Shown here: positions 1-64,000 of the stretch, piece after piece | How the letters are laid out: the number at the start of each line of letters is the position of its first letter | How positions within the stretch are numbered: the stretch's first letter is position 1 | Origin: Thermoplasmata archaeon | GTDB taxonomy: Archaea > Thermoplasmatota > Thermoplasmata > Lutacidiplasmatales > UBA184 | Reading direction: 5' to 3' | Assembly (NCBI GenBank): GCA_050011355.1 | Contig: JBEKJG010000001.1 | Span: 6,875 to 70,874, forward strand | Length of the DNA: 64,000 bases | Position numbers and translations under genes: made by a program | Notes under the pieces: model-generated | Database searches by the model: none | What the model was told of the DNA's origin: nothing | Seen by the model: the letters and a program-made list of their open reading frames with translations, nothing else

Positions 1-408
1 GACGGGCCGACGACGCAGGTCTTCCCGTGGACCCAGGTAGTCTACCCTGTGACCGTCCGCGAGACCGGATTGCCCCCGAAGGAATCCTGGTCGGTGACCC
101 TCGACGGGATTTCGCGGAACGGCTCGTCGGGGTCGGCCTCGTTCGAGCTGCCCAACGGGACGTACACGTTCAGTGTCACACTGCCCGCCGGGTACGCTGC
201 GAACGCGACGTCCGGCCCGGTCCGGGTCGAGGGCGCCCCGGCCCTGGTCGTACTGACCGTTCTGGCTGAGGGCCTGAACGGGGCGCTGGCTCACGGAACG
301 CTCTCGACCTCCCAGGTGCTGGAGGTTGTCGCGGTGGCCGTCCTGGTCGTTGGCGCGGGCATTCTATGGGTACGGGACCGGAGGAACCGGGGCCCACCCA
401 CCCCTTGA
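1..408 (+). CDS. C-terminal fragment of a cell-surface protein (beta-sandwich 'GLPxxxSWSVTLxG' module plus TM anchor); 5' end lies outside the window
   Basis: Frame 1 is open from nt 1. It translates ...VYPVTVRETGLPPKESWSVTLDGISRNGSSGSASFELPNGTYTFSVTLPAGYAANATSGPVRVEG..., then a hydrophobic helix VVAVAVLVVGAGILWV followed by RDRRNR. The module is paralogous to the two modules at 6327-6806. Confidence 0.7.
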   Translation, partial: DGPTTQVFPWTQVVYPVTVRETGLPPKESWSVTLDGISRNGSSGSASFELPNGTYTFSVTLPAGYAANATSGPVRVEGAPALVVLTVLAEGLNGALAHGTLSTSQVLEVVAVAVLVVGAGILWVRDRRNRGPPTP

Positions 409-487
409 TCCGAGTCGACCTCGATCTCTCCGGCGTCCGATCCGGCCGTTCCCAAGCCTCTTAGGCCCGGGCCGCCTCACGGTACCC

Positions 488-868
488 ATGTCGTCTCAGG
501 GAATCGGCCGACTTCCTCTGGGTGTTGCGCTGCTGGCCATCTTGGTCGGGATCTTCGGTTTCTTCGTGTTCGTCGTCGGTGCACTCCTACTGCTCTTCGG
601 GACCGCGATCACCCTCGGTGGCGCCAGCGGGGTCGGGGTCTTCGGGATCGGTGGAGTCATCGGCGGCCTGATTGTCCTCATTGTCGGACTCGTCATCCTG
701 GCCGTGGCGGTCGGGCTCTGGAACCAGGAGCTCTGGGCCCTGGTCCTCGCGATCCTCGTCTTGCTGTTCTACGGTGCCGTGGAGCTGTTCTCCCGGTCGT
801 GGGTGGCGTTGATCATCGTGGTCCTTCTGCTCGTCTACCTCGTCGCGGTGTCGAAGCACTTCAACTGA
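488..868 (+). CDS. small integral membrane protein (about 4 TM helices), family unassigned
   Basis: ATG at 488 inside listed ORF 326..868. MSSQGIGRLPLGVALLAILVGIFGFFVFVVGALLLLFG... has four Gly/Val/Leu-rich hydrophobic spans. The ORF part upstream of 488 is Pro/Arg-rich and looks non-coding. Confidence 0.6.
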   Translation: MSSQGIGRLPLGVALLAILVGIFGFFVFVVGALLLLFGTAITLGGASGVGVFGIGGVIGGLIVLIVGLVILAVAVGLWNQELWALVLAILVLLFYGAVELFSRSWVALIIVVLLLVYLVAVSKHFN

Positions 869-1281
869 GACGGTCGACCGCCACTGCCGAAGGGCGGGTA
901 ACTCGTAGGAAGGGCTCCGTCCGCGTCCAGGTTCAAACGCGGTGCACCGCCGCCGGCGGAATGGAGCCGCACGAATTCCCGTCGCGATCCCCAAGACCCG
1001 CCCCCCACGGGCCGGCCGCGGGACTTGCTACAGGGTCCACCATTCCGGGAATGGTCGGAAAAACTAACGCCCGGAGGTCTGGGCGGCCCGAGTCTGGGAA
1101 CGAAGTGGGGTCGGTCCCTCGGAGGATCACGGGACTCGGGGCAGCTCGGTACCGATACCCCACCGGGTCGGATCCTACCGATTCGCCCCGGCACCGCACT
1201 TTGGCAGATCGACGACGGTGGAGCGTCTGAGGAAGGCAGCGCCGCGACTTCTCGACCGGCCCGATTCCGGTCAGGGCTGCA

Positions 1282-2268
1282 TCACATCGGCGAAGCGGAG
1301 GGGAGCCGGAGGAACCCGGCACGGAGGTGCATCTCCCCCGTCGTGCGGTCGATCTCGCCGTGTACTCCATACGCCCGTCGGCCAGCCGCCTGGGACACTA
1401 TGTACCACCAGACCTCGTACGCCGATCCTTTCTCGACTGCCTCGCCGAAATGGTAACTCTCGGCGAGCCACTCGCTCTCCGCCATCGCGGGAAGATACGT
1501 GCGTTCGAGCGCCGCGTGCGCGGAGGGCACCGGGCCGGGCGCGGGCGGGACCTTGGCCACGTCCAGGCTGCGGTCCGAACCGGCCGGGCCGGAACCGAGG
1601 GAGAGACGGCGGAACCGGATTCGGTAGCGGTCCGGAGCATCATTCTCGTCCAGGAGGAGCCACTTCCCGGGGTTCGTGCTCGGGAGGACTTCCGAGTAGC
1701 CGAGTTGTCGCCGAAGGATGCCCGCTCTCCAGCGGGCGAGACCGCGGAGGAGGAGGTAGCCTCCGTAGACCCCCACGAGGATCCAGGCGGTCTCCTCCCA
1801 AACACCGAACGGCACCGCCCCGTGCTCCAGGATCAGTACGACCAGCGTGACGGCGGTAAGGGCCATCGTGACGAGGCTCACCGCGACATCCGCGTTCAGG
1901 CGGAGGGACCTTCCCGAGAACGGCAGGAGCGGGCGAACGGCGTAGTTCGTGAAGCCGTCCAGCGCGAGGTGGGAGAGTCCGCCGATCTCCATGGCGACGA
2001 AGTAGAGCAGGGTCGAAGAGTGGGTGAAGTACGGCAGGTAGGGCACCAGCACGCTGCCGAGCGCGGCGATGACCGTCACGCCGACGACGGTGTGCACGGC
2101 GCCCCGGTGATGAAGCGCGGGAAACCACCGTGTGAGCGGAAAGAGCAGCACGTCGGCGTCGGGAAGGCCCCCTGCGAGAGCTCCGGCGGCGATGAACTGG
2201 GGGGCGGCCGGCCCCCAGATGATGAACGAGAGGAGATAGGCGAAAATGACGTGGGTAAAAAGGTCCAC
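1282..2268 (-). CDS. membrane-bound metal-dependent hydrolase (YdjM/DUF457-like) with a soluble C-terminal extension
   Basis: Motifs VDLFTHVIFAYLL, GGLPDADVL, HHRGAVHTVVG and SHLALDGFTN lie in hydrophobic context. The GTG at 2268 is preceded by AGGAG (7-nt spacer) and an AT-rich CATAAT box. The listed TTG start at 2553 would add 95 non-hydrophobic residues and is less likely. Confidence 0.65.
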   Translation of the reverse strand: MDLFTHVIFAYLLSFIIWGPAAPQFIAAGALAGGLPDADVLLFPLTRWFPALHHRGAVHTVVGVTVIAALGSVLVPYLPYFTHSSTLLYFVAMEIGGLSHLALDGFTNYAVRPLLPFSGRSLRLNADVAVSLVTMALTAVTLVVLILEHGAVPFGVWEETAWILVGVYGGYLLLRGLARWRAGILRRQLGYSEVLPSTNPGKWLLLDENDAPDRYRIRFRRLSLGSGPAGSDRSLDVAKVPPAPGPVPSAHAALERTYLPAMAESEWLAESYHFGEAVEKGSAYEVWWYIVSQAAGRRAYGVHGEIDRTTGEMHLRAGFLRLPSASPM

Positions 2269-2597
2269 AGCGGGGCTCCTGCTGGCCGTAGGGATTCCGG
2301 CCTGCGGATTATGTTGACCATCGACCGGACGGTCGTCCCGGCGGACGAGAGGGTCGTAGGATTCGGGCGCCACGCTCCGCAGGGCCGGAGGCTCGTCCTT
2401 CGCATCGAAGCGTAGTGGGGCCGGTTCCGTGCCGTCACGGTTCGCACTCCTGAGGAAGCGGCCGGGCCAGCGTTCTTCCTGGGCCGCGAGCACCCTCTCA
2501 ATCGGGACCCACCGATCCTCCGATCGAGTCTCCGGCCGCGCGGTCCCCGTCAATGCGTGACGTGGAATGAGTATCGTGCCGGGCGGGGTCGCCCGAC

Positions 2598-2903
2598 ATG
2601 CGATCCTCGGTGCGAGGAATCGTCCCTGCGGAAGACGTCAACAAGCTCGGTGCGTCCGGTGGACCGGGCCAGATCATCGGTCATCTCGTGACGCGATTCA
2701 ATCCCGAGGCGGCGTCCTCGAACTACGGGAAGCGGGAGGTCATCCTCGGGTTCGAACTCGAGACCCCTGCGAAGCAGGCCGAGTTCATGATGCTCTGGTC
2801 CCGGTGGTTCGGGAACCACGCCGAGGAGCCCCCGATCCACCCGATGTCGGAGACCCCGAAGGTAGCCAAGGAAGCTATCGCCCGCGCGGACAAGGCGCCC
2901 TGA
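2598..2903 (+). CDS. hypothetical protein (101 aa)
   Basis: ATG start with G/C-ending codons throughout and a normal amino-acid composition (…VILGFELETPAKQAEFMMLWSRWFGNH…). The antisense ORF 2550..2975 is Arg/Gly/Pro-rich. No family recognised. Confidence 0.5.
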   Translation: MRSSVRGIVPAEDVNKLGASGGPGQIIGHLVTRFNPEAASSNYGKREVILGFELETPAKQAEFMMLWSRWFGNHAEEPPIHPMSETPKVAKEAIARADKAP

Positions 2904-2908
2904 TTTTT
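2904..2908 (+). terminator. oligo-T tract directly after a stop codon (candidate archaeal terminator)
   Basis: TGA(2901-2903) is followed by TTTTT. T5 runs are very rare in this GC-rich window. Confidence 0.3.
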
Positions 2909-3000
2909 CCAAGGGGTCCCGACCCCGAGTGGCTCCGCTCGGGGTCCAGCACCCCAGCCGGCCTCCGGAACCCACCCTCCACGGCCCGGCGGAGTGTGCG

Positions 3001-3276
3001 TTACGTCTTTTTCCCGCGGGTCCGGTTCCGGGCCTGCAGGCTCTCGTTGGCCCGGGTCATTCGCTGACGGGTCGCCCGGCTGATGCGTCGGCCGCCCCGC
3101 TCGACACCCCGACCGATCTTCTTCCCAACCCGCTCGGCGTCCCGACCAACCGTCTTTCCGTTCCTCACGATCTCCTCACCGGCCCAGAGGATGCCCCTCT
3201 GCACGTCCTGGCTGATGGTTCGGGTCCTGGTCGCGACCTTCCTCTCGATCCGCTTGATGCGCTGATTGCTCGACAT
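3001..3276 (-). CDS. small highly basic hypothetical protein (91 aa)
   Basis: Internal ATG at 3276 of listed ORF 3001..3420. MSSNQRIKRIERKVATRTRTISQDVQRGILWAGEEIVRNGKTVGRDAERVGKKIGRGVERGGRRISR... Codons are mostly G/C-ending. No family recognised. Confidence 0.5.
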   Translation of the reverse strand: MSSNQRIKRIERKVATRTRTISQDVQRGILWAGEEIVRNGKTVGRDAERVGKKIGRGVERGGRRISRATRQRMTRANESLQARNRTRGKKT

Positions 3277-3458
3277 ACTGGGTTCCTTCTTCTGGCAGGA
3301 ATACGATCGGGCCCGTAGGGTTAGCCACCCCCTCAATCCGAGTTGAGCACGTTCCGGGTCGAGTGCGTGCCTGCACGAGCCGGTGGGGCTCGCCCGACGA
3401 CGGTCATCTCGGTCCCGCAACGGGCCACGGCGCGTTGATGCGTCGGCGGCACTTCGAC

Positions 3459-3863
3459 CTACATCGGCGGGTTGTTCTGCCAGACCATCAGGAGGTTCCC
3501 TTCGGTGTCCTTGAAGAAGGCCGCCGCTCCAAACGGTTCGTAGGCGATGGGGCCGTCAATCCGCGTGTCCGGGCCGAGGCGCTGAGCCCGCTGAAACTTG
3601 ACGCCCTTCTGCTTAAGTCCCTTCACAAAGCTCTTGATGTTCGTGGTCAGGATGGTGGAGTAGGCCAGGGTTCGCTTCTCGCGCTTCTGGGGCGCGATCA
3701 GCCAAACCCAGTCGCCGCCGAGCTGGATGGCGGCCCAACCGTCCTTCATGTCCCCCTCGCCTCGGGTTCGGAGCTTTGCGCCCAGGGACTTGGTGTAGAA
3801 CTTGAGCGCACGGTCCATGTTCTTGATCGGCATCAATGTCGCCACACGCACTTTGGAAACCAT
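3459..3863 (-). CDS. VOC/glyoxalase-bleomycin-resistance family protein
   Basis: ATG at 3863 inside ORF 3459..4088. MVSKVRVATLMPIKNMDRALKFYTKSLGAKL...FFKDTEGNLLMVWQ is the typical beta-alpha-beta-beta-beta VOC signature, at about 134 aa. Confidence 0.7.
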   Translation of the reverse strand: MVSKVRVATLMPIKNMDRALKFYTKSLGAKLRTRGEGDMKDGWAAIQLGGDWVWLIAPQKREKRTLAYSTILTTNIKSFVKGLKQKGVKFQRAQRLGPDTRIDGPIAYEPFGAAAFFKDTEGNLLMVWQNNPPM

Positions 3864-4179
3864 TCTTCCCACTCCTCGCGGCCCCCCTCCCCCGGGGGGG
3901 CTATCCGCGCCCACGAGCGGGCAGGATATCAGGCTTCGCGGAGCCGGTCTCGTGGCACGCGCCTCCGTGGGGTCCGGCAACGGATGGGGGGCCTCATTTG
4001 GGAAGCGCGAAGAGAGTCGTGCGGGGCCTTTGAAGAAGGACAAACAACTCGCGCCCGGTCCGGAAGACGTGGCCACGGCGCGGAACACGATTCCCTACCG
4101 CGCGGAGTGCGGAATTCTCCCGCTGGGTTCGCCAAGGGACTGAGCCCGGCAATTCCGGCCGGGCAAGACTCCCCATACC

Positions 4180-4185
4180 CTTAAG
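4180..4185 (+). promoter_or_regulatory. TATA-like box (CTTAAG) upstream of the YVTN surface-protein gene
   Basis: An isolated AT-rich hexamer in GC-rich DNA, about 35 nt upstream of the ATG at 4218. It is the same TTAAG(G) core seen upstream of other genes here. Confidence 0.3.
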
Positions 4186-4217
4186 CAAGGTTGGACGGAT
4201 GGCGCGCGGGTTTCCGA

Positions 4218-7046
4218 ATGAGCGTCAGCAGCCGGCCCGGCTTCCCGAACGGCACGTTCGGGTGGCTGGTCATTGTCGTGGTATGTGGTCTCACCGTGAT
4301 CTCGGCCGTTGGCGTTGGTATCGGGGGTGAGGCGGGCCATTCGCCTTTCGGGGGGCCGCGCACCGCCCACGGCGTGACCTCTGCGGCGCACGGAAAAGGG
4401 CAAGCCCCGACCGCCTCCGCTACCGCGCCCTCCCACTGCCAGGGCGGGTCTGCGCACGGAGGATGTGAGGCGTCCCCCGCTTCCTCCTTCATTCCGTTTG
4501 TCGAGAAGACCTTCGTGGAGGCCAACGGCACGAGCGTCCCCGGGAACTTCCTCGCGGCCAACGGTCTCGAGCCGAAGGACGTGGCCTACGTCAGCGCGAA
4601 CGGCATGATCTATTCGGTGGACTACGGCTCCGCCAGCTTGAGCATCATCAACCCGGCCACCAACAAGGTCGTCGGCGGCATTCAACTGGCGTTCGGCCTT
4701 TCGGCGGTTACCTACGATCCGGCCCTCGGCGAACTGTTCGTTTCCGATGGAGTGGGGGTAGTCGTCGTCAACGTGACCACGAACACCGTGGTGACCAACA
4801 TCACTACCCAAGACGGAGCGTGGGGCGTGGCGTACGACCCTGTGACCCACACGGTCTACGTCGCCGACTACGACACCGCCAACGTGAGCGTCATCAGCAC
4901 CGCAACAAACTCCGTGACCGCCACCGTGCCGGTGGGCCCATATCCGGTAGGAGTCACCTACGACTCCGGGCAGGGGGAGATCTTCGTGGGGGACATCGGC
5001 CCGAGCGCCCCCGGTGTGACCATCATCAACGCCACCACCAACGAGGTCGTCGACACGGTGTACCTGGGCATGGACCCAGACTACGTCCTCTACGACCCCC
5101 TGGACGGTGACGTCTACGTCGCGAACCTGTACACCATCACGGTTCTGAACGGCACCACCGACGCGGTGGTCGTGAACTTCACGATGAACGGCTTCGCGGG
5201 GGAGTTCACGTTCGACAGCGGGAAGGGCGAGATCTTCGCCTCGATCAGTACCGGGAACCTGAGCATCTTCGACGCCGCGTCCAATGCCCTCCTGGGCAAC
5301 GTCAGTCTCGGCTCGGCGACCGCGACCGGGTTCGGCGGTTTGGCGTACGACGGCGCCCAAGGCGAGATCTTCGCCACGGGGCAGGTCTTCACCGTACAGG
5401 TCGTCTCCGACACCACCGACACCGTGGTCGCCAACGTGACCGTCGGGTTCACGCCCTGGGCGACGGCCTTCGACTCGGCGAAGAATGAACTGTTCGTCAC
5501 CGGATGGCAATACTCGAACACCGTCCAAGTCCTCTCCACGGTGAGCGACCAGATCGTCGCCAACGTCACCGCGGGGGCCAACCCGTACGAGGCGGTCTAC
5601 GATTCCGGGCGGGGCGAGGTCTGGGTCGCGAACTCGGGCTCCGACTCGATCAGCGTGATCAACGACACGAACGACAGTGTGGTCGCCACGATTTCCGCCT
5701 TCCCGGGTCAGAATGCGATGGCCTACGATGCGGCCGACGGCGAGATCCTGATCGTGAACGCGTTCGGGGGAGAGGTCACCGCGATCAACGACACGAACTT
5801 CACCGTGAGCGCCTCGACCACCGCGGTGCTCGACCCGTACGCCCTGGCGTACGATGGCGGCCGCGGTCAGATCTTCGTCTCGAGCTACGGCAGCTCGAAC
5901 GTCACCGTCCTCAATGCCGCGACCCTCGCGTTCGTGGCCAACATCACGTTACCCGCACCGGCGTACCTCCTGGGGTACGACAACGGTGCGGGCGAGGTGT
6001 TCGCCGCGACCGGCTTTGGACTCGTCCGGAACATCACGACCATCTCCGATGCCACGGACTCCGTCGTGGGCTCCGTGCGGGTCAGCACCACCCAGGGCGG
6101 GTTCGCCTACGACCCCATGACCGGAGAAGAATTCGCGACCGATTCGTTCGTCGGGGATGGGCGCATCACGGCCAACGTCTCCGTCCTCTCCGACACGACC
6201 AACACGATCGTGGCCAACGTATCGGTCGGGAGTTATCCCGCGGGGGTCTCGTTCGACGCGGCGACGGATCAGATGTTCGTGGCCAACTACGAACAGGGAA
6301 CGATCTCGGTCATCGCCGAGGAACCGATCTCCACGGTCACGTTCTCCGAAACGGGGCTGAAGTCGGGCACCACGTGGTCCGTCACCTTGAACGGCACGAA
6401 GCAGGTCTCGTCCGGCTCGTCCATCGTCTTCGACCAGGCGAACGGCACGGTCTCGTTCACGGTAGGCGCGGTTGCCGGGTACACGGCGAACCCGACCTCG
6501 GGGATGGTCACCGTCGCGGGCGTCGACCTCACAAGAACGATACAGTTCACCGCGTCGGCGAGCGTGACCCCCCCGACCTACCCCGTGACCTTCACCGAGG
6601 GCGGACTACCCTCGGGGACCTCCTGGTCCGTCACGCTGAATGGGACTCCTCAGAGCTCGACCTCCGCGTCGATGGTCTTCGATGTGGCGAACGGTACGCT
6701 CTCCTACACCGTCGGAGCGGTCTCCGGGTATACGATCGGGCAGGCCTCCGGAACGATCACCGTGGCCGGCCACTCGGTGTCGGAAACGGTCCAGTTCACC
6801 TCGACCGGCGGCGCCCCACCGACGGGGAAGAACAACAGTACGTCCTCCGCCTCGGTGCTGGGCCTACCTCCGGTGGAGGGGTATCTCCTGATCGCCCTGA
6901 TCATCGTGGTTCTCGCCATCCTTGCGGCGGTCGCGATCTGGTCGCGCAATCGGAAGAAGGTGGCCCCCAATCCCCCCTCCGCAGCGGACCCGTCCAACGC
7001 GCCGGCGCCACCCCCGGGCGCGGGTGGCCCGCCGCCCTCGCCGTAG
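4218..7046 (+). CDS. large cell-surface protein: signal/TM segment, about 15 or more YVTN-type beta-propeller repeats, two beta-sandwich modules, TM anchor, Pro-rich tail
   Basis: A recurring ~40-aa unit such as YVADYDTANVSVISTATNSVTATVPVGPYPVGVTYDSGQGEIFV (YVTN family pattern) and many NxS/T sequons. The C-terminal helix LLIALIIVVLAILAAVAIW is followed by SRNRKK. ATG at 4218; the listed TTG at 4191 is also possible. Confidence 0.85.
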   Translation: MSVSSRPGFPNGTFGWLVIVVVCGLTVISAVGVGIGGEAGHSPFGGPRTAHGVTSAAHGKGQAPTASATAPSHCQGGSAHGGCEASPASSFIPFVEKTFVEANGTSVPGNFLAANGLEPKDVAYVSANGMIYSVDYGSASLSIINPATNKVVGGIQLAFGLSAVTYDPALGELFVSDGVGVVVVNVTTNTVVTNITTQDGAWGVAYDPVTHTVYVADYDTANVSVISTATNSVTATVPVGPYPVGVTYDSGQGEIFVGDIGPSAPGVTIINATTNEVVDTVYLGMDPDYVLYDPLDGDVYVANLYTITVLNGTTDAVVVNFTMNGFAGEFTFDSGKGEIFASISTGNLSIFDAASNALLGNVSLGSATATGFGGLAYDGAQGEIFATGQVFTVQVVSDTTDTVVANVTVGFTPWATAFDSAKNELFVTGWQYSNTVQVLSTVSDQIVANVTAGANPYEAVYDSGRGEVWVANSGSDSISVINDTNDSVVATISAFPGQNAMAYDAADGEILIVNAFGGEVTAINDTNFTVSASTTAVLDPYALAYDGGRGQIFVSSYGSSNVTVLNAATLAFVANITLPAPAYLLGYDNGAGEVFAATGFGLVRNITTISDATDSVVGSVRVSTTQGGFAYDPMTGEEFATDSFVGDGRITANVSVLSDTTNTIVANVSVGSYPAGVSFDAATDQMFVANYEQGTISVIAEEPISTVTFSETGLKSGTTWSVTLNGTKQVSSGSSIVFDQANGTVSFTVGAVAGYTANPTSGMVTVAGVDLTRTIQFTASASVTPPTYPVTFTEGGLPSGTSWSVTLNGTPQSSTSASMVFDVANGTLSYTVGAVSGYTIGQASGTITVAGHSVSETVQFTSTGGAPPTGKNNSTSSASVLGLPPVEGYLLIALIIVVLAILAAVAIWSRNRKKVAPNPPSAADPSNAPAPPPGAGGPPPSP
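6327..6806 (+). repeat. tandem duplication of a ~80-aa protein module (TFxExGLxSGTxWSVTLNGT...NGTxSxTVGAVxGYT...G.xTVAG...QFT)
   Basis: Module 1 spans about 6327-6556 and module 2 about 6576-6806. They align residue by residue (VTFSETGLKSGTTWSVTLNGT / VTFTEGGLPSGTSWSVTLNGT). A third copy lies in the partial gene at about 40-270. Confidence 0.75.
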
Positions 7047-7245
7047 GGGGGCCAGGTCCGATCGGGTCGGTCCTCCTCGAGGCCCTACCGGATGTAGATC
7101 TCGAACAGGTGGCCAACTCGTCCCCAGAGTGCGGAGAGCCTCCCCCGAGCCCAAGGTTCGGGGAGACCCGAAGGACGGAGAGCCGACCGACTCCTGCATC
7201 CGAGAGGGCACCGTCGAGGGAACCGGAAGGAACCCCGAGACGGGG

Positions 7246-8625
7246 CTACGGAGTGGGGGGAGAACCTGCCGTCCGCGGGAATCGGACCACCGGGGTTCGG
7301 ACCAGGAGCAAACCCGCGAGAAGCGCGGCCCCCGCGACCAGACACAGGTACCAACCCAACGACGGTCCCCAAGAGGCTTGGAGCGTTTCTCCGTTGAGCA
7401 GGGAGACATCACAGCCCGACCCCGAGCAGGAGCCGAAGAAGCTGGTCCTCGGCGAAGGGCCCGTGGCATTCCCCGACCCACCAGAATTCGTAGACTCCGA
7501 GTTCAGGATGCTCGGCTGCGACGCGAGCACGACGGTCGGTGCGAGTAGGATCAGGAGCGCTGCGACCACGATGAGCATGGCGGGCAATCCGGTCCGACGC
7601 TTCGGTCGGAGCCACGTGAGCGCCGTAGCCACCAGGGCCAGAACGATGGCCGCGATGACGAAGCACGCGACGCCCGTGTAGAGTGTTCCAAGATTGTTCA
7701 GTCCCGATCCGGAGTAGGGGGCCGTGCTGGTGCCGTTCGCCGTGCAATACGCCGACCCGGTACACGAGAAGTCGGTGGCGACCTGATCGAGCGGGTAGAA
7801 CGTTTCCCGGATATTGATGCTGACCGAGCTGCCGTAGACCGCATCGGACCCCGTCGCCGAGATCGAGTACCAGCCGACAAGGAGCGTGACCACCATGAGG
7901 GCCACGCCGAGGAGCAGCAGCACGCTTCCCAGGGTGGCTCGTCGAGAGGCGCGATGCTTCGTCCCATAGGCCCCGGCGATCGTGGGGGAGCCCGATCGTT
8001 CGGAATGGCCGTAGACTCCCAGGGAGGCGTCGCGAGGTTGGTCCGCTTCTGGAGCTACGGCCGGGACGGGAAGGAAGGGGTCCCGGCCGGTGTGCAGCGG
8101 CACGCCGCACTTCCAGCAGAACGCGCCGGTCGTATCCACTGCCGCGCCACAATTGCCGCACAACGGGGGCTGGAGGTCCGGGGCCGGGGCCGAAACCGCG
8201 CGCACGACCGAGGACGGATCGCTTGGGCGTGAACGGACCTCGGGACCGAGCGCCCCCATCGGGATGTACGGACGTTCGGGCGGCGGAGCCTCCAACCCGG
8301 CTCCGACCGGGGCCCCACATTGCCAACACGTCGCGCTCTGAGGGTCGAACGGGGCGCCGCAGCTCTCGCACGTCGGGGTCTTGGCTACCGGTCGGGGCAG
8401 GGGCGAACCGCAATGGGTGCAGAACGGCCAGTCCGGGTGGACCTGCGCGTGGCACTTGGGGCACGAGGGTGATCCGGCCGACACTTCGCCCCGAGGGTGG
8501 AATCTGTCGGTCCCGGAAGATAAATCACTCGGCGGTGCCGCTCGCGCGGGATATCGTGGACCGGCGGAGATGAACTCAAGAAGTGCAGGGCTTCTGGTGG
8601 GTCTCCCGACCTGGGTAGGACCCAT
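7246..8625 (-). CDS. membrane protein with three tandem N-terminal (cytoplasmic) zinc ribbons, about 5 TM-like spans and a Ser/Thr/Gly-rich extracytoplasmic region
   Basis: CPKCHAQV..FCTHCG, CESCGAPF..TCWQCG and CGNCGAAV..FCWKCG, followed by hydrophobic helices (LGSVLLLLGVALMVVTLLVGWY etc.). The start is uncertain: the ATG at 8625 collides with the divergent ATG at 8624. The GTG at 8484, with a TTTATC box about 35 nt upstream, is an alternative. Confidence 0.7.
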   Translation of the reverse strand: MGPTQVGRPTRSPALLEFISAGPRYPARAAPPSDLSSGTDRFHPRGEVSAGSPSCPKCHAQVHPDWPFCTHCGSPLPRPVAKTPTCESCGAPFDPQSATCWQCGAPVGAGLEAPPPERPYIPMGALGPEVRSRPSDPSSVVRAVSAPAPDLQPPLCGNCGAAVDTTGAFCWKCGVPLHTGRDPFLPVPAVAPEADQPRDASLGVYGHSERSGSPTIAGAYGTKHRASRRATLGSVLLLLGVALMVVTLLVGWYSISATGSDAVYGSSVSINIRETFYPLDQVATDFSCTGSAYCTANGTSTAPYSGSGLNNLGTLYTGVACFVIAAIVLALVATALTWLRPKRRTGLPAMLIVVAALLILLAPTVVLASQPSILNSESTNSGGSGNATGPSPRTSFFGSCSGSGCDVSLLNGETLQASWGPSLGWYLCLVAGAALLAGLLLVRTPVVRFPRTAGSPPTP

Positions 8626-8989
8626 GAAGATGCCCCCGCCGTCGACCGAAGCGGTCCGCCTGTTCCATACGATGGTCCCGGACACCCCCGGAGTCGCGGC
8701 TCGACAGATGTTCGGGCAGCCGTGTGCGTTTGTCCACGGGAACATGTTCTTCGGGGTCTACGGGGGGGAGATCTTTGTCCGGCTTTCCGAGGGGGACTGC
8801 TCCGACGCGCTGCGGGACCCGAGCTTCCACCGGTTCGAGCCGATGGCCGGGCGTCCGATGAAGGAGTATGTCGTCCTGCCCGCCTCGGTGACGGGAAACC
8901 CCGCCACCTTCCGGACCTGGGTGGACCGTTCGGTCCGCTATGCGGCCCGTCTGCCTCCCAAGTCGGCCAAACGCAAGTCGCCCCGGTAG
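8624..8989 (+). CDS. TfoX N-terminal-domain-like protein
   Basis: ATG at 8624 inside ORF 8381..8989. ...ARQMFGQPCAFVHGNMFFGVYGGEIFVRLSEGD... matches the MFGg-x-f-nG-mf pattern of TfoX_N; 121 aa. Confidence 0.6.
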   Translation: MKMPPPSTEAVRLFHTMVPDTPGVAARQMFGQPCAFVHGNMFFGVYGGEIFVRLSEGDCSDALRDPSFHRFEPMAGRPMKEYVVLPASVTGNPATFRTWVDRSVRYAARLPPKSAKRKSPR

Positions 8990-9051
8990 GAATTCCCGAC
9001 CTGCCCAATCCGTCCCGGGACGGGCGGTGGCATTCGCCTCCCCACGGGAAG

Positions 9052-9549
9052 CTAGCCCCGAGCCGCTCGATGCTCGTTCGCGCCGGGTCGCGCACGCTTG
9101 GGACTCCCTCGACGTCGGACTTTCGGGCGCGCGATAGGGAACAGGCGGGGCAGGCTGCCGGGGCTCGAAGGACCACAGCAGGCAATCCCGACACCGTCCG
9201 GATCTTCGACGAACAAGAGCTGGGCAGGGCCGTCGACAAACCCCACCCGGGGTTTCGCGCCGGCTCGGAGGACCTTCCGGAGCCATCGCCGGGGGTTGGA
9301 GACGTAGAATCCAAAGTGATCGAACTCGGTCCCGGGCTGGAACGTCTCGAAGAACGGCGTGCCGGGAGGATAGTAGTTCAGTTCGATCCGGTGCTCGGAA
9401 CCGGGGAAAACCAGGTGGACCCACCGCCCGCCGTGCGAGAACCCCCCCTTCTTGATCACCCGGAATCCCAGCGACCGATAGAAGCGGACCGAGCGGGCCA
9501 GGTCCCGGACCCGGATCCCAGAGTACATGAACCGAACGTCGTCCGCCAC
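9052..9549 (-). CDS. VOC/glyoxalase family protein (lactoylglutathione-lyase-like)
   Basis: MYSGIRVRDLARSVRFYRSLGFRV...HRIELNYY...DHFGFYV...LFVEDPDGV. The last ~40 aa are Arg/Pro-rich and may simply be read-through to the first stop. Confidence 0.75.
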   Translation of the reverse strand: MADDVRFMYSGIRVRDLARSVRFYRSLGFRVIKKGGFSHGGRWVHLVFPGSEHRIELNYYPPGTPFFETFQPGTEFDHFGFYVSNPRRWLRKVLRAGAKPRVGFVDGPAQLLFVEDPDGVGIACCGPSSPGSLPRLFPIARPKVRRRGSPKRARPGANEHRAARG

Positions 9550-9683
9550 GGTCGTCCGATCGGACGGGAGGCATATACTCCTACCTGGAGGCCCGGCTCA
9601 TGGCCCGAGGTTCCGGCCCCCCGGGTCGAGTCCCCGGCAATCCCCGAGCCCTCTGAACCCGCCCCCCATCCCCGTCGTCCGGC

Positions 9684-9690
9684 TTTATAT
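9684..9690 (+). promoter_or_regulatory. TATA box-like TTTATAT upstream of the HTH_10 regulator gene
   Basis: The only strongly AT-rich heptamer in the 9549-9767 divergent spacer. It sits about 80 nt upstream of the ATG at 9767, so a 5' UTR would be implied. Confidence 0.3.
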
Positions 9691-9766
9691 GCCGAGGACC
9701 AGTTCAGCCGGTGGGAGCGGACCCACACTGACCCGGGTCGACCGCGAGCCGAGCTCCAGGGTTCCC

Positions 9767-10534
9767 ATGTCGACACCTGCAGGGAAACGCCCGAAGGCCC
9801 GTCGCCGTGCCAAGTCTTCGGATGCGAACACTCAGGTGCGTCTGAGAGCCCTGCGCAAAGCGTCGGATTCCCCGTCGCCGGACCGCCTTTTCCTCGCTAC
9901 GCTCCGGATCCGTATCCCGAGATCCCTGTGGACAGGCAAGTTCTCCTTGAGCCACCCGGGGACACAGCTCGAGGTGCTGAACCGCGTGGAGGTCAGTCCG
10001 GAGATCTCCGTGTCGGACTATTGGATCTCGGGCTCGCCCCCTGGCGTGTGGGCGGGGGAGATATCGGCGTTCTCGGATGTCGTCCACGTCGACAGCCTGA
10101 CCGAGGTCGGGGACGGGTGTCTCTATCGGATTACGTACAAGAACCCGCCCGTGGTTTACCTCTACCGCCGCCTCCGATTGCCCCTGCAGTTTCCGTACCG
10201 AATGCAGGCGGGGGTCATCGAGTGGGAGCTCGTCGCCCGCCGCGGGCAGTTCGATGAGATCATCGAGCACGTGCGGAGCGTAGACCCACAGTTCTCCATC
10301 GTCTCGATACGGCGCCGACCCCTCCGGAGCCATTTGCCGACCCTCTCCGCGGCCCAGCACCAGCTGCTCAACCAGGCGATGGCCGCCGGATATTTCGCGG
10401 TCCCGCGCGGGATCACGCTCACGGAACTCGCCCGCCGGCTGAACCGGAGCAAATCGGGGATCTCGGAATCGATCGCGTTGATCGAGAAGAAGCTGTTCGA
10501 GACGGCCCTACGGCCCGACTCAGGATTGAGGTAA
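9767..10534 (+). CDS. HTH_10 (Bat-type helix-turn-helix) transcriptional regulator
   Basis: The C-terminus LSAAQHQLLNQAMAAGYFAVPRGITLTELARRLNRSKSGISESIALIEKKL is the canonical HTH_10 DNA-binding domain. ATG at 9767 inside ORF 9527..10534. Confidence 0.75.
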   Translation: MSTPAGKRPKARRRAKSSDANTQVRLRALRKASDSPSPDRLFLATLRIRIPRSLWTGKFSLSHPGTQLEVLNRVEVSPEISVSDYWISGSPPGVWAGEISAFSDVVHVDSLTEVGDGCLYRITYKNPPVVYLYRRLRLPLQFPYRMQAGVIEWELVARRGQFDEIIEHVRSVDPQFSIVSIRRRPLRSHLPTLSAAQHQLLNQAMAAGYFAVPRGITLTELARRLNRSKSGISESIALIEKKLFETALRPDSGLR

Positions 10535-10720
10535 CGCGCGCCCCGTCGTCCGGCCCGCTCGTCGATACCGCCCGGTGCGGTGGCGGGGCTCCGGCGCCCC
10601 CGGAAACATGCGCCGCGGGCGCCGGAGCCTACCGAACCCGTTCGGTCGGCCGAAGGAGTTCGGCATTCACTCATCCTCGGAACATCGCATGGTTGGGGTG
10701 GAGAGGCCCCGGTCATCGGT

Positions 10721-11452
10721 ATGGCGGACGAGCGTGCGGGCGGGCCCGCATCGTACCGGGGCATCTCGGTCCTGATCCATGGCTCCGGTGAGACCGCGAT
10801 GGCGGTCCTCGCCGCGGCGCTCGCACGACAGGAGGTAGGGTCGTTCGGGTGGGCGGATTGCACCGCGGCTGCGGAGGTCCCCGAGTCGGGCGCCCGATGG
10901 GTGCTCGAGGAGGGCTCGGAGGCATCCTACGCGCCCCGGGTCGTGCCCGATGACCTGCTGCCGGCGCACGTCGATGACGGTGGCATCGGGGCCTGGCTGG
11001 TGCGCGATCCCGCCGGCACGGAAACGGCGGCCCGATTGGCTGCCTATCTTCGGCTCCCGTCCGTCATCCAGCGCATGGTCGCACGCACGGTCTCCTCGAA
11101 TGCCCGGGCGGTTCTCGTCCTCACCAACGTGGACGCCCTCCCGGGGATCTCCGTCGACCGTTCCCTCGGGCCGATCGAGACCCACGAGACCCTCCATCGG
11201 GAGGGGGTCACACTCCTCGTCACGTTCCGGGGGAACCCCACGAACATCCTCCGGGCCCCGTTCGACCGGGTGTACCGGGTCGACGGGCGAGCCGACCTCC
11301 CCTGGCAAGAGGCCCGGGTGGCCATCGAACGCGGGGGCCCCGACGACGGGTTGGCCTCCGGTGAGACCTTCGGGACGCGCCTGCCTTGGCTCGGTCTATC
11401 GGGAAGCCCCCTGGGCGACCAGCGGCCCCATCCGCACCACCGGCTGCGCTGA
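10721..11452 (+). CDS. hypothetical protein, possibly a degenerate (P-loop-less) RecA/KaiC-like domain
   Basis: ATG at 10721. ISVLIHGSGETAMAVLAAAL occupies the place of a Walker A strand-loop-helix but lacks GK[ST]. AVLVLTNVDAL resembles a Walker-B strand. Composition is protein-like. Confidence 0.55.
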   Translation: MADERAGGPASYRGISVLIHGSGETAMAVLAAALARQEVGSFGWADCTAAAEVPESGARWVLEEGSEASYAPRVVPDDLLPAHVDDGGIGAWLVRDPAGTETAARLAAYLRLPSVIQRMVARTVSSNARAVLVLTNVDALPGISVDRSLGPIETHETLHREGVTLLVTFRGNPTNILRAPFDRVYRVDGRADLPWQEARVAIERGGPDDGLASGETFGTRLPWLGLSGSPLGDQRPHPHHRLR

Positions 11453-11536
11453 ACCGGGACCGGGCTCGACCGCGCCCCCGTCGGGTCTGGCGTGGACGGG
11501 CATCAGATTCAAGACCACGCGCCCCGTCGGTCCTTC

Positions 11537-13951
11537 GTGAAGGCGCTCGAGTACATCCTCGACCTGGACGTCGACTACCCCGTGGGCACGTTTCGGGGAG
11601 AGGTGACCCTGGTCGCCTCGGACCTTCGGGGGACGGTCGAACTCGACTGCGAGGACCTCACCGTCGCTGGCGTGACCCTGGACGGTCGGGCGGTTCCGTT
11701 TGCGCACGATCCCCAACGCCACTTGCTGACCGTTCGATCCGGGGACGCTGGGGGCCAGCGGCTCACCATGCGCTACTCCGGGGCGGCGTCCCACAAGAGC
11801 CTCACGGGCCTCTATGTTTCGGGATCCGGCGAGCAGCCCGTGCTCACCACGATGATGGAGCCGATCTCCTGCCGGAGGCTCCTGCCCTGCCTCGATGCGC
11901 CGAACCAGAAGGCCGTCTTCACCGTCCGGGTGACCACTACGCCCGGCCCGGTGGTCCTGTCGAACGCGGAGCTCGTGAAGACGGAGCCCGTCCGTGGGCG
12001 GATCCGGTGGATCTTCGCCCCGACGCCTCCGATGGCCACGTACCTGCTCTACCTCGGGATCGGGCCGTTCGAGACCGAGGAGCTCGTGGAGAACGGGGTC
12101 CGTATCATCGCCGCGGCACTCCCGGGAAAGGTCGCCCGGACGCGAACGCTCCTGGCGTTCGGTGGCCCGCTCCTGCGCGGGTACGGGGAGTACTACGGCC
12201 AACAGTACCCCCTGACCAAGTTGCACCTCGTCGCGGTCCCGGACCTCTGGGCGGGCGCGATGGAGAACTGGGGTGCGATCGCGTTCCCCGAGCTCGGCCT
12301 ATTGGTGGACGACGCGACCAGCCCGGCGACCCGGCGGTGGGCGATGGAGACCTTGGCGCACGAGATCGCGCACCAGTGGTTCGGCAACCTGGTGACGATG
12401 GAGGCGTTCAACGACCTCTGGCTCAACGAGAGCTTCGCGACCTTCGTGGCCGCCAAGATGGAGGCCCGCCTCGGGATGCGGACGGATGCCTGGAACGAGT
12501 TCCTGATCCGGACCCGACCGGCCTATTTCGGAGACTCGCTCGAGAGCACTCACCCGATCGTGCTCGACATCGCCGACCCGAAGACGATCGCCGAGAGCAC
12601 GGACGAGATCACCTACTTCAAGGGCGCCAGCGTGGTTCGCATGTTCGACGCCTACCTCGGGGAGGAGGTCTTTCGTCGCGGGGTGGCGGACTACCTCGAA
12701 CGCTTCCGCTTCGGGAACGCGCGCGGAGCCGACCTGTGGGCCTCGCTCGCCACCGTGTCGGGAGAGTCGGTGACCGACGTCCTCCCGGCGTGGGTAGAGC
12801 GGGCCGGCTTTCCGGTGGTCCGGGTGCACACGGGCGAAGGGAGATTGCGCTTCGAACAGTCCCGGTTCCTGTTCGCCGACTCGCGCCGTGCCGAGGCCCC
12901 CTGGCCGATCCCCATGACGCTGGTAGTGGCGGGACGACCCCAGCGCTTCGTGTTCCGGACCCGGTCGGTGGAAGTACCGGTGGACGACCCCGCGGCGGTC
13001 CGGATCAATCCGGGCCGGTCGACGTTCGTCCGGATCTGGTATGACGGCCCCCTCCGCCGCGAGGTCGTCCGCGCCCTGCCGGGCATGGCGGCCGCCGACC
13101 GCTGGGCCGTGATCAACGATACCTGGTCGTTCCTGTACTCCGGAGATGCGACGTTGGCGGAGTACCTCGAGCTGGTCGACCTCGCCCGCGGGTTCGAGGA
13201 CTATCCGAGCGTCCTCGAGGTCGCGTACTCGCTGAACGCCCTGCGACCGTACGTCGGTACCGCTCCCGGGTATCGGGACGCCTCGGTCACGTTCTACCGG
13301 GCGCAGCTGGCCCGCCTCACCCTCGAGCAGCGGCCGGGGGAGCCGGATACGGATGCCGTGATCCGCGAGCAGGTGGCGCTCGACCTGGTTCGGACGGACC
13401 GAGAGTTCGCGCAGACCCTCTCGGCCCGCTTCGGTGAGATCGACCGGCTCCCCGCCGCCCTGCGCTCGGCGGTCGCGTTCGCGTACGCCCGGACCGGCGG
13501 GGAGGCTGCGCTCCCGCCCCTGTTGGCCCGGGCCCGCTCCGCGGCCGACGAGGACATGGCCCAGGGGGCTGCGGAGGCCCTCGGCGGCCTGCCCACCCCC
13601 GAACTCCTCTCCCGGGCTCTCGCCGCGGCCCTCGAACCGGGCATGCGGGCATCCGTCGCGCACGAGATCATCGCCAGCGCCGCCCGGAATCCCATCGGAG
13701 CGGGGTTGGTGTGGGAGTGGCTCAAGGAGAACCTCCGAGAGCTGGAGGAGCGAACGCGGGGGAGCTGGGCGCTCTCGCGACTCCTCGAACGAACGGTCGA
13801 TATCGTGGGGATCGGACGCCGGCAGGACGTGGAAGCGTACTTCGCGGCCGAATCGTTCCCCGAGTCGGCGAACGGGGTCCGGAAATCCCTCGAGGTCCTC
13901 CGCATCGCCACCCTTCTCGTGGAGCGGGTCGGCGGTTCCTCGTCGGGTTAA
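11537..13951 (+). CDS. M1-family zinc aminopeptidase (tricorn-interacting factor F3 / aminopeptidase N-like)
   Basis: The GAMENWG exopeptidase motif and HEIAHQWFGNLVT-x-WLNESFA zinc site. The GTG at 11537 (VKALEYILDLDVDY) fits the usual N-terminus; the listed GTG at 11492 is possible. Confidence 0.9.
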   Translation: MKALEYILDLDVDYPVGTFRGEVTLVASDLRGTVELDCEDLTVAGVTLDGRAVPFAHDPQRHLLTVRSGDAGGQRLTMRYSGAASHKSLTGLYVSGSGEQPVLTTMMEPISCRRLLPCLDAPNQKAVFTVRVTTTPGPVVLSNAELVKTEPVRGRIRWIFAPTPPMATYLLYLGIGPFETEELVENGVRIIAAALPGKVARTRTLLAFGGPLLRGYGEYYGQQYPLTKLHLVAVPDLWAGAMENWGAIAFPELGLLVDDATSPATRRWAMETLAHEIAHQWFGNLVTMEAFNDLWLNESFATFVAAKMEARLGMRTDAWNEFLIRTRPAYFGDSLESTHPIVLDIADPKTIAESTDEITYFKGASVVRMFDAYLGEEVFRRGVADYLERFRFGNARGADLWASLATVSGESVTDVLPAWVERAGFPVVRVHTGEGRLRFEQSRFLFADSRRAEAPWPIPMTLVVAGRPQRFVFRTRSVEVPVDDPAAVRINPGRSTFVRIWYDGPLRREVVRALPGMAAADRWAVINDTWSFLYSGDATLAEYLELVDLARGFEDYPSVLEVAYSLNALRPYVGTAPGYRDASVTFYRAQLARLTLEQRPGEPDTDAVIREQVALDLVRTDREFAQTLSARFGEIDRLPAALRSAVAFAYARTGGEAALPPLLARARSAADEDMAQGAAEALGGLPTPELLSRALAAALEPGMRASVAHEIIASAARNPIGAGLVWEWLKENLRELEERTRGSWALSRLLERTVDIVGIGRRQDVEAYFAAESFPESANGVRKSLEVLRIATLLVERVGGSSSG

Positions 13952-14013
13952 CGGATATGTAGGGCCCCCCCGTGGAAGCGCCCGGCGGGTCAGGCCGCCG
14001 CGCGGAGAGGTCG

Positions 14014-14691
14014 ATGTCGGAGCCGGTCGTCGTCGGGGAGGATGTGTGGAAGGTCTACGGTTCGGGCGACACGGAGGTCGATGCCCTGCGGGGACTGACG
14101 ATCCAGATCCACCGGGGCGAGATGGTCGCGGTGATGGGGCCGTCCGGGTGCGGGAAGACGACCTTTCTGAACTGCTTCTCCGGCCTGGACTCCGTTTCCC
14201 GAGGCCGCGTGCTCATCGGGGGGGTGGATGTCCACTCGATGCCCGATGCGAAACGCAGCGAGTTCCGCGCGAAGCAGACCGGTTTCGTCTTCCAGGCGTA
14301 CAACCTCCTCCCGATGCTGAGCGCGGTCGAGAACGTGGAGATGCCCCTGCTCATCGCCGGCGCGCGCTCGAGGGAGGCCCGCACGCAGGCCAGCGAAATG
14401 CTGGCCCAGCTGGGACTCGGGGACCGCATCGACCATCGGCCATCGGAACTCTCGGGGGGCCAGCAGCAACGGGTCTCGCTCGCCCGGGCCCTCGTCGCCC
14501 ACCCGGCCATCGTCTGGGCCGATGAGCCGACGGGGAACCTCGACGACGAGGGGTCCCGCCAGGTCACCGCGCTGCTCCGGCAGCTCAACCGGGACTACGG
14601 GCAGACGATGGTGGTCGTCACCCACGACGCCGAGGTCGCGGGAAGTTGCCACCGGACCCTGAAGATGCGCGACGGCCAATTCCTCGAGTGA
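14014..14691 (+). CDS. ABC transporter ATP-binding protein (MacB/LolD-type)
   Basis: Walker A GPSGCGKTT, Q-loop, signature LSGGQQQRVSLARAL, Walker B IVWADEPT. ATG at 14014. Confidence 0.9.
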   Translation: MSEPVVVGEDVWKVYGSGDTEVDALRGLTIQIHRGEMVAVMGPSGCGKTTFLNCFSGLDSVSRGRVLIGGVDVHSMPDAKRSEFRAKQTGFVFQAYNLLPMLSAVENVEMPLLIAGARSREARTQASEMLAQLGLGDRIDHRPSELSGGQQQRVSLARALVAHPAIVWADEPTGNLDDEGSRQVTALLRQLNRDYGQTMVVVTHDAEVAGSCHRTLKMRDGQFLE

Positions 14692-14707
14692 TCCCGGACG
14701 AACCGAC

Positions 14708-17662
14708 ATGGTGGACTCCACGCTGGCCGCCAGCTTCGTGCTCCTCGGGCTGGTGGGGATCGTAGCCGCGGTCTTCGCCCTCCGTCATCGGTTGGCGTTC
14801 CGGATCGCGCTTCGTAACGTGCGCCGGGGTCGGGGCCGGACGGTGCTGCTCCTCCTCGGCCTCCTGGTGGGGACGACCATCATCTCCGGCAGCCTCATTG
14901 TCGGCTCGACCGTCCAGGCCCTGGACGTCCACTACACGTACCTCGGGAGTGGCTACGTCCACGAATCGATCTCGGCGACGGGCCCGTCGGGGGGGCTCGC
15001 GCCGTTCCCCTACTCCGTCTACACCGCGATCTCGGTCGCCGCCGAGGGCCAACCCGACATCGCCGGGATCACTCCGATGGTCATCACCACGACCCAGGTG
15101 TACGATCGGACGACCGGGATACCGGAGACCAACCTCAACCTCATCGCCTCCAACGCCAACCAGAGCGGGAACCTCGGCACCTTCGTCTCGACGTCCGGCG
15201 CGACGCTGCCGGGACCGAGCGGGTCGGAAGTGTACGTCGACCTGCAGACCGCCGAGGCGCTCAACGCCTCGGTGGGGGACGCGGTCGTCGTGTATGGCCC
15301 CCACCCGGTCGACGCGACGATCGGCGCGATCGTCCAGGACAACCTGCGCGGGGGGTTCATCACCGCGGGTCTCACCCCCGGCAACGTCTTCGTGGACCTC
15401 CCGACCGCGCAGTTCCTCGTGAACATTTCCGGGCAGATCAACTACATCGCGGTGACGAACACGGGGACGCAGGCCGGCGGCATCGCACTCTCCGACTCGG
15501 TGAGCCACTTCCTGAACACGACCCTCGCCTCCATCCCCGCCGCGGCCGGCCTCTCGGTGACGGAGGACATGAAGAACAACATCGCCGCGGCCGAGCTCTC
15601 GGGGACGAGCGTCCAGACGATCTTCCTCGTCCTCGGCCTCTTCTCGATCGTCGCGGGCGCGATGCTCATCGTCGGGATCTTCGTCATGCTCGCCGAGGAA
15701 CGGAAGGGGGAGATGGGGATGCTCCGGGCGATCGGAATGCGACGTCGGGAGCTCGTGTTCGTCTACTACTTCGAGGGGCTCATCTACGCCGTCGGGAGCG
15801 CGTTGGCCGGCACGCTCCTCGGGGTCGTCGTCGGCTACCTCCTCACCTACGTCTTCAGCACCCTGTTCGCCTCCGGGGCCCTCACCGCCACCGCGATCCT
15901 CCAGTCGTTCACCGTCACCCCGGACGACCTCGTGCTCAGCTACGTCGCCGGCTTCCTGCTCACCCTCATCACGGTCGCCGTGGCGAGCTCCCGCGTCAGC
16001 CGACTCAACATCGTCCAGGCGATCCGCGACCTGCCCTCCCCCCCGCCCCCCCGCCGGTTGTACACGTTGCTGGGGTACCTCGGGGGGCTGCTCGCGGTCG
16101 GTGGGGTGGTCCTGCTGGCCCCGAACCTCCAGGGAACGTCCGACATCTCCGTCCCGATCCTCGGCGGAGGGTTCATCATCCTCGGCCTCGGCCTGGTCGC
16201 CTCCCGGTTCGTCGCGAACCGGCTCGCCTTCAGCGCGGTCGGGGCCGGGCTCCTCGTCTGGGCGGGGGTCGAGCCGCTCCACCGGCTCGTCTTCGGCACC
16301 ACGCACTCGGGCGGGATCTTCCTCCTCTTCGTCGAGGGGATCCTGATGGTCGCGGGGGCCCTCCTGCTCTACATCTTCAACTCGGCGGCCTTCCTCGGGG
16401 GGATCCTCCGGCTCGCGGGACAGGGCTCGCGCGGGGCCCCGGTCGCGCGCGTGGGGCTTTCCTACCCGGCCCGACGTCCGGCTCGGACCGCCATCAACCT
16501 CGCCATCTTCGCGCTGGTCACGTTCACGATGGTCGCGATCGCGTGCGTCGGCGCCACCGTCCAGGCGAACCTCAACAACACGATCCAGGAGGACTCGGGT
16601 GGCTACAGTTTCTACGGTTTCTCGACCCAGCCCATCCCGGACCTCCCCGGCATCGTCGCCAACAACTCGACCCTGTCCGCGCTGTTCGCGGTCACCGTGC
16701 CGCTGGTCGCGGGCGCCGTCAACGTGAACGTTTCCGGTTCCACCCCCAACCCGTACACCGACAACCTGTTCTCGCCGGTCGCCAACGGATCGGCCACTTC
16801 GAGCTTCTACGCCACCAGCCAGTTCCCGTTCGCGTCGACCTGGGACGGCCTGTCCCCGACGGCCGTTCTGGAGCAGCTCGCGACCAACGACTCCGTGGCC
16901 GTCGTGGACAGCAGCTACGCCCCCACCGCGTCCGTGGTCGGGTCGGGGTCGTCGTCGCCCCATCCCACCCTCAACGTCGGGGACCAGATCCGCCTGCAGC
17001 CTCCGGGCCGCCCCGAGGTACGGACCGTCCGGGTCATCGGGATCTTCTCGCAGAGCGTGATCCCCGGGGTCTGGGTCAACCCCGACACCGCCTCCGCGCT
17101 GGGCTACCACAACGTCGACTCGTTCTTCCTCACGGTCCGTTCCGGGGTATCGACCACCGTCGCCGCCCAGGACGCGAAGCGCGCGTTCTTCCCCGAGGGC
17201 CTCGTGCTGTTCGAGATCGCCCAGCTGCTCGAGACCTCGATCGCCTCGACGGAGGGGGTCATCGGACTCCTCGAGATCTTCGTCGGGATGGGGCTCGGGG
17301 TCGGGATCGCGGCGATGGGGATCCTCGCGCTCCGGGCGGTGGTCGAGCGTCGACGGGAGATCGGGATGCTCCGGTCGATGGGGTTCACCCAGCGGGCCGT
17401 CCTCTCGGCGTTCCTCATCGAGTACTCGTTCGTCACCCTCCTCGGGCTCGCGATCGGCACCGCCCTCGGGATCTGGATCATCTGGGACCTGTCGATCAGC
17501 CCCAGCGCCGCCGCGAGCGGGGTGAGCTTCTTCGCCGTGCCGGTCCTCAACATCGTCCTCATCCTCCTCGCGGCGTACGGCCTGGCGATGCTCGCCATCG
17601 CAGTTCCTTCCGTCCGTGCCTCCCGGGTCCCTCCGGCGGACGCCGTGCGGGCAACGGAGTAG
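14708..17662 (+). CDS. ABC transporter permease with two FtsX-like domains and large extracytoplasmic loops
   Basis: 984 aa, starting 17 nt after the ATPase gene. Two FtsX-type four-helix blocks, each with the conserved ER+-EIG-LR..G motif (EERKGEMGMLRAIGM and ERRREIGMLRSMGF). Confidence 0.85.
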   Translation: MVDSTLAASFVLLGLVGIVAAVFALRHRLAFRIALRNVRRGRGRTVLLLLGLLVGTTIISGSLIVGSTVQALDVHYTYLGSGYVHESISATGPSGGLAPFPYSVYTAISVAAEGQPDIAGITPMVITTTQVYDRTTGIPETNLNLIASNANQSGNLGTFVSTSGATLPGPSGSEVYVDLQTAEALNASVGDAVVVYGPHPVDATIGAIVQDNLRGGFITAGLTPGNVFVDLPTAQFLVNISGQINYIAVTNTGTQAGGIALSDSVSHFLNTTLASIPAAAGLSVTEDMKNNIAAAELSGTSVQTIFLVLGLFSIVAGAMLIVGIFVMLAEERKGEMGMLRAIGMRRRELVFVYYFEGLIYAVGSALAGTLLGVVVGYLLTYVFSTLFASGALTATAILQSFTVTPDDLVLSYVAGFLLTLITVAVASSRVSRLNIVQAIRDLPSPPPPRRLYTLLGYLGGLLAVGGVVLLAPNLQGTSDISVPILGGGFIILGLGLVASRFVANRLAFSAVGAGLLVWAGVEPLHRLVFGTTHSGGIFLLFVEGILMVAGALLLYIFNSAAFLGGILRLAGQGSRGAPVARVGLSYPARRPARTAINLAIFALVTFTMVAIACVGATVQANLNNTIQEDSGGYSFYGFSTQPIPDLPGIVANNSTLSALFAVTVPLVAGAVNVNVSGSTPNPYTDNLFSPVANGSATSSFYATSQFPFASTWDGLSPTAVLEQLATNDSVAVVDSSYAPTASVVGSGSSSPHPTLNVGDQIRLQPPGRPEVRTVRVIGIFSQSVIPGVWVNPDTASALGYHNVDSFFLTVRSGVSTTVAAQDAKRAFFPEGLVLFEIAQLLETSIASTEGVIGLLEIFVGMGLGVGIAAMGILALRAVVERRREIGMLRSMGFTQRAVLSAFLIEYSFVTLLGLAIGTALGIWIIWDLSISPSAAASGVSFFAVPVLNIVLILLAAYGLAMLAIAVPSVRASRVPPADAVRATE

Positions 17663-17741
17663 ACGGCGGTAGCCGCTCGAAGGCGCCCGAGCCCCCGGGA
17701 GTCCCGTCAGTGCCGGACGTCCGCGGACCTCCGGCAGGCCC

Positions 17742-17749
17742 TTCAAGTA
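17742..17749 (+). promoter_or_regulatory. TATA-like box TTCAAGTA about 25 nt upstream of the GTG at 17770
   Basis: An AT-enriched octamer in the 108-nt spacer after the permease gene. The spacing is compatible with a (near-)leaderless transcript. Confidence 0.25.
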
Positions 17750-17769
17750 CCCCGCCCCTTTCCTCGAAC

Positions 17770-18780
17770 GTGGACGCACCGCCGCTCGGGCCGCCGGGGA
17801 GTACCCTCACCATCCGCGAGGTCCGCCGTTCGGACAAGGACAGCTTCTCCGAGGTGATGCTCGGGAGCTACGGACCGTTCGAGCGGATGATGGGCCTGGG
17901 GAGGAGCGGGACCGCGGAGTTCGGGGCCCTCTTCCGCCCGGGGCTCTGGTACCTGCTGAGATTCCTTCGTATCCTCGGCCTTGCGCCGATACGAATGTAC
18001 GTGGCCGCCGACGGCGGCACGGTGGTCGGCACGACCCTGGTCCTCCCTTGGCCGAGGTCGGGCTACATCATGGGCGTGGGCGTCCGACCGTCCCACCGGC
18101 GGCGCGGCCTCGCCGGGCAGCTGATCGGCCGCGCGGAGCAGTTCGCCGGCCGGCGGGGACGACCCTGGGCGGTCCTGGACGTCGAGGAGGAGAACCACCC
18201 CGCCGTGACGCTGTACCTGGCTCGGCAGTACACGACGTTCCTGCGGGTCGTGTGGTTGAGCTGTGCGAGTCCCCGGACCGTCGCGTCGGCCCCCCGGGCG
18301 AACGCGGCCGTCCGCGCCGTGGGCAAGGCCGGCCGCAGGTCCGCCGCTGCCTGGTGCGCCCCCCGGGTTCCTCCGGTCGTGCGCGAGACCGTCCCCCCGA
18401 GCGCCCAGCGACTCACCCACCTCGAATCGCTCGGCCAATTCCCGGGAGTCGTGCGGGAGACGTGGTCGGCCGGACCTCCCGACGGGCCGACCGCCTACCT
18501 CTCGGCCGCTTGGCGAGGGTCCGACATGCCCGGAGTGCTGTTCGTCCCGGCCGTGGACCCCCGCGCCCCGCACGACGACCTGGTTCGGCTGTTCCAGGAC
18601 GCTACCGCCTGGCTCTCCTCCCGAGGAAGTCCGACGGTGGTGGTCGCGGTCCCGGATGCGCTCGCCTCGACCCTGTCGGTGCTCACGGAACTCGGCTTCG
18701 AGGCGCAGATGACGACCCTCGCGATGTCGCGGCGGCTGGGAGCACCGGGGGCGCCTTCGGCTCCACCGAAGAGTCCTTGA
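17770..18780 (+). CDS. GNAT-family N-acetyltransferase with a second GNAT-like C-terminal half
   Basis: LTIREVRRSDKDSFSEV..., acetyl-CoA loop VGVRPSHRRRGLAGQLI, ...VTLYLARQY. The listed 745-aa ORF 16543..18780 is an off-frame run through the permease gene, so the real start must be after 17662 (GTG at 17770; ATG at 17857 is an alternative). Confidence 0.65.
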   Translation: MDAPPLGPPGSTLTIREVRRSDKDSFSEVMLGSYGPFERMMGLGRSGTAEFGALFRPGLWYLLRFLRILGLAPIRMYVAADGGTVVGTTLVLPWPRSGYIMGVGVRPSHRRRGLAGQLIGRAEQFAGRRGRPWAVLDVEEENHPAVTLYLARQYTTFLRVVWLSCASPRTVASAPRANAAVRAVGKAGRRSAAAWCAPRVPPVVRETVPPSAQRLTHLESLGQFPGVVRETWSAGPPDGPTAYLSAAWRGSDMPGVLFVPAVDPRAPHDDLVRLFQDATAWLSSRGSPTVVVAVPDALASTLSVLTELGFEAQMTTLAMSRRLGAPGAPSAPPKSP

Positions 18781-18813
18781 AATCCCCGGTACCTGCGGTC
18801 CCCAACCCCCCGA

Positions 18814-19470
18814 ATGAACACGAACAAGCCACCGTTCGCGACCCGCTCCGTCCGGCTGGGCGCGGTCCTCCTCGGCATCGGCGTGGTGCAGTTCGTCGTC
18901 GCCAACGCGCTCGTCCAGACCCAGTACTCGGGGTACTCGCTCCTCACCAACTACATCAGCGACCTCGGCAACACCGCGACATCGCCCTGGCATGTCGTGT
19001 TCAACGTCTCGATCGCGGCCCTCGGAGTGCTCGCCTTCGTCGCGATCCTCCTCGCCTGGACCGGATTTCCCCGCGGGGCCTCCCGCGTCGTGGGCCTCCC
19101 CCTGCTGCTTCTCGCGAGCGTGGCCGCGGTCCTGGTGGGGGCGTTCCCGGAGAACGTGAACCCCCCCGTCCACGACCTCGTCTCCCTCCTCGTGTTCGCC
19201 CCGGGCGGACTCGCGTTGCTCATCCTCTCGGCGGGGATGGGCCCCGAGACCTCGTGGGCGGGCGGGCGCATCGGCTCGGCCCTCCTCGGGCTGGTGACGC
19301 TGGCCTCCCTCGCGTACTACATCCCCACCCAGTCGTCGAACACCACGTTCGATCCGGGCCTCATCGAGCGACTCATCGTGGCTCCGATCCTGATCTGGGG
19401 GTTCGGCGTCGCGGTCCACCTCTCCCGACTCCGGATGCGGCCCCGCTTCCACCCCGACGCGACCGCCTAG
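18814..19470 (+). CDS. DUF998-like integral membrane protein
   Basis: MNTNKPPFATRSVRLGAVLLGIGVVQFVV...NYISDLGNTATSPWHVVFNVSIAALGVL... with 6 hydrophobic helices. The ISDLG motif is typical of DUF998. Confidence 0.7.
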   Translation: MNTNKPPFATRSVRLGAVLLGIGVVQFVVANALVQTQYSGYSLLTNYISDLGNTATSPWHVVFNVSIAALGVLAFVAILLAWTGFPRGASRVVGLPLLLLASVAAVLVGAFPENVNPPVHDLVSLLVFAPGGLALLILSAGMGPETSWAGGRIGSALLGLVTLASLAYYIPTQSSNTTFDPGLIERLIVAPILIWGFGVAVHLSRLRMRPRFHPDATA

Positions 19471-19550
19471 CGGGACCAGGCCCGGGAGTCGAGGCTCCGC
19501 GGGCCGCGCGACGGTTTCTTGGGGGGCGACGTCCTACGGCCCCCACGGCC

Positions 19551-19880
19551 ATGGACGCGATCGAGGAGTCGGTGAACCGGGCCCGACGTGCTGGCGAGCG
19601 GTACCGTGAGTTCCTCCGGGTCCCGTCGATGTCGGCGGGCGTGTACGTTCTGCCGGCCGGGGCGGTGGACGGCCAGTCGCCGCACACGGAGGACGAGGTC
19701 TACTTCGTCGTCCGAGGGCGGGCGCAGTTCACGCATCTCGACACGGACCGGGCGGTCGGCCCGGGGGACGTCCTGTTCGTGCCGGCTCGTGACGTCCACC
19801 GCTTCCATACGATCGCCGAGGAATTGGTCCTCCTGGTGGTGTTCGCCCCGGCAGAATCCTCCCCCGCGGTACCGAAGTAG
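19551..19880 (+). CDS. cupin-domain protein
   Basis: ATG at 19551. HTEDEVYFVVRGRAQF...GDVLFVPARDVHRFH gives the two cupin motifs; 109 aa. Confidence 0.7.
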   Translation: MDAIEESVNRARRAGERYREFLRVPSMSAGVYVLPAGAVDGQSPHTEDEVYFVVRGRAQFTHLDTDRAVGPGDVLFVPARDVHRFHTIAEELVLLVVFAPAESSPAVPK

Positions 19881-20043
19881 TCGGACCTGCGCCGAACCGA
19901 CTGTCGGCTCCCACCTAGCGCTTCACCCGTCGGTCCAAGGGTCTGAGGGTGCGCCCCCCCTTGGATTCGAGGGCCGAGGGCCCCCGGGTGGGCGAAATCG
20001 CCGGACCCAAAACCTAGACTACCCCCCGGTATTCCGGGAGTCA

Positions 20044-20712
20044 ATGAACGCCCTCCGGGAGATCGACGCCAGCATCGAGCGCCGCCACTTGCTCAAGCAC
20101 CCGTTCTATACCGCGTGGTCGAAGGGCGAGCTGCCGATGGAGACGCTCCGCGAGTACGCGGGCCAGTACTTCCACTTCGAGGCGAACTTCCCACGGTACG
20201 TCGCGGGGGCGTACGCACGGCTCGGCCGCGCGCAGGACCGGCGTGTGCTGCTGGAGAACCTCACCGACGAGGAAGGGAGGTCCCCCACCCACCCGGAGCT
20301 GTGGGTCGACTTCGCCCGCGCCATCGGGTCCCGGTGGAGCGCCCGCCGCCCACCCCCTCCCCGACCGGCCGCCCTCGGCCTGTGCCGGACCTACGAAGCG
20401 CTCACGCTCGGCCGCGGCACTCCCGCGCAGGCCCTGGGCGCGCTCTACGCCTACGAGCGGCAGTTCCCGGCCGTCGCCGCCGAGAAGTCTCGGGGACTTC
20501 GGGCGAACTATGGCCTCGAGTCTCCGGCGGCCCACGAGTTCTTCCGCGTGCACACCGAGGCGGACGTGGCCCACTCGGCGGCGGAACGCCAGATCCTCGC
20601 CCGAGAGCTTCGCGCGACGGCGCCCGGAGACGGCGGCGCGGCGGCGTCCGTGGAGCGGACCCTCGGGGCGTGGTGGTCGTTCCTCGACTCGTTCGGTGTC
20701 GGCGAACCCTAG
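20044..20712 (+). CDS. heme-oxygenase-like di-iron protein of the PqqC/TenA/CADD family
   Basis: ATG at 20044. ...IERRHLLKHPFYTAWSKGELPMETLREYAGQYFHFEANFPRYV...LLENLTDEEG...HPELWVDFA...YAYERQ. Confidence 0.7.
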   Translation: MNALREIDASIERRHLLKHPFYTAWSKGELPMETLREYAGQYFHFEANFPRYVAGAYARLGRAQDRRVLLENLTDEEGRSPTHPELWVDFARAIGSRWSARRPPPPRPAALGLCRTYEALTLGRGTPAQALGALYAYERQFPAVAAEKSRGLRANYGLESPAAHEFFRVHTEADVAHSAAERQILARELRATAPGDGGAAASVERTLGAWWSFLDSFGVGEP

Positions 20713-20721
20713 CGCCGGCGA

Positions 20722-22278
20722 TCACGGGGGCGGGGCCGCCGCCCGCAGCGCGGCGAGGAGCCGCGCCCCGTCCGGGCTGCCCCAGCCGGTGCAGGCGTCC
20801 CACCCGGGACCGGCGTCGTAGCCGCCGTTGTTCCCCGACGTGATGTCGTGACAGGCCGCGTCGGCGGGTGCGCGGTAGAGGGCGGGATTGAGGAATCCCA
20901 GCGGCGTCCCGCCCGCCTGGTTCATCCGGGCGACCAGCGCCGCCCACAGGGGAGCGACCGCGCTCGTGCCACCGTAGGTGGCGCTCGTGCCGTCGACCTG
21001 GACCGAGTACCCGGTGGCCGGGTCGGCGTCCCCCGCGACGTCGGGGAGGCCGCGGCCGCCGAACCCGTTGGGAGCGGCGGGCACGGGGGGCGACGTCTGG
21101 TAGGGCGGGAGGGGGAACGCTTCGCTGACGCCACCGCCGGTGGCCCCTTCCCCTGCCGCGAGGTCGTTCCATACGACCTCGGAGGCGATCGTCGAGCCGT
21201 CCAGCACGAGGGAGGTGCCCCCGCACGCGAGCACAAACGGGCTCGACGCCGGAAAGTCGACGGTGAGCGTCCCGCCGGGAGCGCCGTCCGTGGCTCCCCC
21301 GTCACCGGCCGCTACCAACACGGTGACCCCCATCGCGGCCGCATCTTCGCAGACCGAGTTGAGGGCGTTGCGCGCCTGCGCGGTCCAGGAGTCTTCCGGT
21401 CCGCCCCAGCTGATCGAGATCACGGAGGGCCGGTGGACGGTGTCGTGCACCGCCGCCGAGAGCCCGTCGAGGAAACCGGCATCCGTGTTGGGTGCGAAGT
21501 ACGCCACGAGTGCCGCACCGGGGGCGATCGACCCCGCGACCTCGAGGTCGAGTTGCACCTCTCCGTCCGGCCCCTCGGGGTTCCCGTCCGGGGCGTTGGT
21601 CGCTCCATCGACCGACACCGGGGTGATGGTCGGGGGGGCCACCCCCAACCCGTGGAAGTAGGAGGTCAGATCCGCGGGCGAATAGCCGCCGCCCAGCTCG
21701 AGGAATCCGATCGTCACGCCCGAACCGTCCGTGCCCGAGGGAAAGGCGTAGGCCGCCGCCACCTGCGGTGGGGTGTAGACGTGGTCCCCCTCGGCGGGGG
21801 CGCGTCGAATTCGGAAGTGCGTGCGCGCCTGGGGCCGGTCGTCGAGCCCGAACACCCCGAGGACGATGTCGCGTAGCTCGTCCGGGATACGGATCGGTCC
21901 GACCCTCCCCCGGTAGGTTCCACCGGTGTAGGCCCAGCGCTCGAGGGCGACACCGAACGTCGCCTCGAATGCCGCGACCGTGCCGACCAGTCGCACGAGC
22001 CGGGGGCCGACGGCTTCCGAACGGACCGTGAGCTGGTGCGCCTGAGCGAACTCCCGGACGCGGACCAGGTCATCGGGGTGCGCGCCAAACGCCCGGGCGA
22101 ACTCCTCCCGGGACCATCGCGGCGAGGGGTCCGGGGCCGGGCCGGACAGGGTAGGGAACGGAGCGACGTCCGTCCGACGGCGGAGGAGGACCGACACCTC
22201 GAGGCGGCCCTCGGCCCTCGGCTGACCCACCGAGCGAGCGTCCGGAAGTGCGAGCCGCTCGCTTCCCGGCAGGTCCAC
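20722..22278 (-). CDS. sedolisin (S53) serine-carboxyl peptidase with pro-kumamolisin-type activation domain
   Basis: An N-terminal prodomain (…LEVSVLLRRR…FAQAHQLTV…), the catalytic region with EVQLDLE, and the C-terminal GGTSAVAPLWAALVA serine motif. Confidence 0.85.
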   Translation of the reverse strand: MDLPGSERLALPDARSVGQPRAEGRLEVSVLLRRRTDVAPFPTLSGPAPDPSPRWSREEFARAFGAHPDDLVRVREFAQAHQLTVRSEAVGPRLVRLVGTVAAFEATFGVALERWAYTGGTYRGRVGPIRIPDELRDIVLGVFGLDDRPQARTHFRIRRAPAEGDHVYTPPQVAAAYAFPSGTDGSGVTIGFLELGGGYSPADLTSYFHGLGVAPPTITPVSVDGATNAPDGNPEGPDGEVQLDLEVAGSIAPGAALVAYFAPNTDAGFLDGLSAAVHDTVHRPSVISISWGGPEDSWTAQARNALNSVCEDAAAMGVTVLVAAGDGGATDGAPGGTLTVDFPASSPFVLACGGTSLVLDGSTIASEVVWNDLAAGEGATGGGVSEAFPLPPYQTSPPVPAAPNGFGGRGLPDVAGDADPATGYSVQVDGTSATYGGTSAVAPLWAALVARMNQAGGTPLGFLNPALYRAPADAACHDITSGNNGGYDAGPGWDACTGWGSPDGARLLAALRAAAPPP

Positions 22279-22396
22279 TCCTCGGGCACTGTCGGGCGGC
22301 TCATCTAGCTAGCGGTATCACCGGCAGGCAACCGGCGCCCGGGGGCGCGGGAGGGCGAGCTCCCATCGGGGGGCCCGAGGGGCGCCCGTCCCTCGT

Positions 22397-23668
22397 CTAC
22401 TCCGGGGAGGGCAACCCCGGGCCGTTCGGCACCGGCGGTCCGGGGTCGTACGCCTCCTCACCGAAGTCGGCGAGGTCGAGACCCGCGTCCTCTTCGGCGG
22501 GGCTGACCCGGAGCGGCGAGAAGACATTGATGACCCGGAGCAGGACGTAGGAGCCGACGAAGGCGAAGACGGCGACCACCGCCACGGCGAACAGCTGAAC
22601 CAACGCCTGGTGAGGGTTCCCGTAGAACAGCCCGTTGGGTCCGGAGGCGTTGATCGCGGTGGAGGCGAACAGTCCCGTCGCGATCGTTCCCCACATTCCG
22701 CCCGCTCCGTGGCAGGCGAAGACGTCCAGCGAATCATCGAGCCGCGTACGGGCCCGCCAGCTGGCGATGTAGTTGGATAGGATCCCGGCGACGAGGCCGA
22801 TCAGGATGGAAGCGGATGGGCTGACGAAGCCGGCCGCCGGGGTCACCGCGGCGAGTCCGCAGACGGCGCCGACCGCCATGCCTACCGCCGAGGGGCGGCC
22901 CTTGCGGATCCAATCGACCAGCATCCAGCTCACGCCGCCCGCCGCGGCAGCCAGGTTGGTCGTGACGAGCGCATTGACGGCCACGGCGTCCGCCGCGAGC
23001 GCGCTGCCGGCGTTGAACCCGAACCAGCCGAACCACAGCAAGGCCGCTCCAAGGATCACGTACGGAACATTGTTCGGCCGGCTCGACTTGGCTTCGACGT
23101 CCGAGCGGCGTCCGATGACGATGGCCGCCGCGACCGCCGACACCCCGGCCGAGGTGTGGACCACCAGTCCGCCCGCAAAGTCGACGACCCCCAGCATGTG
23201 GAGCCATCCGCCCGGGTTCCAGATCCACATCGCGATGGGGACGTAGATGAACGTCGTCCAGAGCACGATGAAGATCAGGAGGGCCTTGAAGCGGACCCGG
23301 CCCGCGAACGCCCCGATGATCAGGGCCGGCGTGATGGCCGCGAACTTGAGCTGGAAGGCAAAGTAGAGGAGCTGCGGGATGAAGGCGGAGTAGGCCGGGT
23401 TCGGCGCCGCACCGACGTTGATCAGGAACGCATTCGATAGGTTGCCGATGAGGCCCCCTCCGACCGCGGGTGCGAACGTGAGGCTGTAGCCCCACAGCGC
23501 CCAGACCAGGCTGACGACCGAAAAGATCGCAAGGCAGGTGACGATCGTCGCGATGAGGTTCTTACGTCGGACCAGACCGCCGTAGAAGAACCCCAGGGCC
23601 GGGGTCATCAGCATGACGAGGGCCGTGGCGGTGATCACCCACGCGGTGTCGCCGGTGTCGATTGCCAA
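22397..23668 (-). CDS. amt: ammonium transporter Amt
   Basis: DTAWVITATALVMLMTPALGFFYGGLVR, DFAGGLVVHTSAGVSA, FGWFGFNAGSA, LDVFACHGAGGMWG. 11 TM helices. Confidence 0.95.
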   Translation of the reverse strand: MAIDTGDTAWVITATALVMLMTPALGFFYGGLVRRKNLIATIVTCLAIFSVVSLVWALWGYSLTFAPAVGGGLIGNLSNAFLINVGAAPNPAYSAFIPQLLYFAFQLKFAAITPALIIGAFAGRVRFKALLIFIVLWTTFIYVPIAMWIWNPGGWLHMLGVVDFAGGLVVHTSAGVSAVAAAIVIGRRSDVEAKSSRPNNVPYVILGAALLWFGWFGFNAGSALAADAVAVNALVTTNLAAAAGGVSWMLVDWIRKGRPSAVGMAVGAVCGLAAVTPAAGFVSPSASILIGLVAGILSNYIASWRARTRLDDSLDVFACHGAGGMWGTIATGLFASTAINASGPNGLFYGNPHQALVQLFAVAVVAVFAFVGSYVLLRVINVFSPLRVSPAEEDAGLDLADFGEEAYDPGPPVPNGPGLPSPE

Positions 23669-23919
23669 GGTAGGACACCCCTAGTACGCAGGGGGTGGAG
23701 AGGAGGGCGAATTCGGCCAAGGGCTGGGGTTCCCGGTCACGAAGTAGCACGTTCCGGCCACGGACCCGTGCCGGCATCTACCCAAATGAACCTTCCGTCA
23801 CAGTGGATTGACCGCTCGGCGAACGCCGGGAGGGCGCGGTTCCCACGCGGCCGGCTCCGGGGCCCCGGGGGCGAACCCGCCCGCCAAACCTAATCGGTCC
23901 GGCCGCTGCGTTCGGGGGT

Positions 23920-25125
23920 ATGGCGGGAGCCGCCGGGAGGGACCCGGAGGGAGGGCTGGTCGTCCTCGGGGCAGGGTACGCCGGGTTGACGGTCGCGCGT
24001 GAGGTCGCCCGCCGATCCCACGGTTCCCTGCCCGTCCTTCTCATCGACCGGAACCCGGTCCACGTTCTCCGGACGGAGCTGTACGAGATCGGGAAGATGG
24101 CGGATTCCGCCGGCGATGCTCGACACTGGACCGTCCCCCTGGCCCGGGTCCTCGACCGGACGGGGGTCTCTTTCCGGCAGGGGACGGTAGCCTCGATCGA
24201 CCCCTCGAGTCAACGCGTGCGACTGGACGGCGGGGGGGAGGTCCCCTTCCGGTACCTCGTCATCTGTCTCGGGAGCGTGGCCGCCTACTACGGCGTTCCG
24301 GGCGCCGCCGAGAGCACGTTCAGCGTATACCGGCTTTCGGGCGCCCAGCGGCTCGCGGCCCGGGTCCGGGACGTCGAGCGGGACTCCGCCACCCTCCCGG
24401 GGGAGCGTCGGCCGCGATTCGTCATCGTCGGAGGGGGTTCGACCGGGACCGAGCTTGCGGCCGAGATCGCCACTGTTGACTGGACGCGCCTCGCCGGCCC
24501 CGGAGCGCGCCCGCCCGACGTGGTCCTCCTGACCGGGGCCCTTCCGTTCCTGGTCGGTCTCCCGCCGAAGCTCGTCGCCCACGCGCGCACGATCCTGCGC
24601 AAGGCGGGCGTCGCACTCATCCACGGGGTCAACGTCGTCCGGGTGGAACCGGGCCGGGTCTACCTCGAGGACGGTTCCGTGCTGGCCTGCGATGCTGCCG
24701 TGTGGTGTGCCGGTCTCGAGGCCCCGCCCGTGGTGAAGTCGGTGCCGGGGCCCCACGGAAAGGGCGGACGCATTGCCGTGGCCCCCACGCTCGATATCCC
24801 CGGTCACCCCAACATCTTCGCGGTCGGCGACGTCGTCGAGATCCGCGACCCATCGACCGGAATGCTCGTTCCGGCCACGGCGCAGGCGGCGCTCGCAGAG
24901 GCTCGGGTGGCCGCCGCCAACCTGGTCGCGCGAGCTGAGGGTCGCCCGCTCGAGCCGTTCCGGTACCGCGAACGGGGGGTGGTGGTGGCCCTGGGTCTGG
25001 GCAAGGCCGCGGGGACGCTCGGACGCCTCACCATCTGGGGGAGTCCGGCGGCGTTGCTGAAGCGGGTCGTGGAGCGGGAGTACTCCCGCGCGACGGAGCG
25101 GGGCCAGGAGTCGAGCCTGCTCTAG
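23920..25125 (+). CDS. ndh: type II NADH dehydrogenase / FAD-dependent pyridine nucleotide-disulfide oxidoreductase
   Basis: Two dinucleotide folds, VVLGAGYAGL and FVIVGGGSTGTELA, plus the C-terminal FAVGDV motif. Confidence 0.8.
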   Translation: MAGAAGRDPEGGLVVLGAGYAGLTVAREVARRSHGSLPVLLIDRNPVHVLRTELYEIGKMADSAGDARHWTVPLARVLDRTGVSFRQGTVASIDPSSQRVRLDGGGEVPFRYLVICLGSVAAYYGVPGAAESTFSVYRLSGAQRLAARVRDVERDSATLPGERRPRFVIVGGGSTGTELAAEIATVDWTRLAGPGARPPDVVLLTGALPFLVGLPPKLVAHARTILRKAGVALIHGVNVVRVEPGRVYLEDGSVLACDAAVWCAGLEAPPVVKSVPGPHGKGGRIAVAPTLDIPGHPNIFAVGDVVEIRDPSTGMLVPATAQAALAEARVAAANLVARAEGRPLEPFRYRERGVVVALGLGKAAGTLGRLTIWGSPAALLKRVVEREYSRATERGQESSLL

Positions 25126-25141
25126 CGGCTCGCACCACATC

Positions 25142-25148
25142 CATAAGG
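25142..25148 (+). promoter_or_regulatory. TATA-like box CATAAGG about 27 nt upstream of the GTG at 25171
   Basis: Lies in the 45-nt spacer between ndh and the nucleotidyltransferase gene. It is too far from the start codon to act as a Shine-Dalgarno, and the spacing fits a leaderless transcript. Confidence 0.3.
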
Positions 25149-25170
25149 AGGGTGAGCGGCTGCCCCGGGC

Positions 25171-26145
25171 GTGAAGGCCCTCGTCCTCATCGGAGGGTTC
25201 GGGACCCGGCTCCGCCCGGTCACGTACACCGTCCCGAAGCAGTTGATCCCGATCGCGGGAAAGCCCGTTCTGTACCACGTGTTCGACCTGATCCCCCGGG
25301 ACGTGGAGGAGGTCGTGCTGGCGACCGGCTACAAGGCCGAGGTCATCGAGGCGTACGTCCGGGCGCACCCGGCGCCCTGGCCGGTGCGCACGGTCTCGGA
25401 GGCGGAACCCCTCGGCACGGGCGGCGGCATGAAGAACGCCGGAGAGGGCATGTCCGACCCGTTCCTGCTCGTCAACTCCGACGTGGTCGCGTCGGTCGAC
25501 CTGTCGGCGATGCTCGCGCTGCACCGGCAGCGGGGCGGGGTCGGCACGATGGCGCTCGCCGAAGTGGAGGATACCCGGCCCTACGGCGTGGCGGCGCTCG
25601 GCCCGGACGACCGGATCGAGGCGTTCGTGGAGAAGCCGGAGCCGCAGGACGCCCCGTCCCACTGGATCAATGCGGGACTCGCGGTCTGGGACCGCTCCGT
25701 GCTCGACCGTATCCCGGCCGGGCGCGCGGTCAGTTTTGAGCGGGAGATCGTCCCGGGCCTGATCGCCCAGGGGATGTACGGATACCGCCTCCGGAAGTAC
25801 TGGGACGACGCCGGGACACCGGAACGCCTGCTCCGGGCGCAGCAGCTGCTCTTCCAGGACGGCCGCGGCGGCAAGGGGGGCGTGCCCCATGGAGCCCTCG
25901 GGACCGGGCCGGTGGCGGCCGCCCGGGGGGTCCGGGCCGCCGGGGCATCGTTCGGTCCGTTCGTCACCCTCGGAGAGGAGGTCACGGTCGAGGCGGGGGC
26001 GCACGTCGAGAATTCGATCCTCATGGACGGGGTCCACGTGGAGAAGGAGGCGACCGTGCAGTCCAGCATCCTCGGTCCGAAGGTCCGAGTGCGCGCCGGC
26101 CACCGCGTGAGCGGGCAGACCCTCGGCGAAGGCGTCGAAGCCTGA
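25171..26145 (+). CDS. NDP-sugar pyrophosphorylase (mannose-1-phosphate guanylyl- / glucose-1-phosphate nucleotidyltransferase-like) with C-terminal left-handed beta-helix
   Basis: MKALVLIGGFGTRLRPVTYTVPKQLIPIAGKP (GxGTRLxPxT). The C-terminal hexapeptide-like repeats read VTVEAGAHVENSILMDGVHVEKEATVQSSIL. Confidence 0.85.
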   Translation: MKALVLIGGFGTRLRPVTYTVPKQLIPIAGKPVLYHVFDLIPRDVEEVVLATGYKAEVIEAYVRAHPAPWPVRTVSEAEPLGTGGGMKNAGEGMSDPFLLVNSDVVASVDLSAMLALHRQRGGVGTMALAEVEDTRPYGVAALGPDDRIEAFVEKPEPQDAPSHWINAGLAVWDRSVLDRIPAGRAVSFEREIVPGLIAQGMYGYRLRKYWDDAGTPERLLRAQQLLFQDGRGGKGGVPHGALGTGPVAAARGVRAAGASFGPFVTLGEEVTVEAGAHVENSILMDGVHVEKEATVQSSILGPKVRVRAGHRVSGQTLGEGVEA

Positions 26146-26148
26146 GGA

Positions 26149-27186
26149 CTAGAATCCCGGCCCGGTGACCGTCACCTTGACGGCTTCGTCCGGTCGACCG
26201 GCCAGCCGGAACGCCTCGTCGATCCGCTCGAGCGGGATCCGGTGCGAGACGAGGTCGGAGATCGGCAGGGCGCCCGAGGCCACGAGGCGGTGGACCTCGA
26301 CGAGGTCGGGCTCGGTCGTCGCGTACGACGGGATGACGCGGACCCCGCGAAGGTAGAGGTCCTGCAGGTCCGCGTCCAGGCGGCTGCCCGCCTCGGGCAG
26401 ACCGAAGAGGTTCACGGTCCCTCCCCGCCGGACCAGCGTCGTCGCGTCGCGGGCGACCGCCGGATGACCCACGGCGACGACCGCCAGGTCGACCCCGCGG
26501 CCGCCCGTGGCCCGTTCCACGGCGGCCTTCGCCGCCCCGGGCTCCCGAGGGTCCACCGTGAGGTCGATGCCGCCCCGCTCGGCCGCGGTCCTCCGGAGGG
26601 GGCTGACCTCGGACCCTCCGACCCAGCGAGCCCCCAGGGAACGCAGGAGGCGGGCGTACAGGAGCCCGACCGGTCCGAGTCCGAGGACGAACGCCGAGGC
26701 ATGGTCCGGCAGCCCGACGCGCCGGATCGCCGTGAGCGCGCACCCGGCCGGCTCCAGGAGCGCTCCCGCGTCCCAGTCGACCGAGTCGGCGAGGCGGAGG
26801 ACCGCGTGGCGGGAGACGTTCTCCGCGGGCACCCGAAAGGCGTCCGCGAACCCGCCCGGGTCGATGTTCGTCTTCGAGTACGTGGGGCAGAACGTGTAGT
26901 CCCCGCGGGCGCAGACCTCGCACGCGTAGCAGGGAACGTGGTGGTGCACGAAGACCCGGTCACCGAGCCGGAGCGATTCGACGCCGGATCCCAGCTCGAC
27001 GACCCGCCCGACCGGCTCGTGGCCGATGAGACCGGCGGTCTGGTAGTTCCCGCGCAGCTTCTCGAGGTCGGTGCCGCAGACGCCGCAGGCGGCGAGGGAG
27101 ACCACCACCTCGCCGGGCCCGGCCGTGGGGGCGGGGCGTTCCGTGAGGACGACCCGCCCGGGGCCGGCGAGGTGGCCGAACCTCAT
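26149..27186 (-). CDS. zinc-dependent medium-chain alcohol/polyol dehydrogenase (threonine/sorbitol dehydrogenase-like)
   Basis: ATG at 27186 inside listed ORF 26149..28113. CGVCGTDLEK, GHEPVG, structural-zinc CYACEVCARGDYTFC, and the Rossmann motif VLGLGPVGL. The start overlaps the stop of the upstream aminotransferase (ATGA). Confidence 0.85.
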   Translation of the reverse strand: MRFGHLAGPGRVVLTERPAPTAGPGEVVVSLAACGVCGTDLEKLRGNYQTAGLIGHEPVGRVVELGSGVESLRLGDRVFVHHHVPCYACEVCARGDYTFCPTYSKTNIDPGGFADAFRVPAENVSRHAVLRLADSVDWDAGALLEPAGCALTAIRRVGLPDHASAFVLGLGPVGLLYARLLRSLGARWVGGSEVSPLRRTAAERGGIDLTVDPREPGAAKAAVERATGGRGVDLAVVAVGHPAVARDATTLVRRGGTVNLFGLPEAGSRLDADLQDLYLRGVRVIPSYATTEPDLVEVHRLVASGALPISDLVSHRIPLERIDEAFRLAGRPDEAVKVTVTGPGF

Positions 27187-28574
27187 GCGCCCGTGCGCGC
27201 AGCGGAGATCGCGGCGTCGAGGATCTCGACCGCCTCGTCGATCTCCTCCCGCCGGACGATCAGCGGAGGGATGTACCGGATGGCGGAGCGCCCGCACCCG
27301 AGGAGGATGAGGCCGCGGCGGTACGCCTCCGTGAGGACCCGGTCGCGGAACTGGATGGCGGGCTCCTTCGTGCGGCGGTCCTTGACGAACTCGGTCGCGA
27401 CCATGAGCCCGAGCCCCCGGACGTCGCCGATCTCGTCGTACCGCGCCTGGAGCTCGCGGAGCCGTTGCTTGAGGTACTCTCCCTGGGTCGTGGCGTTCTG
27501 CAGGAGGTTCTCCCGCTCGATGACCCCGATGGTCGCGAGCGAGGCCGCCGAGGCGACCAGGTTGCCCCCGAAGGTGTTCGAGTGGGCCCCGGTGCCCAGG
27601 TTCAGGTCCGCGCGGATCACGACCGCGCCCATGGGGAGTCCGCCGCCGACCGCCTTGGCGGTCGAGATGATGTCGGGCACCACTCCCGTGTGCTCGATGG
27701 CGAACCACTTCCCGGTGCGTCCCATCCCCGACTGGACTTCGTCGTCGATGAACAGGATGCCGTGCTCGTCCAGGGTCGACTTGATCACCTGGTGCCAGCC
27801 CTTGGGCGGGACGAAGTAGCCGCCCTCGCCCATGACGCCCTCGGCAAGGAACGCCGCGACATCGTCCGGTGGGATGGAGGTCTCGAAGTACAGTTCCTTG
27901 AGGATCTTCGCACAGTAGAGGTCGCAGCTCGGGTACTCCATCTTGTACGGGCAGCGGTAGCAGGTCGGAGCGGGGATGTGGTGCCCGCCGTTGACGAACG
28001 GCATGTACCGGGCGCGCTGGACCGGTTTCGACGTGGTCATCGACAACGACCCCATGGAACGTCCGTGGAAGGCCCCGAGGAGGCCGATGGTGATCGGTCG
28101 GCGCCGGTTCCACCGGGCGATCTTGAGCGCCGCCTCGGCGCTCTCGGTCCCGCTGTTGCTGAAGAAGACCTTCTTCGCGAACGTGCCGGGGGTGATCTGG
28201 GTGAGCTTCTCGGCGAGCTTCACCTGGAGGTCGTAGTAGAAGTCGGTCCCCGCGAAGTGCTGGAGGATACCGGCCTGGTCGCGGATCGCGCGGACGACGT
28301 CCGGGTGGCTGTGCCCGACGTTGAGCACGCTGATCCCGGAGGCGAAGTCGAGGAGACGGTTGCCGTCGACGTCCGTGACCCAGACGCCCTGGCCCGAGGC
28401 GGCGACGACCGGCTCAGATTTGGTGGTCGTCATGAGGAACTGCTGGTCGCGCGCGATGATCTTCTGGGCCTCCGGGCCCGGGATCGGCGTGCGGATCAGG
28501 ACGCCCCGGTTGGGCTTGGGACCGGTCGACGGAGGCGCCGACGGGGCGTGCGAGGCCAGCGGTGTGTCGCTCAT
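27183..28574 (-). CDS. class-III PLP aminotransferase (4-aminobutyrate / omega-amino acid aminotransferase-like)
   Basis: FFSNSGTESAEAALKIAR, FIDDEVQSGMGRTGKWFAIEH, and the PLP-lysine region ISTAKAVGGGLPMGA. Confidence 0.9.
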   Translation of the reverse strand: MSDTPLASHAPSAPPSTGPKPNRGVLIRTPIPGPEAQKIIARDQQFLMTTTKSEPVVAASGQGVWVTDVDGNRLLDFASGISVLNVGHSHPDVVRAIRDQAGILQHFAGTDFYYDLQVKLAEKLTQITPGTFAKKVFFSNSGTESAEAALKIARWNRRRPITIGLLGAFHGRSMGSLSMTTSKPVQRARYMPFVNGGHHIPAPTCYRCPYKMEYPSCDLYCAKILKELYFETSIPPDDVAAFLAEGVMGEGGYFVPPKGWHQVIKSTLDEHGILFIDDEVQSGMGRTGKWFAIEHTGVVPDIISTAKAVGGGLPMGAVVIRADLNLGTGAHSNTFGGNLVASAASLATIGVIERENLLQNATTQGEYLKQRLRELQARYDEIGDVRGLGLMVATEFVKDRRTKEPAIQFRDRVLTEAYRRGLILLGCGRSAIRYIPPLIVRREEIDEAVEILDAAISAARTGA

Positions 28575-28657
28575 GGTCGTGCCCTCGAGAGCGCCAGCGG
28601 GGGCATTAGTACTTCGGGGCGACCCCCTCGTCCGGCCGCGTCATGTGGACCGCCTTG

Positions 28658-28665
28658 CTTTAAGG
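28658..28665 (+). promoter_or_regulatory. TATA-like box CTTTAAGG
   Basis: An isolated AT-rich element about 30 nt upstream of the ATG at 28693, in the divergent spacer with the aminotransferase gene. Confidence 0.35.
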
Positions 28666-28692
28666 CAAACCGGTCGGCTCGGGCCCCGACGG

Positions 28693-28983
28693 ATGGACGC
28701 GGCTACCGACCGGAAGCTCCCGCGGGAGGCGGACGAGCGCCTGCTCAGCGAGGTCGTCCCGGCCCGCGCGGTGCTGACGGAGCTCGCCCGGGGCTTCCTC
28801 CTCGTCCAGGAATCCAACCCCGACCGTGCCCGAGCGTTCGCGAAGACGTTCCTCCAGGAACGCGAAGGGGCCTCGACAGAGGTCCGGACCGAACCGGTGC
28901 GCAGGGTCACCCTCGCCCGTCTTGCCCTCGGCCGGACCCCTCACGGGGCGGTCGAACCGCCGACCACCCGCATGCCCCGCTGA
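28693..28983 (+). CDS. hypothetical small protein (96 aa)
   Basis: An ATG about 30 nt downstream of a TTTAAGG box, with nearly all codons G/C-ending. MDAATDRKLPREADERLLSEVVPARAVLTELARGFLLVQESNPDRARAFAKTFLQE... No family recognised. Confidence 0.4.
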   Translation: MDAATDRKLPREADERLLSEVVPARAVLTELARGFLLVQESNPDRARAFAKTFLQEREGASTEVRTEPVRRVTLARLALGRTPHGAVEPPTTRMPR

Positions 28984-28992
28984 CGGGGAAGT

Positions 28993-29940
28993 TCAGATAC
29001 GTCGAACCCGCCGGTATTCCGCGAAATCGCGGGCGAACGTGCGGCGAGTGAGGGAGATCCGTACCCCGGCGGGGTCGCCGAAGAACGACCCCGGGCAGAC
29101 CAGGACGGAGGCGCGGAGGCACCGACGGGCCAGGGCATCTCCGTTCGGTACCCGGTCAAAATGGACCGGGGCCCGGAGAGCGCGGGCCGCGGGGATGGTC
29201 CGGGCCAGGACGGCGCGGTTCGCCTCGAATTGGCGGCGAACTTGCCGAACCAGCGGTGCACCCTCGCTCAGGATCCGAAGGGCCGAGGCGAGGGAGAACG
29301 GCGTGAGCTCGTCCGTGACCAGTCCCTGGAATCGGGCGAACGCGGGGACCTCCTCGGGAGGAGCGATCGCGAAGCCGACGCGGATGTCGTCCCCGGCGTA
29401 GAACTTCGTGAACGAGCCCGTCACCCAGACGCCGGGCCGACCGGCGACCGCGCGGGACGGGGCGTCCGAGAACTCCCGGAACGTCTCGTCGATCAGGACG
29501 GCCCGTGCGCCGTGGCTCCATTCCTCGAGCTCGGAGTCGGGCCAGAGGACCCCCTCGGGGTTCCTCGGGAGCGAGACGACCGCAAGCCCCGCCGGCTCCG
29601 GCGTTCGGCTCACCCGGAAGCCGGCCCACACCGCAACGTCGACGAGCGGGGGGTATTCGGGATACCGGACCCGAACCCGCGCAGAGGTCCCGCGGTTGGC
29701 CCGGGCCTGGTAGAGCGTGACCCACGCGTTCGCCTCGGTGGCGCCCGGGGTCAGGAAGACGCGTCGGGGATCGACCCGCAGCCGGCTCGCGAGCGCCTCC
29801 TCGAGGGCGCGGGCGGTGGCGCTTCGGATCTCCCGTGAGGTGGGGCGGGGGTGGCGGATCGAGCCCGCCATTCCGCTGCTGCCGAGGTTGTAACGACATT
29901 CTCGGTGGTCGTCGATCCAGTCGGCGAGGGGGAACCGCAC
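28993..29940 (-). CDS. class I/II PLP-dependent aminotransferase (short HisC/CobD-like form)
   Basis: LTPGATEANAWV, PRNPEG, LIDETFREF, and the lysine region GSFTKFYAGDDIRVGF. GTG start. Confidence 0.75.
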   Translation of the reverse strand: MRFPLADWIDDHRECRYNLGSSGMAGSIRHPRPTSREIRSATARALEEALASRLRVDPRRVFLTPGATEANAWVTLYQARANRGTSARVRVRYPEYPPLVDVAVWAGFRVSRTPEPAGLAVVSLPRNPEGVLWPDSELEEWSHGARAVLIDETFREFSDAPSRAVAGRPGVWVTGSFTKFYAGDDIRVGFAIAPPEEVPAFARFQGLVTDELTPFSLASALRILSEGAPLVRQVRRQFEANRAVLARTIPAARALRAPVHFDRVPNGDALARRCLRASVLVCPGSFFGDPAGVRISLTRRTFARDFAEYRRVRRI

Positions 29941-30041
29941 GACCGGCCAATGGGGGTGAGATTAAGGGAGTAGCGGGGCGAGAGGTCGGCCGCGCGCGGG
30001 TGGAGGCGAACGCTCATAGGAGGCCCGGTCGAGATCGGGGC

Positions 30042-30527
30042 ATGCCGCGCCGGGCGCCTCCCGCGCCGTCCGTCCGGGTCGGGCCGAACGGTCGGATCCT
30101 CGCGCTGTCGGTGGCCTGGTTCTCCGATGGCGCCGACCGTCGTCGGGAAGCCCGACGTACCGCCCGATGCGTGGAGTGTTCCGCGGCGTTGCCGAACCAT
30201 CGCACGCCCTACTGCTCGCGCACGTGCCAGTGGAGGTTCCACGGACACTACTTCTGGGATTCGGCCCGGTCCTACGTGATGCTGCGGGACCGATACCGGT
30301 GCCAGATCTGTGGGGCCCGACGCCGGGCCCGGGAGCTCGACGTCGACCATATCGTGGAGATCGCCCGCGGGGGAGCCGCGCTCGAATACTCCAACCTTCA
30401 GACCGTCTGTCGACAGTGCCACCGGGCGAAGACCCGGGCGTTCATGGCCGGGGGCCACCGCCCGCCCTCGGGCGTGCCCCCCGGGCCCGACCCCCCGCCC
30501 ACTTCCGACATCGCGGACCCGCTCTGA
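30042..30527 (+). CDS. stand-alone HNH endonuclease with N-terminal Cys-rich segment
   Basis: ATG at 30042. CVECSAALPNHRTPYCSRTCQWRFHGHY..., then CQICGARRRARELDVDHIVEIARGGAALEYSNLQTVCRQCHRAKT (the HNH core). Confidence 0.75.
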   Translation: MPRRAPPAPSVRVGPNGRILALSVAWFSDGADRRREARRTARCVECSAALPNHRTPYCSRTCQWRFHGHYFWDSARSYVMLRDRYRCQICGARRRARELDVDHIVEIARGGAALEYSNLQTVCRQCHRAKTRAFMAGGHRPPSGVPPGPDPPPTSDIADPL

Positions 30528-30571
30528 CTCCCGTCGGGGCTCCCGGCCCCCAGGACCTCCGGGCGGCCCGG

Positions 30572-31963
30572 ATGCCACAACCCAGATGTACCCGCAAGAC
30601 TCGCCATCGCTGGGGGATCAACACGAGCGTCCGCGTCGTGATCGGAGCCCAGTTCGGGGACGAGGCCAAGGGAAAGATCTCCGACTTCCTCTCCGCCCAG
30701 GCCCGCTACGTGGTCCGCTCGGCGGGCGGCCCCAACACGGGACACACGATCCACATTCCCGAGGGGACGGTCGTCCTCCACCAACTCGCGTGCGGGGTCC
30801 TGCGCCACAACGTCATTGCCGTGAGCGGACCCGGGATGGTCATCCAACCCACGAAGCTCGAGGAGGAGATCCAGGACCTCGAACGCCGGGGATTGCTCCG
30901 GGGCGAGGTCGTCATCTCGGACCGGGCGCACGTCCTTCTGCCGATCCACGAGATCGAGGACGCCTGGCAGGACGACCTTCGTGCGTCGAAGAACCCCACC
31001 GCTCAGCTCGGCACGACGCGCCGCGGTATCGGACCGGCCTACGAGGACCGGTACGGTCGATGGGGCATCCGGATGGGCGACCTTTCCCGGCCGGCCGTGG
31101 TGCGGGAGCGGCTCGAACTGCTGTACGCGATCAAGGCCCACGTGCCGAACCTGCCTCCGATCGACCAACTGGCCTCCCAACTGGTCGAGACCGGCGCACG
31201 GCTGGCGCCCTACATCCGGGGGACCGAGACGATGTTGTGGGATGCGGTCGCCCGGGGCGACGCGATCCTGCTGGAAGGCGCCCAGAGCACGCTCCTCGAC
31301 ATCGACTTCGGAACGTATCCCTACGTCACCAGCTCCCACCCGACCAGCGCGGGAGCGATGGTCGGGAGCGGGATCCCTCCGACCGACCTCGATTCGGTGG
31401 TGGGGGTCGCGAAGGCCTACTGCACCCGGGTCGGAGCAGGCCCGTTCCCCACCGAGGACACCGGCGACCGTGGGGAGTTTCTCCGCCGAGTCGGCGGAGA
31501 ACGGGGCGCGACGACGGGACGCGCGCGGCGGACCGGCTGGCTCGACCTGGTGCTGCTGCGCTATGCCGCGCGCCTCAACGGGTTCACCTCCCTCGCGATC
31601 AGCAAGGTGGACGTCCTTGGAGGCGAGGAAACGGTGCCCGTCGCGGTCGCCTATGTCCTTCCGGACGGGACGACGGTGCGCGACGGACTGCCCGTGGACG
31701 CCGGGGACCTGGCCAAGGTCCAGCCCGTCTACGAACAGCTCGAAGGGTGGCCGCCGTTCCACGAACGGCTGAAGGAGCGTCTGCGGCGGGAAGGCGCCTC
31801 CGCGCTCCCCGCGCCGGTCCGCCGATTCCTCGATTTCATCACGCGCGAAACGGGGGTCCCCGTGGAGTACGTGGGATTCGGCCCCGACCGAGACGAGACG
31901 CTGTGGCTCGGCCCCCCGACGCCGCCGGGGCGCCCCCGGTCCCTGACCGCGTGGTCGGGGTAG
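30572..31963 (+). CDS. purA: adenylosuccinate synthetase
   Basis: VVIGAQFGDEAKGKISD, GGPNTGHT, TTRRGIGPAYEDR, GAQSTLLDIDFGTYPYVTSS. The ATG at 30572 gives a 20-aa N-terminal extension, so the exact start is uncertain. Confidence 0.9.
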   Translation: MPQPRCTRKTRHRWGINTSVRVVIGAQFGDEAKGKISDFLSAQARYVVRSAGGPNTGHTIHIPEGTVVLHQLACGVLRHNVIAVSGPGMVIQPTKLEEEIQDLERRGLLRGEVVISDRAHVLLPIHEIEDAWQDDLRASKNPTAQLGTTRRGIGPAYEDRYGRWGIRMGDLSRPAVVRERLELLYAIKAHVPNLPPIDQLASQLVETGARLAPYIRGTETMLWDAVARGDAILLEGAQSTLLDIDFGTYPYVTSSHPTSAGAMVGSGIPPTDLDSVVGVAKAYCTRVGAGPFPTEDTGDRGEFLRRVGGERGATTGRARRTGWLDLVLLRYAARLNGFTSLAISKVDVLGGEETVPVAVAYVLPDGTTVRDGLPVDAGDLAKVQPVYEQLEGWPPFHERLKERLRREGASALPAPVRRFLDFITRETGVPVEYVGFGPDRDETLWLGPPTPPGRPRSLTAWSG

Positions 31964-31970
31964 CCGGTCC

Positions 31971-32843
31971 GTGGAGATCAACCCCTTCCTGTACGTCGCG
32001 TTCCTCCTGGGGTTCCTCGCGGGCCGGATCGTGCGCCCGCACACGCCGTGGGTCGGTCGGATCACGCTCGTCAACGTCGGTCTCCTCGTCGGACTCCTCG
32101 GCGCGAGCCTGGACCTCGTTCCGCCCGCGCAGCTCCTCGCGACCATCCCCCTCTCGCTGGGGTTCGTGGCGATCATCCTCGGGTGCACGGTCGGCATCTA
32201 CTTCCTCGTGGTCCGAGCGCGCCCCCCGCCGTCGTCGTCAACCCCCCCAACGGACCACCCCGAGGAACGCCGCGTCCCGGTCAGCCTCCTCCTGCTCGCG
32301 GCCCTGCTCGGTGGGTATGCTATCGGACATTTCGTCGTGCTCCCCACCTCGACCGGCCTCACCTGGGCGCTGTACGCACTCCTGGCGCTGGTCGCGTTCG
32401 ACCTCAAGCTCAGCACCGCCGGGCTGCGCCGGCTGTGGGTTCCTCTCACGGCGGCCGTCGGCGGCTCCCTCCTCGGCGCGGCCCTGTTCGTCGCCCTGAC
32501 CGGCGTTTCGGTGCCGGCCGCCTTCGCAACCTCGCTCGCCTTCGGATGGTACACCCTCGCCGGTCCCCTGGTCGGGGCCCGACTCGGAGCCGTGCTCGGG
32601 CTCCTCGCGTTCACGACCAATTTCCTTCGGGAGGACCTGACGATGTTGTTCTCCCCGCTCGTCGGCCGGCGCCTCCGCGGGGAAGGGTTGGTCGCAATCG
32701 GGGGCGCGACGTCGATGGACACGACCCTCTACTTCGTCACCCGGTACGGGGAGCGCGAGGCGGCCAGCCTCTCGCTCGCGAGCGGATTGGTCCTCACGAT
32801 CGCCGCCAGTCTCTTGCTTCCGGCCGTGCTGGCATTCGCCTAA
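31971..32843 (+). CDS. LysO/DUF340-like membrane protein (putative basic amino-acid exporter)
   Basis: GTG start and about 8 hydrophobic helices. It shows two-fold internal symmetry typical of DUF340 (…LGFLAGRIV… / …VALTGVSVPAAFATSLAFGWYTLAGP…). The assignment is tentative. Confidence 0.55.
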   Translation: MEINPFLYVAFLLGFLAGRIVRPHTPWVGRITLVNVGLLVGLLGASLDLVPPAQLLATIPLSLGFVAIILGCTVGIYFLVVRARPPPSSSTPPTDHPEERRVPVSLLLLAALLGGYAIGHFVVLPTSTGLTWALYALLALVAFDLKLSTAGLRRLWVPLTAAVGGSLLGAALFVALTGVSVPAAFATSLAFGWYTLAGPLVGARLGAVLGLLAFTTNFLREDLTMLFSPLVGRRLRGEGLVAIGGATSMDTTLYFVTRYGEREAASLSLASGLVLTIAASLLLPAVLAFA

Positions 32844-32850
32844 CGACGGG

Positions 32851-32857
32851 GTTAAGG
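32851..32857 (+). promoter_or_regulatory. TATA-like box GTTAAGG upstream of tRNA-Val
   Basis: About 30 nt upstream of the mature tRNA 5' end at 32884, in otherwise GC-rich spacer. Confidence 0.4.
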
Positions 32858-32883
32858 CGTACGGGCGTTCGCTCCCGAACTGC

Positions 32884-32956
32884 GGGCTCGTGGTCCAGTG
32901 GTTACGACGTCGCTCTCACACAGCGAAGACCGCCGGTTCGAATCCGGCCGAGCCCA
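32884..32956 (+). tRNA. tRNA-Val: tRNA-Val (anticodon CAC), no intron, CCA not encoded
   Basis: Folded by hand. Acceptor GGGCTCG/CGAGCCC; D-arm with AGTGGTTA loop; anticodon stem TCGCT/AGCGA with loop CT-CAC-AC; variable loop AGACC; T-arm GCCGG-TTCGAAT-CCGGC; discriminator A. Confidence 0.9.
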
Positions 32957-33171
32957 TGCCCCCCAATCCTTCTCGCGCACTTCGGCCTTCTGTCGGGGAT
33001 CGTAGCGCCGGGTCTTCTCGTCCTTCGGGGCAGCTCCACCTGCCGTGGGTGAAACGGGGCGGGGAGACTAGGCTCCTCGAACTGGTGCTCAGTGCCCGAC
33101 CTCCGGGAGAGGGGTTAAAGGACGGGTCCCGGTCGAGTTCTGAAGGGAGCGCCTCGGAACGGCAGGAAAGA

Positions 33172-34404
33172 ATGTCGAAGGCGCCGGTACGGGTGGACGG
33201 GAGCGGGCCGCTGGCCTTCACGCACGTCACCGTCATCGACTGCACCGGTGCGGCCGCCCGGCCCAACTCGACCGTCCTCATCACCGGCGGCCAGATCTCG
33301 GCCGTAGGGCCGAGCGATACCATCGAGATCCCTGAGGACGTCCGCGAGGTGGACTGCAGCGGAAAATTCCTGATCCCCGGCCTCTGGGACATGCACGGTC
33401 ATTTGACGGACGCGACGGAAGATGCGTTTCCGCTGCTGATCATGAACGGCGTCACCGGCGTGCGCGACATGGGCGGGGATCTCGCCCAGATCGATCGTTG
33501 GCGGTCGCAGATCCGTGACGGTACCCTCGTCGGGCCGCACATCCTCCGCGCCGGCCCGTTCGTGGACGGCCCCAAGGACGGCGTGACCAACCGACTGACC
33601 GTGCGCACGCCCGAGGAGGCGCGGCAAGCCGTTCGCAAGCTCCGGAACGAGGGCGTCGATTTCATCAAGGTGCACAATGCGCTGCCGCCCGAGGCGTTCT
33701 TCGCGCTGATGGAGGAGGCTCGAACGGAGCGACTTCCGGTGGGGGTTCATTTGCCGATGGGCGTGAGTTCCGCGGAGGCCTCCGATGCCGGGGTGGCCAG
33801 CCTGGAGCACATCGAAACCATCAACGAGAGCGCCCTCTGGCAACGGGGAGCCACGGCCAAGACGGTGGAAGAGGCGGTGGCCGCGAATCTCGGTTCGCTC
33901 GGACAGCAGCTGTTTCAGCGACTCGCCCAGAACGGAACCTGGTACGTCCCGACGCTCGTCGCCTACGAGCGCGGGTTCGTGCTGTGGAGCAATGATCCGG
34001 AGGCGCTGGTACCGCGGTTGGACATTCACCAAAAACACCTCGAGCTCGTCCGGAGGATGCACCGCGCCGGGGTTCCGATCATGGCAGGTTCCGACTTCTC
34101 CAATTGGGGGATGGTGCCCGGCGTGGATCTGCACAACGAGCTGGCGCTGCTGGTGGAGGCGGGCCTTACCCCCTTGGAGGCCCTGCAAGCCGCGACGCTG
34201 AACCCGGCGAAGTTCATGGGAAAGACCGAGACGTGGGGGACGGTCGAAGTGGGCCGCACCGCCGACCTCGTGCTGCTCGACGCGAACCCCCTGGACGACA
34301 TCAGCCACACCCGGAAGATCCATGCGGTCGTGTTCGGAGGCCGGTTCTACCCCCTGGCATCCATCCGATCCCGGGCCCTGCACGAGGCCGCTCGGCGGAG
34401 CTGA
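33172..34404 (+). CDS. metal-dependent amidohydrolase family protein
   Basis: ATG at 33172 preceded by AGGAAAG. THVTVIDCTG...VLITGGQISAVG...GKFLIPGLWDMHGHL, ...DFIKVH..., GSDF. The listed ORF start at 32890 runs through the tRNA gene and is rejected. Confidence 0.85.
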   Translation: MSKAPVRVDGSGPLAFTHVTVIDCTGAAARPNSTVLITGGQISAVGPSDTIEIPEDVREVDCSGKFLIPGLWDMHGHLTDATEDAFPLLIMNGVTGVRDMGGDLAQIDRWRSQIRDGTLVGPHILRAGPFVDGPKDGVTNRLTVRTPEEARQAVRKLRNEGVDFIKVHNALPPEAFFALMEEARTERLPVGVHLPMGVSSAEASDAGVASLEHIETINESALWQRGATAKTVEEAVAANLGSLGQQLFQRLAQNGTWYVPTLVAYERGFVLWSNDPEALVPRLDIHQKHLELVRRMHRAGVPIMAGSDFSNWGMVPGVDLHNELALLVEAGLTPLEALQAATLNPAKFMGKTETWGTVEVGRTADLVLLDANPLDDISHTRKIHAVVFGGRFYPLASIRSRALHEAARRS

Positions 34405-34733
34405 AGCGGCGACTCCTGTCCCGGGTCGCTCCGATCGGGGCCGAGGACGCGGAGCCTGCCTTCGCCGCAGTGGCGGCTTCCCATCGTTCTCTGGTGAGGT
34501 CCGCGAAGGGAACGGAGAGACGGCCGAACGGCTGGCCGTTGGCCGGGGGAACAGGGGGTGTTCCCCACGGTGGCAGGACGTCCGGTCGGGCACGACTCCT
34601 TGGGATGCCCGGTAGGGGCGAGCTAGCCACCGCCGGTGCGGGCTCCCTCAATCGGAATCAAGGTCCCGTCGATATACTCCCCCGAACCTGAACCGCTCGA
34701 CCCCTCAAGGGTCGAAAAGGAGAACCGAAGAAC

Positions 34734-35048
34734 ATGCCGACGCTGTTTGTCAAGTGCCGATCCTGCAGCCGAGAAATCCCCAGCCCGATCGCCGAGTCGA
34801 AGACCGGCGATAGCGGGGTCATGATCAGCAGCCTCCGAATCCGGTGCACCGGTTGCGGGCACGAGGATGAGTACTCCACCGCCGATTTCCACCTGCCCCA
34901 GGTCGTGGACGGTCCCCTCTCCGGCGGCCGGGTCACGGCGCAGGAGGACCTGGGCGCTGTGCATGAGGCCCAACTGCAGGGGGCCCAGGAGAAGCTCGCC
35001 GGTTACGGGGTCGTGCCGGCCGAGGGGCGATCGACCCACGAAGGATGA
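34734..35048 (+). CDS. small zinc-ribbon-like hypothetical protein (104 aa)
   Basis: ATG preceded by AAAGGAG (SD-like). CRSC-x29-CTGC cysteine pairs: MPTLFVKCRSCSREIPSP...IRCTGCGHEDEY. Confidence 0.5.
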   Translation: MPTLFVKCRSCSREIPSPIAESKTGDSGVMISSLRIRCTGCGHEDEYSTADFHLPQVVDGPLSGGRVTAQEDLGAVHEAQLQGAQEKLAGYGVVPAEGRSTHEG

Positions 35049-35212
35049 ATCCGCAAATCCAGGTCCGCATCGTCGGCCGCGGACGGGGCGGAAGAGCTCC
35101 GACGGACTCTCTCTGTCTGGAACCCACGAGGATCCGGGACGATGGCCGCAGATGGCCTCGCAGAAAAGCAGCCCCGGCTCGGAGGCTACTTCGGCGGGGT
35201 TGCCCCTCGGGT

Positions 35213-35527
35213 CTACGCGGTCCGGAACGTCATCTGGGCGAGCGCGGCGTAGGCGTCTCGGCGCGCCACGGCTTCCGGAGGGTTGGCGAGGTACGCCGGG
35301 TCCTTCATCGCGATCTGGCGCATCGCATTGAGCGCGGCCTGCTGGGACCAGTCCCGCAGGTGCTCCATCGTGTCGAACACGAGGCTCCGCAAGGTCTCGG
35401 GAAGCGCCGGCGGATAATCGACGACCCGGACCGTCCGGTCGCCCTTTGGGATCGGGTGGTGGCACCACGCGCACGTGACGGTCCCGTCCGAGGCGGTGGT
35501 GGTTTCCAGTTTGAAGGCGAGAGCCAT
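35213..35527 (-). CDS. hypothetical protein (104 aa) with CxxCHH motif
   Basis: ATG at 35527 inside ORF 35213..35575, with codons almost all G/C-ending. MALAFKLETTTASDGTVTCAWCHHPIPKGDRTVRVVDYPP... Confidence 0.5.
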   Translation of the reverse strand: MALAFKLETTTASDGTVTCAWCHHPIPKGDRTVRVVDYPPALPETLRSLVFDTMEHLRDWSQQAALNAMRQIAMKDPAYLANPPEAVARRDAYAALAQMTFRTA

Positions 35528-35728
35528 CGACAGTTCTAGGGGCCGGGGGACCTTCAAGGTTACCCCGCACCGCACATCGGGGGGTACGGTGGGACCCGTT
35601 CGACCCCGCCTCCTCCCCAGCCCCGAGGGAGGCGGCTTCCCGTGGGGGCCTGTCGCGGACCGAACCTCGGTGAACTTCGGTTGACGAGCCGTCTATAATC
35701 TCTTCCACGCCCCGGTGCGGTGAGTGCC

Positions 35729-36844
35729 ATGAACTCCGCCACCGAACCCACCGAGGGGAGCCCGCGAAAACCGCAGTCCATCTGGGACTCGCCGCACGCG
35801 ATGGAGTACCTCCGGATCGGGCTCGGTGTGGTATGGATCGTGAACCTGGTCTTCATCCTGGATCCGGCCAACCAGTACTGGTCCACCTTCCCCTCGGTCG
35901 CCCGCTCCTTCGCCCCGACGACGATCGGGGGCCCGGGGTTTGCCGACTACGTGGCGTCCCACCCGCTGTTCTTCGAGTGGGCGATCGCGATCGTCACCGC
36001 CTACCTCGGGGTCGCCCTCCTCCTCGGTCTCGGGACCCGGATCGCGTGCTTCGTCGGGAGCTTCTTCTCGGCGGTTCTCCTCGCGACCCAGTTCGGCTCG
36101 ACGTTCTTCTTCCCGGGCGGCACGGATGTGGGGGAACACCCGCTCTACATCCTCGCCTACGCCGTCATGATCGTCGGCGGAGCGGGTACCTCGCTCTCCC
36201 TGGACGTATGGCTCCGTGACACGCTGGCGGCGCGCCGCCGAGCCCAACCCACCGTGGTCCGCCGCCCCGCGCCCCGGCCGACGTGGTCCGCGGCGCTGCC
36301 GGTCCGCACCGTGTTCATCTACTTCACCGCGGGCACCCTGATCTCGCTCGCCGTCGGCTTCGGCCTCGTCATCGCCATTCCCGCCCCCGCGGCCACCAAC
36401 GGATCGACCCCCACCGGCCCCGTCAGCTACGTCAACTTGAGCATCAACATCGACCCTCAGAACGGCTGGCCGCAGTACTCCCCGGCGAACTTCTCCGCTC
36501 CGGCGGGGCTCGTGGAATTTACGATCGTGGACAACGACTCCCCCACCAATTGGAGCGAATGTCCGTGTCCCGTGGGCGGTACGGTCGGCGGGGTGGAGTA
36601 CATCAACGGCACCCCGGTGGGACGCGTCTCGTCGGACAACGTGGCCCACACGTTCAACATTCCCGTGCTCGGCCTCCAGATCCTGAGCCCCGGGCAGAGC
36701 ACGGTCCGGTTCATGGTCGATGTGATCAACCCCGGCGAGTACACCTGGTACTGCTTCGCCCCGTGCGGGACCGGCGTCGACCCGTACACCACCCCGCCGA
36801 TGGGCGTGGCCGGGTTCATGACCGGTACGATGACCGTCACCTGA
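35729..36844 (+). CDS. fusion protein: DoxX/DoxD-like 4-5 TM domain plus extracytoplasmic cupredoxin-like (COX2-like) domain
   Basis: N-terminus: EYLRIGLGVVWIVNLVFIL and further helices. C-terminus: FTIVDNDSP...AHTFNIP...GEYTWYCFAPCGTG...MGVAGFMTGTMTV. ATG at 35729 (GTG at 35720 possible). Confidence 0.65.
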   Translation: MNSATEPTEGSPRKPQSIWDSPHAMEYLRIGLGVVWIVNLVFILDPANQYWSTFPSVARSFAPTTIGGPGFADYVASHPLFFEWAIAIVTAYLGVALLLGLGTRIACFVGSFFSAVLLATQFGSTFFFPGGTDVGEHPLYILAYAVMIVGGAGTSLSLDVWLRDTLAARRRAQPTVVRRPAPRPTWSAALPVRTVFIYFTAGTLISLAVGFGLVIAIPAPAATNGSTPTGPVSYVNLSINIDPQNGWPQYSPANFSAPAGLVEFTIVDNDSPTNWSECPCPVGGTVGGVEYINGTPVGRVSSDNVAHTFNIPVLGLQILSPGQSTVRFMVDVINPGEYTWYCFAPCGTGVDPYTTPPMGVAGFMTGTMTVT

Positions 36845-36969
36845 CGCGCGGCGGAGGCTTCCCGGAGACCACGCCCGGCTCCGAACGGGGCGATGGGCCC
36901 GATCGCACCGGGCGCACCGGGCGCGCCGAGCGATGCCGAGCTGGGACGGTCGCGAGGGCGTGCCCGTCC

Positions 36970-37920
36970 TTACGCGGGAACGGCCGGAGGCCTCACGCGG
37001 ACCGCGGGGGCGGTGGGTGCGACCGGGACGGTCGACTCCCGTTCGAACGCCAGCAGGCGCTCCCAGCCGAGCCTCACCTGCACTTCCACGGCCGCGATGT
37101 CCGCGGCGGTGAGGTGGGCGAACCGGCCCTGGGTCTTCAGGTACTCCCCGACCGGCTTCAGCTGGTTCGTCGGCCGCGTGATCCGGCACTTGCCGTCCAC
37201 GACCTCATACAGCGGGAACACGCCCGTGTCCGTGGCGAGGCGCCCGATGGCGATCGTCTGCTCCGAGGAGTACTTCCAGCCGGGCGGGCACGGGGCGAAG
37301 ACGTGGAGGAACCGGGGCCCCTTCATGTCCCGCGCCTTCTCGACCTTCCGGACGAAGTCCTCGGGGAAGCTCGGGTTCACGGTGGCGGCGTAGGCGGGAC
37401 GGTGGGCCAACACGATGCCCATGACGTCCTTCTTCGCCTCGGCCTTCCCGTGGCTCTCGCCGGAGACGGGCGTGGTGGTCGTCCAGGCGCCGAGCGGGCT
37501 CGACCCGCTGCGCTGGACGCCGGTGTTCATGTACGCCTCGTTGTCGTACATCACGTAGATCGCGTTGGTCCGGCGCTCGAGCATCCCGCTCAGCGCCTGG
37601 AGCCCGATGTCGGCCGTCCCTCCGTCGCCCGCGAACCCGACGATGTTGAGGTCGTGGTAGCCGAGGGCGTCGGCGGCCGCGCGCAGGCCCGAGATCGATG
37701 CGCCCGTGGCCTCGATGGGGTTGTCGAGCGTCGGGACGCCCAGCGCGGTGGTCGGGTACGGGGTCGCGATGACGGTCCAGCAGCAGGCGGGGATCGAGAC
37801 GATCGTCTTCGGCCCCAGCCCCTTCAGCAGGAGGCGCATCGCGAGCGCGGGCGCGCATCCGGGGCACGCCGCGTGGCCGGAGTGCATCAGTTCTTCGCGG
37901 GGGATGGTGAGTTTAGCCAT
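36970..37920 (-). CDS. porB: pyruvate (2-oxoacid):ferredoxin oxidoreductase, beta subunit (TPP-binding)
   Basis: ATG at 37920. HAACPGCAPALAMRLLL, and GDGGTADIGLQALSGMLERRTNAIYVMYDNEAYMNTGVQRS (TPP motif). It overlaps the porA stop by 8 nt. Confidence 0.9.
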   Translation of the reverse strand: MAKLTIPREELMHSGHAACPGCAPALAMRLLLKGLGPKTIVSIPACCWTVIATPYPTTALGVPTLDNPIEATGASISGLRAAADALGYHDLNIVGFAGDGGTADIGLQALSGMLERRTNAIYVMYDNEAYMNTGVQRSGSSPLGAWTTTTPVSGESHGKAEAKKDVMGIVLAHRPAYAATVNPSFPEDFVRKVEKARDMKGPRFLHVFAPCPPGWKYSSEQTIAIGRLATDTGVFPLYEVVDGKCRITRPTNQLKPVGEYLKTQGRFAHLTAADIAAVEVQVRLGWERLLAFERESTVPVAPTAPAVRVRPPAVPA

Positions 37921-39097
37921 GGACGGGCACCCCCAGTTGGGCGTCCAGGTCGACCCAGCTGACCTCGGCCGGCTCGCCGTCGAGGAGGACATCGTACATC
38001 CGACGCACCATGCTCGGCGTCACGTCCCGGCCCCCGACCCCCGCCAGGAAGGAGGTGATCTGGGGGACGTTCGCTGCCCCGTAGAGGGCGGATCGGACCT
38101 CGGTCGCCGTGGCGCCGAGCCCGCCGAAGGTGTAGGAGCGGTCCACGACCCCGATGCGGCCGACCGTCCGCCCGAGGGCGCGGAGCTCGTCCACCGGGAA
38201 CGGCCGGAACAGCCGGAGCTTGGCCAGCCCCACCTTCCGTCCCGCCGCCCGCAGCTCGTCCACGACCTTGCGCGCCGTCGTCGACATCGTGCCCATCGTC
38301 AGCAGCACCACGTCCGCCCCCTCGGTCCGGTAGGTCGCGACAGGGCCCCCGTGGTAGCGCCCAAAGCGGCGGAAGAAGTCCTGCTCGACCACCTCGAGGG
38401 CCGGTAGGACCGCCTCCATCCCGTGGGCGACCTGACGGCGGAACTCGACGTAGTGGTCCGGCCCCGTGAACGACCCCACGCGGGTGCCGACCCCGGGTTG
38501 GAGCACATCGCGCGGGACCCGGGCCGGAAGGAATCCGTCGACCGTAGCCTGGTCCGGTACGTCGACCGGCTCGACCGTGTGGGAGAGGTAGAACGCATCC
38601 TCCATGACCATCACCGGGAGACGCACCGCCAGGTCCTCCCCCAACCGGTACGCCATCAGGACGGTGTCGAGGACCTCCTGGTTGCTTTCGCAGTAGAACT
38701 GGACCCAACCGGTGTCGCGCTGGGCGATCGTGTCGGTGTGGTCGGCGCCGATGTTCCACGGCACCGCGACCGCGCGGTTGACGACCCCCATCACGATGGG
38801 AGCGCGCAGGCCGGACGCCCAGTGGAGCAGTTCGTGCATCAGGAGGAGCCCTTGGCTCGAGGTGGCCGTGTAGGTCCGCGCACCGAGGGCCGCGGCGCTC
38901 ACGCAGACCTGGAGCGCGCTGTGTTCGGATTCGACCTTCACGAACTGGGCCGGCAGGTCCCCGTTGGCGACGAAGTCGGCGAGCTTTTCGACGATGCTCG
39001 TCTGGGGCGTGATCGGGTAGGCCGAGATGACCTGCACCCGCGCGAGGCGCGCCGCGTACGACTGGGCGTAGTTCCCCGAGATCACCAACCGCGTCAT
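37913..39097 (-). CDS. porA: pyruvate (2-oxoacid):ferredoxin oxidoreductase, alpha subunit
   Basis: ATG at 39097 preceded by GGAGGT. MTRLVISGNYAQSYAARLARVQVISAYPITPQTSIVEKLA...YTATSSQGLLLMHE. Confidence 0.9.
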   Translation of the reverse strand: MTRLVISGNYAQSYAARLARVQVISAYPITPQTSIVEKLADFVANGDLPAQFVKVESEHSALQVCVSAAALGARTYTATSSQGLLLMHELLHWASGLRAPIVMGVVNRAVAVPWNIGADHTDTIAQRDTGWVQFYCESNQEVLDTVLMAYRLGEDLAVRLPVMVMEDAFYLSHTVEPVDVPDQATVDGFLPARVPRDVLQPGVGTRVGSFTGPDHYVEFRRQVAHGMEAVLPALEVVEQDFFRRFGRYHGGPVATYRTEGADVVLLTMGTMSTTARKVVDELRAAGRKVGLAKLRLFRPFPVDELRALGRTVGRIGVVDRSYTFGGLGATATEVRSALYGAANVPQITSFLAGVGGRDVTPSMVRRMYDVLLDGEPAEVSWVDLDAQLGVPVHG

Positions 39098-39108
39098 CGT
39101 CCGACCTC

Positions 39109-39963
39109 CTAAGCCTCCGCCCGCATCTCGATCGCCCGGGGGGGGCACTCGGCGGCGCAGATCCCGCACCCCTTGCAGTAGTCGGTCCGGATCACCGGGA
39201 ATCCCGCGGCGTCGAACTCGATCGCGTCGTCCGGGCAGAATTTCCAGCAGAAGTTGCAGCGCGTGCACTTGGCGAGCGTGATCCTCGGGGTCAGCGTCCG
39301 CCAGTCGGCCGTGTGGATGACGTCGCTCGAGATCGTCGCGACCGGACCGTCGACCCGGGGGAAGGTGCTCGGGTGGGGAGGCGCCGAACCCGCCGGCGGC
39401 GTCGGACCCATCGGTGCCGTACGGACCGCATCGAACCCGTCGGAGGCGGCCGCGCAGTTGTCGGCCCGCCGGGCGGGCGAGAACGAGTCGATCGCCTCGC
39501 GTACCGCGTCCAGCGAGACCACGCCCGAGGCCCTCGCGAACGCCCCGAGGACGGCGGTGTTGACGATCGGAAGGGTCGAGGACCCGAGCCCGTGCTCGAG
39601 GGCGATGCGGGTGGCGTCCACGGTGGAGACGAGGAACGGACCGGCCTCGAGGAGGCCTTCGGGGGGCTTGGGCGTATTCACGAGCAGGATCCCGCCCGCG
39701 CGGAGCCCGTTCGTCACCGGGATCCGCTGAAGGAGGCCCGCGTCGAGGACGACCACGATGTCGGGCGTTGTCACGGAAGTCCGCACGTCGATCGGGCGGT
39801 CGTCGATGCGGGTGAACGCGGTGACCGGAGCACCCCGGCGCTCCACACCGAAGAAGGGGAAGCTCTGCGGAAACTTGCCGTCCACGAAGACAGCCTGTGC
39901 GAGCAGCTCGGAGGCCACGACGGCTCCCTGCCCTCCGCGACCGTGGAATCGCACCTCGATCAT
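39109..39963 (-). CDS. pyruvate:ferredoxin oxidoreductase fused gamma-delta subunit
   Basis: The N-terminal gamma domain reads MIEVRFHGRGGQGAVVASELLAQA...FGVERRGAPV. A Pro-rich linker follows. The C-terminal delta domain carries two 4Fe-4S motifs, CTRCNFCWKFCP and CKGCGICAAECP. Confidence 0.85.
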   Translation of the reverse strand: MIEVRFHGRGGQGAVVASELLAQAVFVDGKFPQSFPFFGVERRGAPVTAFTRIDDRPIDVRTSVTTPDIVVVLDAGLLQRIPVTNGLRAGGILLVNTPKPPEGLLEAGPFLVSTVDATRIALEHGLGSSTLPIVNTAVLGAFARASGVVSLDAVREAIDSFSPARRADNCAAASDGFDAVRTAPMGPTPPAGSAPPHPSTFPRVDGPVATISSDVIHTADWRTLTPRITLAKCTRCNFCWKFCPDDAIEFDAAGFPVIRTDYCKGCGICAAECPPRAIEMRAEA

Positions 39964-40100
39964 CTACACACCGATGGTCCCACCGTGAGGCGAGTTCAAG
40001 TAAGGCCCGTCAGGCCGATTTGACCCGCACCGGACGACGGTCCTGCGATCCCCGTTCACGGGGTCCGGGTCATCGCGGGCAAGCCCCACCCGCCCATGAC

Positions 40101-41315
40101 CTAAGCGGCCCGGCCCTCGGCGCTTCGGGCGAGGCTCGCTCGGAGCTCGTCGAGGGAGAAGGAGAGTCCGGATCCCGTGTTGTAGAGGAGGACCGTCTCG
40201 CCGGGACGGATCCGCCCGTCCCCCGCGAGAGCACCGAGCGCGGCGTACGGTGCGGCGCCCTCGGGGGAGGCGGAGACCCCGTGCACCGCGGCCAGTTCGG
40301 CCATCGCCTCCACCATCTGCCGGTCGGTGACTTCGACACCACCGCCGTGGGTCTCGCGTACTGCCTCCAGGATCCGCTCTGAGGCGAACGGGGCGGGAAC
40401 GAGCAGGCCGGGTGCGAGCGTGGTCGGGTGCTCCCAGGGGGTGACACGGGGCTCGCCGTCCCGGAGGGCGCGCACGACCGGAGCGCAACCTTCCGGTTGG
40501 ACGGCGTAGAGCCGGGGAAACCGTTCGAGGAGTCCGACCGAGCGCAACTCGCCGAACGCCTTGTACATCCCGACGAGCCCAGTCCCCCCGCCGGTGGGAT
40601 AGAGAATGGCGTCGGGCATGCCGCCTTCCGGCGACTGTTCGTAGATCTCGAGCCCCATCGTCTTCTTTCCCTCGACCCGGTACGGTTCGCGGAGCGTGGA
40701 CATGTCGAAGGAGCCACGTCCCTTCTCCGACTCGCGGGCGACCACTCCGGCTTCACGGATCGTCCCCGGTACGGCCCGCACCCCGGCCCCGTAGCGGCGG
40801 CACATCTCCTGCACGGACGCGGCCGTCTGCTCGGGCAGGTAGATCCGGACCCGAATCCCCGCCCGCGCGCCGTAGGCGGACAGTGCGACCCCGGCGTTAC
40901 CGGCGCTCGGGACGAACAGCTCACGGAGGCCCAGTTCGTGGGCCCGGCTCACCGCGACCGCCATCCCCCGGGCTTTGAACGACCCCGTCGGGGCGACCCC
41001 ATCGTCCTTCAGGAGCAGTCGGACACCGGGGGCCGCTGGGGCCTCTGCAAGAGGCAGGATCGGGGAGAATCCCTCGCCCAAGGTCACGATCGATTCCGTC
41101 CGCATCACCGGCAGGAGTTCCCGATACCGCCAGAGCGTGGCCGGTCGTTCGATGACGCGGGCTCGCCAGGTCCGAGGGTCCAGGCGAGCGAGGTCGTACG
41201 TCGCGAACAGCGTGTGCCCGCAGGTGGGGCAGACTCCCGTGGGTCGAGTAGGGTCGAACTGGCCGCAACACGCGCGGCAGTCCAGCGAGGTCAACAGCGA
41301 TCCGCTCTCCCCCAT
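40101..41315 (-). CDS. thrC: threonine synthase (with N-terminal zinc ribbon)
   Basis: ATG at 41315 inside ORF 40101..41735. CRACCGQ..CPTCGH, PLP lysine PTGSFKARGMAVAVS, SAGNAGVALSAY, GGGTGLVG. Confidence 0.9.
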   Translation of the reverse strand: MGESGSLLTSLDCRACCGQFDPTRPTGVCPTCGHTLFATYDLARLDPRTWRARVIERPATLWRYRELLPVMRTESIVTLGEGFSPILPLAEAPAAPGVRLLLKDDGVAPTGSFKARGMAVAVSRAHELGLRELFVPSAGNAGVALSAYGARAGIRVRIYLPEQTAASVQEMCRRYGAGVRAVPGTIREAGVVARESEKGRGSFDMSTLREPYRVEGKKTMGLEIYEQSPEGGMPDAILYPTGGGTGLVGMYKAFGELRSVGLLERFPRLYAVQPEGCAPVVRALRDGEPRVTPWEHPTTLAPGLLVPAPFASERILEAVRETHGGGVEVTDRQMVEAMAELAAVHGVSASPEGAAPYAALGALAGDGRIRPGETVLLYNTGSGLSFSLDELRASLARSAEGRAA

Positions 41316-41408
41316 CCTCGCCCTCCACTCTGGCTGGTAGGATCCGGAATCTCTCGCACGACGTAACCTCTTCGCACGGAACGATGGGCGGGTCGTTCCG
41401 ATCGCCCC

Positions 41409-42104
41409 GTGACCTGGTCCGTGGACTCGCCCGCCCCGGGACGCAACCCTCATCCCCCCGAACGGTTGGAAGCCACCGTGTCTGCTCCGAAGCCACCGGC
41501 GTTGTCGGCACCTGGGCTCATCGGACCAACTTCGATCCTCAATCAACCCACGAGCGGACCCCGCTCGGCCCGGCGAAAGAAGAACCGACCCTACAGCCAC
41601 GTCCACCTGGAAGTCGACCTCGAGCGACCGGCGGCGCCCGACACGCCGGCGCTCCGGCGGCTCGAAGAGCTCCTGGGCCTCCGACGGATCGAGGAATCGG
41701 CCGACCTGATCCGGCTCACGGGGGCCACACTGCACGCGCTATCGGCCCTGGGGTTCCGCCGGGTCGACCACTGGGAGGTTGCACCGGGCGGCTGGCTTCC
41801 GCTCCCCGACCGATCGGGGCGTCCCAAGAGCGACGAGCCGGTAGGGCATCTGTTGGACGCCCTCGCCAGCGATGACTGGGGCCCGATCGCGCAGGCCCGT
41901 TCGTTCAGTCTTCGCCTATCCGGGATCGGCGGGAAGCACGCGGACATCGTCATCCGCCGCGCGCATCGCAGGTCTCGGCACTCCGTCTCGCTGGACCTCC
42001 ACGGGACGTGGACCCACGACGAGGTGGAACGGCTGAAGGGAGCGTTGGCGGAGCGACTCCCGGTCCAGCGTTCCGAGATGACAAAGTTCCAGTTCCAGGT
42101 ATAG
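41409..42104 (+). CDS. hypothetical protein; start codon uncertain
   Basis: From about 41590 the frame is clearly protein-like with G/C-ending codons (HLEVDLERPAAPDTPALRRLEELLGL...SLDLHGTWTHDEVERLKGALAERLP...). No ATG is nearby, so a GTG at 41409, a GTG at about 41478 or a TTG at about 41502 are candidates. No family recognised. Confidence 0.4.
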   Translation: MTWSVDSPAPGRNPHPPERLEATVSAPKPPALSAPGLIGPTSILNQPTSGPRSARRKKNRPYSHVHLEVDLERPAAPDTPALRRLEELLGLRRIEESADLIRLTGATLHALSALGFRRVDHWEVAPGGWLPLPDRSGRPKSDEPVGHLLDALASDDWGPIAQARSFSLRLSGIGGKHADIVIRRAHRRSRHSVSLDLHGTWTHDEVERLKGALAERLPVQRSEMTKFQFQV

Positions 42105-42332
42105 GGGCCCCCGACCGGGCTCCGGGACGTGCTCGGGGCCGGTGGAGCATTCCGTGCCGGGAGCCGGGACTGGCGCGCCTCCTAGAAGCCTCCATAAGGC
42201 CCGCGCGCCATCGGGCGATGGGCGATAGAACTGGCGTCCAAGGGTCCGTCAAATCCGACGACCGCCGCTCCCTGGACCACGAGTACTGCGACCCCTTCCG
42301 CCACTCCCACCGCGCTCCCGAGCATCCCGATC

Positions 42333-42734
42333 GTGCGGGAGTCGGAACAGCGCCTGGCCCGCGGAGAGTATGGCCTGGCGGTCAGTGAGGCGTACCACCG
42401 GGTCGTGTTGGACCTCCAGAAGGCGTACGGACTGAGCCTCCCTGCCCAGTGGACCCATCGGGAATTCCTGGCGCAATACCTGCGCGACGATATGGGGATC
42501 CTGAACTCCGAGGTGGCGAGACTCTACCGATTGTACGAACCGGTCCGGTACGGCAGCGAATCGGACTGGACTCGGGGGGATCTCCTGGACGTGCTTCGAA
42601 AGATCTACTCGGAACCGCCGATGCGGGACCTGTATCCTTCGGCCCGCCCGACCCCCTCCGTCGTATGGAATCCGGCGGACCGCTCCCGGGCGGTGCGGCC
42701 CGACGTCGAGGGGCTCCCCCCGCCGGGGGGTTGA
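42333..42734 (+). CDS. DUF4129-like protein (first gene of the MoxR/DUF58 cluster)
   Basis: ...YHRVVLDLQKAYGLSLPAQWTHREFLAQYL...VARLYRLYEPVRYGSE resembles the T-x-REY...Y-E-x-x-RYg signature of DUF4129. GTG start; no TM segment. Confidence 0.55.
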   Translation: MRESEQRLARGEYGLAVSEAYHRVVLDLQKAYGLSLPAQWTHREFLAQYLRDDMGILNSEVARLYRLYEPVRYGSESDWTRGDLLDVLRKIYSEPPMRDLYPSARPTPSVVWNPADRSRAVRPDVEGLPPPGG

Positions 42735-42744
42735 CGGAGAGCTC

Positions 42745-43259
42745 TTGGGAGGGTCTGTGGCGTACATTCCCGTCTTCTCCAACGTTTCGTACGCCCTCCC
42801 ACTGTTCATCCTGGCCGCGGCGAGCCTTCTCTGGTGGTGGAGGTCACGACCGCAGTCGCCGCCTTACCTGACGGCCTCGCCTCCCTATCATTCCTGGAGG
42901 ATCAACCCGGTCGCGGCCGCCCACGCGGCGCTGCGCGAGGACCGATACCTTCTGGCGGCCTTCCTGCTTCGGGAACGGCTCGCCTCCGTCGCCCAGGAAC
43001 TCTACGGAGTGTCTCCCGAGGAGCTCCGTACGTGGGCGGCGAGCGGGGCGGCCCCTAAGCTGCCGTCTTCGGTGAGCCTTCGGCGGGTGCTGCGGGACCT
43101 CGCCGCGGCGTACCGGTCGGCGTACCTGGCCGACGGCGCGCGCTCCTGGGAAGCATTCTCGAGCGTGACTGTTCCGATGCGACGACGCCGGGCCGCCCGG
43201 GACTTCGACCGGGCCGTCGTAGAGGTAGAACAGGTCCTCGCGGCCTGGGGGGCGGCGGC

Positions 43260-43263
<4 letters not shown>
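42745..43263 (+). CDS. hypothetical membrane-anchored protein
   Basis: One N-terminal helix YALPLFILAAASLLWWW, then a helical soluble part. Its stop overlaps the MoxR start (GTGA at 43260-43263). Confidence 0.5.
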
Positions 43264-44294
<1,031 letters not shown>

Positions 44295-44330
44295 ACCGTT
44301 GCGGAGACGGAGGCGGCCCTGACGCAGGTC

Positions 44331-45641
44331 GTGCTCACCCCCCGCGGAGGGGCGTTGCTCGCGGCGGGGCTCGTCGTCCTCGGGCTGGCGTTCTACACTC
44401 TCAGCCTCGTGCTCTTCGTCCTGGCGACGTTCGTCCTCGCGTTCGTCGCGGCGGAGGTCTTCCAGTTCGCGTACGCGACGCGGGGGTTCGGACCGCGGGC
44501 CTTCACCGCGCGTCGGCTTGAGTGCAGTTCGTTCGTCCCCGTGAACGGCACCGCGCTGCTGGCGGTGCGGCTCGAGCCCCACCTCCGCTCGGGAGTGTAT
44601 GCCGAGGTGTTCGATGCGCACCCGGACCGGCTCGCGATCGTCGACGGCTCGCCCCGGCTGCTGACGTGGTGGGCCCCCGGGGCCGAAAAGACGATCTCCT
44701 ACCTGGTCCGACCCTCCGTCCGAGGACGGTTCGAGATCGGCCCGACCGTCGTCGTCGCCCACGACACCTTCGGCTTCGCGTTCCAGGAAACGGCGCTCTC
44801 CACGCCCTGGACGCTCGAAGCGATCCCGCAGTACCCGTCGGTCCGCCTGCGCCGACCGGAGCGATTCCCCACGCCGACGTTCGGCCAGTCGCCGCACCCG
44901 GCGCGCGGGGCCGGCATGGACTTCCACTCGCTCCGCGAGTACGTCAGCACCGACGACCCACGGCGCATCGCGTGGACCCGCTCGGGGAAGGGCACGATGT
45001 TTGTCCGAGAATTCCAGCGCGAGAACCAGGAGGAGGTGGTCCTCCTCCTCGACATCGGTCGGACGATGGCGGCGGGGGCCGGCACGGCCGACACGCTCGA
45101 CCAGGCCGTCACGGCGGCGGGGTTCGCCGCCCGGTACGCGGCGGATGAGGACATCCGGTTCGGTCTGCTGCTCTTCTCCGACCGGATCGTCCGGCACCTC
45201 GTGCCGGGCCGAGGGCCGGAGAACGAGTTCGAGGTCGCGCGCGCGCTCGCGGGTGCGGAGGTCGAGCCGCGGGAGTCCTCCCTCGCCTCCGTCCTCGAAT
45301 ACCTCGGCCCCCGCCTCGCGTTCCCGGCCCACCTCGTCGCGTTCACCGCCCTCGAAGGGGACCCCGAGGCGCTCGCCCGCGCGTGGGGGCCGCTCCTTCG
45401 GGCGGGCCACCACCTGAACGTCTTCGCCCCGGACCTGAGGGCGATGTATCCGCCGCTGTCGACGAGCTCGGCCCAGCGCGCCCTCGACCTGCTCCTCCGT
45501 CCGGAGGTCGAACGCCTCGACCGCCAGTCCGACCGCCTCCGCGCGCTCGGGGTTCCGGTCACGCGCTACGGCCCGAGCGGAGCGACGGAGGGGCTGAACC
45601 TCGTCTTCGCGCAGGTACGGGGCCGGAGGGTCGCCGGATGA
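44331..45641 (+). CDS. DUF58 protein (vWA-like, MoxR partner) with N-terminal TM hairpin
   Basis: GMDFHSLREYVSTDDPRRIAWTRSGKGTMFVREF...VVLLLDIGRTM. Confidence 0.85.
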   Translation: MLTPRGGALLAAGLVVLGLAFYTLSLVLFVLATFVLAFVAAEVFQFAYATRGFGPRAFTARRLECSSFVPVNGTALLAVRLEPHLRSGVYAEVFDAHPDRLAIVDGSPRLLTWWAPGAEKTISYLVRPSVRGRFEIGPTVVVAHDTFGFAFQETALSTPWTLEAIPQYPSVRLRRPERFPTPTFGQSPHPARGAGMDFHSLREYVSTDDPRRIAWTRSGKGTMFVREFQRENQEEVVLLLDIGRTMAAGAGTADTLDQAVTAAGFAARYAADEDIRFGLLLFSDRIVRHLVPGRGPENEFEVARALAGAEVEPRESSLASVLEYLGPRLAFPAHLVAFTALEGDPEALARAWGPLLRAGHHLNVFAPDLRAMYPPLSTSSAQRALDLLLRPEVERLDRQSDRLRALGVPVTRYGPSGATEGLNLVFAQVRGRRVAG

Positions 45642-46564
45642 ACGAGCGGACGGTCGCGACCGGGCTGTTCCTTCTCCCCTTCTTCTACGTCGCGGCGCGG
45701 GTGCTCTCCCTCTTCCCGGTCGGCGACCTCGGGGTCTTCTTCGCCTTCGGCACCTGCGTCGCGATCGCGCTCATCCTCGGACTCGGGGGCTCCACGGGCC
45801 AGCTCGTCGCCGTCGCGCTGGACATCCTTCTGGTCGTGCTCGTCGTCGCCGCGCTCGTCGCCGCGACGACGTTCGCCGGCCTCGCGAGCCAGCTCACCGC
45901 GGGGGTCCTGGTCGGGCTCCCCTTCCTGGTCGCCGCCCTCTCCTGGCGCGAACGGTCCGGGCTCGCGCACCGGACGGTGGCGCTCGGCGTGGCGATCACC
46001 GCTGCGACCGCGCTGCTGGCCGCCCGGGCCTCCGTGCTCGGAAGCTCGCTCCCGGCGTCCCCGACCGATTTCGTCCAGGCGTTCTTCACGACCAACCTGA
46101 CGCAGCTGCAGGGGCTGGGCACGATCGCGAACGGGCTGGCCGAACCCAACCTCCCGCTCCGGGCGGTCTTCGACCCGACGTTCGCCGCACTGTGCGCCCT
46201 GGCGGCGGGAGGGGTGCTCCTCCTGGTGCTGCGGCCCCGCTCCGGTACGGAGGAGAAGCTCCCGACGGCCACGACCCTCGGGCGGAGCACCCCGGCTCCG
46301 AGATCCGAGGAGCTCGTGCCGTTCTCCGAGGCGCAGCGCCGGGCCTTCGAGAGCCGCTCTCCCGACGAGCCTCCCACGGGTTCCTGGCCCCCGGGGCTGG
46401 GCTCAGTGGTCCTCGCGGCGCTCGCGAGCGCCGGGTTCATCGCGGTCGCCTTCGAGAGCCCGTTCTACGCGCCGATGGTCGTCGCGGTCGGTGTCGCCGC
46501 CGTGCTGCTCGGGATCGGGCTCCTGACCTATCGGGGCTCCACCGGGCGCCGTCTCCGCAGCTAG
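45638..46564 (+). CDS. polytopic membrane protein, family unassigned (last gene of the MoxR cluster)
   Basis: The ATG at 45638 overlaps the DUF58 stop (ATGA). About 7-8 hydrophobic helices, including two in the last 50 aa. Confidence 0.65.
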   Translation: MNERTVATGLFLLPFFYVAARVLSLFPVGDLGVFFAFGTCVAIALILGLGGSTGQLVAVALDILLVVLVVAALVAATTFAGLASQLTAGVLVGLPFLVAALSWRERSGLAHRTVALGVAITAATALLAARASVLGSSLPASPTDFVQAFFTTNLTQLQGLGTIANGLAEPNLPLRAVFDPTFAALCALAAGGVLLLVLRPRSGTEEKLPTATTLGRSTPAPRSEELVPFSEAQRRAFESRSPDEPPTGSWPPGLGSVVLAALASAGFIAVAFESPFYAPMVVAVGVAAVLLGIGLLTYRGSTGRRLRS

Positions 46565-49306
46565 CGGCGCACGCTGGCCCGAGGACTTGGTCTCGCCCTT
46601 GGGGGGACGCTCCGGTCGGAGGCGACCCCAGAACCCTGCCCGGCGGGAACGGCCCGCCGGCGGCGCCGCCGGTACGGGCACCTCCGGCACCGGCGCGGCC
46701 GGTGCCCGGAGGATCGTGAGATAGACCGCCGCAAGGACCAGCGCGACCCCCGGAAGGAGGAGGAGCGGCCATACGGACGTGGCGTCGGGCGGCAGCAGGG
46801 CGAGGTTGTTCTGTCCTCCCGGGGATGGGCCGGAGTGGGCCCGGGTGAGGTTGATCGCGTACCTCGGGAGCACCTCTCCAGCCGAGAGCGCGAGGGTCGA
46901 CTGGTTCGTGTCGTACCCGGTCGCCGACGCGATGATCTCGTAGGTTCCTGCCGAGAGCGACGAGAAGTTCGCCCACCCCTGCGTGTCGGAGAGCAGGGTC
47001 CCGATGCTTACGAGCACGACGCTCGCGCTCCCGATCGGCTGGTGGCTGGCGTTGTCGAGAATGAGGGAGTGGATCGCGCCCTCGGGCACGGGGGTCAGCG
47101 CCACGGTGAGCGAGTCGAGGATCCCGGGTTGCAGCCACTGCGGCGGAACGGTCCGATTCTCTTGGAACCCCGGAGCCCATGCGGTGAGGGTGTAGTTCCC
47201 GGCCAGGAACGGGGTGAGCAGGACCCCCCTCGCGGCGGACTCCGAGAACTTCGCCGGCGAATCGACCACGGGCGGGGTCACGGTGAAGTTCAGTTGGGCC
47301 GAGGAGACCTGCTGCAGCGTCTGCGCGCTCACGACCGTGAGGTCGAGGTCCCCGGGAGGGGCCGACCGGAGCTCGATCGTCGCGGGGGCCACCCCCGTCG
47401 GCGGGACGAGCACGTCGGTCGTGTTCGGACCGAAGTAGGGCGCCGTCGCGGTCAGGAGCTCGCTGCCCAGGTCGGTCGTCGAGACGTTCAGCTCTCCGGT
47501 CGGCCCGCTCAATCCGAGGAGGTCGCTGTTGAGCAGCACGGAGGCGTTCTGCAGGCGGACCACGGTCCCGTTCGGTAGCTCGCCGAGCACTCGGATCTCG
47601 AGGAGGGTCAGCGGGGTCAGCACCAGGCGCTCCACGACCGTCTGGCCCGGGCCGAAATTGCCCGCGACGGAGGCGGTGTGGAACCCCGGGGCCCAGGCCG
47701 TGGCCGTGCCCTCGAACGCGGGTACGCTCGAGTAGTTGGCCCAGCCGTACTGGTCCGTCATGAGTCCGGGGGTCACGGGGCGATCCCCTACCGTGACGTT
47801 CACGAGGGCCCCGACGAACGGGACCCCGCTCGAGAGGGCCACGTGGACTTCGACCGCGGCCGGGGCTACCCCCGACAAGAGCACCGAGAACACGGTCGAC
47901 TGGCCCGGCGGCAGCCAGAGCGATTCGATGAACGTTTGGAACCCCGCCGCCGAGACGTTGAGTGTGATCTCCTCTGAGGGGAGCCCGGTGGTGTTCGAGT
48001 ATCCTTGCGCATTGGTGATCCCGCTCGATACCACTCCCGTCCGGACGACCGCGTACTCGATCGGGACGGCACCGGAGGCGGCTTCGACCCGAACGGAGAG
48101 CGAGGCGGGCGATGCGAGGCGCCACGTACCGTTGAACAGGTTCCCCGCGGCACTCCCGCCGCTCATGAGCAGCGTCTCGTTGCCGTAGACGTCGAACCAG
48201 GCGGCCGAGGCGCCGTACCGCGCGTCGGGAGCCCCAGCGGCCTGCTGGGTCGACCAGGAATTCGAGAGCGGTAGGAAGATCGTCGTGTCCCCATAGACCG
48301 TCGACCCGTCGGTCCCGCCGAACAGCACATCGCCCTGGAGGAACGGGTCGTACACCCAGACCGACTCCATCCGCGGGGCCGGGACGGTCCCGCCGCCGGG
48401 TTGCAGCACGGCCCAGTCCGCGGTGAGCGGGCTGAACTGCCAGACGCGGTCGGAGCACGGGTAGCAACCACCGAACAGTTCGAACGTCTGCGTCGAAGGG
48501 TCCCACGTCATTCCCGCCCCGTAGACCGCGGGCGGACCGGTGCCCGATGGGACCGTCACGCGGCTCCACACGTCGGTGGAGAGGTTGAACTCCCAGGTGT
48601 CCGAGAAGGTCACCTCACCCGTCCCCTGATAGTCGGGGTCCGACCCTCCGAACAGGAGCCCGACCCCCAGGGTTGGGTCGATCGAGAACGCGGCGTCCTG
48701 CCGTGGCGCGGGCGCGACGGGTCCCGTGACGTTCCTCCAGGTCCCCGAGGAGAAATTGAACAGCCACGTATCATTGGCCGAGAGCCCGGTCCCCGCGTTC
48801 GTCTCACCCCCGAAGAGTACCGCTTCGCCGGTGGCGGCATCGCTCGCGAACGCGAAACCTGCGCGCGCAGACGGGACCGCGCCCGGGGGTTCGGCCAGTG
48901 CCGTCCAGGTATCGGACGCCTCGTTGTACTCGAGCGTCGAGTTCGTGAGACCCGTCGCGGTGTCCCCTCCGAACTGGACGGCCAGGGCGAGGGACGAATC
49001 GGCCACCATGCCGGCGCCGGTGACGTTCACCGGATAGCGGTCGAACAGCGAGGTCCATGTCAGCAGCGAGGTCGAGTTCTCTGGCCCCAACGACGAGCTT
49101 CGGGGGGCCGACGGGCACCCGGCTGAGCACGCCCTGGCCGAACGCTCGACTTCCGTGACCAGCCTTCCTATCGAGGGAGGCGGCCCCGGGTGGGCCGTCG
49201 ATAGGCCCGCAAGCAGCAGGGAGGCAAGGAGCACGAGAATGAGCGCGGTGGGGAGGCGGGGGACCGTTGCGCTCACCGACTCACCTACCCCGACGCCGGT
49301 ACCCAA
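46403..49306 (-). CDS. large surface protein: signal peptide, Kelch-type beta-propeller, several CarboxypepD_reg/Ig-like beta-sandwich domains, TM anchor, Pro-rich tail
   Basis: Kelch-like blades (…AVLFGGETNAG…NDTWLFNFSSGTWRNV…; …LLFGGSDPD…SDTWEFNLSTDVWSRV…), then repeated units such as ...GYSNTTGLP..ITLNVSAAGFQT..., then the helix WPLLLLPGVALVLAAVYLTIL. Start at TTG 49306 or GTG 49276. Confidence 0.8.
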   Translation of the reverse strand: MGTGVGVGESVSATVPRLPTALILVLLASLLLAGLSTAHPGPPPSIGRLVTEVERSARACSAGCPSAPRSSSLGPENSTSLLTWTSLFDRYPVNVTGAGMVADSSLALAVQFGGDTATGLTNSTLEYNEASDTWTALAEPPGAVPSARAGFAFASDAATGEAVLFGGETNAGTGLSANDTWLFNFSSGTWRNVTGPVAPAPRQDAAFSIDPTLGVGLLFGGSDPDYQGTGEVTFSDTWEFNLSTDVWSRVTVPSGTGPPAVYGAGMTWDPSTQTFELFGGCYPCSDRVWQFSPLTADWAVLQPGGGTVPAPRMESVWVYDPFLQGDVLFGGTDGSTVYGDTTIFLPLSNSWSTQQAAGAPDARYGASAAWFDVYGNETLLMSGGSAAGNLFNGTWRLASPASLSVRVEAASGAVPIEYAVVRTGVVSSGITNAQGYSNTTGLPSEEITLNVSAAGFQTFIESLWLPPGQSTVFSVLLSGVAPAAVEVHVALSSGVPFVGALVNVTVGDRPVTPGLMTDQYGWANYSSVPAFEGTATAWAPGFHTASVAGNFGPGQTVVERLVLTPLTLLEIRVLGELPNGTVVRLQNASVLLNSDLLGLSGPTGELNVSTTDLGSELLTATAPYFGPNTTDVLVPPTGVAPATIELRSAPPGDLDLTVVSAQTLQQVSSAQLNFTVTPPVVDSPAKFSESAARGVLLTPFLAGNYTLTAWAPGFQENRTVPPQWLQPGILDSLTVALTPVPEGAIHSLILDNASHQPIGSASVVLVSIGTLLSDTQGWANFSSLSAGTYEIIASATGYDTNQSTLALSAGEVLPRYAINLTRAHSGPSPGGQNNLALLPPDATSVWPLLLLPGVALVLAAVYLTILRAPAAPVPEVPVPAAPPAGRSRRAGFWGRLRPERPPKGETKSSGQRAPLAAETAPGGAPIGQEPDPEQHGGDTDRDDHRRVERALEGDRDEPGARERREDH

Positions 49307-49644
49307 CGTTCGGCGTGCCTCCGTCTAGCCGATGCCTCTACATTGAGTTTGGCGACCCAAATTCCGACCCTCCGAGAGCCCGAAAGCACGTGCGGGCCGC
49401 AGGCGACCGACTCCCGTTCGGGTCGACGACCGTTCACCCGCCTCACCTTACGGCACGGGCCGCGTGGACGGGTATCTGTTCGTAGCACCGGAACGTTCAC
49501 GGTTCGGAAACACAGCCTCCGTCCCGGGAGACTCGCCCTGGCTCCCAGTGGCCCTAATGCGGGTCCGCGGGCTCGGCGGGGAGTGAGCAGGCCGCGGCCC
49601 CAACCCCGTCCTCAGACCGGATCGCGGCTTCTCGATCGCGGGCG

Positions 49645-50838
49645 GTGTCGCCGCCACCCATGACCCGGAGACTGACCGGCCTGCCGTTGCGCCTGATGGA
49701 GTATCCGGCGGAGACGGTCACGAACCGGCGATTCGCTGGAACGGAGATCTCCCGGCTGGACCGATTCTACCTGCCGCCGGCGCTCACCACTCTCTACGAC
49801 CCGGATCCGCTCGCGACGCGGGAGTTCATCGAGGACGACAACCGGGCCGCGATTCTCCCGGATCCGATCGCCACCCTCGACGGGAGGGAGTTCTTCCTTT
49901 CGGTCAAGGGAGTCGGGTCGACCATCGACCCGTACTCTTGGAAGCCGCTCGACCGGTCGTACGCCTCCGAGCTGGTCTCCGACCCGGACGTCGGGGCTCG
50001 GCTCCAACGGGCCCCGACGGATTCTCCCGACCGGATCATCACGGGAGAGCTGTGGTTGCGGGGTTCCCCGTACGGTGGACAGGGCTGGGAGCACGCCTCC
50101 GCCGCGCTCGCCGTCTCGGAACGCGCGAACCTCACGGACCTGGCCGGCTTCCGGATCGCACCCGTGGTCAAGGTCGCCTACCTTCCGGCCGAGCTCGAGG
50201 AGCGGCTCCGGAAGATCTACTGGTACCGACGGTATCCCGGGCGGATGGTCCAGGAGCTCCGGCTCGTCCCCTCGAACGTCCGAGTGTACTTCCACGCCCG
50301 GACGACCGTAGGGAACGACATCGGTCACGTGTTCGACCAGTTTGCGATCGCGACCCCGCAGGCTGCGCTGGCCTTCGAGGTGAACTTCCTCCGGACCACA
50401 GTGCCCATGCTCACGCTGTTCGCGCGCACCCTGACCCACGGGGAAGGCGACGGTCCGTACCGGGGACTCGACTTCCACGACGTATGGCTGGACAAGGACG
50501 CGGTGATCGCACCGGACGGCGCGGTGTTCTTCGTTGACCTCGAGGGGATCGAGGAGGTCGCCGTTCCGCGGTCGGAGGTGGTCGAGCGGATCGAGGACCA
50601 GATCTACCGAACCCTCTACGAGCTCACGTTCGCCTACGAACAGATCGACCGGGAACGTCTCCGTCGATTTGGCGGCTCGAGCCCCCGACGGCACCGGTTC
50701 GAGACCCTCCTGCGCGAAGCCTTGCGGGACGACCGGTTCGTCCGGCTCGTTCCCGGAACCGATTCCTTCGAGCTGGAGATTCGCAACAACTGTCAAGAGG
50801 AGGCGCTGTGTACGCGGTTCCGGATGGTCGACGGTTGA
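49645..50838 (+). CDS. hypothetical soluble protein with protein-kinase-like motif order (first gene of an uncharacterised operon)
   Basis: Protein-like composition across 397 aa. Motifs FLSVKGVGST, GELWLRGSPYGGQG, LRLVPSNVRVYFHA, FHDVWLDKDAVIAPDGAVFFVDLEG. Start at GTG 49645 or ATG 49660/49696. Confidence 0.7.
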   Translation: MSPPPMTRRLTGLPLRLMEYPAETVTNRRFAGTEISRLDRFYLPPALTTLYDPDPLATREFIEDDNRAAILPDPIATLDGREFFLSVKGVGSTIDPYSWKPLDRSYASELVSDPDVGARLQRAPTDSPDRIITGELWLRGSPYGGQGWEHASAALAVSERANLTDLAGFRIAPVVKVAYLPAELEERLRKIYWYRRYPGRMVQELRLVPSNVRVYFHARTTVGNDIGHVFDQFAIATPQAALAFEVNFLRTTVPMLTLFARTLTHGEGDGPYRGLDFHDVWLDKDAVIAPDGAVFFVDLEGIEEVAVPRSEVVERIEDQIYRTLYELTFAYEQIDRERLRRFGGSSPRRHRFETLLREALRDDRFVRLVPGTDSFELEIRNNCQEEALCTRFRMVDG

Positions 50839-50839
50839 A

Positions 50840-52363
50840 ATGACGAACTGCCAGGAGATCTACAACTTCCTGCTGTGCGTCAGCCGCCGCGCGGGGGTAC
50901 CGGCCATCTCCGACGCGGACCTGGCGACCCTTCAGCAGATGAACCTCATCCGACAGCTGACCGCGGACGAGTTCGCGCAGCTCACCCAGCAGGCCCATGA
51001 ACTCTACGACTCCCAGGTGGCCCTCTCGGCCGAGCAGCGCCAACGCCAGGCGCTCGCGGTCCAGGCCCAGGAGGACGACCGAAAGACCCACTCGATCCTG
51101 TTCCACCTCGAAGGTAGGGAGAAGCAGGAGGCCCTCCTCCGGCGGGAAGCCGGGGACCAGGCCTCGCTCAAGGCCACGACGGACGACCTGGCGGGCCGGA
51201 TCCGGGCCGTCGATCAGATGGTGGTCAACCAGTCCCTCCTGGGGACGATGTCCGCCTACGGGAACGGGTTCGTCGGGCTCACAAGCCTCGGCGCCGCCGC
51301 GTTGCGAGACCTCGGCGTCCGCCTGTACCGGGTCGCGGACCGTCCGTTCGACCAGTACTGGCAGCAGAGCCAGGCCGTGACGGCCGAACTGAACACCATC
51401 GCCGGCCGCAGCAGCCAGTACATCGCCGGCCTCGTTCCGCGTCTCGGCGGGGTCGACCGGTCCTACCTCTGGTCGATCGCCGTCGGCCTGGCGAAGCGCG
51501 ACGGGGATGTCGCGACGGTCGGGTCGACGTTCCTCGACGCGTACACGCGCCTCGCTCCGCTCACGGGCAACGACGAGAACCGACTGATGTCGGCGGAGAT
51601 GATCTCCTCCCTCCCCCGGACCCCGGAACAGAGCCTCCCGCTGCTCACCCAGCTCGAGCACGACGTCCGGAAGGCCGGTGTTCCCAAGGAGTCCTCCCTC
51701 GGCGTGGCGTCGATCCTCCTCCTCGGCCAGCGGGCCGACGGCACCTTCGCGACCGCCAACCTCTCGACCTTCCTCCGCGTCACGAAGTCGTACGAGTCGG
51801 CCGGTCTGCTGGCGATCGTGAACCGCCCGTTCGACGAGCTCGGTCAGAAGTTCAGCCAGTTGCGCGCGATGTTCGGCGGATGGGGATTCCAGCCCTCCGA
51901 GGACGTCGAACTCGCCTCCTCCTACCTCGCGGTCTCCGACCTTCCCGTCGAGGGGATCGGCACGAAGCTCGCCATCATCACGCGAGGGATGGCGACGTAC
52001 CTGCAGTATCCGCTGGTCGCGTCCGCGATCCTCGCCTCCATCCCGGTCCTCGAGGCGAACGACACGCTCAACCTGCTCGAACAGGGGTACGGGATCATCG
52101 CCCGCACCGCCGGAGGGCTCACCCAGGCCGAGCTCATCTGCCTCGCCGTGCGCATGGTCCACGGGATCCGGGCGGAGACGATCACCGGAGTGGACACGAC
52201 GGCCACGGCGGCTCCCGCCCCGTCGGCCTCCTACTATGCCTACGGCCCCCGGTTCTTCTTCGTCCCGATCTTCGTCGCGCACGGGGCCTACTTCTCGACC
52301 TACAGCGGGCTGGGTGGCGCCCACCCGGGACACGCGCACTTCGTGGGCGGGTTTACCGGATGA
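50840..52363 (+). CDS. hypothetical 507-aa helical protein (coiled-coil N-terminal third; His/Gly/aromatic C-terminal tail)
   Basis: The ATG at 50840 lies 1 nt after the upstream TGA. The listed ORF start at 50534 is an off-frame overlap. Recurrent helical units; C-terminus YYAYGPRFFFVPIFVAHGAYFSTYSGLGGAHPGHAHFVGGFTG. Confidence 0.7.
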   Translation: MTNCQEIYNFLLCVSRRAGVPAISDADLATLQQMNLIRQLTADEFAQLTQQAHELYDSQVALSAEQRQRQALAVQAQEDDRKTHSILFHLEGREKQEALLRREAGDQASLKATTDDLAGRIRAVDQMVVNQSLLGTMSAYGNGFVGLTSLGAAALRDLGVRLYRVADRPFDQYWQQSQAVTAELNTIAGRSSQYIAGLVPRLGGVDRSYLWSIAVGLAKRDGDVATVGSTFLDAYTRLAPLTGNDENRLMSAEMISSLPRTPEQSLPLLTQLEHDVRKAGVPKESSLGVASILLLGQRADGTFATANLSTFLRVTKSYESAGLLAIVNRPFDELGQKFSQLRAMFGGWGFQPSEDVELASSYLAVSDLPVEGIGTKLAIITRGMATYLQYPLVASAILASIPVLEANDTLNLLEQGYGIIARTAGGLTQAELICLAVRMVHGIRAETITGVDTTATAAPAPSASYYAYGPRFFFVPIFVAHGAYFSTYSGLGGAHPGHAHFVGGFTG

Positions 52364-53406
52364 ACTCCCTCCGGCTGCTGCTCGCGGTCGCGCTGGTCGT
52401 CCTGATCCTCCCGGCGGCTGGGGCGGCCGGCGATGGCCACTACGTGCCCAAGGCCGGCGACCAGTTCCATTACGCCGAGACGATCTTTCTGAACGGGGGG
52501 ATCGGCAACTACACCGGCTACACCGAGAGCACGTACCTGAACGGCACGCTCGGTGTCACCGCGGTCGCGGCCAACGGGACGGAGTCGGCTTCCTACTCGA
52601 GCTCCGGGCGGTGGAGCAACAACACCGGCTCGAGTCAATCGCTCGTCTCCTCGGGGACGTTCACCTTCTCCGCCACCTCCTTCCTCTACGTCCAGGGCAC
52701 CGACAACCAGACGGGCTACACGAACCCGTACGTCTGGTTCTACATGGACAACACGCTCGCCGACGGGGCGACGTTCTACCTCCTGAACACGCAGATGTCG
52801 GTCACGTCGACCGACGCGAGCTACGCCCTCGCCAGCACACCGGGGAAGTACGTCTCGACGATCGAGGCGCAGGGCACCGGGTCGTTCCAGCGGGATGACG
52901 AGTATGGCGTCTTCACGGCCAGCTACACCTGGACCTCCTACTTCGACCCCGCGACCGGGTACGTCGTCGGCTACCTCTACACCGAGCAGGACCGGGATTC
53001 CTCCGGGGATGGGTTCACGATGACCGACCTGCTCTACGTCACGAGCACGAGCTATCCGCTCACCTCCGCCGCCGCCCCGTCCACCCCCTCGTCGAGCTCC
53101 CCGTCGTTCCTGCCGTACCTCGTGGTCGTCGTCATCGTCCTCGTGCTGATCGCGGTCCTCGTAGTCGCGCTTCGATCCCGCTCCCGGCGCACGACGCCGC
53201 TCCCGCGACATTCCGCGGGGGGCGCGGTGAGCTATGCCCCCCCTCCGGGGTCGGTGCCGCCGCCCATCGGTCTCATTCCGAACCAGCAGCCACCCGTCCC
53301 CCAGGTCGTCCTCCGGGAGACGGTCAAGGTCAACTGCCGCTACTGCGGCACGCTCATCGATACGACCGACTCCGTGTGCCCCAACTGCGGGGCACCACGG
53401 ACCTAG
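52360..53406 (+). CDS. hypothetical surface protein: signal peptide, S/T/Y/N-rich beta domain, S/P linker, TM helix, Pro-rich cytoplasmic tail ending in a zinc ribbon
   Basis: The ATG at 52360 overlaps the upstream stop (ATGA). MNSLRLLLAVALVVLILPAAGAAG; sequons NYT, NGT, NNT, NQT; helix YLVVVVIVLVLIAVLVVAL followed by RSRSRR; C-terminus CRYCGTLIDTTDSVCPNCG. Confidence 0.7.
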   Translation: MNSLRLLLAVALVVLILPAAGAAGDGHYVPKAGDQFHYAETIFLNGGIGNYTGYTESTYLNGTLGVTAVAANGTESASYSSSGRWSNNTGSSQSLVSSGTFTFSATSFLYVQGTDNQTGYTNPYVWFYMDNTLADGATFYLLNTQMSVTSTDASYALASTPGKYVSTIEAQGTGSFQRDDEYGVFTASYTWTSYFDPATGYVVGYLYTEQDRDSSGDGFTMTDLLYVTSTSYPLTSAAAPSTPSSSSPSFLPYLVVVVIVLVLIAVLVVALRSRSRRTTPLPRHSAGGAVSYAPPPGSVPPPIGLIPNQQPPVPQVVLRETVKVNCRYCGTLIDTTDSVCPNCGAPRT

Positions 53407-53422
53407 GTCGACGGCCGGCGGG

Positions 53423-54232
53423 TCAGGGTCGCACCGTGAGATAGACCGGGCCCCAGACCCGCATCCCGCCGGCGACCGAGATCGCACGGGAGGCGACGTT
53501 GGTCTGCGCGATCTCCGTGAGCACCCGCTGCGCGCCGGCGTGCCGGGCCCAGAGCATCCGGGCATGCCAGAGGTCGGCACCGACCCCCATGCGTCGGAAC
53601 CCCGGCCGCACGGAGAGTGAGTGCAAGCGTCCCCACTGGCCCACCACCGAGACCCACCCCGCCGCCACGAGGCCCGCCTCGAGTTCGACGACGAGGCATT
53701 TCTCCCCCTCCCGTTCGACGGGGCTGAGCCATCGTTCGTCCACGGCCCCGTTCACTTCCTGCAGCAGGCGGAGGAGGGCCGGCCGGTCGTCCTCGCGGGC
53801 CGCCCGGACCGGATGGCGATAGCCGTGCGGGCCCACGGAGGCCCACCCGTCCGTGACGAGGACGTCGTACACCTCGGCTGTTGGGACCAGCGGAAACTCG
53901 GAGAACACCCCGATCCCGCGGCGGGAGCGGGAGAACGCCTCCGCCAGGGCCAGGTCCCTCGTGAAGACGGAGCCGATGCGCTCGACCGGGTTGAAGAGGA
54001 AGAGCCCGTCGACGCGGCCGCCCACCGTCGAGACCAGGACCTCTCCCTCACATCGGAGGGTGTCGGCGATGAAGTGCGGGAGGAACGGGTCGAAGAATTC
54101 GGAGAGGTGCCCGAGCTCCTGCGGTGCAAGGTGGTCGTCGCGGGAGAGCGAATGGACCGACGGGGGCAATTCTATCGGTGGCTCCCCGGCGGGGGAGACG
54201 AGCTGGGAGGAACAGGGGGTAATGGGATCCAT
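53423..54232 (-). CDS. GNAT-family acetyltransferase (C-terminal GNAT domain, unassigned N-terminal half)
   Basis: ...VRAAREDDRPALLRLLQEV...LVVELEAGLVAAGWVSV...LSVRPGFRRMGVGADLW...GAQRVLTEIAQTNVASRAI. Confidence 0.7.
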   Translation of the reverse strand: MDPITPCSSQLVSPAGEPPIELPPSVHSLSRDDHLAPQELGHLSEFFDPFLPHFIADTLRCEGEVLVSTVGGRVDGLFLFNPVERIGSVFTRDLALAEAFSRSRRGIGVFSEFPLVPTAEVYDVLVTDGWASVGPHGYRHPVRAAREDDRPALLRLLQEVNGAVDERWLSPVEREGEKCLVVELEAGLVAAGWVSVVGQWGRLHSLSVRPGFRRMGVGADLWHARMLWARHAGAQRVLTEIAQTNVASRAISVAGGMRVWGPVYLTVRP

Positions 54233-54267
54233 GCGAACGGGCCTCCCACCCCGCGACCCCGACCGAC

Positions 54268-55701
54268 CTACAGGTGCCAGGTCGGGCCGCCGTATCCGAC
54301 CGGAAGCGGCGCGGGTTCGGCCGCGCCGAACGGGTCCGGGCGCGGCGTAGGCGCGCGACCCCGCTTCTTCGCGACGTACGCGTCGATGGCGTTCGCGGCG
54401 GCCGTGCCGGCGGACATGGCGTAGACCACCGACTTTCCTCCGGCGGCGAACACGCCCTCGACGTCGGTCATCCAGTCCTCCTTGGCCCCCTGGGGCCAGG
54501 GATGGGTGGCGAGCGAGAGGTTCAGCTCGGTGGGGAGGGTGCCGAGGTCGGCCTTCTCACCGACCGCGACGATGACGGTATCGCAGACGACCGTCTCCTC
54601 GGACCCCGGCACCGGCACGGAGGTCGGCCGACCGTGAGCGTCCGGGGGTCCGGCCCGCATCGTCTGGAGCACGATCCCGGTCACCTGGGCGGTGCCGAGG
54701 ATCTGGACGGGCGCCCGCTCGAAGAGGAACTGGACGCCCTCGATCTCGCCCCCGCCGACCTCCTCGTCGTCGGCCGGCATATCGTCCTTCGTCTTCCGAT
54801 AGACGACCGTGACGGTACCGCCCTCGTCCATCCGGACGGCCGAGCGCGCGGCGTCCATCGCCACGTCGCCTCCGCCGATCACGACGACCTTCCGCCCCTT
54901 CCGGCCCAGCAGGACCTCCGGTCCCTTGTTCACCGCCAGGAGGAACTGGATGGCGGAGAAGACCCCGGGCAGGTGCTCGCCGGGAATGCCCATGGCCCGG
55001 GGGTCCGAAGCCCCGATCGCCACGAAGACGGCGAGGTACCCCTCCTTCAGCAGGGTCTCGGGGGTGAAGCCGTCCCCGGCCTTCGCCGCGAGACGGAACG
55101 TCACGTCGAGGTTCTTGAACCGGGCGAGGTCGGTGTCGAGCTCGTTCCCGTCGAGGTGGTACTTCGGGATCGTGTCCATCTGACCTCCGAGGAACGGCTG
55201 CTCCTCGAAGACGGTGAGGGAGTATCCCCGCAGCGCGAGCTCCCAGGCGGCCATGAGGCCCGTCGGACCGCCCCCGATCACGGCAATCCGCTCGTTCTTC
55301 GGGGCGCTCGGCACGTAGAGGAGGTCCGAGTTCCCGTGCTCCAGCGCGGCCCGCTTCAGGTGCCGGATGGCGATCGGGACGCCCTTGCCGCCCATCACGC
55401 AGTCCTCCTCGCAGTAGTGGTAGCAGGTCTTGCAGAGGACCGTGGCCAGGGGGTTGTCGCGGAGCGTGAGGACCGCCGCCTCGTCGAACTTGTCCTGGGC
55501 GATCAGCGTGAGGTATCCCCGGCAGTCCTGCGTTATCGGGCAGGCCTGCACGCAGAACGGCATCTGGCACTGGAGGCACCGGCGTGCCTCGAGGATCGCC
55601 TCCTCCTTGCTGTACGCGTGGAGGATCTCCCCGAACGTCGAGGCCCTCTCGTCCTTGGTCTCTTCCGGAATCGGGGTCCGGTGGTAGCGGGGTCCGCCCA
55701 T
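54268..55701 (-). CDS. glutamate synthase small-subunit-like NAD(P)H oxidoreductase (GltD/SudA family)
   Basis: ATG at 55701. N-terminal Fe-S region CLQCQMPFCVQACPITQDC. Dinucleotide folds IAVIGGGPTGLMAA and VVVIGGGDVAMDAA. No large-subunit gene lies adjacent. Confidence 0.85.
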   Translation of the reverse strand: MGGPRYHRTPIPEETKDERASTFGEILHAYSKEEAILEARRCLQCQMPFCVQACPITQDCRGYLTLIAQDKFDEAAVLTLRDNPLATVLCKTCYHYCEEDCVMGGKGVPIAIRHLKRAALEHGNSDLLYVPSAPKNERIAVIGGGPTGLMAAWELALRGYSLTVFEEQPFLGGQMDTIPKYHLDGNELDTDLARFKNLDVTFRLAAKAGDGFTPETLLKEGYLAVFVAIGASDPRAMGIPGEHLPGVFSAIQFLLAVNKGPEVLLGRKGRKVVVIGGGDVAMDAARSAVRMDEGGTVTVVYRKTKDDMPADDEEVGGGEIEGVQFLFERAPVQILGTAQVTGIVLQTMRAGPPDAHGRPTSVPVPGSEETVVCDTVIVAVGEKADLGTLPTELNLSLATHPWPQGAKEDWMTDVEGVFAAGGKSVVYAMSAGTAAANAIDAYVAKKRGRAPTPRPDPFGAAEPAPLPVGYGGPTWHL

Positions 55702-55800
55702 CGTCGTGCGTCCCGGTCGGAGCGCCGACCGTGACCTCGGGGCCACCTCGGCCGCCAGTATATCCTCGTCGCGTCGAAGGGGCTCGGACGGACGACGAGC

Positions 55801-56073
55801 TCAGGAAGGGGCCGCGGGTTCCCGGGTCCGGGGCGCCGTGAGGATGCGCGCGCCCTCCCCCTTGGCGACGTAGACGTGGAGCGTGTCGCAGGTCTTTCGG
55901 AAGTACGCGCCCCCGTCGTCCCCGAAGGTGGTCCGCAGTCGCTCCTCGATCTCGGGGTCGGTGAGCCCGGGCTCGACCTCGGGGGTGAACTGGCACTCGA
56001 AGACGAGGAACCGGTGTCCCTCGAGGTCGAAACGGGCCGACTCCGGCCGGCCGCAAAAGGGACAGCTCAGCAC
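55801..56073 (-). CDS. small hypothetical protein (90 aa) with N-terminal CPFCG motif
   Basis: GTG start with G/C-ending codons. VLSCPFCGRPESARFDLEGHRFLVFECQFTPEVEPGLTDPEIEERL... Confidence 0.5.
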   Translation of the reverse strand: MLSCPFCGRPESARFDLEGHRFLVFECQFTPEVEPGLTDPEIEERLRTTFGDDGGAYFRKTCDTLHVYVAKGEGARILTAPRTREPAAPS

Positions 56074-56119
56074 GCGACGAACAACCGGACGCGGCGCTTA
56101 GCGTTGCTGGCAGGCAGGT

Positions 56120-56395
56120 TCAGTCGATGTATCCGAGCGAGCGGAGGCGGTCCTTGAGGACCTTCTCGTCCTCCTCGCTGAACGCGGTGGCGCCGGGGGT
56201 GCGGTCGACGAGGCGGCCGAGGATGAACGCGATCAGCTGGTCGACCGAGTCGAAGGAGGAGCCCTTCATCCGCTCCTCGAGCCCGCGGACGACCTCCTCG
56301 GGGAGCTGCACGTTCCGCAGGCCCCGGGGGGCCGGGGCGGAGGGGGCGGGCTCGGCAGTGGTGCCGGGAGCGTCCGGGGTCTCGGGAGGGGTCAT
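56120..56395 (-). CDS. ribbon-helix-helix (CopG-like) small protein
   Basis: The ATG at 56395 lies 2 nt after the guaA stop. An Ala/Pro-rich N-terminal tail, then RNVQLPEEVVRGLEERMKGSSFDSVDQLIAFILGRL (beta-alpha-alpha pattern), ending ...EDEKVLKDRLRSLGYID. Confidence 0.6.
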   Translation of the reverse strand: MTPPETPDAPGTTAEPAPSAPAPRGLRNVQLPEEVVRGLEERMKGSSFDSVDQLIAFILGRLVDRTPGATAFSEEDEKVLKDRLRSLGYID

Positions 56396-56397
56396 CG

Positions 56398-57345
56398 TCA
56401 CTCCCACTCGATCGTCGCGGGTGGCTTATCGGTGATGTCGTACAGCACCCGCACGACCTCCCCGTGGAGGGAGCGGGTGATCCGCTCGGAGATGCGCTGG
56501 GCCACGGGGCGGGGCAGTTCGGCGGAGGTCGCGGTCATCGCGTCGACGGAATCGACGATCCGGACGCTCACGGCTTCTCCGTGGACCCGGTTGTCGCCGA
56601 GCACCCCGACCGTGAGGCCGGGCAGGAGGACGGCGAAGTACTGCCAGGGCGCCCGCATCGCGTGCTCGGCGACCGCGCGCTCGACCTCCTCCTCGACGAC
56701 CGCGTTGGCGACCCGGACCCGGCGGATCCGGTCGGGCGTGACCGGGCCCGCGACCCGAACGGCGAGGCCGGGACCGGGGAACGGTTGGCGCTCGGGCGAG
56801 GGGACCCCCAGCTCCCGGGCGACCGCCCGCACCTCATCCTTGTAGAGGTCGCGAAGCGGCTCGACCAGTCGCAGCTTGCTGTCCGCCGGAACCCCGCCGA
56901 CGTTGTGGTGGGTCTTGATCGTGTCCCGCAGGGAGCCGCCGCTCTCGATCCAGTCGGGCGCGATCGTCCCCTGGACCAGGCGGTCGGTGCCGAACCGTTC
57001 GGCCTCGGTCTCGAACAGCCGGATGAAGGCGGTCCCGATGCGTCGGCGCTTTTCTTCGGGGTCCGTCACGCCGGCGAGCGTCCCGAAGAACCGGTCCGCG
57101 GCGGAGAGGACCTCGAACCGCAGCCCCGCGGCCCGGAAGAGCTCGCTCACCCGCTCGACCTCCTTCTCCCGGAGCAGGCCCGTATCGACGAAGATCGCCC
57201 GCGCCCGGTCCCCGAGGGCCTTCTCGGTCAGCAGGGTGGCCACGGTGGAGTCGATCCCGCCGGAAGCGGCGATGATAGCCTTCCCCGGAACCTCGGTGCG
57301 CAGCCGTGCGACCGCGTCCGCGACGAACTTCGCGGGGTCGTTCAC
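56398..57345 (-). CDS. guaA: GMP synthase, ATP-pyrophosphatase subunit (archaeal subunit B)
   Basis: The GTG at 57345 overlaps the purE stop (GTGA). PP-loop IIAASGGIDSTV, and the C-terminal ...YDITDKPPATIEWE typical of GMP synthase. No glutamine amidotransferase domain is present. Confidence 0.9.
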   Translation of the reverse strand: MNDPAKFVADAVARLRTEVPGKAIIAASGGIDSTVATLLTEKALGDRARAIFVDTGLLREKEVERVSELFRAAGLRFEVLSAADRFFGTLAGVTDPEEKRRRIGTAFIRLFETEAERFGTDRLVQGTIAPDWIESGGSLRDTIKTHHNVGGVPADSKLRLVEPLRDLYKDEVRAVARELGVPSPERQPFPGPGLAVRVAGPVTPDRIRRVRVANAVVEEEVERAVAEHAMRAPWQYFAVLLPGLTVGVLGDNRVHGEAVSVRIVDSVDAMTATSAELPRPVAQRISERITRSLHGEVVRVLYDITDKPPATIEWE

Positions 57346-57803
57346 GCCGGGCGCACCACCTGCGGGTCGGGCTCCTCCCGCCACTTGGCGCGGTAGGCCT
57401 TCAGTCGCGCCTCGAGCTCGGGGTGCTTGAGGGCCAGGATCTCCGTCGCGAGGAGGGCGGCGTTCTCCGCCGCGTCCAGGCCGACGGCGGCGACCGGGAT
57501 GCCGGGGGGCATCTGGACGACCGAGAGGAGGCTGTCGAGCCCGAGGCCCCGGTGGAGCGGAACGCCGATCACCGGCCGCAGGGTGCGGGCGGCGACCACG
57601 CCGGGAAGCGCCGCCGAGAGCCCGGCCATCGCGATGAACACCTCGGTCTCGGGGTCGGCCACGAGGCGGTCGACTTTGTCCGGGTTCCGGTGCGCCGAGG
57701 CGACATGCACCTCGCACGGGACCTGGAATTCGGTCAACCGGACCCGTACCTTCTCGGCCGTCTCGAGGTCGGATTTGCTGCCGACCAGTACCGTGACCTT
57801 CAC
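57342..57803 (-). CDS. purE: phosphoribosylaminoimidazole carboxylase catalytic subunit / N5-CAIR mutase (PurE)
   Basis: GTG at 57803. VKVTVLVGSKSDLETAEKV, VASAHRNPDKV, AGLSAALPGVVAA, VIGVP. Confidence 0.9.
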   Translation of the reverse strand: MKVTVLVGSKSDLETAEKVRVRLTEFQVPCEVHVASAHRNPDKVDRLVADPETEVFIAMAGLSAALPGVVAARTLRPVIGVPLHRGLGLDSLLSVVQMPPGIPVAAVGLDAAENAALLATEILALKHPELEARLKAYRAKWREEPDPQVVRPA

Positions 57804-57955
57804 GCCCCGACCGAGCCGCGCCGGGGGAAAAACGTTGCCGGGCGGTGGGCCGCCAACGTCTCTCCCGGACGACCGACTCCGGAAGGAGGAACGGCTCCGG
57901 GCCCCCGAGGGCGGCCGCCCCTCAACCTCATAGGCGACCTGGGCCCCTGCCGGCA

Positions 57956-58609
57956 ATGCCCCTCCGATTGCACCGGCGCGGTCGGTTCCGGAGCTGGCTC
58001 GGCGCCCGCTTTGGGGGCGACCTCGAGCTCGGGGACCGGATCTGGCGTCGGGTGCTCCACGGGCTGTGCGCGGCGATCCTGTTCTACTACCTCCTGCCGG
58101 AGGAGTTCTTCCTGTTCGCCCCGAAGGAGGTCGTGCTCGTCCTCGCCCTCGTGGCGGTGCTCCTCCTCGAGACGCTCCGCCACCTCGCCGGCCTCGAGCT
58201 GCCCACGATCCGCCCGTACGAGCAGCGGCGGGTCGCGAGCTTCGCGTTCTTCGCCGTGGCGATCGTCGTCGCGATCCTCCTGTTCCCCGAACCGATCGCG
58301 GCGGCCGTCGTGCTGGGGACCGCGCTCGTCGACCCGCTCGCGGGCGAGCTGCGCATCGCCCGCGTGCGGGCGGCCGGCCTCTGGGCCGTCCCGGTTGCGG
58401 CCTATGCCGGGCTCGCCTTCGTCGGTCTCGCGCTGATCGGGCGGTGGCCGGTCCTCGACTCCCTTGGCCTCGCCCTCCTCGCCGCGCCCATCGCGGTGGC
58501 GGTCGAGCGCCCCAAGACCCGGTGGGTGGACGACGACCTCGCGATGACGTTCGTGCCGGCGGTCGTGCTCTACGTCGTCGCGGTGCTGGTCCTTCGGCTG
58601 CCGGTGTAG
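57956..58609 (+). CDS. integral membrane protein (about 6 TM); weak resemblance to the polyprenol/dolichol kinase-CTP transferase superfamily
   Basis: ATG at 57956 inside ORF 57845..58609. Hydrophobic helices throughout, with ...GTALVDPLAGELR... as the only polar conserved-looking patch. Family assignment is tentative. Confidence 0.5.
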   Translation: MPLRLHRRGRFRSWLGARFGGDLELGDRIWRRVLHGLCAAILFYYLLPEEFFLFAPKEVVLVLALVAVLLLETLRHLAGLELPTIRPYEQRRVASFAFFAVAIVVAILLFPEPIAAAVVLGTALVDPLAGELRIARVRAAGLWAVPVAAYAGLAFVGLALIGRWPVLDSLGLALLAAPIAVAVERPKTRWVDDDLAMTFVPAVVLYVVAVLVLRLPV

Positions 58610-58622
58610 CGGCGCCGCGCTC

Positions 58623-60167
58623 CTAGACGATCGGGGTCAGCACCGTGTGCGGCAGGCCTTTCTCGGGGTCGGGGCTGATCGCGTAGAGGGTCGTGCGCGG
58701 CCGGATCCCGTAGATGCACGGCTGGTTGTCGATGTTGATGACACGGAAGTACGTGTCCATCATGTTGAGGATCTCGCTCGAGACGAGCAGCCCCGGCTTC
58801 AGGAGGCCGATCCCGAGGTTCCCGGCGTGCTTCGCCCGGGAGACGCCCTGGAAGTAGAGCCGGATCGCCACCTGGTCGCCCATCAGGCTCTCGAAGGTGT
58901 CGAACGCAGTGTACTCGATGAACGGCTTCCGGTCGGGTCCGCCCGCGGCCTTGTCGGCGGCGACCATCGCCCGGAGCGCCTCGTCGCGTCCGAACCGCGC
59001 CATCGGTAGGATGTACGGCTCCTCGGTCTCGTTCGCCGCGTAGTCCGGGATACGGACGCGGGTGTCGAACGTGTTCGCCGGGACGTGGCGGACGAGCGTC
59101 TCGCGCAGCTTGTCCGGCGACTCCCCCGCCGCGAGGACCGCGATGATCCCCCGTCCCTGCGAGAGGAAGTTGAGGAACGTCGGCGTGAACAGCATGTAGT
59201 AGTCGTCGATCCCGACATTGACGTCGACCTCGAACGCGTTGAAGCTGCCCCGCCGGAACCCGCCGCCGAGGAGCTTGTCGAAGTCCGGGATCCCGGTCGA
59301 GTAGAACCGTTCGGGGTCCGCCGCGGGCTTCCACGCCCCCGTCGGGGTCGGCGCGTGCCCGTCGCGGGTCGTGCCGAGCGCCTCGAATCGTCCGCCGCTC
59401 AGCGTGACGGCGTACCGGGCCTGTCCGATGTGGGTCGCGCGGAGCTTCTCCAGCCGCAGGTGCCGGACCCGCCGTTCGTCCAGCTCCTCGCGCTGGATCG
59501 AGATGAGGCCGTCGACGAGGTACTCGATCCCGCCCGCCTCGGGCTTTTCGAGGATCATGACGACGTCCGTGCTCGAGCCCTCGACCAGGTCCTTCTGGAG
59601 GGCCATCACGAACTCTTCCATCTCGAGACCGTACTTGTGGGTCACGCCCTCGAGAGAGTCGATGACGAGCAGCGACTTCTCCGGGAGCGCCCGCTCGATG
59701 CGGGTGTAGACGTTCTCGACCTCGGGCATCGGGCTCCGCTGCAGGAGCGCCTGCAGGTGCGTCCGGTCGACCCGCGTGGGCGGACCGCGCTCCTGCCCGA
59801 ACGTCCCCAGGACCTCCTTGCCCGCGCGGATCTTCCGCTGCTCGGATTCGGGGAGCGGTTTTTCGGCCGCCTTGCCGCTGGAGTTGATCGTGTCGAGGAA
59901 CAGCTTCGCGGCGTCCAGGACGCGGGTCCGCATCTCGCTGGTCTTGAGCCAGGGGAACTGCCGGTAGAGCGCCTCGTCGCCGACGCGGGTCGAGAGGTAG
60001 TACGATCGGTTCGGCTGGCCCACGCGCTCGAGGAGCTCGAGCCCAAAGGTGGTCTTTCCCGTTCCGGCGCCGCCCTTCACGATCAGGGATCGTCCGCCCT
60101 TCCCGCTGAGGAAGGCGATGACCTCGGGAGGCACTCCCCCGACCGTGCTACCGTCGTTCGCACTCAT
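58623..60167 (-). CDS. two-domain RecA-superfamily ATPase of the KaiC/GvpD/RAD55 group (only the first domain has a P-loop)
   Basis: Walker A GGAGTGKTT (60051-60074) and Walker B LLVIDSLEG. The second KaiC-like half (YSTGIPDFDKLLGGGFRRGSFNAFEVDVNVG...) lacks GK[ST]. Confidence 0.85.
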   Translation of the reverse strand: MSANDGSTVGGVPPEVIAFLSGKGGRSLIVKGGAGTGKTTFGLELLERVGQPNRSYYLSTRVGDEALYRQFPWLKTSEMRTRVLDAAKLFLDTINSSGKAAEKPLPESEQRKIRAGKEVLGTFGQERGPPTRVDRTHLQALLQRSPMPEVENVYTRIERALPEKSLLVIDSLEGVTHKYGLEMEEFVMALQKDLVEGSSTDVVMILEKPEAGGIEYLVDGLISIQREELDERRVRHLRLEKLRATHIGQARYAVTLSGGRFEALGTTRDGHAPTPTGAWKPAADPERFYSTGIPDFDKLLGGGFRRGSFNAFEVDVNVGIDDYYMLFTPTFLNFLSQGRGIIAVLAAGESPDKLRETLVRHVPANTFDTRVRIPDYAANETEEPYILPMARFGRDEALRAMVAADKAAGGPDRKPFIEYTAFDTFESLMGDQVAIRLYFQGVSRAKHAGNLGIGLLKPGLLVSSEILNMMDTYFRVINIDNQPCIYGIRPRTTLYAISPDPEKGLPHTVLTPIV

Positions 60168-60288
60168 GGTGATGTGTGGCTCACGGCTGTACCGAGGGAC
60201 CCATCGCCCACGATATCATCCCGTAACCCACCGATAGATGGGCACACTCCTAAGGTAAAGGTTTGCTCCGCAGCGGAGGGCGTTCGGC

Positions 60289-62853
60289 TCACCCTCCGGC
60301 GGCCTTCCGCGCCTCGGCACGGGCGGACTCCCGGGCCTCGTGCAGCGGCCGCCCCGGCTCGCCCACGGCCGTCGCGGCCGAGGGGTTCCCCCCGCCCCGC
60401 CCGCCGAAGTTGCCCTTCGCGGCCTCGACCAGCGCTGCCGCGGAGACCTGCGGCGAGCTCGACCCGACGAACAGGATCCCCTTGCCCTCCCGCTCGGAGG
60501 TGAGGACGGCGACCCGGCGCGGGCCCCGGGTCAGCAGGCGCGAGAGCTCCTGCAGGCCGTTCCGGTCGAGGTCGACCTGGGCCTGGATCACCGTCACGTC
60601 CCCGACGACCTCGGTGGCCGAGGGGTCACCGGTGAGCCGCTCGGCCGTCTGGCCGAGGTCCTCCTTCGTTCGCGCCTTCGCGAGTTTCCGTGACTCCTCG
60701 ACCTCGCCGAGGAGGCGGTCGATCCCCTGCGGCAGGCCGGTGATCGGGACCCCGAGTCGCCGGGCGGCCTCCTTCAGGACCTGCTCGTGCTCCTCCCGGA
60801 CGTCTAGCGCCCGCTCCCCGCTGACGTAGGTCAGCCGAACGATCCCGTCCTGGATCCGCTCGACGTCCAGGATCCCGATCGCGCCGACCTCGCTCGTGTG
60901 GGTGCAATGGGTCCCCCCGCACGCCTCGACATCCATCCCGGCGACCTCGACGATCCGGAGCTCCTTGCCCGGCACCGCGCCGCCCTGGTACAGCGTGAAG
61001 CCGAACCGGCGCTCGGCCTCGCTGCGGGACTCGAAGTAGCTCTTCACCGGCAGGTCCTGACGGACGATCTCGTTCACCCGGCGTTCGACCCGGTGGAGCT
61101 CCTCCCGGCTGAGTGCCTTGTAGTGCGTGATGTCAATCCGCGCCGACTCGGGGCCCTTGTAGGCGCCCGCCTGCCAGACGTGGGGCCCCAGCACCTCCCG
61201 CAGCGCTCCGTTGAGGAGGTGGGTGGCGGTGTGGTGCTGCATCAGCTGGAGCCGCCGCGCCTTGTCGATGCGGCCGCGGACCCGCTCGCCGACCGCCCAG
61301 GGGGCGGGACGGTCGAGGCGGTGGAGGACCCAGGGTCCCTTCCGGGCCACATCGACCACCTCGTGGTCGCCGAGATGGCCACGGTCCGAGACCTGCCCTC
61401 CGCCGGTGGGGTAGAAGTACGTGCGGTCGAGGGCCACGAACGGCCCTTCGGCGAACACCACGTGCGCCTCGAAGGTGTCGGTGTACGGGTCGAGATAGTA
61501 GAGGACCTCGGTGGGGGGCGTCGCCGGCGGGAGGTCGGGGAGGCCCTCGGTCTTCTCGGTGTAGTCGGTCGAGGGGACCTCGGATTCGTGGCGCGCGGCG
61601 ACCCGGGCGTAGAAGTCGGCCGGCACCGCCGGCGGCTCCTTCAGCTCCTCGACCGCGACCTCGGGCGGTACGCCGAGGGAGTCGTACCACTCGAGGAGGT
61701 CGTCCTCCGTGATGCGCCCGCCGCTCGAGCGTGCGCGCTCCTCCTGCCGACGGATCGCCCCTCGGGCCCGCTCGATCGCCTCCCCGTACCGCTCAACCTC
61801 GTTCTCAACCACTCGGTGGAGATCCTCACGGTGCTGGCCGATCTCGGGGTGGTAATGGGCCAGGTCGCGGGCGGTCCGGTCGAGGATCGCCGTGATCGCC
61901 GGCGCCTCGGGGACCTTGCTCAGCAGCCTGAGCGAGCGGCGAATGAGCAGGCGGACGAAGTAGCCCTCCTTGCTGTTGGACGGCACGACCCCGTCCGTGA
62001 TCAGGAAATTCAGCGCCCGGGCGTGGTCGAGGAGGATCGCCGCCTCTCGGGGAGGGAAGGTGCGTCGTATCTCGTCGTACGACTCCCCGAACACCGCCTC
62101 GTAGGCGTTCTTCGTGCCGTGGCTCGCCCAGGTGAACCGTTCGAGCCCGTAGCCCGTATCGACCACCGTGAGCGGCATCGGCCGGATCTCGCTCCCGTCC
62201 CGGATGTACTCCATGAAGACGAGCGTGCCGAGCTCGAGCCCCGAGACCCCGACGCTGAGCGACGGGCCGAGGTTGCCGCCGCCTTCCCAGACCTCCTCCT
62301 TGTAGGTGATCCCCCGAGGGTCGGTGCCCAGCTCCGACGTGAGAAGCTCGTGGCAGAGCTCCACGCACCGCTCCTTGAAGTAGACCTCGTGGTCGGGCCG
62401 GTTGAACGCGTGATGCGCCATCATCTCGAACTCGGTGAAGTGGCGGCCGCTCCGGCCCACCTCCTCGAGGTCGATGAACCGGAGGCACGGCTGGCTGATC
62501 GTGAGCGGGTTGGCGGGGGGCGGGATCGCCCCGCTCGTGACCCAGGGCTGGAAGTCGTAGATCGACGCCTGGGTGAAGAAGACGTCGTTCCGCCACCGGG
62601 CGACCGTAGGATAGCGCCGGATCCTCGTGTGGCCGCGGTGCTCGAAGAAGGAGAGGTAGGCCTCCCGCATCTCGGTGTAGGAGTACGCGCGGCGGAACAG
62701 GGGATGTCCGATGAACCCGTACTCCCGGCACGGGGCCTCCTGGCACCGGTCGTGGTCGCCGAGCGACCAGAACGCCGCGCCACAGACGACGCAGGTCCGG
62801 CGCTGGAACCCTCCCTGCCGGAAGAACCGGAGGTCGTACTCCGAGGCGTCCAT
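60289..62853 (-). CDS. alaS: alanine--tRNA ligase, archaeal type
   Basis: N-terminus MDASEYDLRFFRQGGFQRRTCVVCGAAFWS...; class-II core FTEFEMMAHHAF; editing/zinc motifs HHTATHLL and CGGTHC. 854 aa. Confidence 0.95.
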   Translation of the reverse strand: MDASEYDLRFFRQGGFQRRTCVVCGAAFWSLGDHDRCQEAPCREYGFIGHPLFRRAYSYTEMREAYLSFFEHRGHTRIRRYPTVARWRNDVFFTQASIYDFQPWVTSGAIPPPANPLTISQPCLRFIDLEEVGRSGRHFTEFEMMAHHAFNRPDHEVYFKERCVELCHELLTSELGTDPRGITYKEEVWEGGGNLGPSLSVGVSGLELGTLVFMEYIRDGSEIRPMPLTVVDTGYGLERFTWASHGTKNAYEAVFGESYDEIRRTFPPREAAILLDHARALNFLITDGVVPSNSKEGYFVRLLIRRSLRLLSKVPEAPAITAILDRTARDLAHYHPEIGQHREDLHRVVENEVERYGEAIERARGAIRRQEERARSSGGRITEDDLLEWYDSLGVPPEVAVEELKEPPAVPADFYARVAARHESEVPSTDYTEKTEGLPDLPPATPPTEVLYYLDPYTDTFEAHVVFAEGPFVALDRTYFYPTGGGQVSDRGHLGDHEVVDVARKGPWVLHRLDRPAPWAVGERVRGRIDKARRLQLMQHHTATHLLNGALREVLGPHVWQAGAYKGPESARIDITHYKALSREELHRVERRVNEIVRQDLPVKSYFESRSEAERRFGFTLYQGGAVPGKELRIVEVAGMDVEACGGTHCTHTSEVGAIGILDVERIQDGIVRLTYVSGERALDVREEHEQVLKEAARRLGVPITGLPQGIDRLLGEVEESRKLAKARTKEDLGQTAERLTGDPSATEVVGDVTVIQAQVDLDRNGLQELSRLLTRGPRRVAVLTSEREGKGILFVGSSSPQVSAAALVEAAKGNFGGRGGGNPSAATAVGEPGRPLHEARESARAEARKAAGG

Positions 62854-62879
62854 GAACGGGCCGCCGACGCCCCTCGGTG

Positions 62880-62885
62880 CTTTAA
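62880..62885 (-). promoter_or_regulatory. TATA-like box (TTAAAG on the minus strand) about 30 nt upstream of the alaS ATG
   Basis: The plus strand reads GCTTTAACAATT at 62879-62890, the only AT-rich patch in the 89-nt alaS/MFS divergent spacer. It could also serve the plus-strand MFS gene, about 55 nt downstream. Confidence 0.35.
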
Positions 62886-62942
62886 CAATTCGGCCGCATC
62901 CTCGGGAGCACCGGCGATGGCGGAGCTCGGAGACCGCGCGAA

Positions 62943-64000
62943 ATGACGGAGGTCCCTCCTCCGCCGGCGCTCGCGCCGCGGGCCGTGACCCGGGCCACGG
63001 TCCTCCTCATCGCGCTCCGGATCGGGTACGCGTACAACTGGTTCGACGTCGGCCCCGGTCTCCCCGCGATCGGTGCGCAGTTCGGGGTCGGGGTCGCCGA
63101 CTGGGGCCTGTTGATCGCCTCGTTCCTCGTCGGTGCCGGGCTGTTCCAGGTGCCGGCGGGTCTGCTCGCCCGGCGCTACGGCTCGCGCGGGGTCTCGCTG
63201 CTCGGGACCGGGCTGCTCGCGATCGGGGGCCTCGGAAGCGCCTTCGCTCCCGATTTCGCCGCGCTGCTCGCCCTCCGCCTGCTCGCGGGGATCGGGGCCG
63301 GACTGTTCTTCTCCCCGGCGATCGGCCTCGTGGCGAGCCTGTACCCCGAGGGGCGGCGCGGCGTTCCGGTCGGGACGTTCAGCTCGGCGTTCAGCGCCGG
63401 GGCAGCGCTCGGGATCCTCGGCAGCTCGGCCCTCGTTCCCCTGGTCGGTTGGCGATGGTCGCTCGCGGTGGGCGGACTCGCGCTGGGGCTCATCGCGCTC
63501 GCCGCCTGGGCCGGGATCCCCCGCGAGGCGGGTCGTCCGGCGCCGACCCCGCCGGCCTCGGGCATTCCGAGCGCGCTGCGGTTCCGGGGAACCTGGGCCG
63601 TCGGGCTCGCGTTCATCGGGCTCGAGGGCGCCTCGTTCGCCACCGGCCAGTTCATCGTGCCGTACGGCGAGACGGTGCTCGGCTGGGCGGCGCTCCTCGC
63701 GGGCGGCGTCGGGATGATGTTCGTCCTGCCGAGCGTCGTCGGCGGACCACTCGGGGGGTCGGTCGCCGAGCGGCACTCCAACCACCGGACGCAGTTCGTG
63801 GTCGTGACGGTCATCGCCGCCGCCGTGCTGCTCGCCCTCCCCGTCGCGGGGTGGGTCGTCGCGATCGCGATCGGGACGGTCTTCTCGTTCGGCTACGGCG
63901 TGATCTACGCGGTGATGTACGTGCTCCCGCACTACTGGCGGACGGTCCCGTCGGCGGAGATCCCGCTCGCGATCGGGCTGTTCAACTCGATCCAGCTCGC
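62943..64000 (+). CDS. MFS transporter (partial; runs off the 3' end of the window, so absent from the ORF track)
   Basis: My own translation from the ATG at 62943 gives MTEVPPPPALAPRAVTRATVLLIALRIGYAYNWFDVGPGLPAIGAQFGVGVADWGLLIASFLVGAGLFQVPAGLLARRYGSRGVSLLGTGLLAIGGLGSAFAP...LRLLAGIGAGLFFSPAIGLV... These are typical MFS TM1-TM4 with a G-x-L-a-d-R-x-G-x-R-like loop. The frame stays open to nt 64000. Confidence 0.75.
   Translation, partial: MTEVPPPPALAPRAVTRATVLLIALRIGYAYNWFDVGPGLPAIGAQFGVGVADWGLLIASFLVGAGLFQVPAGLLARRYGSRGVSLLGTGLLAIGGLGSAFAPDFAALLALRLLAGIGAGLFFSPAIGLVASLYPEGRRGVPVGTFSSAFSAGAALGILGSSALVPLVGWRWSLAVGGLALGLIALAAWAGIPREAGRPAPTPPASGIPSALRFRGTWAVGLAFIGLEGASFATGQFIVPYGETVLGWAALLAGGVGMMFVLPSVVGGPLGGSVAERHSNHRTQFVVVTVIAAAVLLALPVAGWVVAIAIGTVFSFGYGVIYAVMYVLPHYWRTVPSAEIPLAIGLFNSIQL

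Follow-up and report, generated by a model that had tools for sequence, protein, structure and literature searches.

A conserved four-part module of Thermoplasmata archaea that appears to pair a kinase-fold enzyme with an acetyltransferase

The 64,000 nt stretch of a Thermoplasmata archaeon genome analysed here (the window) contains three tightly packed genes that an earlier note could not assign to characterised families, raising the question of whether they represent an undescribed system and, if so, what it might do. All three lie on the forward strand: gene A (49660-50838) encodes a predicted soluble enzyme of 392 aa with a protein-kinase-like fold, gene B (50840-52363) an all-helical protein of 507 aa and gene C (52360-53406) a bitopic membrane protein of 348 aa. 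Direct reading of the junctions confirms the packing first described, with a 1 nt spacer between the TGA of A (50836-50838) and the ATG of B at 50840 (TGAaATG, 50836-50842), and an ATGA (52360-52363) in which the start of C overlaps the stop of B. Among relatives, the gap between A and B is 1 nt in 47 of 73 species-level loci and either no more than 2 nt or an overlap in all 73, while the stop of B falls within ATGA or GTGA in 66 of 69. This packing is far beyond chance, and the 1 nt spacer is consistent with translational coupling.

An alternative GTG start for A exists at 49645. The homologues, however, begin with M-[KR]-L-x-G-x-P, which puts the start at the ATG of 49660, the sixth codon of the GTG open reading frame, hence A is more likely to comprise 392 aa than 397 aa and the gene-less region upstream to measure 353 nt rather than the 338 nt originally given. 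The promoter and 5' UTR presumably lie in this region (49307-49659), between a Kelch-type gene and A; its only AT-rich stretches are two short patches (49337-49350 and 49473-49480), and an Rfam search of it returned no match. As the Kelch neighbour is missing in all relatives except the closest genome, it and the shared divergent region, initially noted as the setting of the operon, lie outside the system.

Homologues were found at E <= 1e-3 for A (986), B (335) and C (527), full length and with 50-78% identity, as expected of real proteins; clustered at 50% identity, the A family of an exhaustive search falls into 129 groups. Searches of Pfam, NCBIfam, PADLOC, PHROGs and the PDB gave no match at family level for A, B or C, in agreement with the original failure to assign them. 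The order A>B>C is held wherever the contig is long enough, with a B-like gene always after A across the loci compared, and recurs together with its junctions in approximately 70 species-level Thermoplasmata genomes (Lutacidiplasmatales-type), while the flanking genes vary. The carriers of the module are hundreds of uncultured soil archaea. The earlier note had named known families for all three products, or a lack of co-occurrence in related genomes, as outcomes that would tell against it, and neither was observed. No described system matches the module.

The unit nevertheless extends beyond the three genes first proposed: A, B and C are indeed conserved together, but a fourth part, a convergent gene for a GNAT acetyltransferase (53423-54232, reverse strand, 269 aa; 16 nt between its stop codon and that of C), had been missed. 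A GNAT homologue follows C convergently in nearly every Lutacidiplasmatales-type locus. In distant lineages the C ectodomain and membrane helix are fused to the GNAT in a protein of approximately 550-600 aa encoded directly upstream of A and B (48 fused loci, against approximately 73 split), and unfused, co-directional C>GNAT intermediates are also present (L162, L132). The N-terminal half of these Rosetta-stone proteins corresponds to C residues 7-279 and the C-terminal half to GNAT residues 41-268, with single-sequence phmmer E values of 1e-34 to 1e-6 and 1e-27 to 1e-6, respectively. Comparison of the loci shows A, B, C and the convergent GNAT gene to be parts of one conserved four-part module. 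Its widespread form is a three-gene operon, in which an ectodomain-TM-GNAT fusion precedes A and then B; in the lineage of the window, this fusion has split into a free GNAT and C, in which a new zinc ribbon on the cytoplasmic side joins the ectodomain and TM helix.

Its fusion with the C ectodomain elsewhere makes the GNAT the most informative component. Its core (residues 167-250; 53483-53734, reverse strand) retains the acetyl-CoA motif R/Q-x-x-G-x-G/A intact as R-R-M-G-V-G-A. The window's GNAT scores 37.3 bits against PF00583 (gathering threshold 20.7), the fused homologues score 44-47 bits, and a PDB profile search gave GNAT matches down to E = 5.8e-10. Among proteins of solved structure it comes closest to phosphinothricin acetyltransferases and to RimI, Naa30 and archaeal NAT, which are protein N-alpha-acetyltransferases; the specificity of the GNAT cannot be read from its sequence.

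A tight, unassigned operon with a GNAT and a kinase-fold enzyme, both found in some conflict systems, invites an interpretation as anti-virus defence, a toxin-antitoxin pair or mobile-element cargo. This is highly improbable: PADLOC has no matches for A, B or C, PHROGs and PADLOC together return only a generic acetyltransferase, GC content is uniform and no integrase or transposase was found linked to the module. The module is also conserved vertically through an archaeal order, usually as a single copy per genome and in varied housekeeping contexts.

The C protein is predicted to comprise a signal or anchor segment (residues 1-26), a beta-rich ectodomain (residues 27-243; 52438-53088), a TM helix (residues 244-276; 53089-53187), a Pro-rich linker and a zinc ribbon (residues 323-346; 53326-53397), all encoded on the forward strand. 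The hydropathy profile agrees with two hydrophobic segments on either side of a beta-rich domain, and the previously noted CxxC...CxxC ribbon does follow the second helix; all four Cys of this C-x2-C-x10-C-x2-C are kept in all split-type C proteins. Against Zn_ribbon_3, C scores 24.9 bits, just below the gathering threshold of 27 (PF13248/PF13240), and many homologues carry a precomputed PF13248 match. In C and in the fused proteins alike, basic residues come after the TM helix, and this puts both the zinc ribbon and the GNAT on the cytoplasmic side. The ectodomain invariants Y51, W126, R178, D180, Y182, G183, G200, E209, D211 and F219 are likewise common to C and the fusions. This ectodomain forms a new family, in which neither PASTA nor any other known sensor domain was recognised. 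Its earlier description as rich in glycosylation sequons finds weak support, as the enrichment is not significant: the ectodomain has 5 N-x-S/T sites where shuffles of matched composition have 2.8 +/- 1.4 (P = 0.115).

The kinase-like character proposed for A is upheld by its AF2 model (pLDDT 87.8, pTM 0.89), with which Foldseek matched almost only kinase-fold proteins, all weakly (TM < 0.4 for every match). The most numerous matches are canonical kinases, e.g. ACVR1, at probabilities of 0.9-0.98. This would suit receptor-kinase signalling, with A an ordinary Ser/Thr/Tyr kinase, B a transcription regulator with a winged-helix-like N-terminus (L-T-x-x-G) and C the sensor, and the N-terminal helices, beta-hairpin and T148/G151 of B do resemble a winged helix. 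Such an arrangement seems distinctly unlikely, given that A lacks the Gly-rich loop, HRD, APE and any Pkinase Pfam signal, that its R-x6-R pair is absent from canonical kinases, that the GNAT and not A is fused to the sensor, and that the winged helix derives from secondary structure alone, with no Pfam or PDB support. Bacterial PknB-like receptor Ser/Thr kinases and other one-component transmembrane sensors likewise combine an extracellular domain, a single TM helix and a cytoplasmic catalytic domain, and PknB-like kinases have a kinase-fold enzyme in common with the module; they differ from the module, which joins its TM sensor to an acetyltransferase and not to the kinase-fold enzyme, lacks the canonical motifs in A and has an ectodomain of a new family rather than PASTA. 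Membership of A in the canonical protein kinases (PF00069/PF07714) was itself rejected, there being no Pkinase match, no GxGxxG before K83 and a catalytic loop of D-V-W-L-D-K-D instead of HRDxxxxN; the common ground is limited to the fold and a 'DFG-like' Asp in D-L-E-G.

A parallel in the order and spacing of motifs is found in the pseudokinase AMPylases/UMPylases SelO/YdiU (PF02696), of which the structures 6iii, 6lna and 6eac are among the top Foldseek matches (TM-scores 0.2-0.3). The scores of canonical kinases and NIS siderophore synthetases are just as good. The N-lobe motif of A, D-D-N61-R62 ... S-V-K83-G-V-G86 (49840-49914, forward strand), and its catalytic-cleft motifs, Q-E-x-R201-L-V-P-S-N-V-R208, D-V-W-L-D278-K279-D280 and F-V-D293-L-E-G (50260-50538, forward strand), include residues invariant across subfamilies (N61, R62, K83, G84 and G86; R201, R208, D278, K279, D280 and D293), and the set K83, E130, R201 and R208 is invariant or nearly so. 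SelO has a Lys-Glu pair and two Arg seven residues apart, the latter binding the gamma-phosphate of an ATP in flipped orientation (K113/E136/R176/R183 in P. syringae; PMC8097203). At the motif level A has the same Lys-Glu pair and R-x6-R, spaced as in R170/R177 of E. coli and R176/R183 of P. syringae SelO. Both families have D-G/D-N/G-R approximately 20 aa before x-K-G-x-G. In A, two acidic residues, putative metal ligands, lie some 70 aa after the Arg pair (R208 to D280 is 72 residues, against 70 in SelO). An hhalign comparison of A with a 9-sequence SelO alignment scored 28.8 (P = 0.009, HH probability 4.6%), against 15.2 for a reversed control and 16.7 +/- 2.1 (maximum 22.0) for 60 block-shuffles. 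The confident core of the alignment matches A 57-88 to E. coli SelO 82-112 (GDGR...LKGAG), over the N-lobe motif, and K83, E130, R201 and R208 are paired with SelO K107, E130, R170 and R177.

Set against this, nothing was found between A and E. coli SelO alone, a PDB profile search with A returned no SelO chain, and no Pfam or NCBIfam profile, PF02696 included, matched A or 47 distant relatives. The invariants D280 and D293 of A are 13 apart, whereas N253 and D262 of SelO are 9 apart, and this segment lies outside the hhalign alignment; A has Asp-Lys-Asp where SelO has Asp-Asn. A further differs from SelO in an insert of 25-50 aa behind the Lys motif, in its C-terminal domain, in lacking a regulatory Cys/Sec and in its obligatory operon partners, namely a GNAT, a helical protein and a membrane protein. 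The suggested link to SelO is thus a weak one, and on its model A is predicted to found a new protein-kinase-like-fold family with SelO/YdiU-like motifs.

The highest query TM-scores with A (0.33-0.36) belong to the NIS synthetases AcsD, DesD, IucA and DfoC, a partial fold resemblance. The kinase-like core of these enzymes performs ATP-dependent adenylation. If A were an adenylating ligase (NIS- or SidJ-like), the module could be a biosynthetic or surface-modification pathway in which a small molecule, lipid head group or glycan is acylated at the membrane by the GNAT, with B as scaffold or carrier and the C ectodomain handling the product outside the cell. NIS synthetases are likewise coupled genetically to GNAT partners (IucA/IucC with IucB; the DfoC fusion, PDB 5o7o), the nearest solved relatives of the module's GNAT include the small-molecule phosphinothricin type, and the complex is membrane-anchored. 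This pathway is considered unlikely all the same, as A falls short of NIS synthetases by approximately 200 aa, Pfam gives no IucA_IucC or FhuF signal for it, and such pathways do not feature a conserved helical partner of 500 aa whose tail is invariant. Neighbourhood comparison found no conserved biosynthetic, transport or regulatory genes beyond the module, which in contrast to NIS clusters has no hydroxylase, decarboxylase or transporter genes, and its GNAT, unlike the NIS partners, would be membrane-tethered through an ectodomain. As a candidate identity for A itself, NIS synthetase (IucA_IucC, PF04183) was rejected on the missing Pfam match and on a length of 392 aa, against a three-domain architecture of approximately 600 aa.

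The B protein, described from the outset as all-helical, has a long coiled-coil hairpin in its AF2 model (pLDDT 72.6), in which four regions can be told apart: a small N-terminal domain (residues 1-41), the antiparallel coiled-coil hairpin (42-135), a beta-hairpin with the L-T-x-x-G motif leading into a helical repeat (149-440) and, at the end, a tail without structure (444-507; pLDDT < 50). T148 and G151 are invariant. PDB fold and sequence searches found nothing significant, and Pfam gave no consistent match to 28 diverse members; B is predicted to be an all-helical protein without detectable relatives there. Its tail (52169-52360, forward strand) has no transmembrane segment (maximum KD19 1.1) and carries an aromatic stretch, FFFVPIFVAHGAYFSTY, then H495-P-G-H498-A-H500 (52322-52339) and a terminal Gly507 (52358-52360). 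In 194 of 212 distinct complete B-like tails, H-P-x-H-x-H falls in the final 40 aa, at a distance of 4-17 aa from the terminus; 211 of the 212 end in Gly, preceded by V, T, G, Y, S or F. That Gly is kept despite the variable distance from the His motif suggests selection on the terminus itself.

Selection of this kind on the extreme C-terminus, beside the gene of an ATP-using enzyme, is also seen in SAMP-UbaA, Pup-PafA and LysW-LysX. By a ubiquitin-, Atg8- or Pup-like logic with unrelated folds, A might adenylate or phosphorylate the Gly carboxylate of B, and the membrane-tethered GNAT-fold protein transfer B or its tail to an amine such as a lipid or a lysine. Kinase-fold enzymes that form acyl-adenylates do exist, namely SidJ and the NIS synthetases, and GNAT-fold enzymes make amide bonds; to our knowledge, however, no GNAT uses a protein acyl-adenylate as donor. 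With a single Gly after a His-rich motif rather than Gly-Gly, in a large protein made of helices and not a beta-grasp tag, and with a terminal Gly that could equally be a docking or metal-site element, such activation is very unlikely. The module has no E1, ATP-grasp or GS-fold enzyme, and no ThiF/MoeB-type gene was found within it. Assignment of B to the ubiquitin-like or sulfur-carrier proteins was rejected, since these need a beta-grasp of approximately 70-100 aa, a Gly-Gly end and an E1-like adenylating enzyme encoded alongside, whereas B has 507 aa and is all-helical.

The reading tentatively preferred is that the four products would come together at the membrane, on its cytoplasmic side, to form a complex for protein modification. 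In it A would be an active kinase-fold enzyme that nucleotidylylates or phosphorylates; by analogy with the SelO/YdiU AMPylase/UMPylase site, transfer of a nucleotide monophosphate would be more likely than that of phosphate. The GNAT would acetylate a protein or amine using acetyl-CoA, held at the membrane by C, covalently where fused and via the zinc ribbon where split. B would be a dedicated partner, scaffold or substrate, with the invariant His/Tyr-rich, Gly-ended tail as the likeliest modification or docking site, though its part could be purely structural. C would be the sensor or anchor, the conserved polar face of its ectodomain linking the complex to a ligand outside the cell or to a surface structure. 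The conserved linkage, the C-GNAT fusion, the model, kinase-fold matches, invariants and hhalign result of A, the GNAT profile match, the B tail and the topology given by the basic residues after the TM helix all argue for such a complex, and the original suggestion of a trans-membrane signalling or surface-modification module is plausible.

Long antisense open reading frames run through the same region, such as one of 571 aa on the reverse strand (50624-52339). Rich in Arg, Pro and Gly, they are shadow ORFs of a genome of 68-70% GC, as first supposed.

The three closely packed genes described in the earlier note, A (49660-50838, +), B (50840-52363, +) and C (52360-53406, +), are all present on the same strand, with A and B separated by one nucleotide (TGA 50836-50838, ATG 50840) and B and C overlapping in an ATGA (52360-52363), exactly as had been read. 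The start of A requires revision: an open reading frame from GTG 49645 does exist, but homologues begin at the motif M-[KR]-L-x-G-x-P, which corresponds to ATG 49660, and hence A is probably 392 aa long. The many long Arg/Pro/Gly-rich antisense ORFs around these genes, also recorded earlier, reflect the uniformly high GC content of the window (66-73%). Each of the three genes encodes a real, conserved protein. A search of a 5.8-billion-protein collection returned 986 homologues of A, 335 of B and 527 of C; besides one exact match per window protein, the best matches listed are full-length, with 51-78% identity. Nearly all of the listed homologues are named 'hypothetical protein', and those with a taxon label are from 'Thermoplasmata archaeon'. 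When one genome per GTDB species was scanned, a relative of A was found to be encoded in 236, the best 80 of which are without exception MAGs of Thermoplasmata, among them Candidatus Lutacidiplasma silvani. The module thus extends to at least 236 species-level genomes and to several hundred contigs from metagenomes, most of them belonging to soil and peat Thermoplasmata of the Lutacidiplasmatales type, for which we know of no cultured representative.

Comparison of the window proteins with homologous loci by tblastn revealed A, B and C on the same strand and in the same order wherever the contig was long enough, with identities of 50-77% for A, 40-73% for B and 45-74% for C. Between the stop of A and the start of B there is a gap of a single nucleotide in 47 of 73 loci, and of no more than 2 nt in any; the stop of B lies within an ATGA or GTGA in 66 of 69. 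Such junctions are consistent with translational coupling of a strictly conserved gene set. The proposed three-gene unit stands in so far as A, B and C are kept together, but a fourth gene belongs to it as well: a homologue of the acetyltransferase gene at 53423-54232 (-), hereafter the GNAT, is found convergent directly after C in almost every locus. The Kelch surface-protein gene (46403-49306), by contrast, adjoins the module only in the closest genome; the same is true of the GltD-like gene at 54268-55746, which is outside the conserved module. A search of the region upstream of A found no RNA element. In the proteins P0392 and P0476, both from metagenome fragments, the C-terminal end of A reads through in frame into the N-terminal end of B, with no stop in between (...FPAVDLDPITNCKDIY...). 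They could be real fusions of A and B, and were set aside because they occur only in low-quality fragments with other signs of frameshifting. The MAG YP4.bin112 contains two complete copies of the four genes, L031 (JAKAVQ010000016) and L045 (JAKAVQ010000018), whose A proteins share 62% and 59% identity with that of the window, reflecting either paralogous duplication or a mixed bin.

The relationship between C and the GNAT is best seen in a second type of locus, retrieved from the contigs of four distant relatives of A and through a metagenome scan with a distant-subfamily profile. All of these distant loci consist of a protein of ~550-600 aa followed by A and a B-like gene, with stop and start codons that abut or overlap. 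The N-terminal half of the long protein corresponds to residues ~7-279 of the window C, comprising the signal/anchor, beta-rich domain and TM helix (single-sequence phmmer E 1e-34 to 1e-6), and the C-terminal half to residues 41-268 of the window GNAT (E 1e-27 to 1e-6). These matches indicate that C and the GNAT derive, as two halves, from one ancestral membrane protein. In the lineage of the window the gene was split, with the GNAT half now on the opposite strand, and C gained, at the former GNAT position, a linker rich in Pro and a zinc ribbon of the form CxxC-x10-CxxC. In a census of 169 loci, 73 have the split arrangement with a convergent GNAT and 48 the fused one (eight of these truncated); in a few, such as L162 and L132, C and the GNAT are co-directional yet separate. 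The genes flanking the fused loci (UvrA/B, PckA, PstS, S-layer-like) were not diagnostic of taxonomy by NCBIfam; the only clearly archaeal contig of this type, L085, is recognised by its P0/L1/P1 ribosomal operon.

The GNAT itself, of 269 aa in the window, is unremarkable within its superfamily, matching PF00583 at 37.3 bits (threshold 20.7) with an intact acetyl-CoA motif, RRMGVGA. In some genomes with the split arrangement this gene is called far longer, as 562 aa at L003 10582-12270 (-) and as an ORF of up to 674 aa at L160 9700-11724 (-), and the extra N-terminal part of these two calls does not match the C profile. The orientation previously assigned to C, with the zinc ribbon inside and the beta domain outside, is upheld by the basic residues that immediately follow the TM helix in the split and fused forms alike, which, together with the requirement of the GNAT for acetyl-CoA, imply that this end is cytoplasmic. 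Scans of C against Pfam, NCBIfam, PADLOC and PHROGs detected only the C-terminal zinc ribbon, slightly below threshold. No relative of the ectodomain could be detected in a PDB profile search, where matches were confined to the GNAT portion of the fused proteins. The ectodomain contains a set of invariant polar and aromatic residues (Y51, W126, R178, D180, Y182, G183, G200, E209, D211 and F219). Its description as rich in glycosylation sequons is not sustained, as its five N-x-S/T sites are not significantly above the expectation from composition (P = 0.115).

As stated in the earlier note, neither A nor B can be assigned to a family: neither has any match in Pfam, NCBIfam, PADLOC or PHROGs. 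A role of the module in defence or as part of a mobile element is extremely improbable. For A, a Pfam scan of 48 diverse relatives gave zero matches, and comparison with PDB sequences and profiles gave nothing significant or relevant (chance matches to 6mtz, E 0.77, and 5evf, E 0.17). Exhaustive HMM searching with the A profile collected 129 clusters at 50% identity, extending to relatives of 20-36% identity. The suggestion that A is kinase-like is borne out by its AF2 model (pLDDT 87.8, pTM 0.89), for which Foldseek matches in PDB and BFVD are almost exclusively to kinase folds: ACVR1 and other Ser/Thr kinases, YdiU/SelO (6iii, 6lna, 6eac), the NIS synthetases AcsD, DesD, IucA and DfoC, the ROP5 pseudokinase and giant-virus kinases. 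As all of these are weak (E about 1e-3 at best, TM-scores 0.2-0.37), the model points to A being a highly divergent member of the protein-kinase-like superfamily. The giant CARDB-repeat protein P0480 (2848 aa) matches residues 48-119 of the A profile, an N-lobe segment, in six stretches (E = 5.5e-5), which is probably a spurious similarity between beta-strand repeats.

Residues invariant across the subfamilies of A are N61, R62, K83, G84, G86, G139, P168, R190, Q198, R201, P204, S205, R208, D278, K279, D280, D286, G287 and D293. By motifs the closest known family is SelO/YdiU, which has similar motifs at similar spacing, though every family-level test of membership was negative. A has D-D/G-N-R 21 aa before x-K-G-x-G, where E. 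coli SelO has GDGR 20 aa before LKGAG; R201-x6-R208 (RLVPSNVR) resembles RVAPSHLR of SelO (R170/R177); D280 lies 72 aa after R208, compared with 70 aa for N247 in SelO; and D293 is 13 aa beyond D280, compared with only 9 aa for D256. In the P. syringae enzyme the ATP is flipped and has its gamma-phosphate held by the equivalent residues K113/E136 and R176/R183, with Mg2+ bound by N253/D262 (PMC8097203). Aligning the A profile with nine SelO sequences by hhalign gave a score of 28.8 (P = 0.009, probability 4.6%), pairing K83 with K107, E130 with E130, R201 with R170 and R208 with R177 around a confident core of A residues 57-88 and SelO 82-112. The reversed control scored 15.2 and 60 block-order shuffles 16.7 +/- 2.1 (maximum 22.0); with E. 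coli SelO as the sole partner, the profile gave nothing of relevance. Statistically, the link is no more than suggestive.

A is concluded to represent a new family of kinase-fold proteins that is predicted to be enzymatically active, and seems more likely to be a SelO-type NMP transferase than a conventional kinase. Receptor-kinase signalling of the conventional kind, in which B would act as a regulator, is quite unlikely; kinases of this kind are among the structural matches, while A has neither a Gly-rich loop nor an HRD motif. A function in biosynthesis or surface modification, with A an adenylating ligase like the NIS synthetases, would fit the equally weak structural matches to those enzymes, which likewise pair with GNATs, and is unlikely.

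B was described as helical with a coiled-coil segment, and its AF2 model (pLDDT 72.6) indeed consists of a small N-terminal helical domain (residues 1-41), a long antiparallel coiled-coil hairpin (42-135), a beta-hairpin with a near-invariant L-T148-x-x-G151, a helical repeat region (149-440) and an unstructured tail (444-507). Foldseek found nothing significant, the repeat region being faintly like designed alpha/alpha toroids; PDB sequences and profiles returned coiled-coil proteins only, and Pfam on 28 diverse relatives gave scattered coiled-coil noise and two faint DUF4003 matches, with nothing consistent. B as a LanC, prenyltransferase or terpene cyclase was rejected, as it lacks both a Pfam signal and a conserved Cys/His zinc triad. 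The rate of evolution is higher for B than for A, and the proteins at the distant loci are tied to it only via iterated HMM searches over the fetched loci, with weak hhalign support against the B profile (E 9e-4 to 0.06). A B-like protein nonetheless always follows A, except at L136 (3701-7011), where it is upstream and broken into two ORFs, probably by a frameshift.

What stands out in B is its end. A terminal Gly is present in 211 of 212 distinct complete B-like proteins, the sole exception being the first ORF of the split L136 gene, and H-P-x-H-x-H occurs within the last 40 residues in 194 of the 212, 4-17 residues from the end and preceded by an aromatic stretch with another conserved His; the tail in the window reads ...FFFVPIFVAHGAYFSTYSGLGGAHPGHAHFVGGFTG up to the stop. 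That the last residue stays constant while its distance to the motif varies implies that the terminus as such is under selection; it could serve in docking, as a ligand for a metal or as the place where chemistry occurs. In the window lineage the tail is ruled out as a TM anchor (maximum KD19 = 1.1); some distant subfamilies have a 20-aa hydrophobic run ahead of it. A proteasome-type HbYX docking motif was also discarded, since G-F-T-G in the window does not fit and the invariant last residue would be left unexplained, although Hb-Tyr-X does fit some tails of the fused type (V-Y-G). Alternatively, kinase-fold A might chemically activate the invariant Gly, and the membrane-tethered GNAT-fold transferase might then transfer or anchor B. 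B would then be a novel kind of protein, and such archaeal C-terminal conjugation or lipidation would follow a logic analogous to that of ubiquitin, Atg8 or Pup, with entirely different folds and coupled to an extracellular sensor domain; it is considered improbable.

The loci compared show the four parts to be linked genetically and, in most lineages, covalently; two are predicted enzymes with intact active-site motifs and one is predicted to span the membrane. The favoured, if tentative, reading is a membrane-associated protein-modification complex, in which the four products would assemble at the inner membrane face, A would nucleotidylylate or phosphorylate a protein target, the GNAT would acetylate one, B would be the obvious candidate for partner or substrate through its tail, and the C ectodomain would tie the complex to something extracellular. 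All functional statements are based on sequence, fold and gene context, and the remaining probability falls to something else. The fusion leads to the predictions that the tail of C binds the GNAT and that the tail of B reaches into an active site, either that of A or that of the GNAT.

Literature searches brought up no account of such a module. A, B and the C ectodomain define three families that lack a counterpart in Pfam, NCBIfam and the PDB and that a fusion-fission event links to a GNAT acetyltransferase, and the whole is rated a putative kinase-fold and GNAT modification module of unprecedented architecture. An acetyltransferase as the cytoplasmic output of a transmembrane protein would be an unusual signalling architecture. 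To our knowledge, the substrates and regulation of SelO/YdiU are still poorly defined; if A is an NMP transferase, a dedicated set of genetically linked partners would be known for a SelO-like enzyme for the first time, offering a tractable route to both.

Among the neighbouring genes, 46403-49306 (-) encodes a 967-aa surface protein with a TTG start, numerous N-x-S/T sites and, at its C-terminal end, a TM helix plus a tail that is basic and acidic; the homologue from the closest genome has Kelch/beta-propeller and CarboxypepD_reg Pfam matches. The 492-aa GltD-like protein (54268-55746, -) is 85% identical to the closest relative and contains Fer4_20 and Pyr_redox_2 by homology to the gene in loci L001/L002. 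Beyond it, a 90-aa ORF at 55801-56073 (-) starts MLSCPFCGRPESARF... and includes a CxxC knuckle; at the corresponding position, L001/L002 have ORFs of 91 and 101 aa. The same loci have a MoxR-type AAA ATPase, DUF58 protein and DUF4129 cluster upstream of the closest relative (1-5400), and a GvpD-like P-loop ATPase further downstream.
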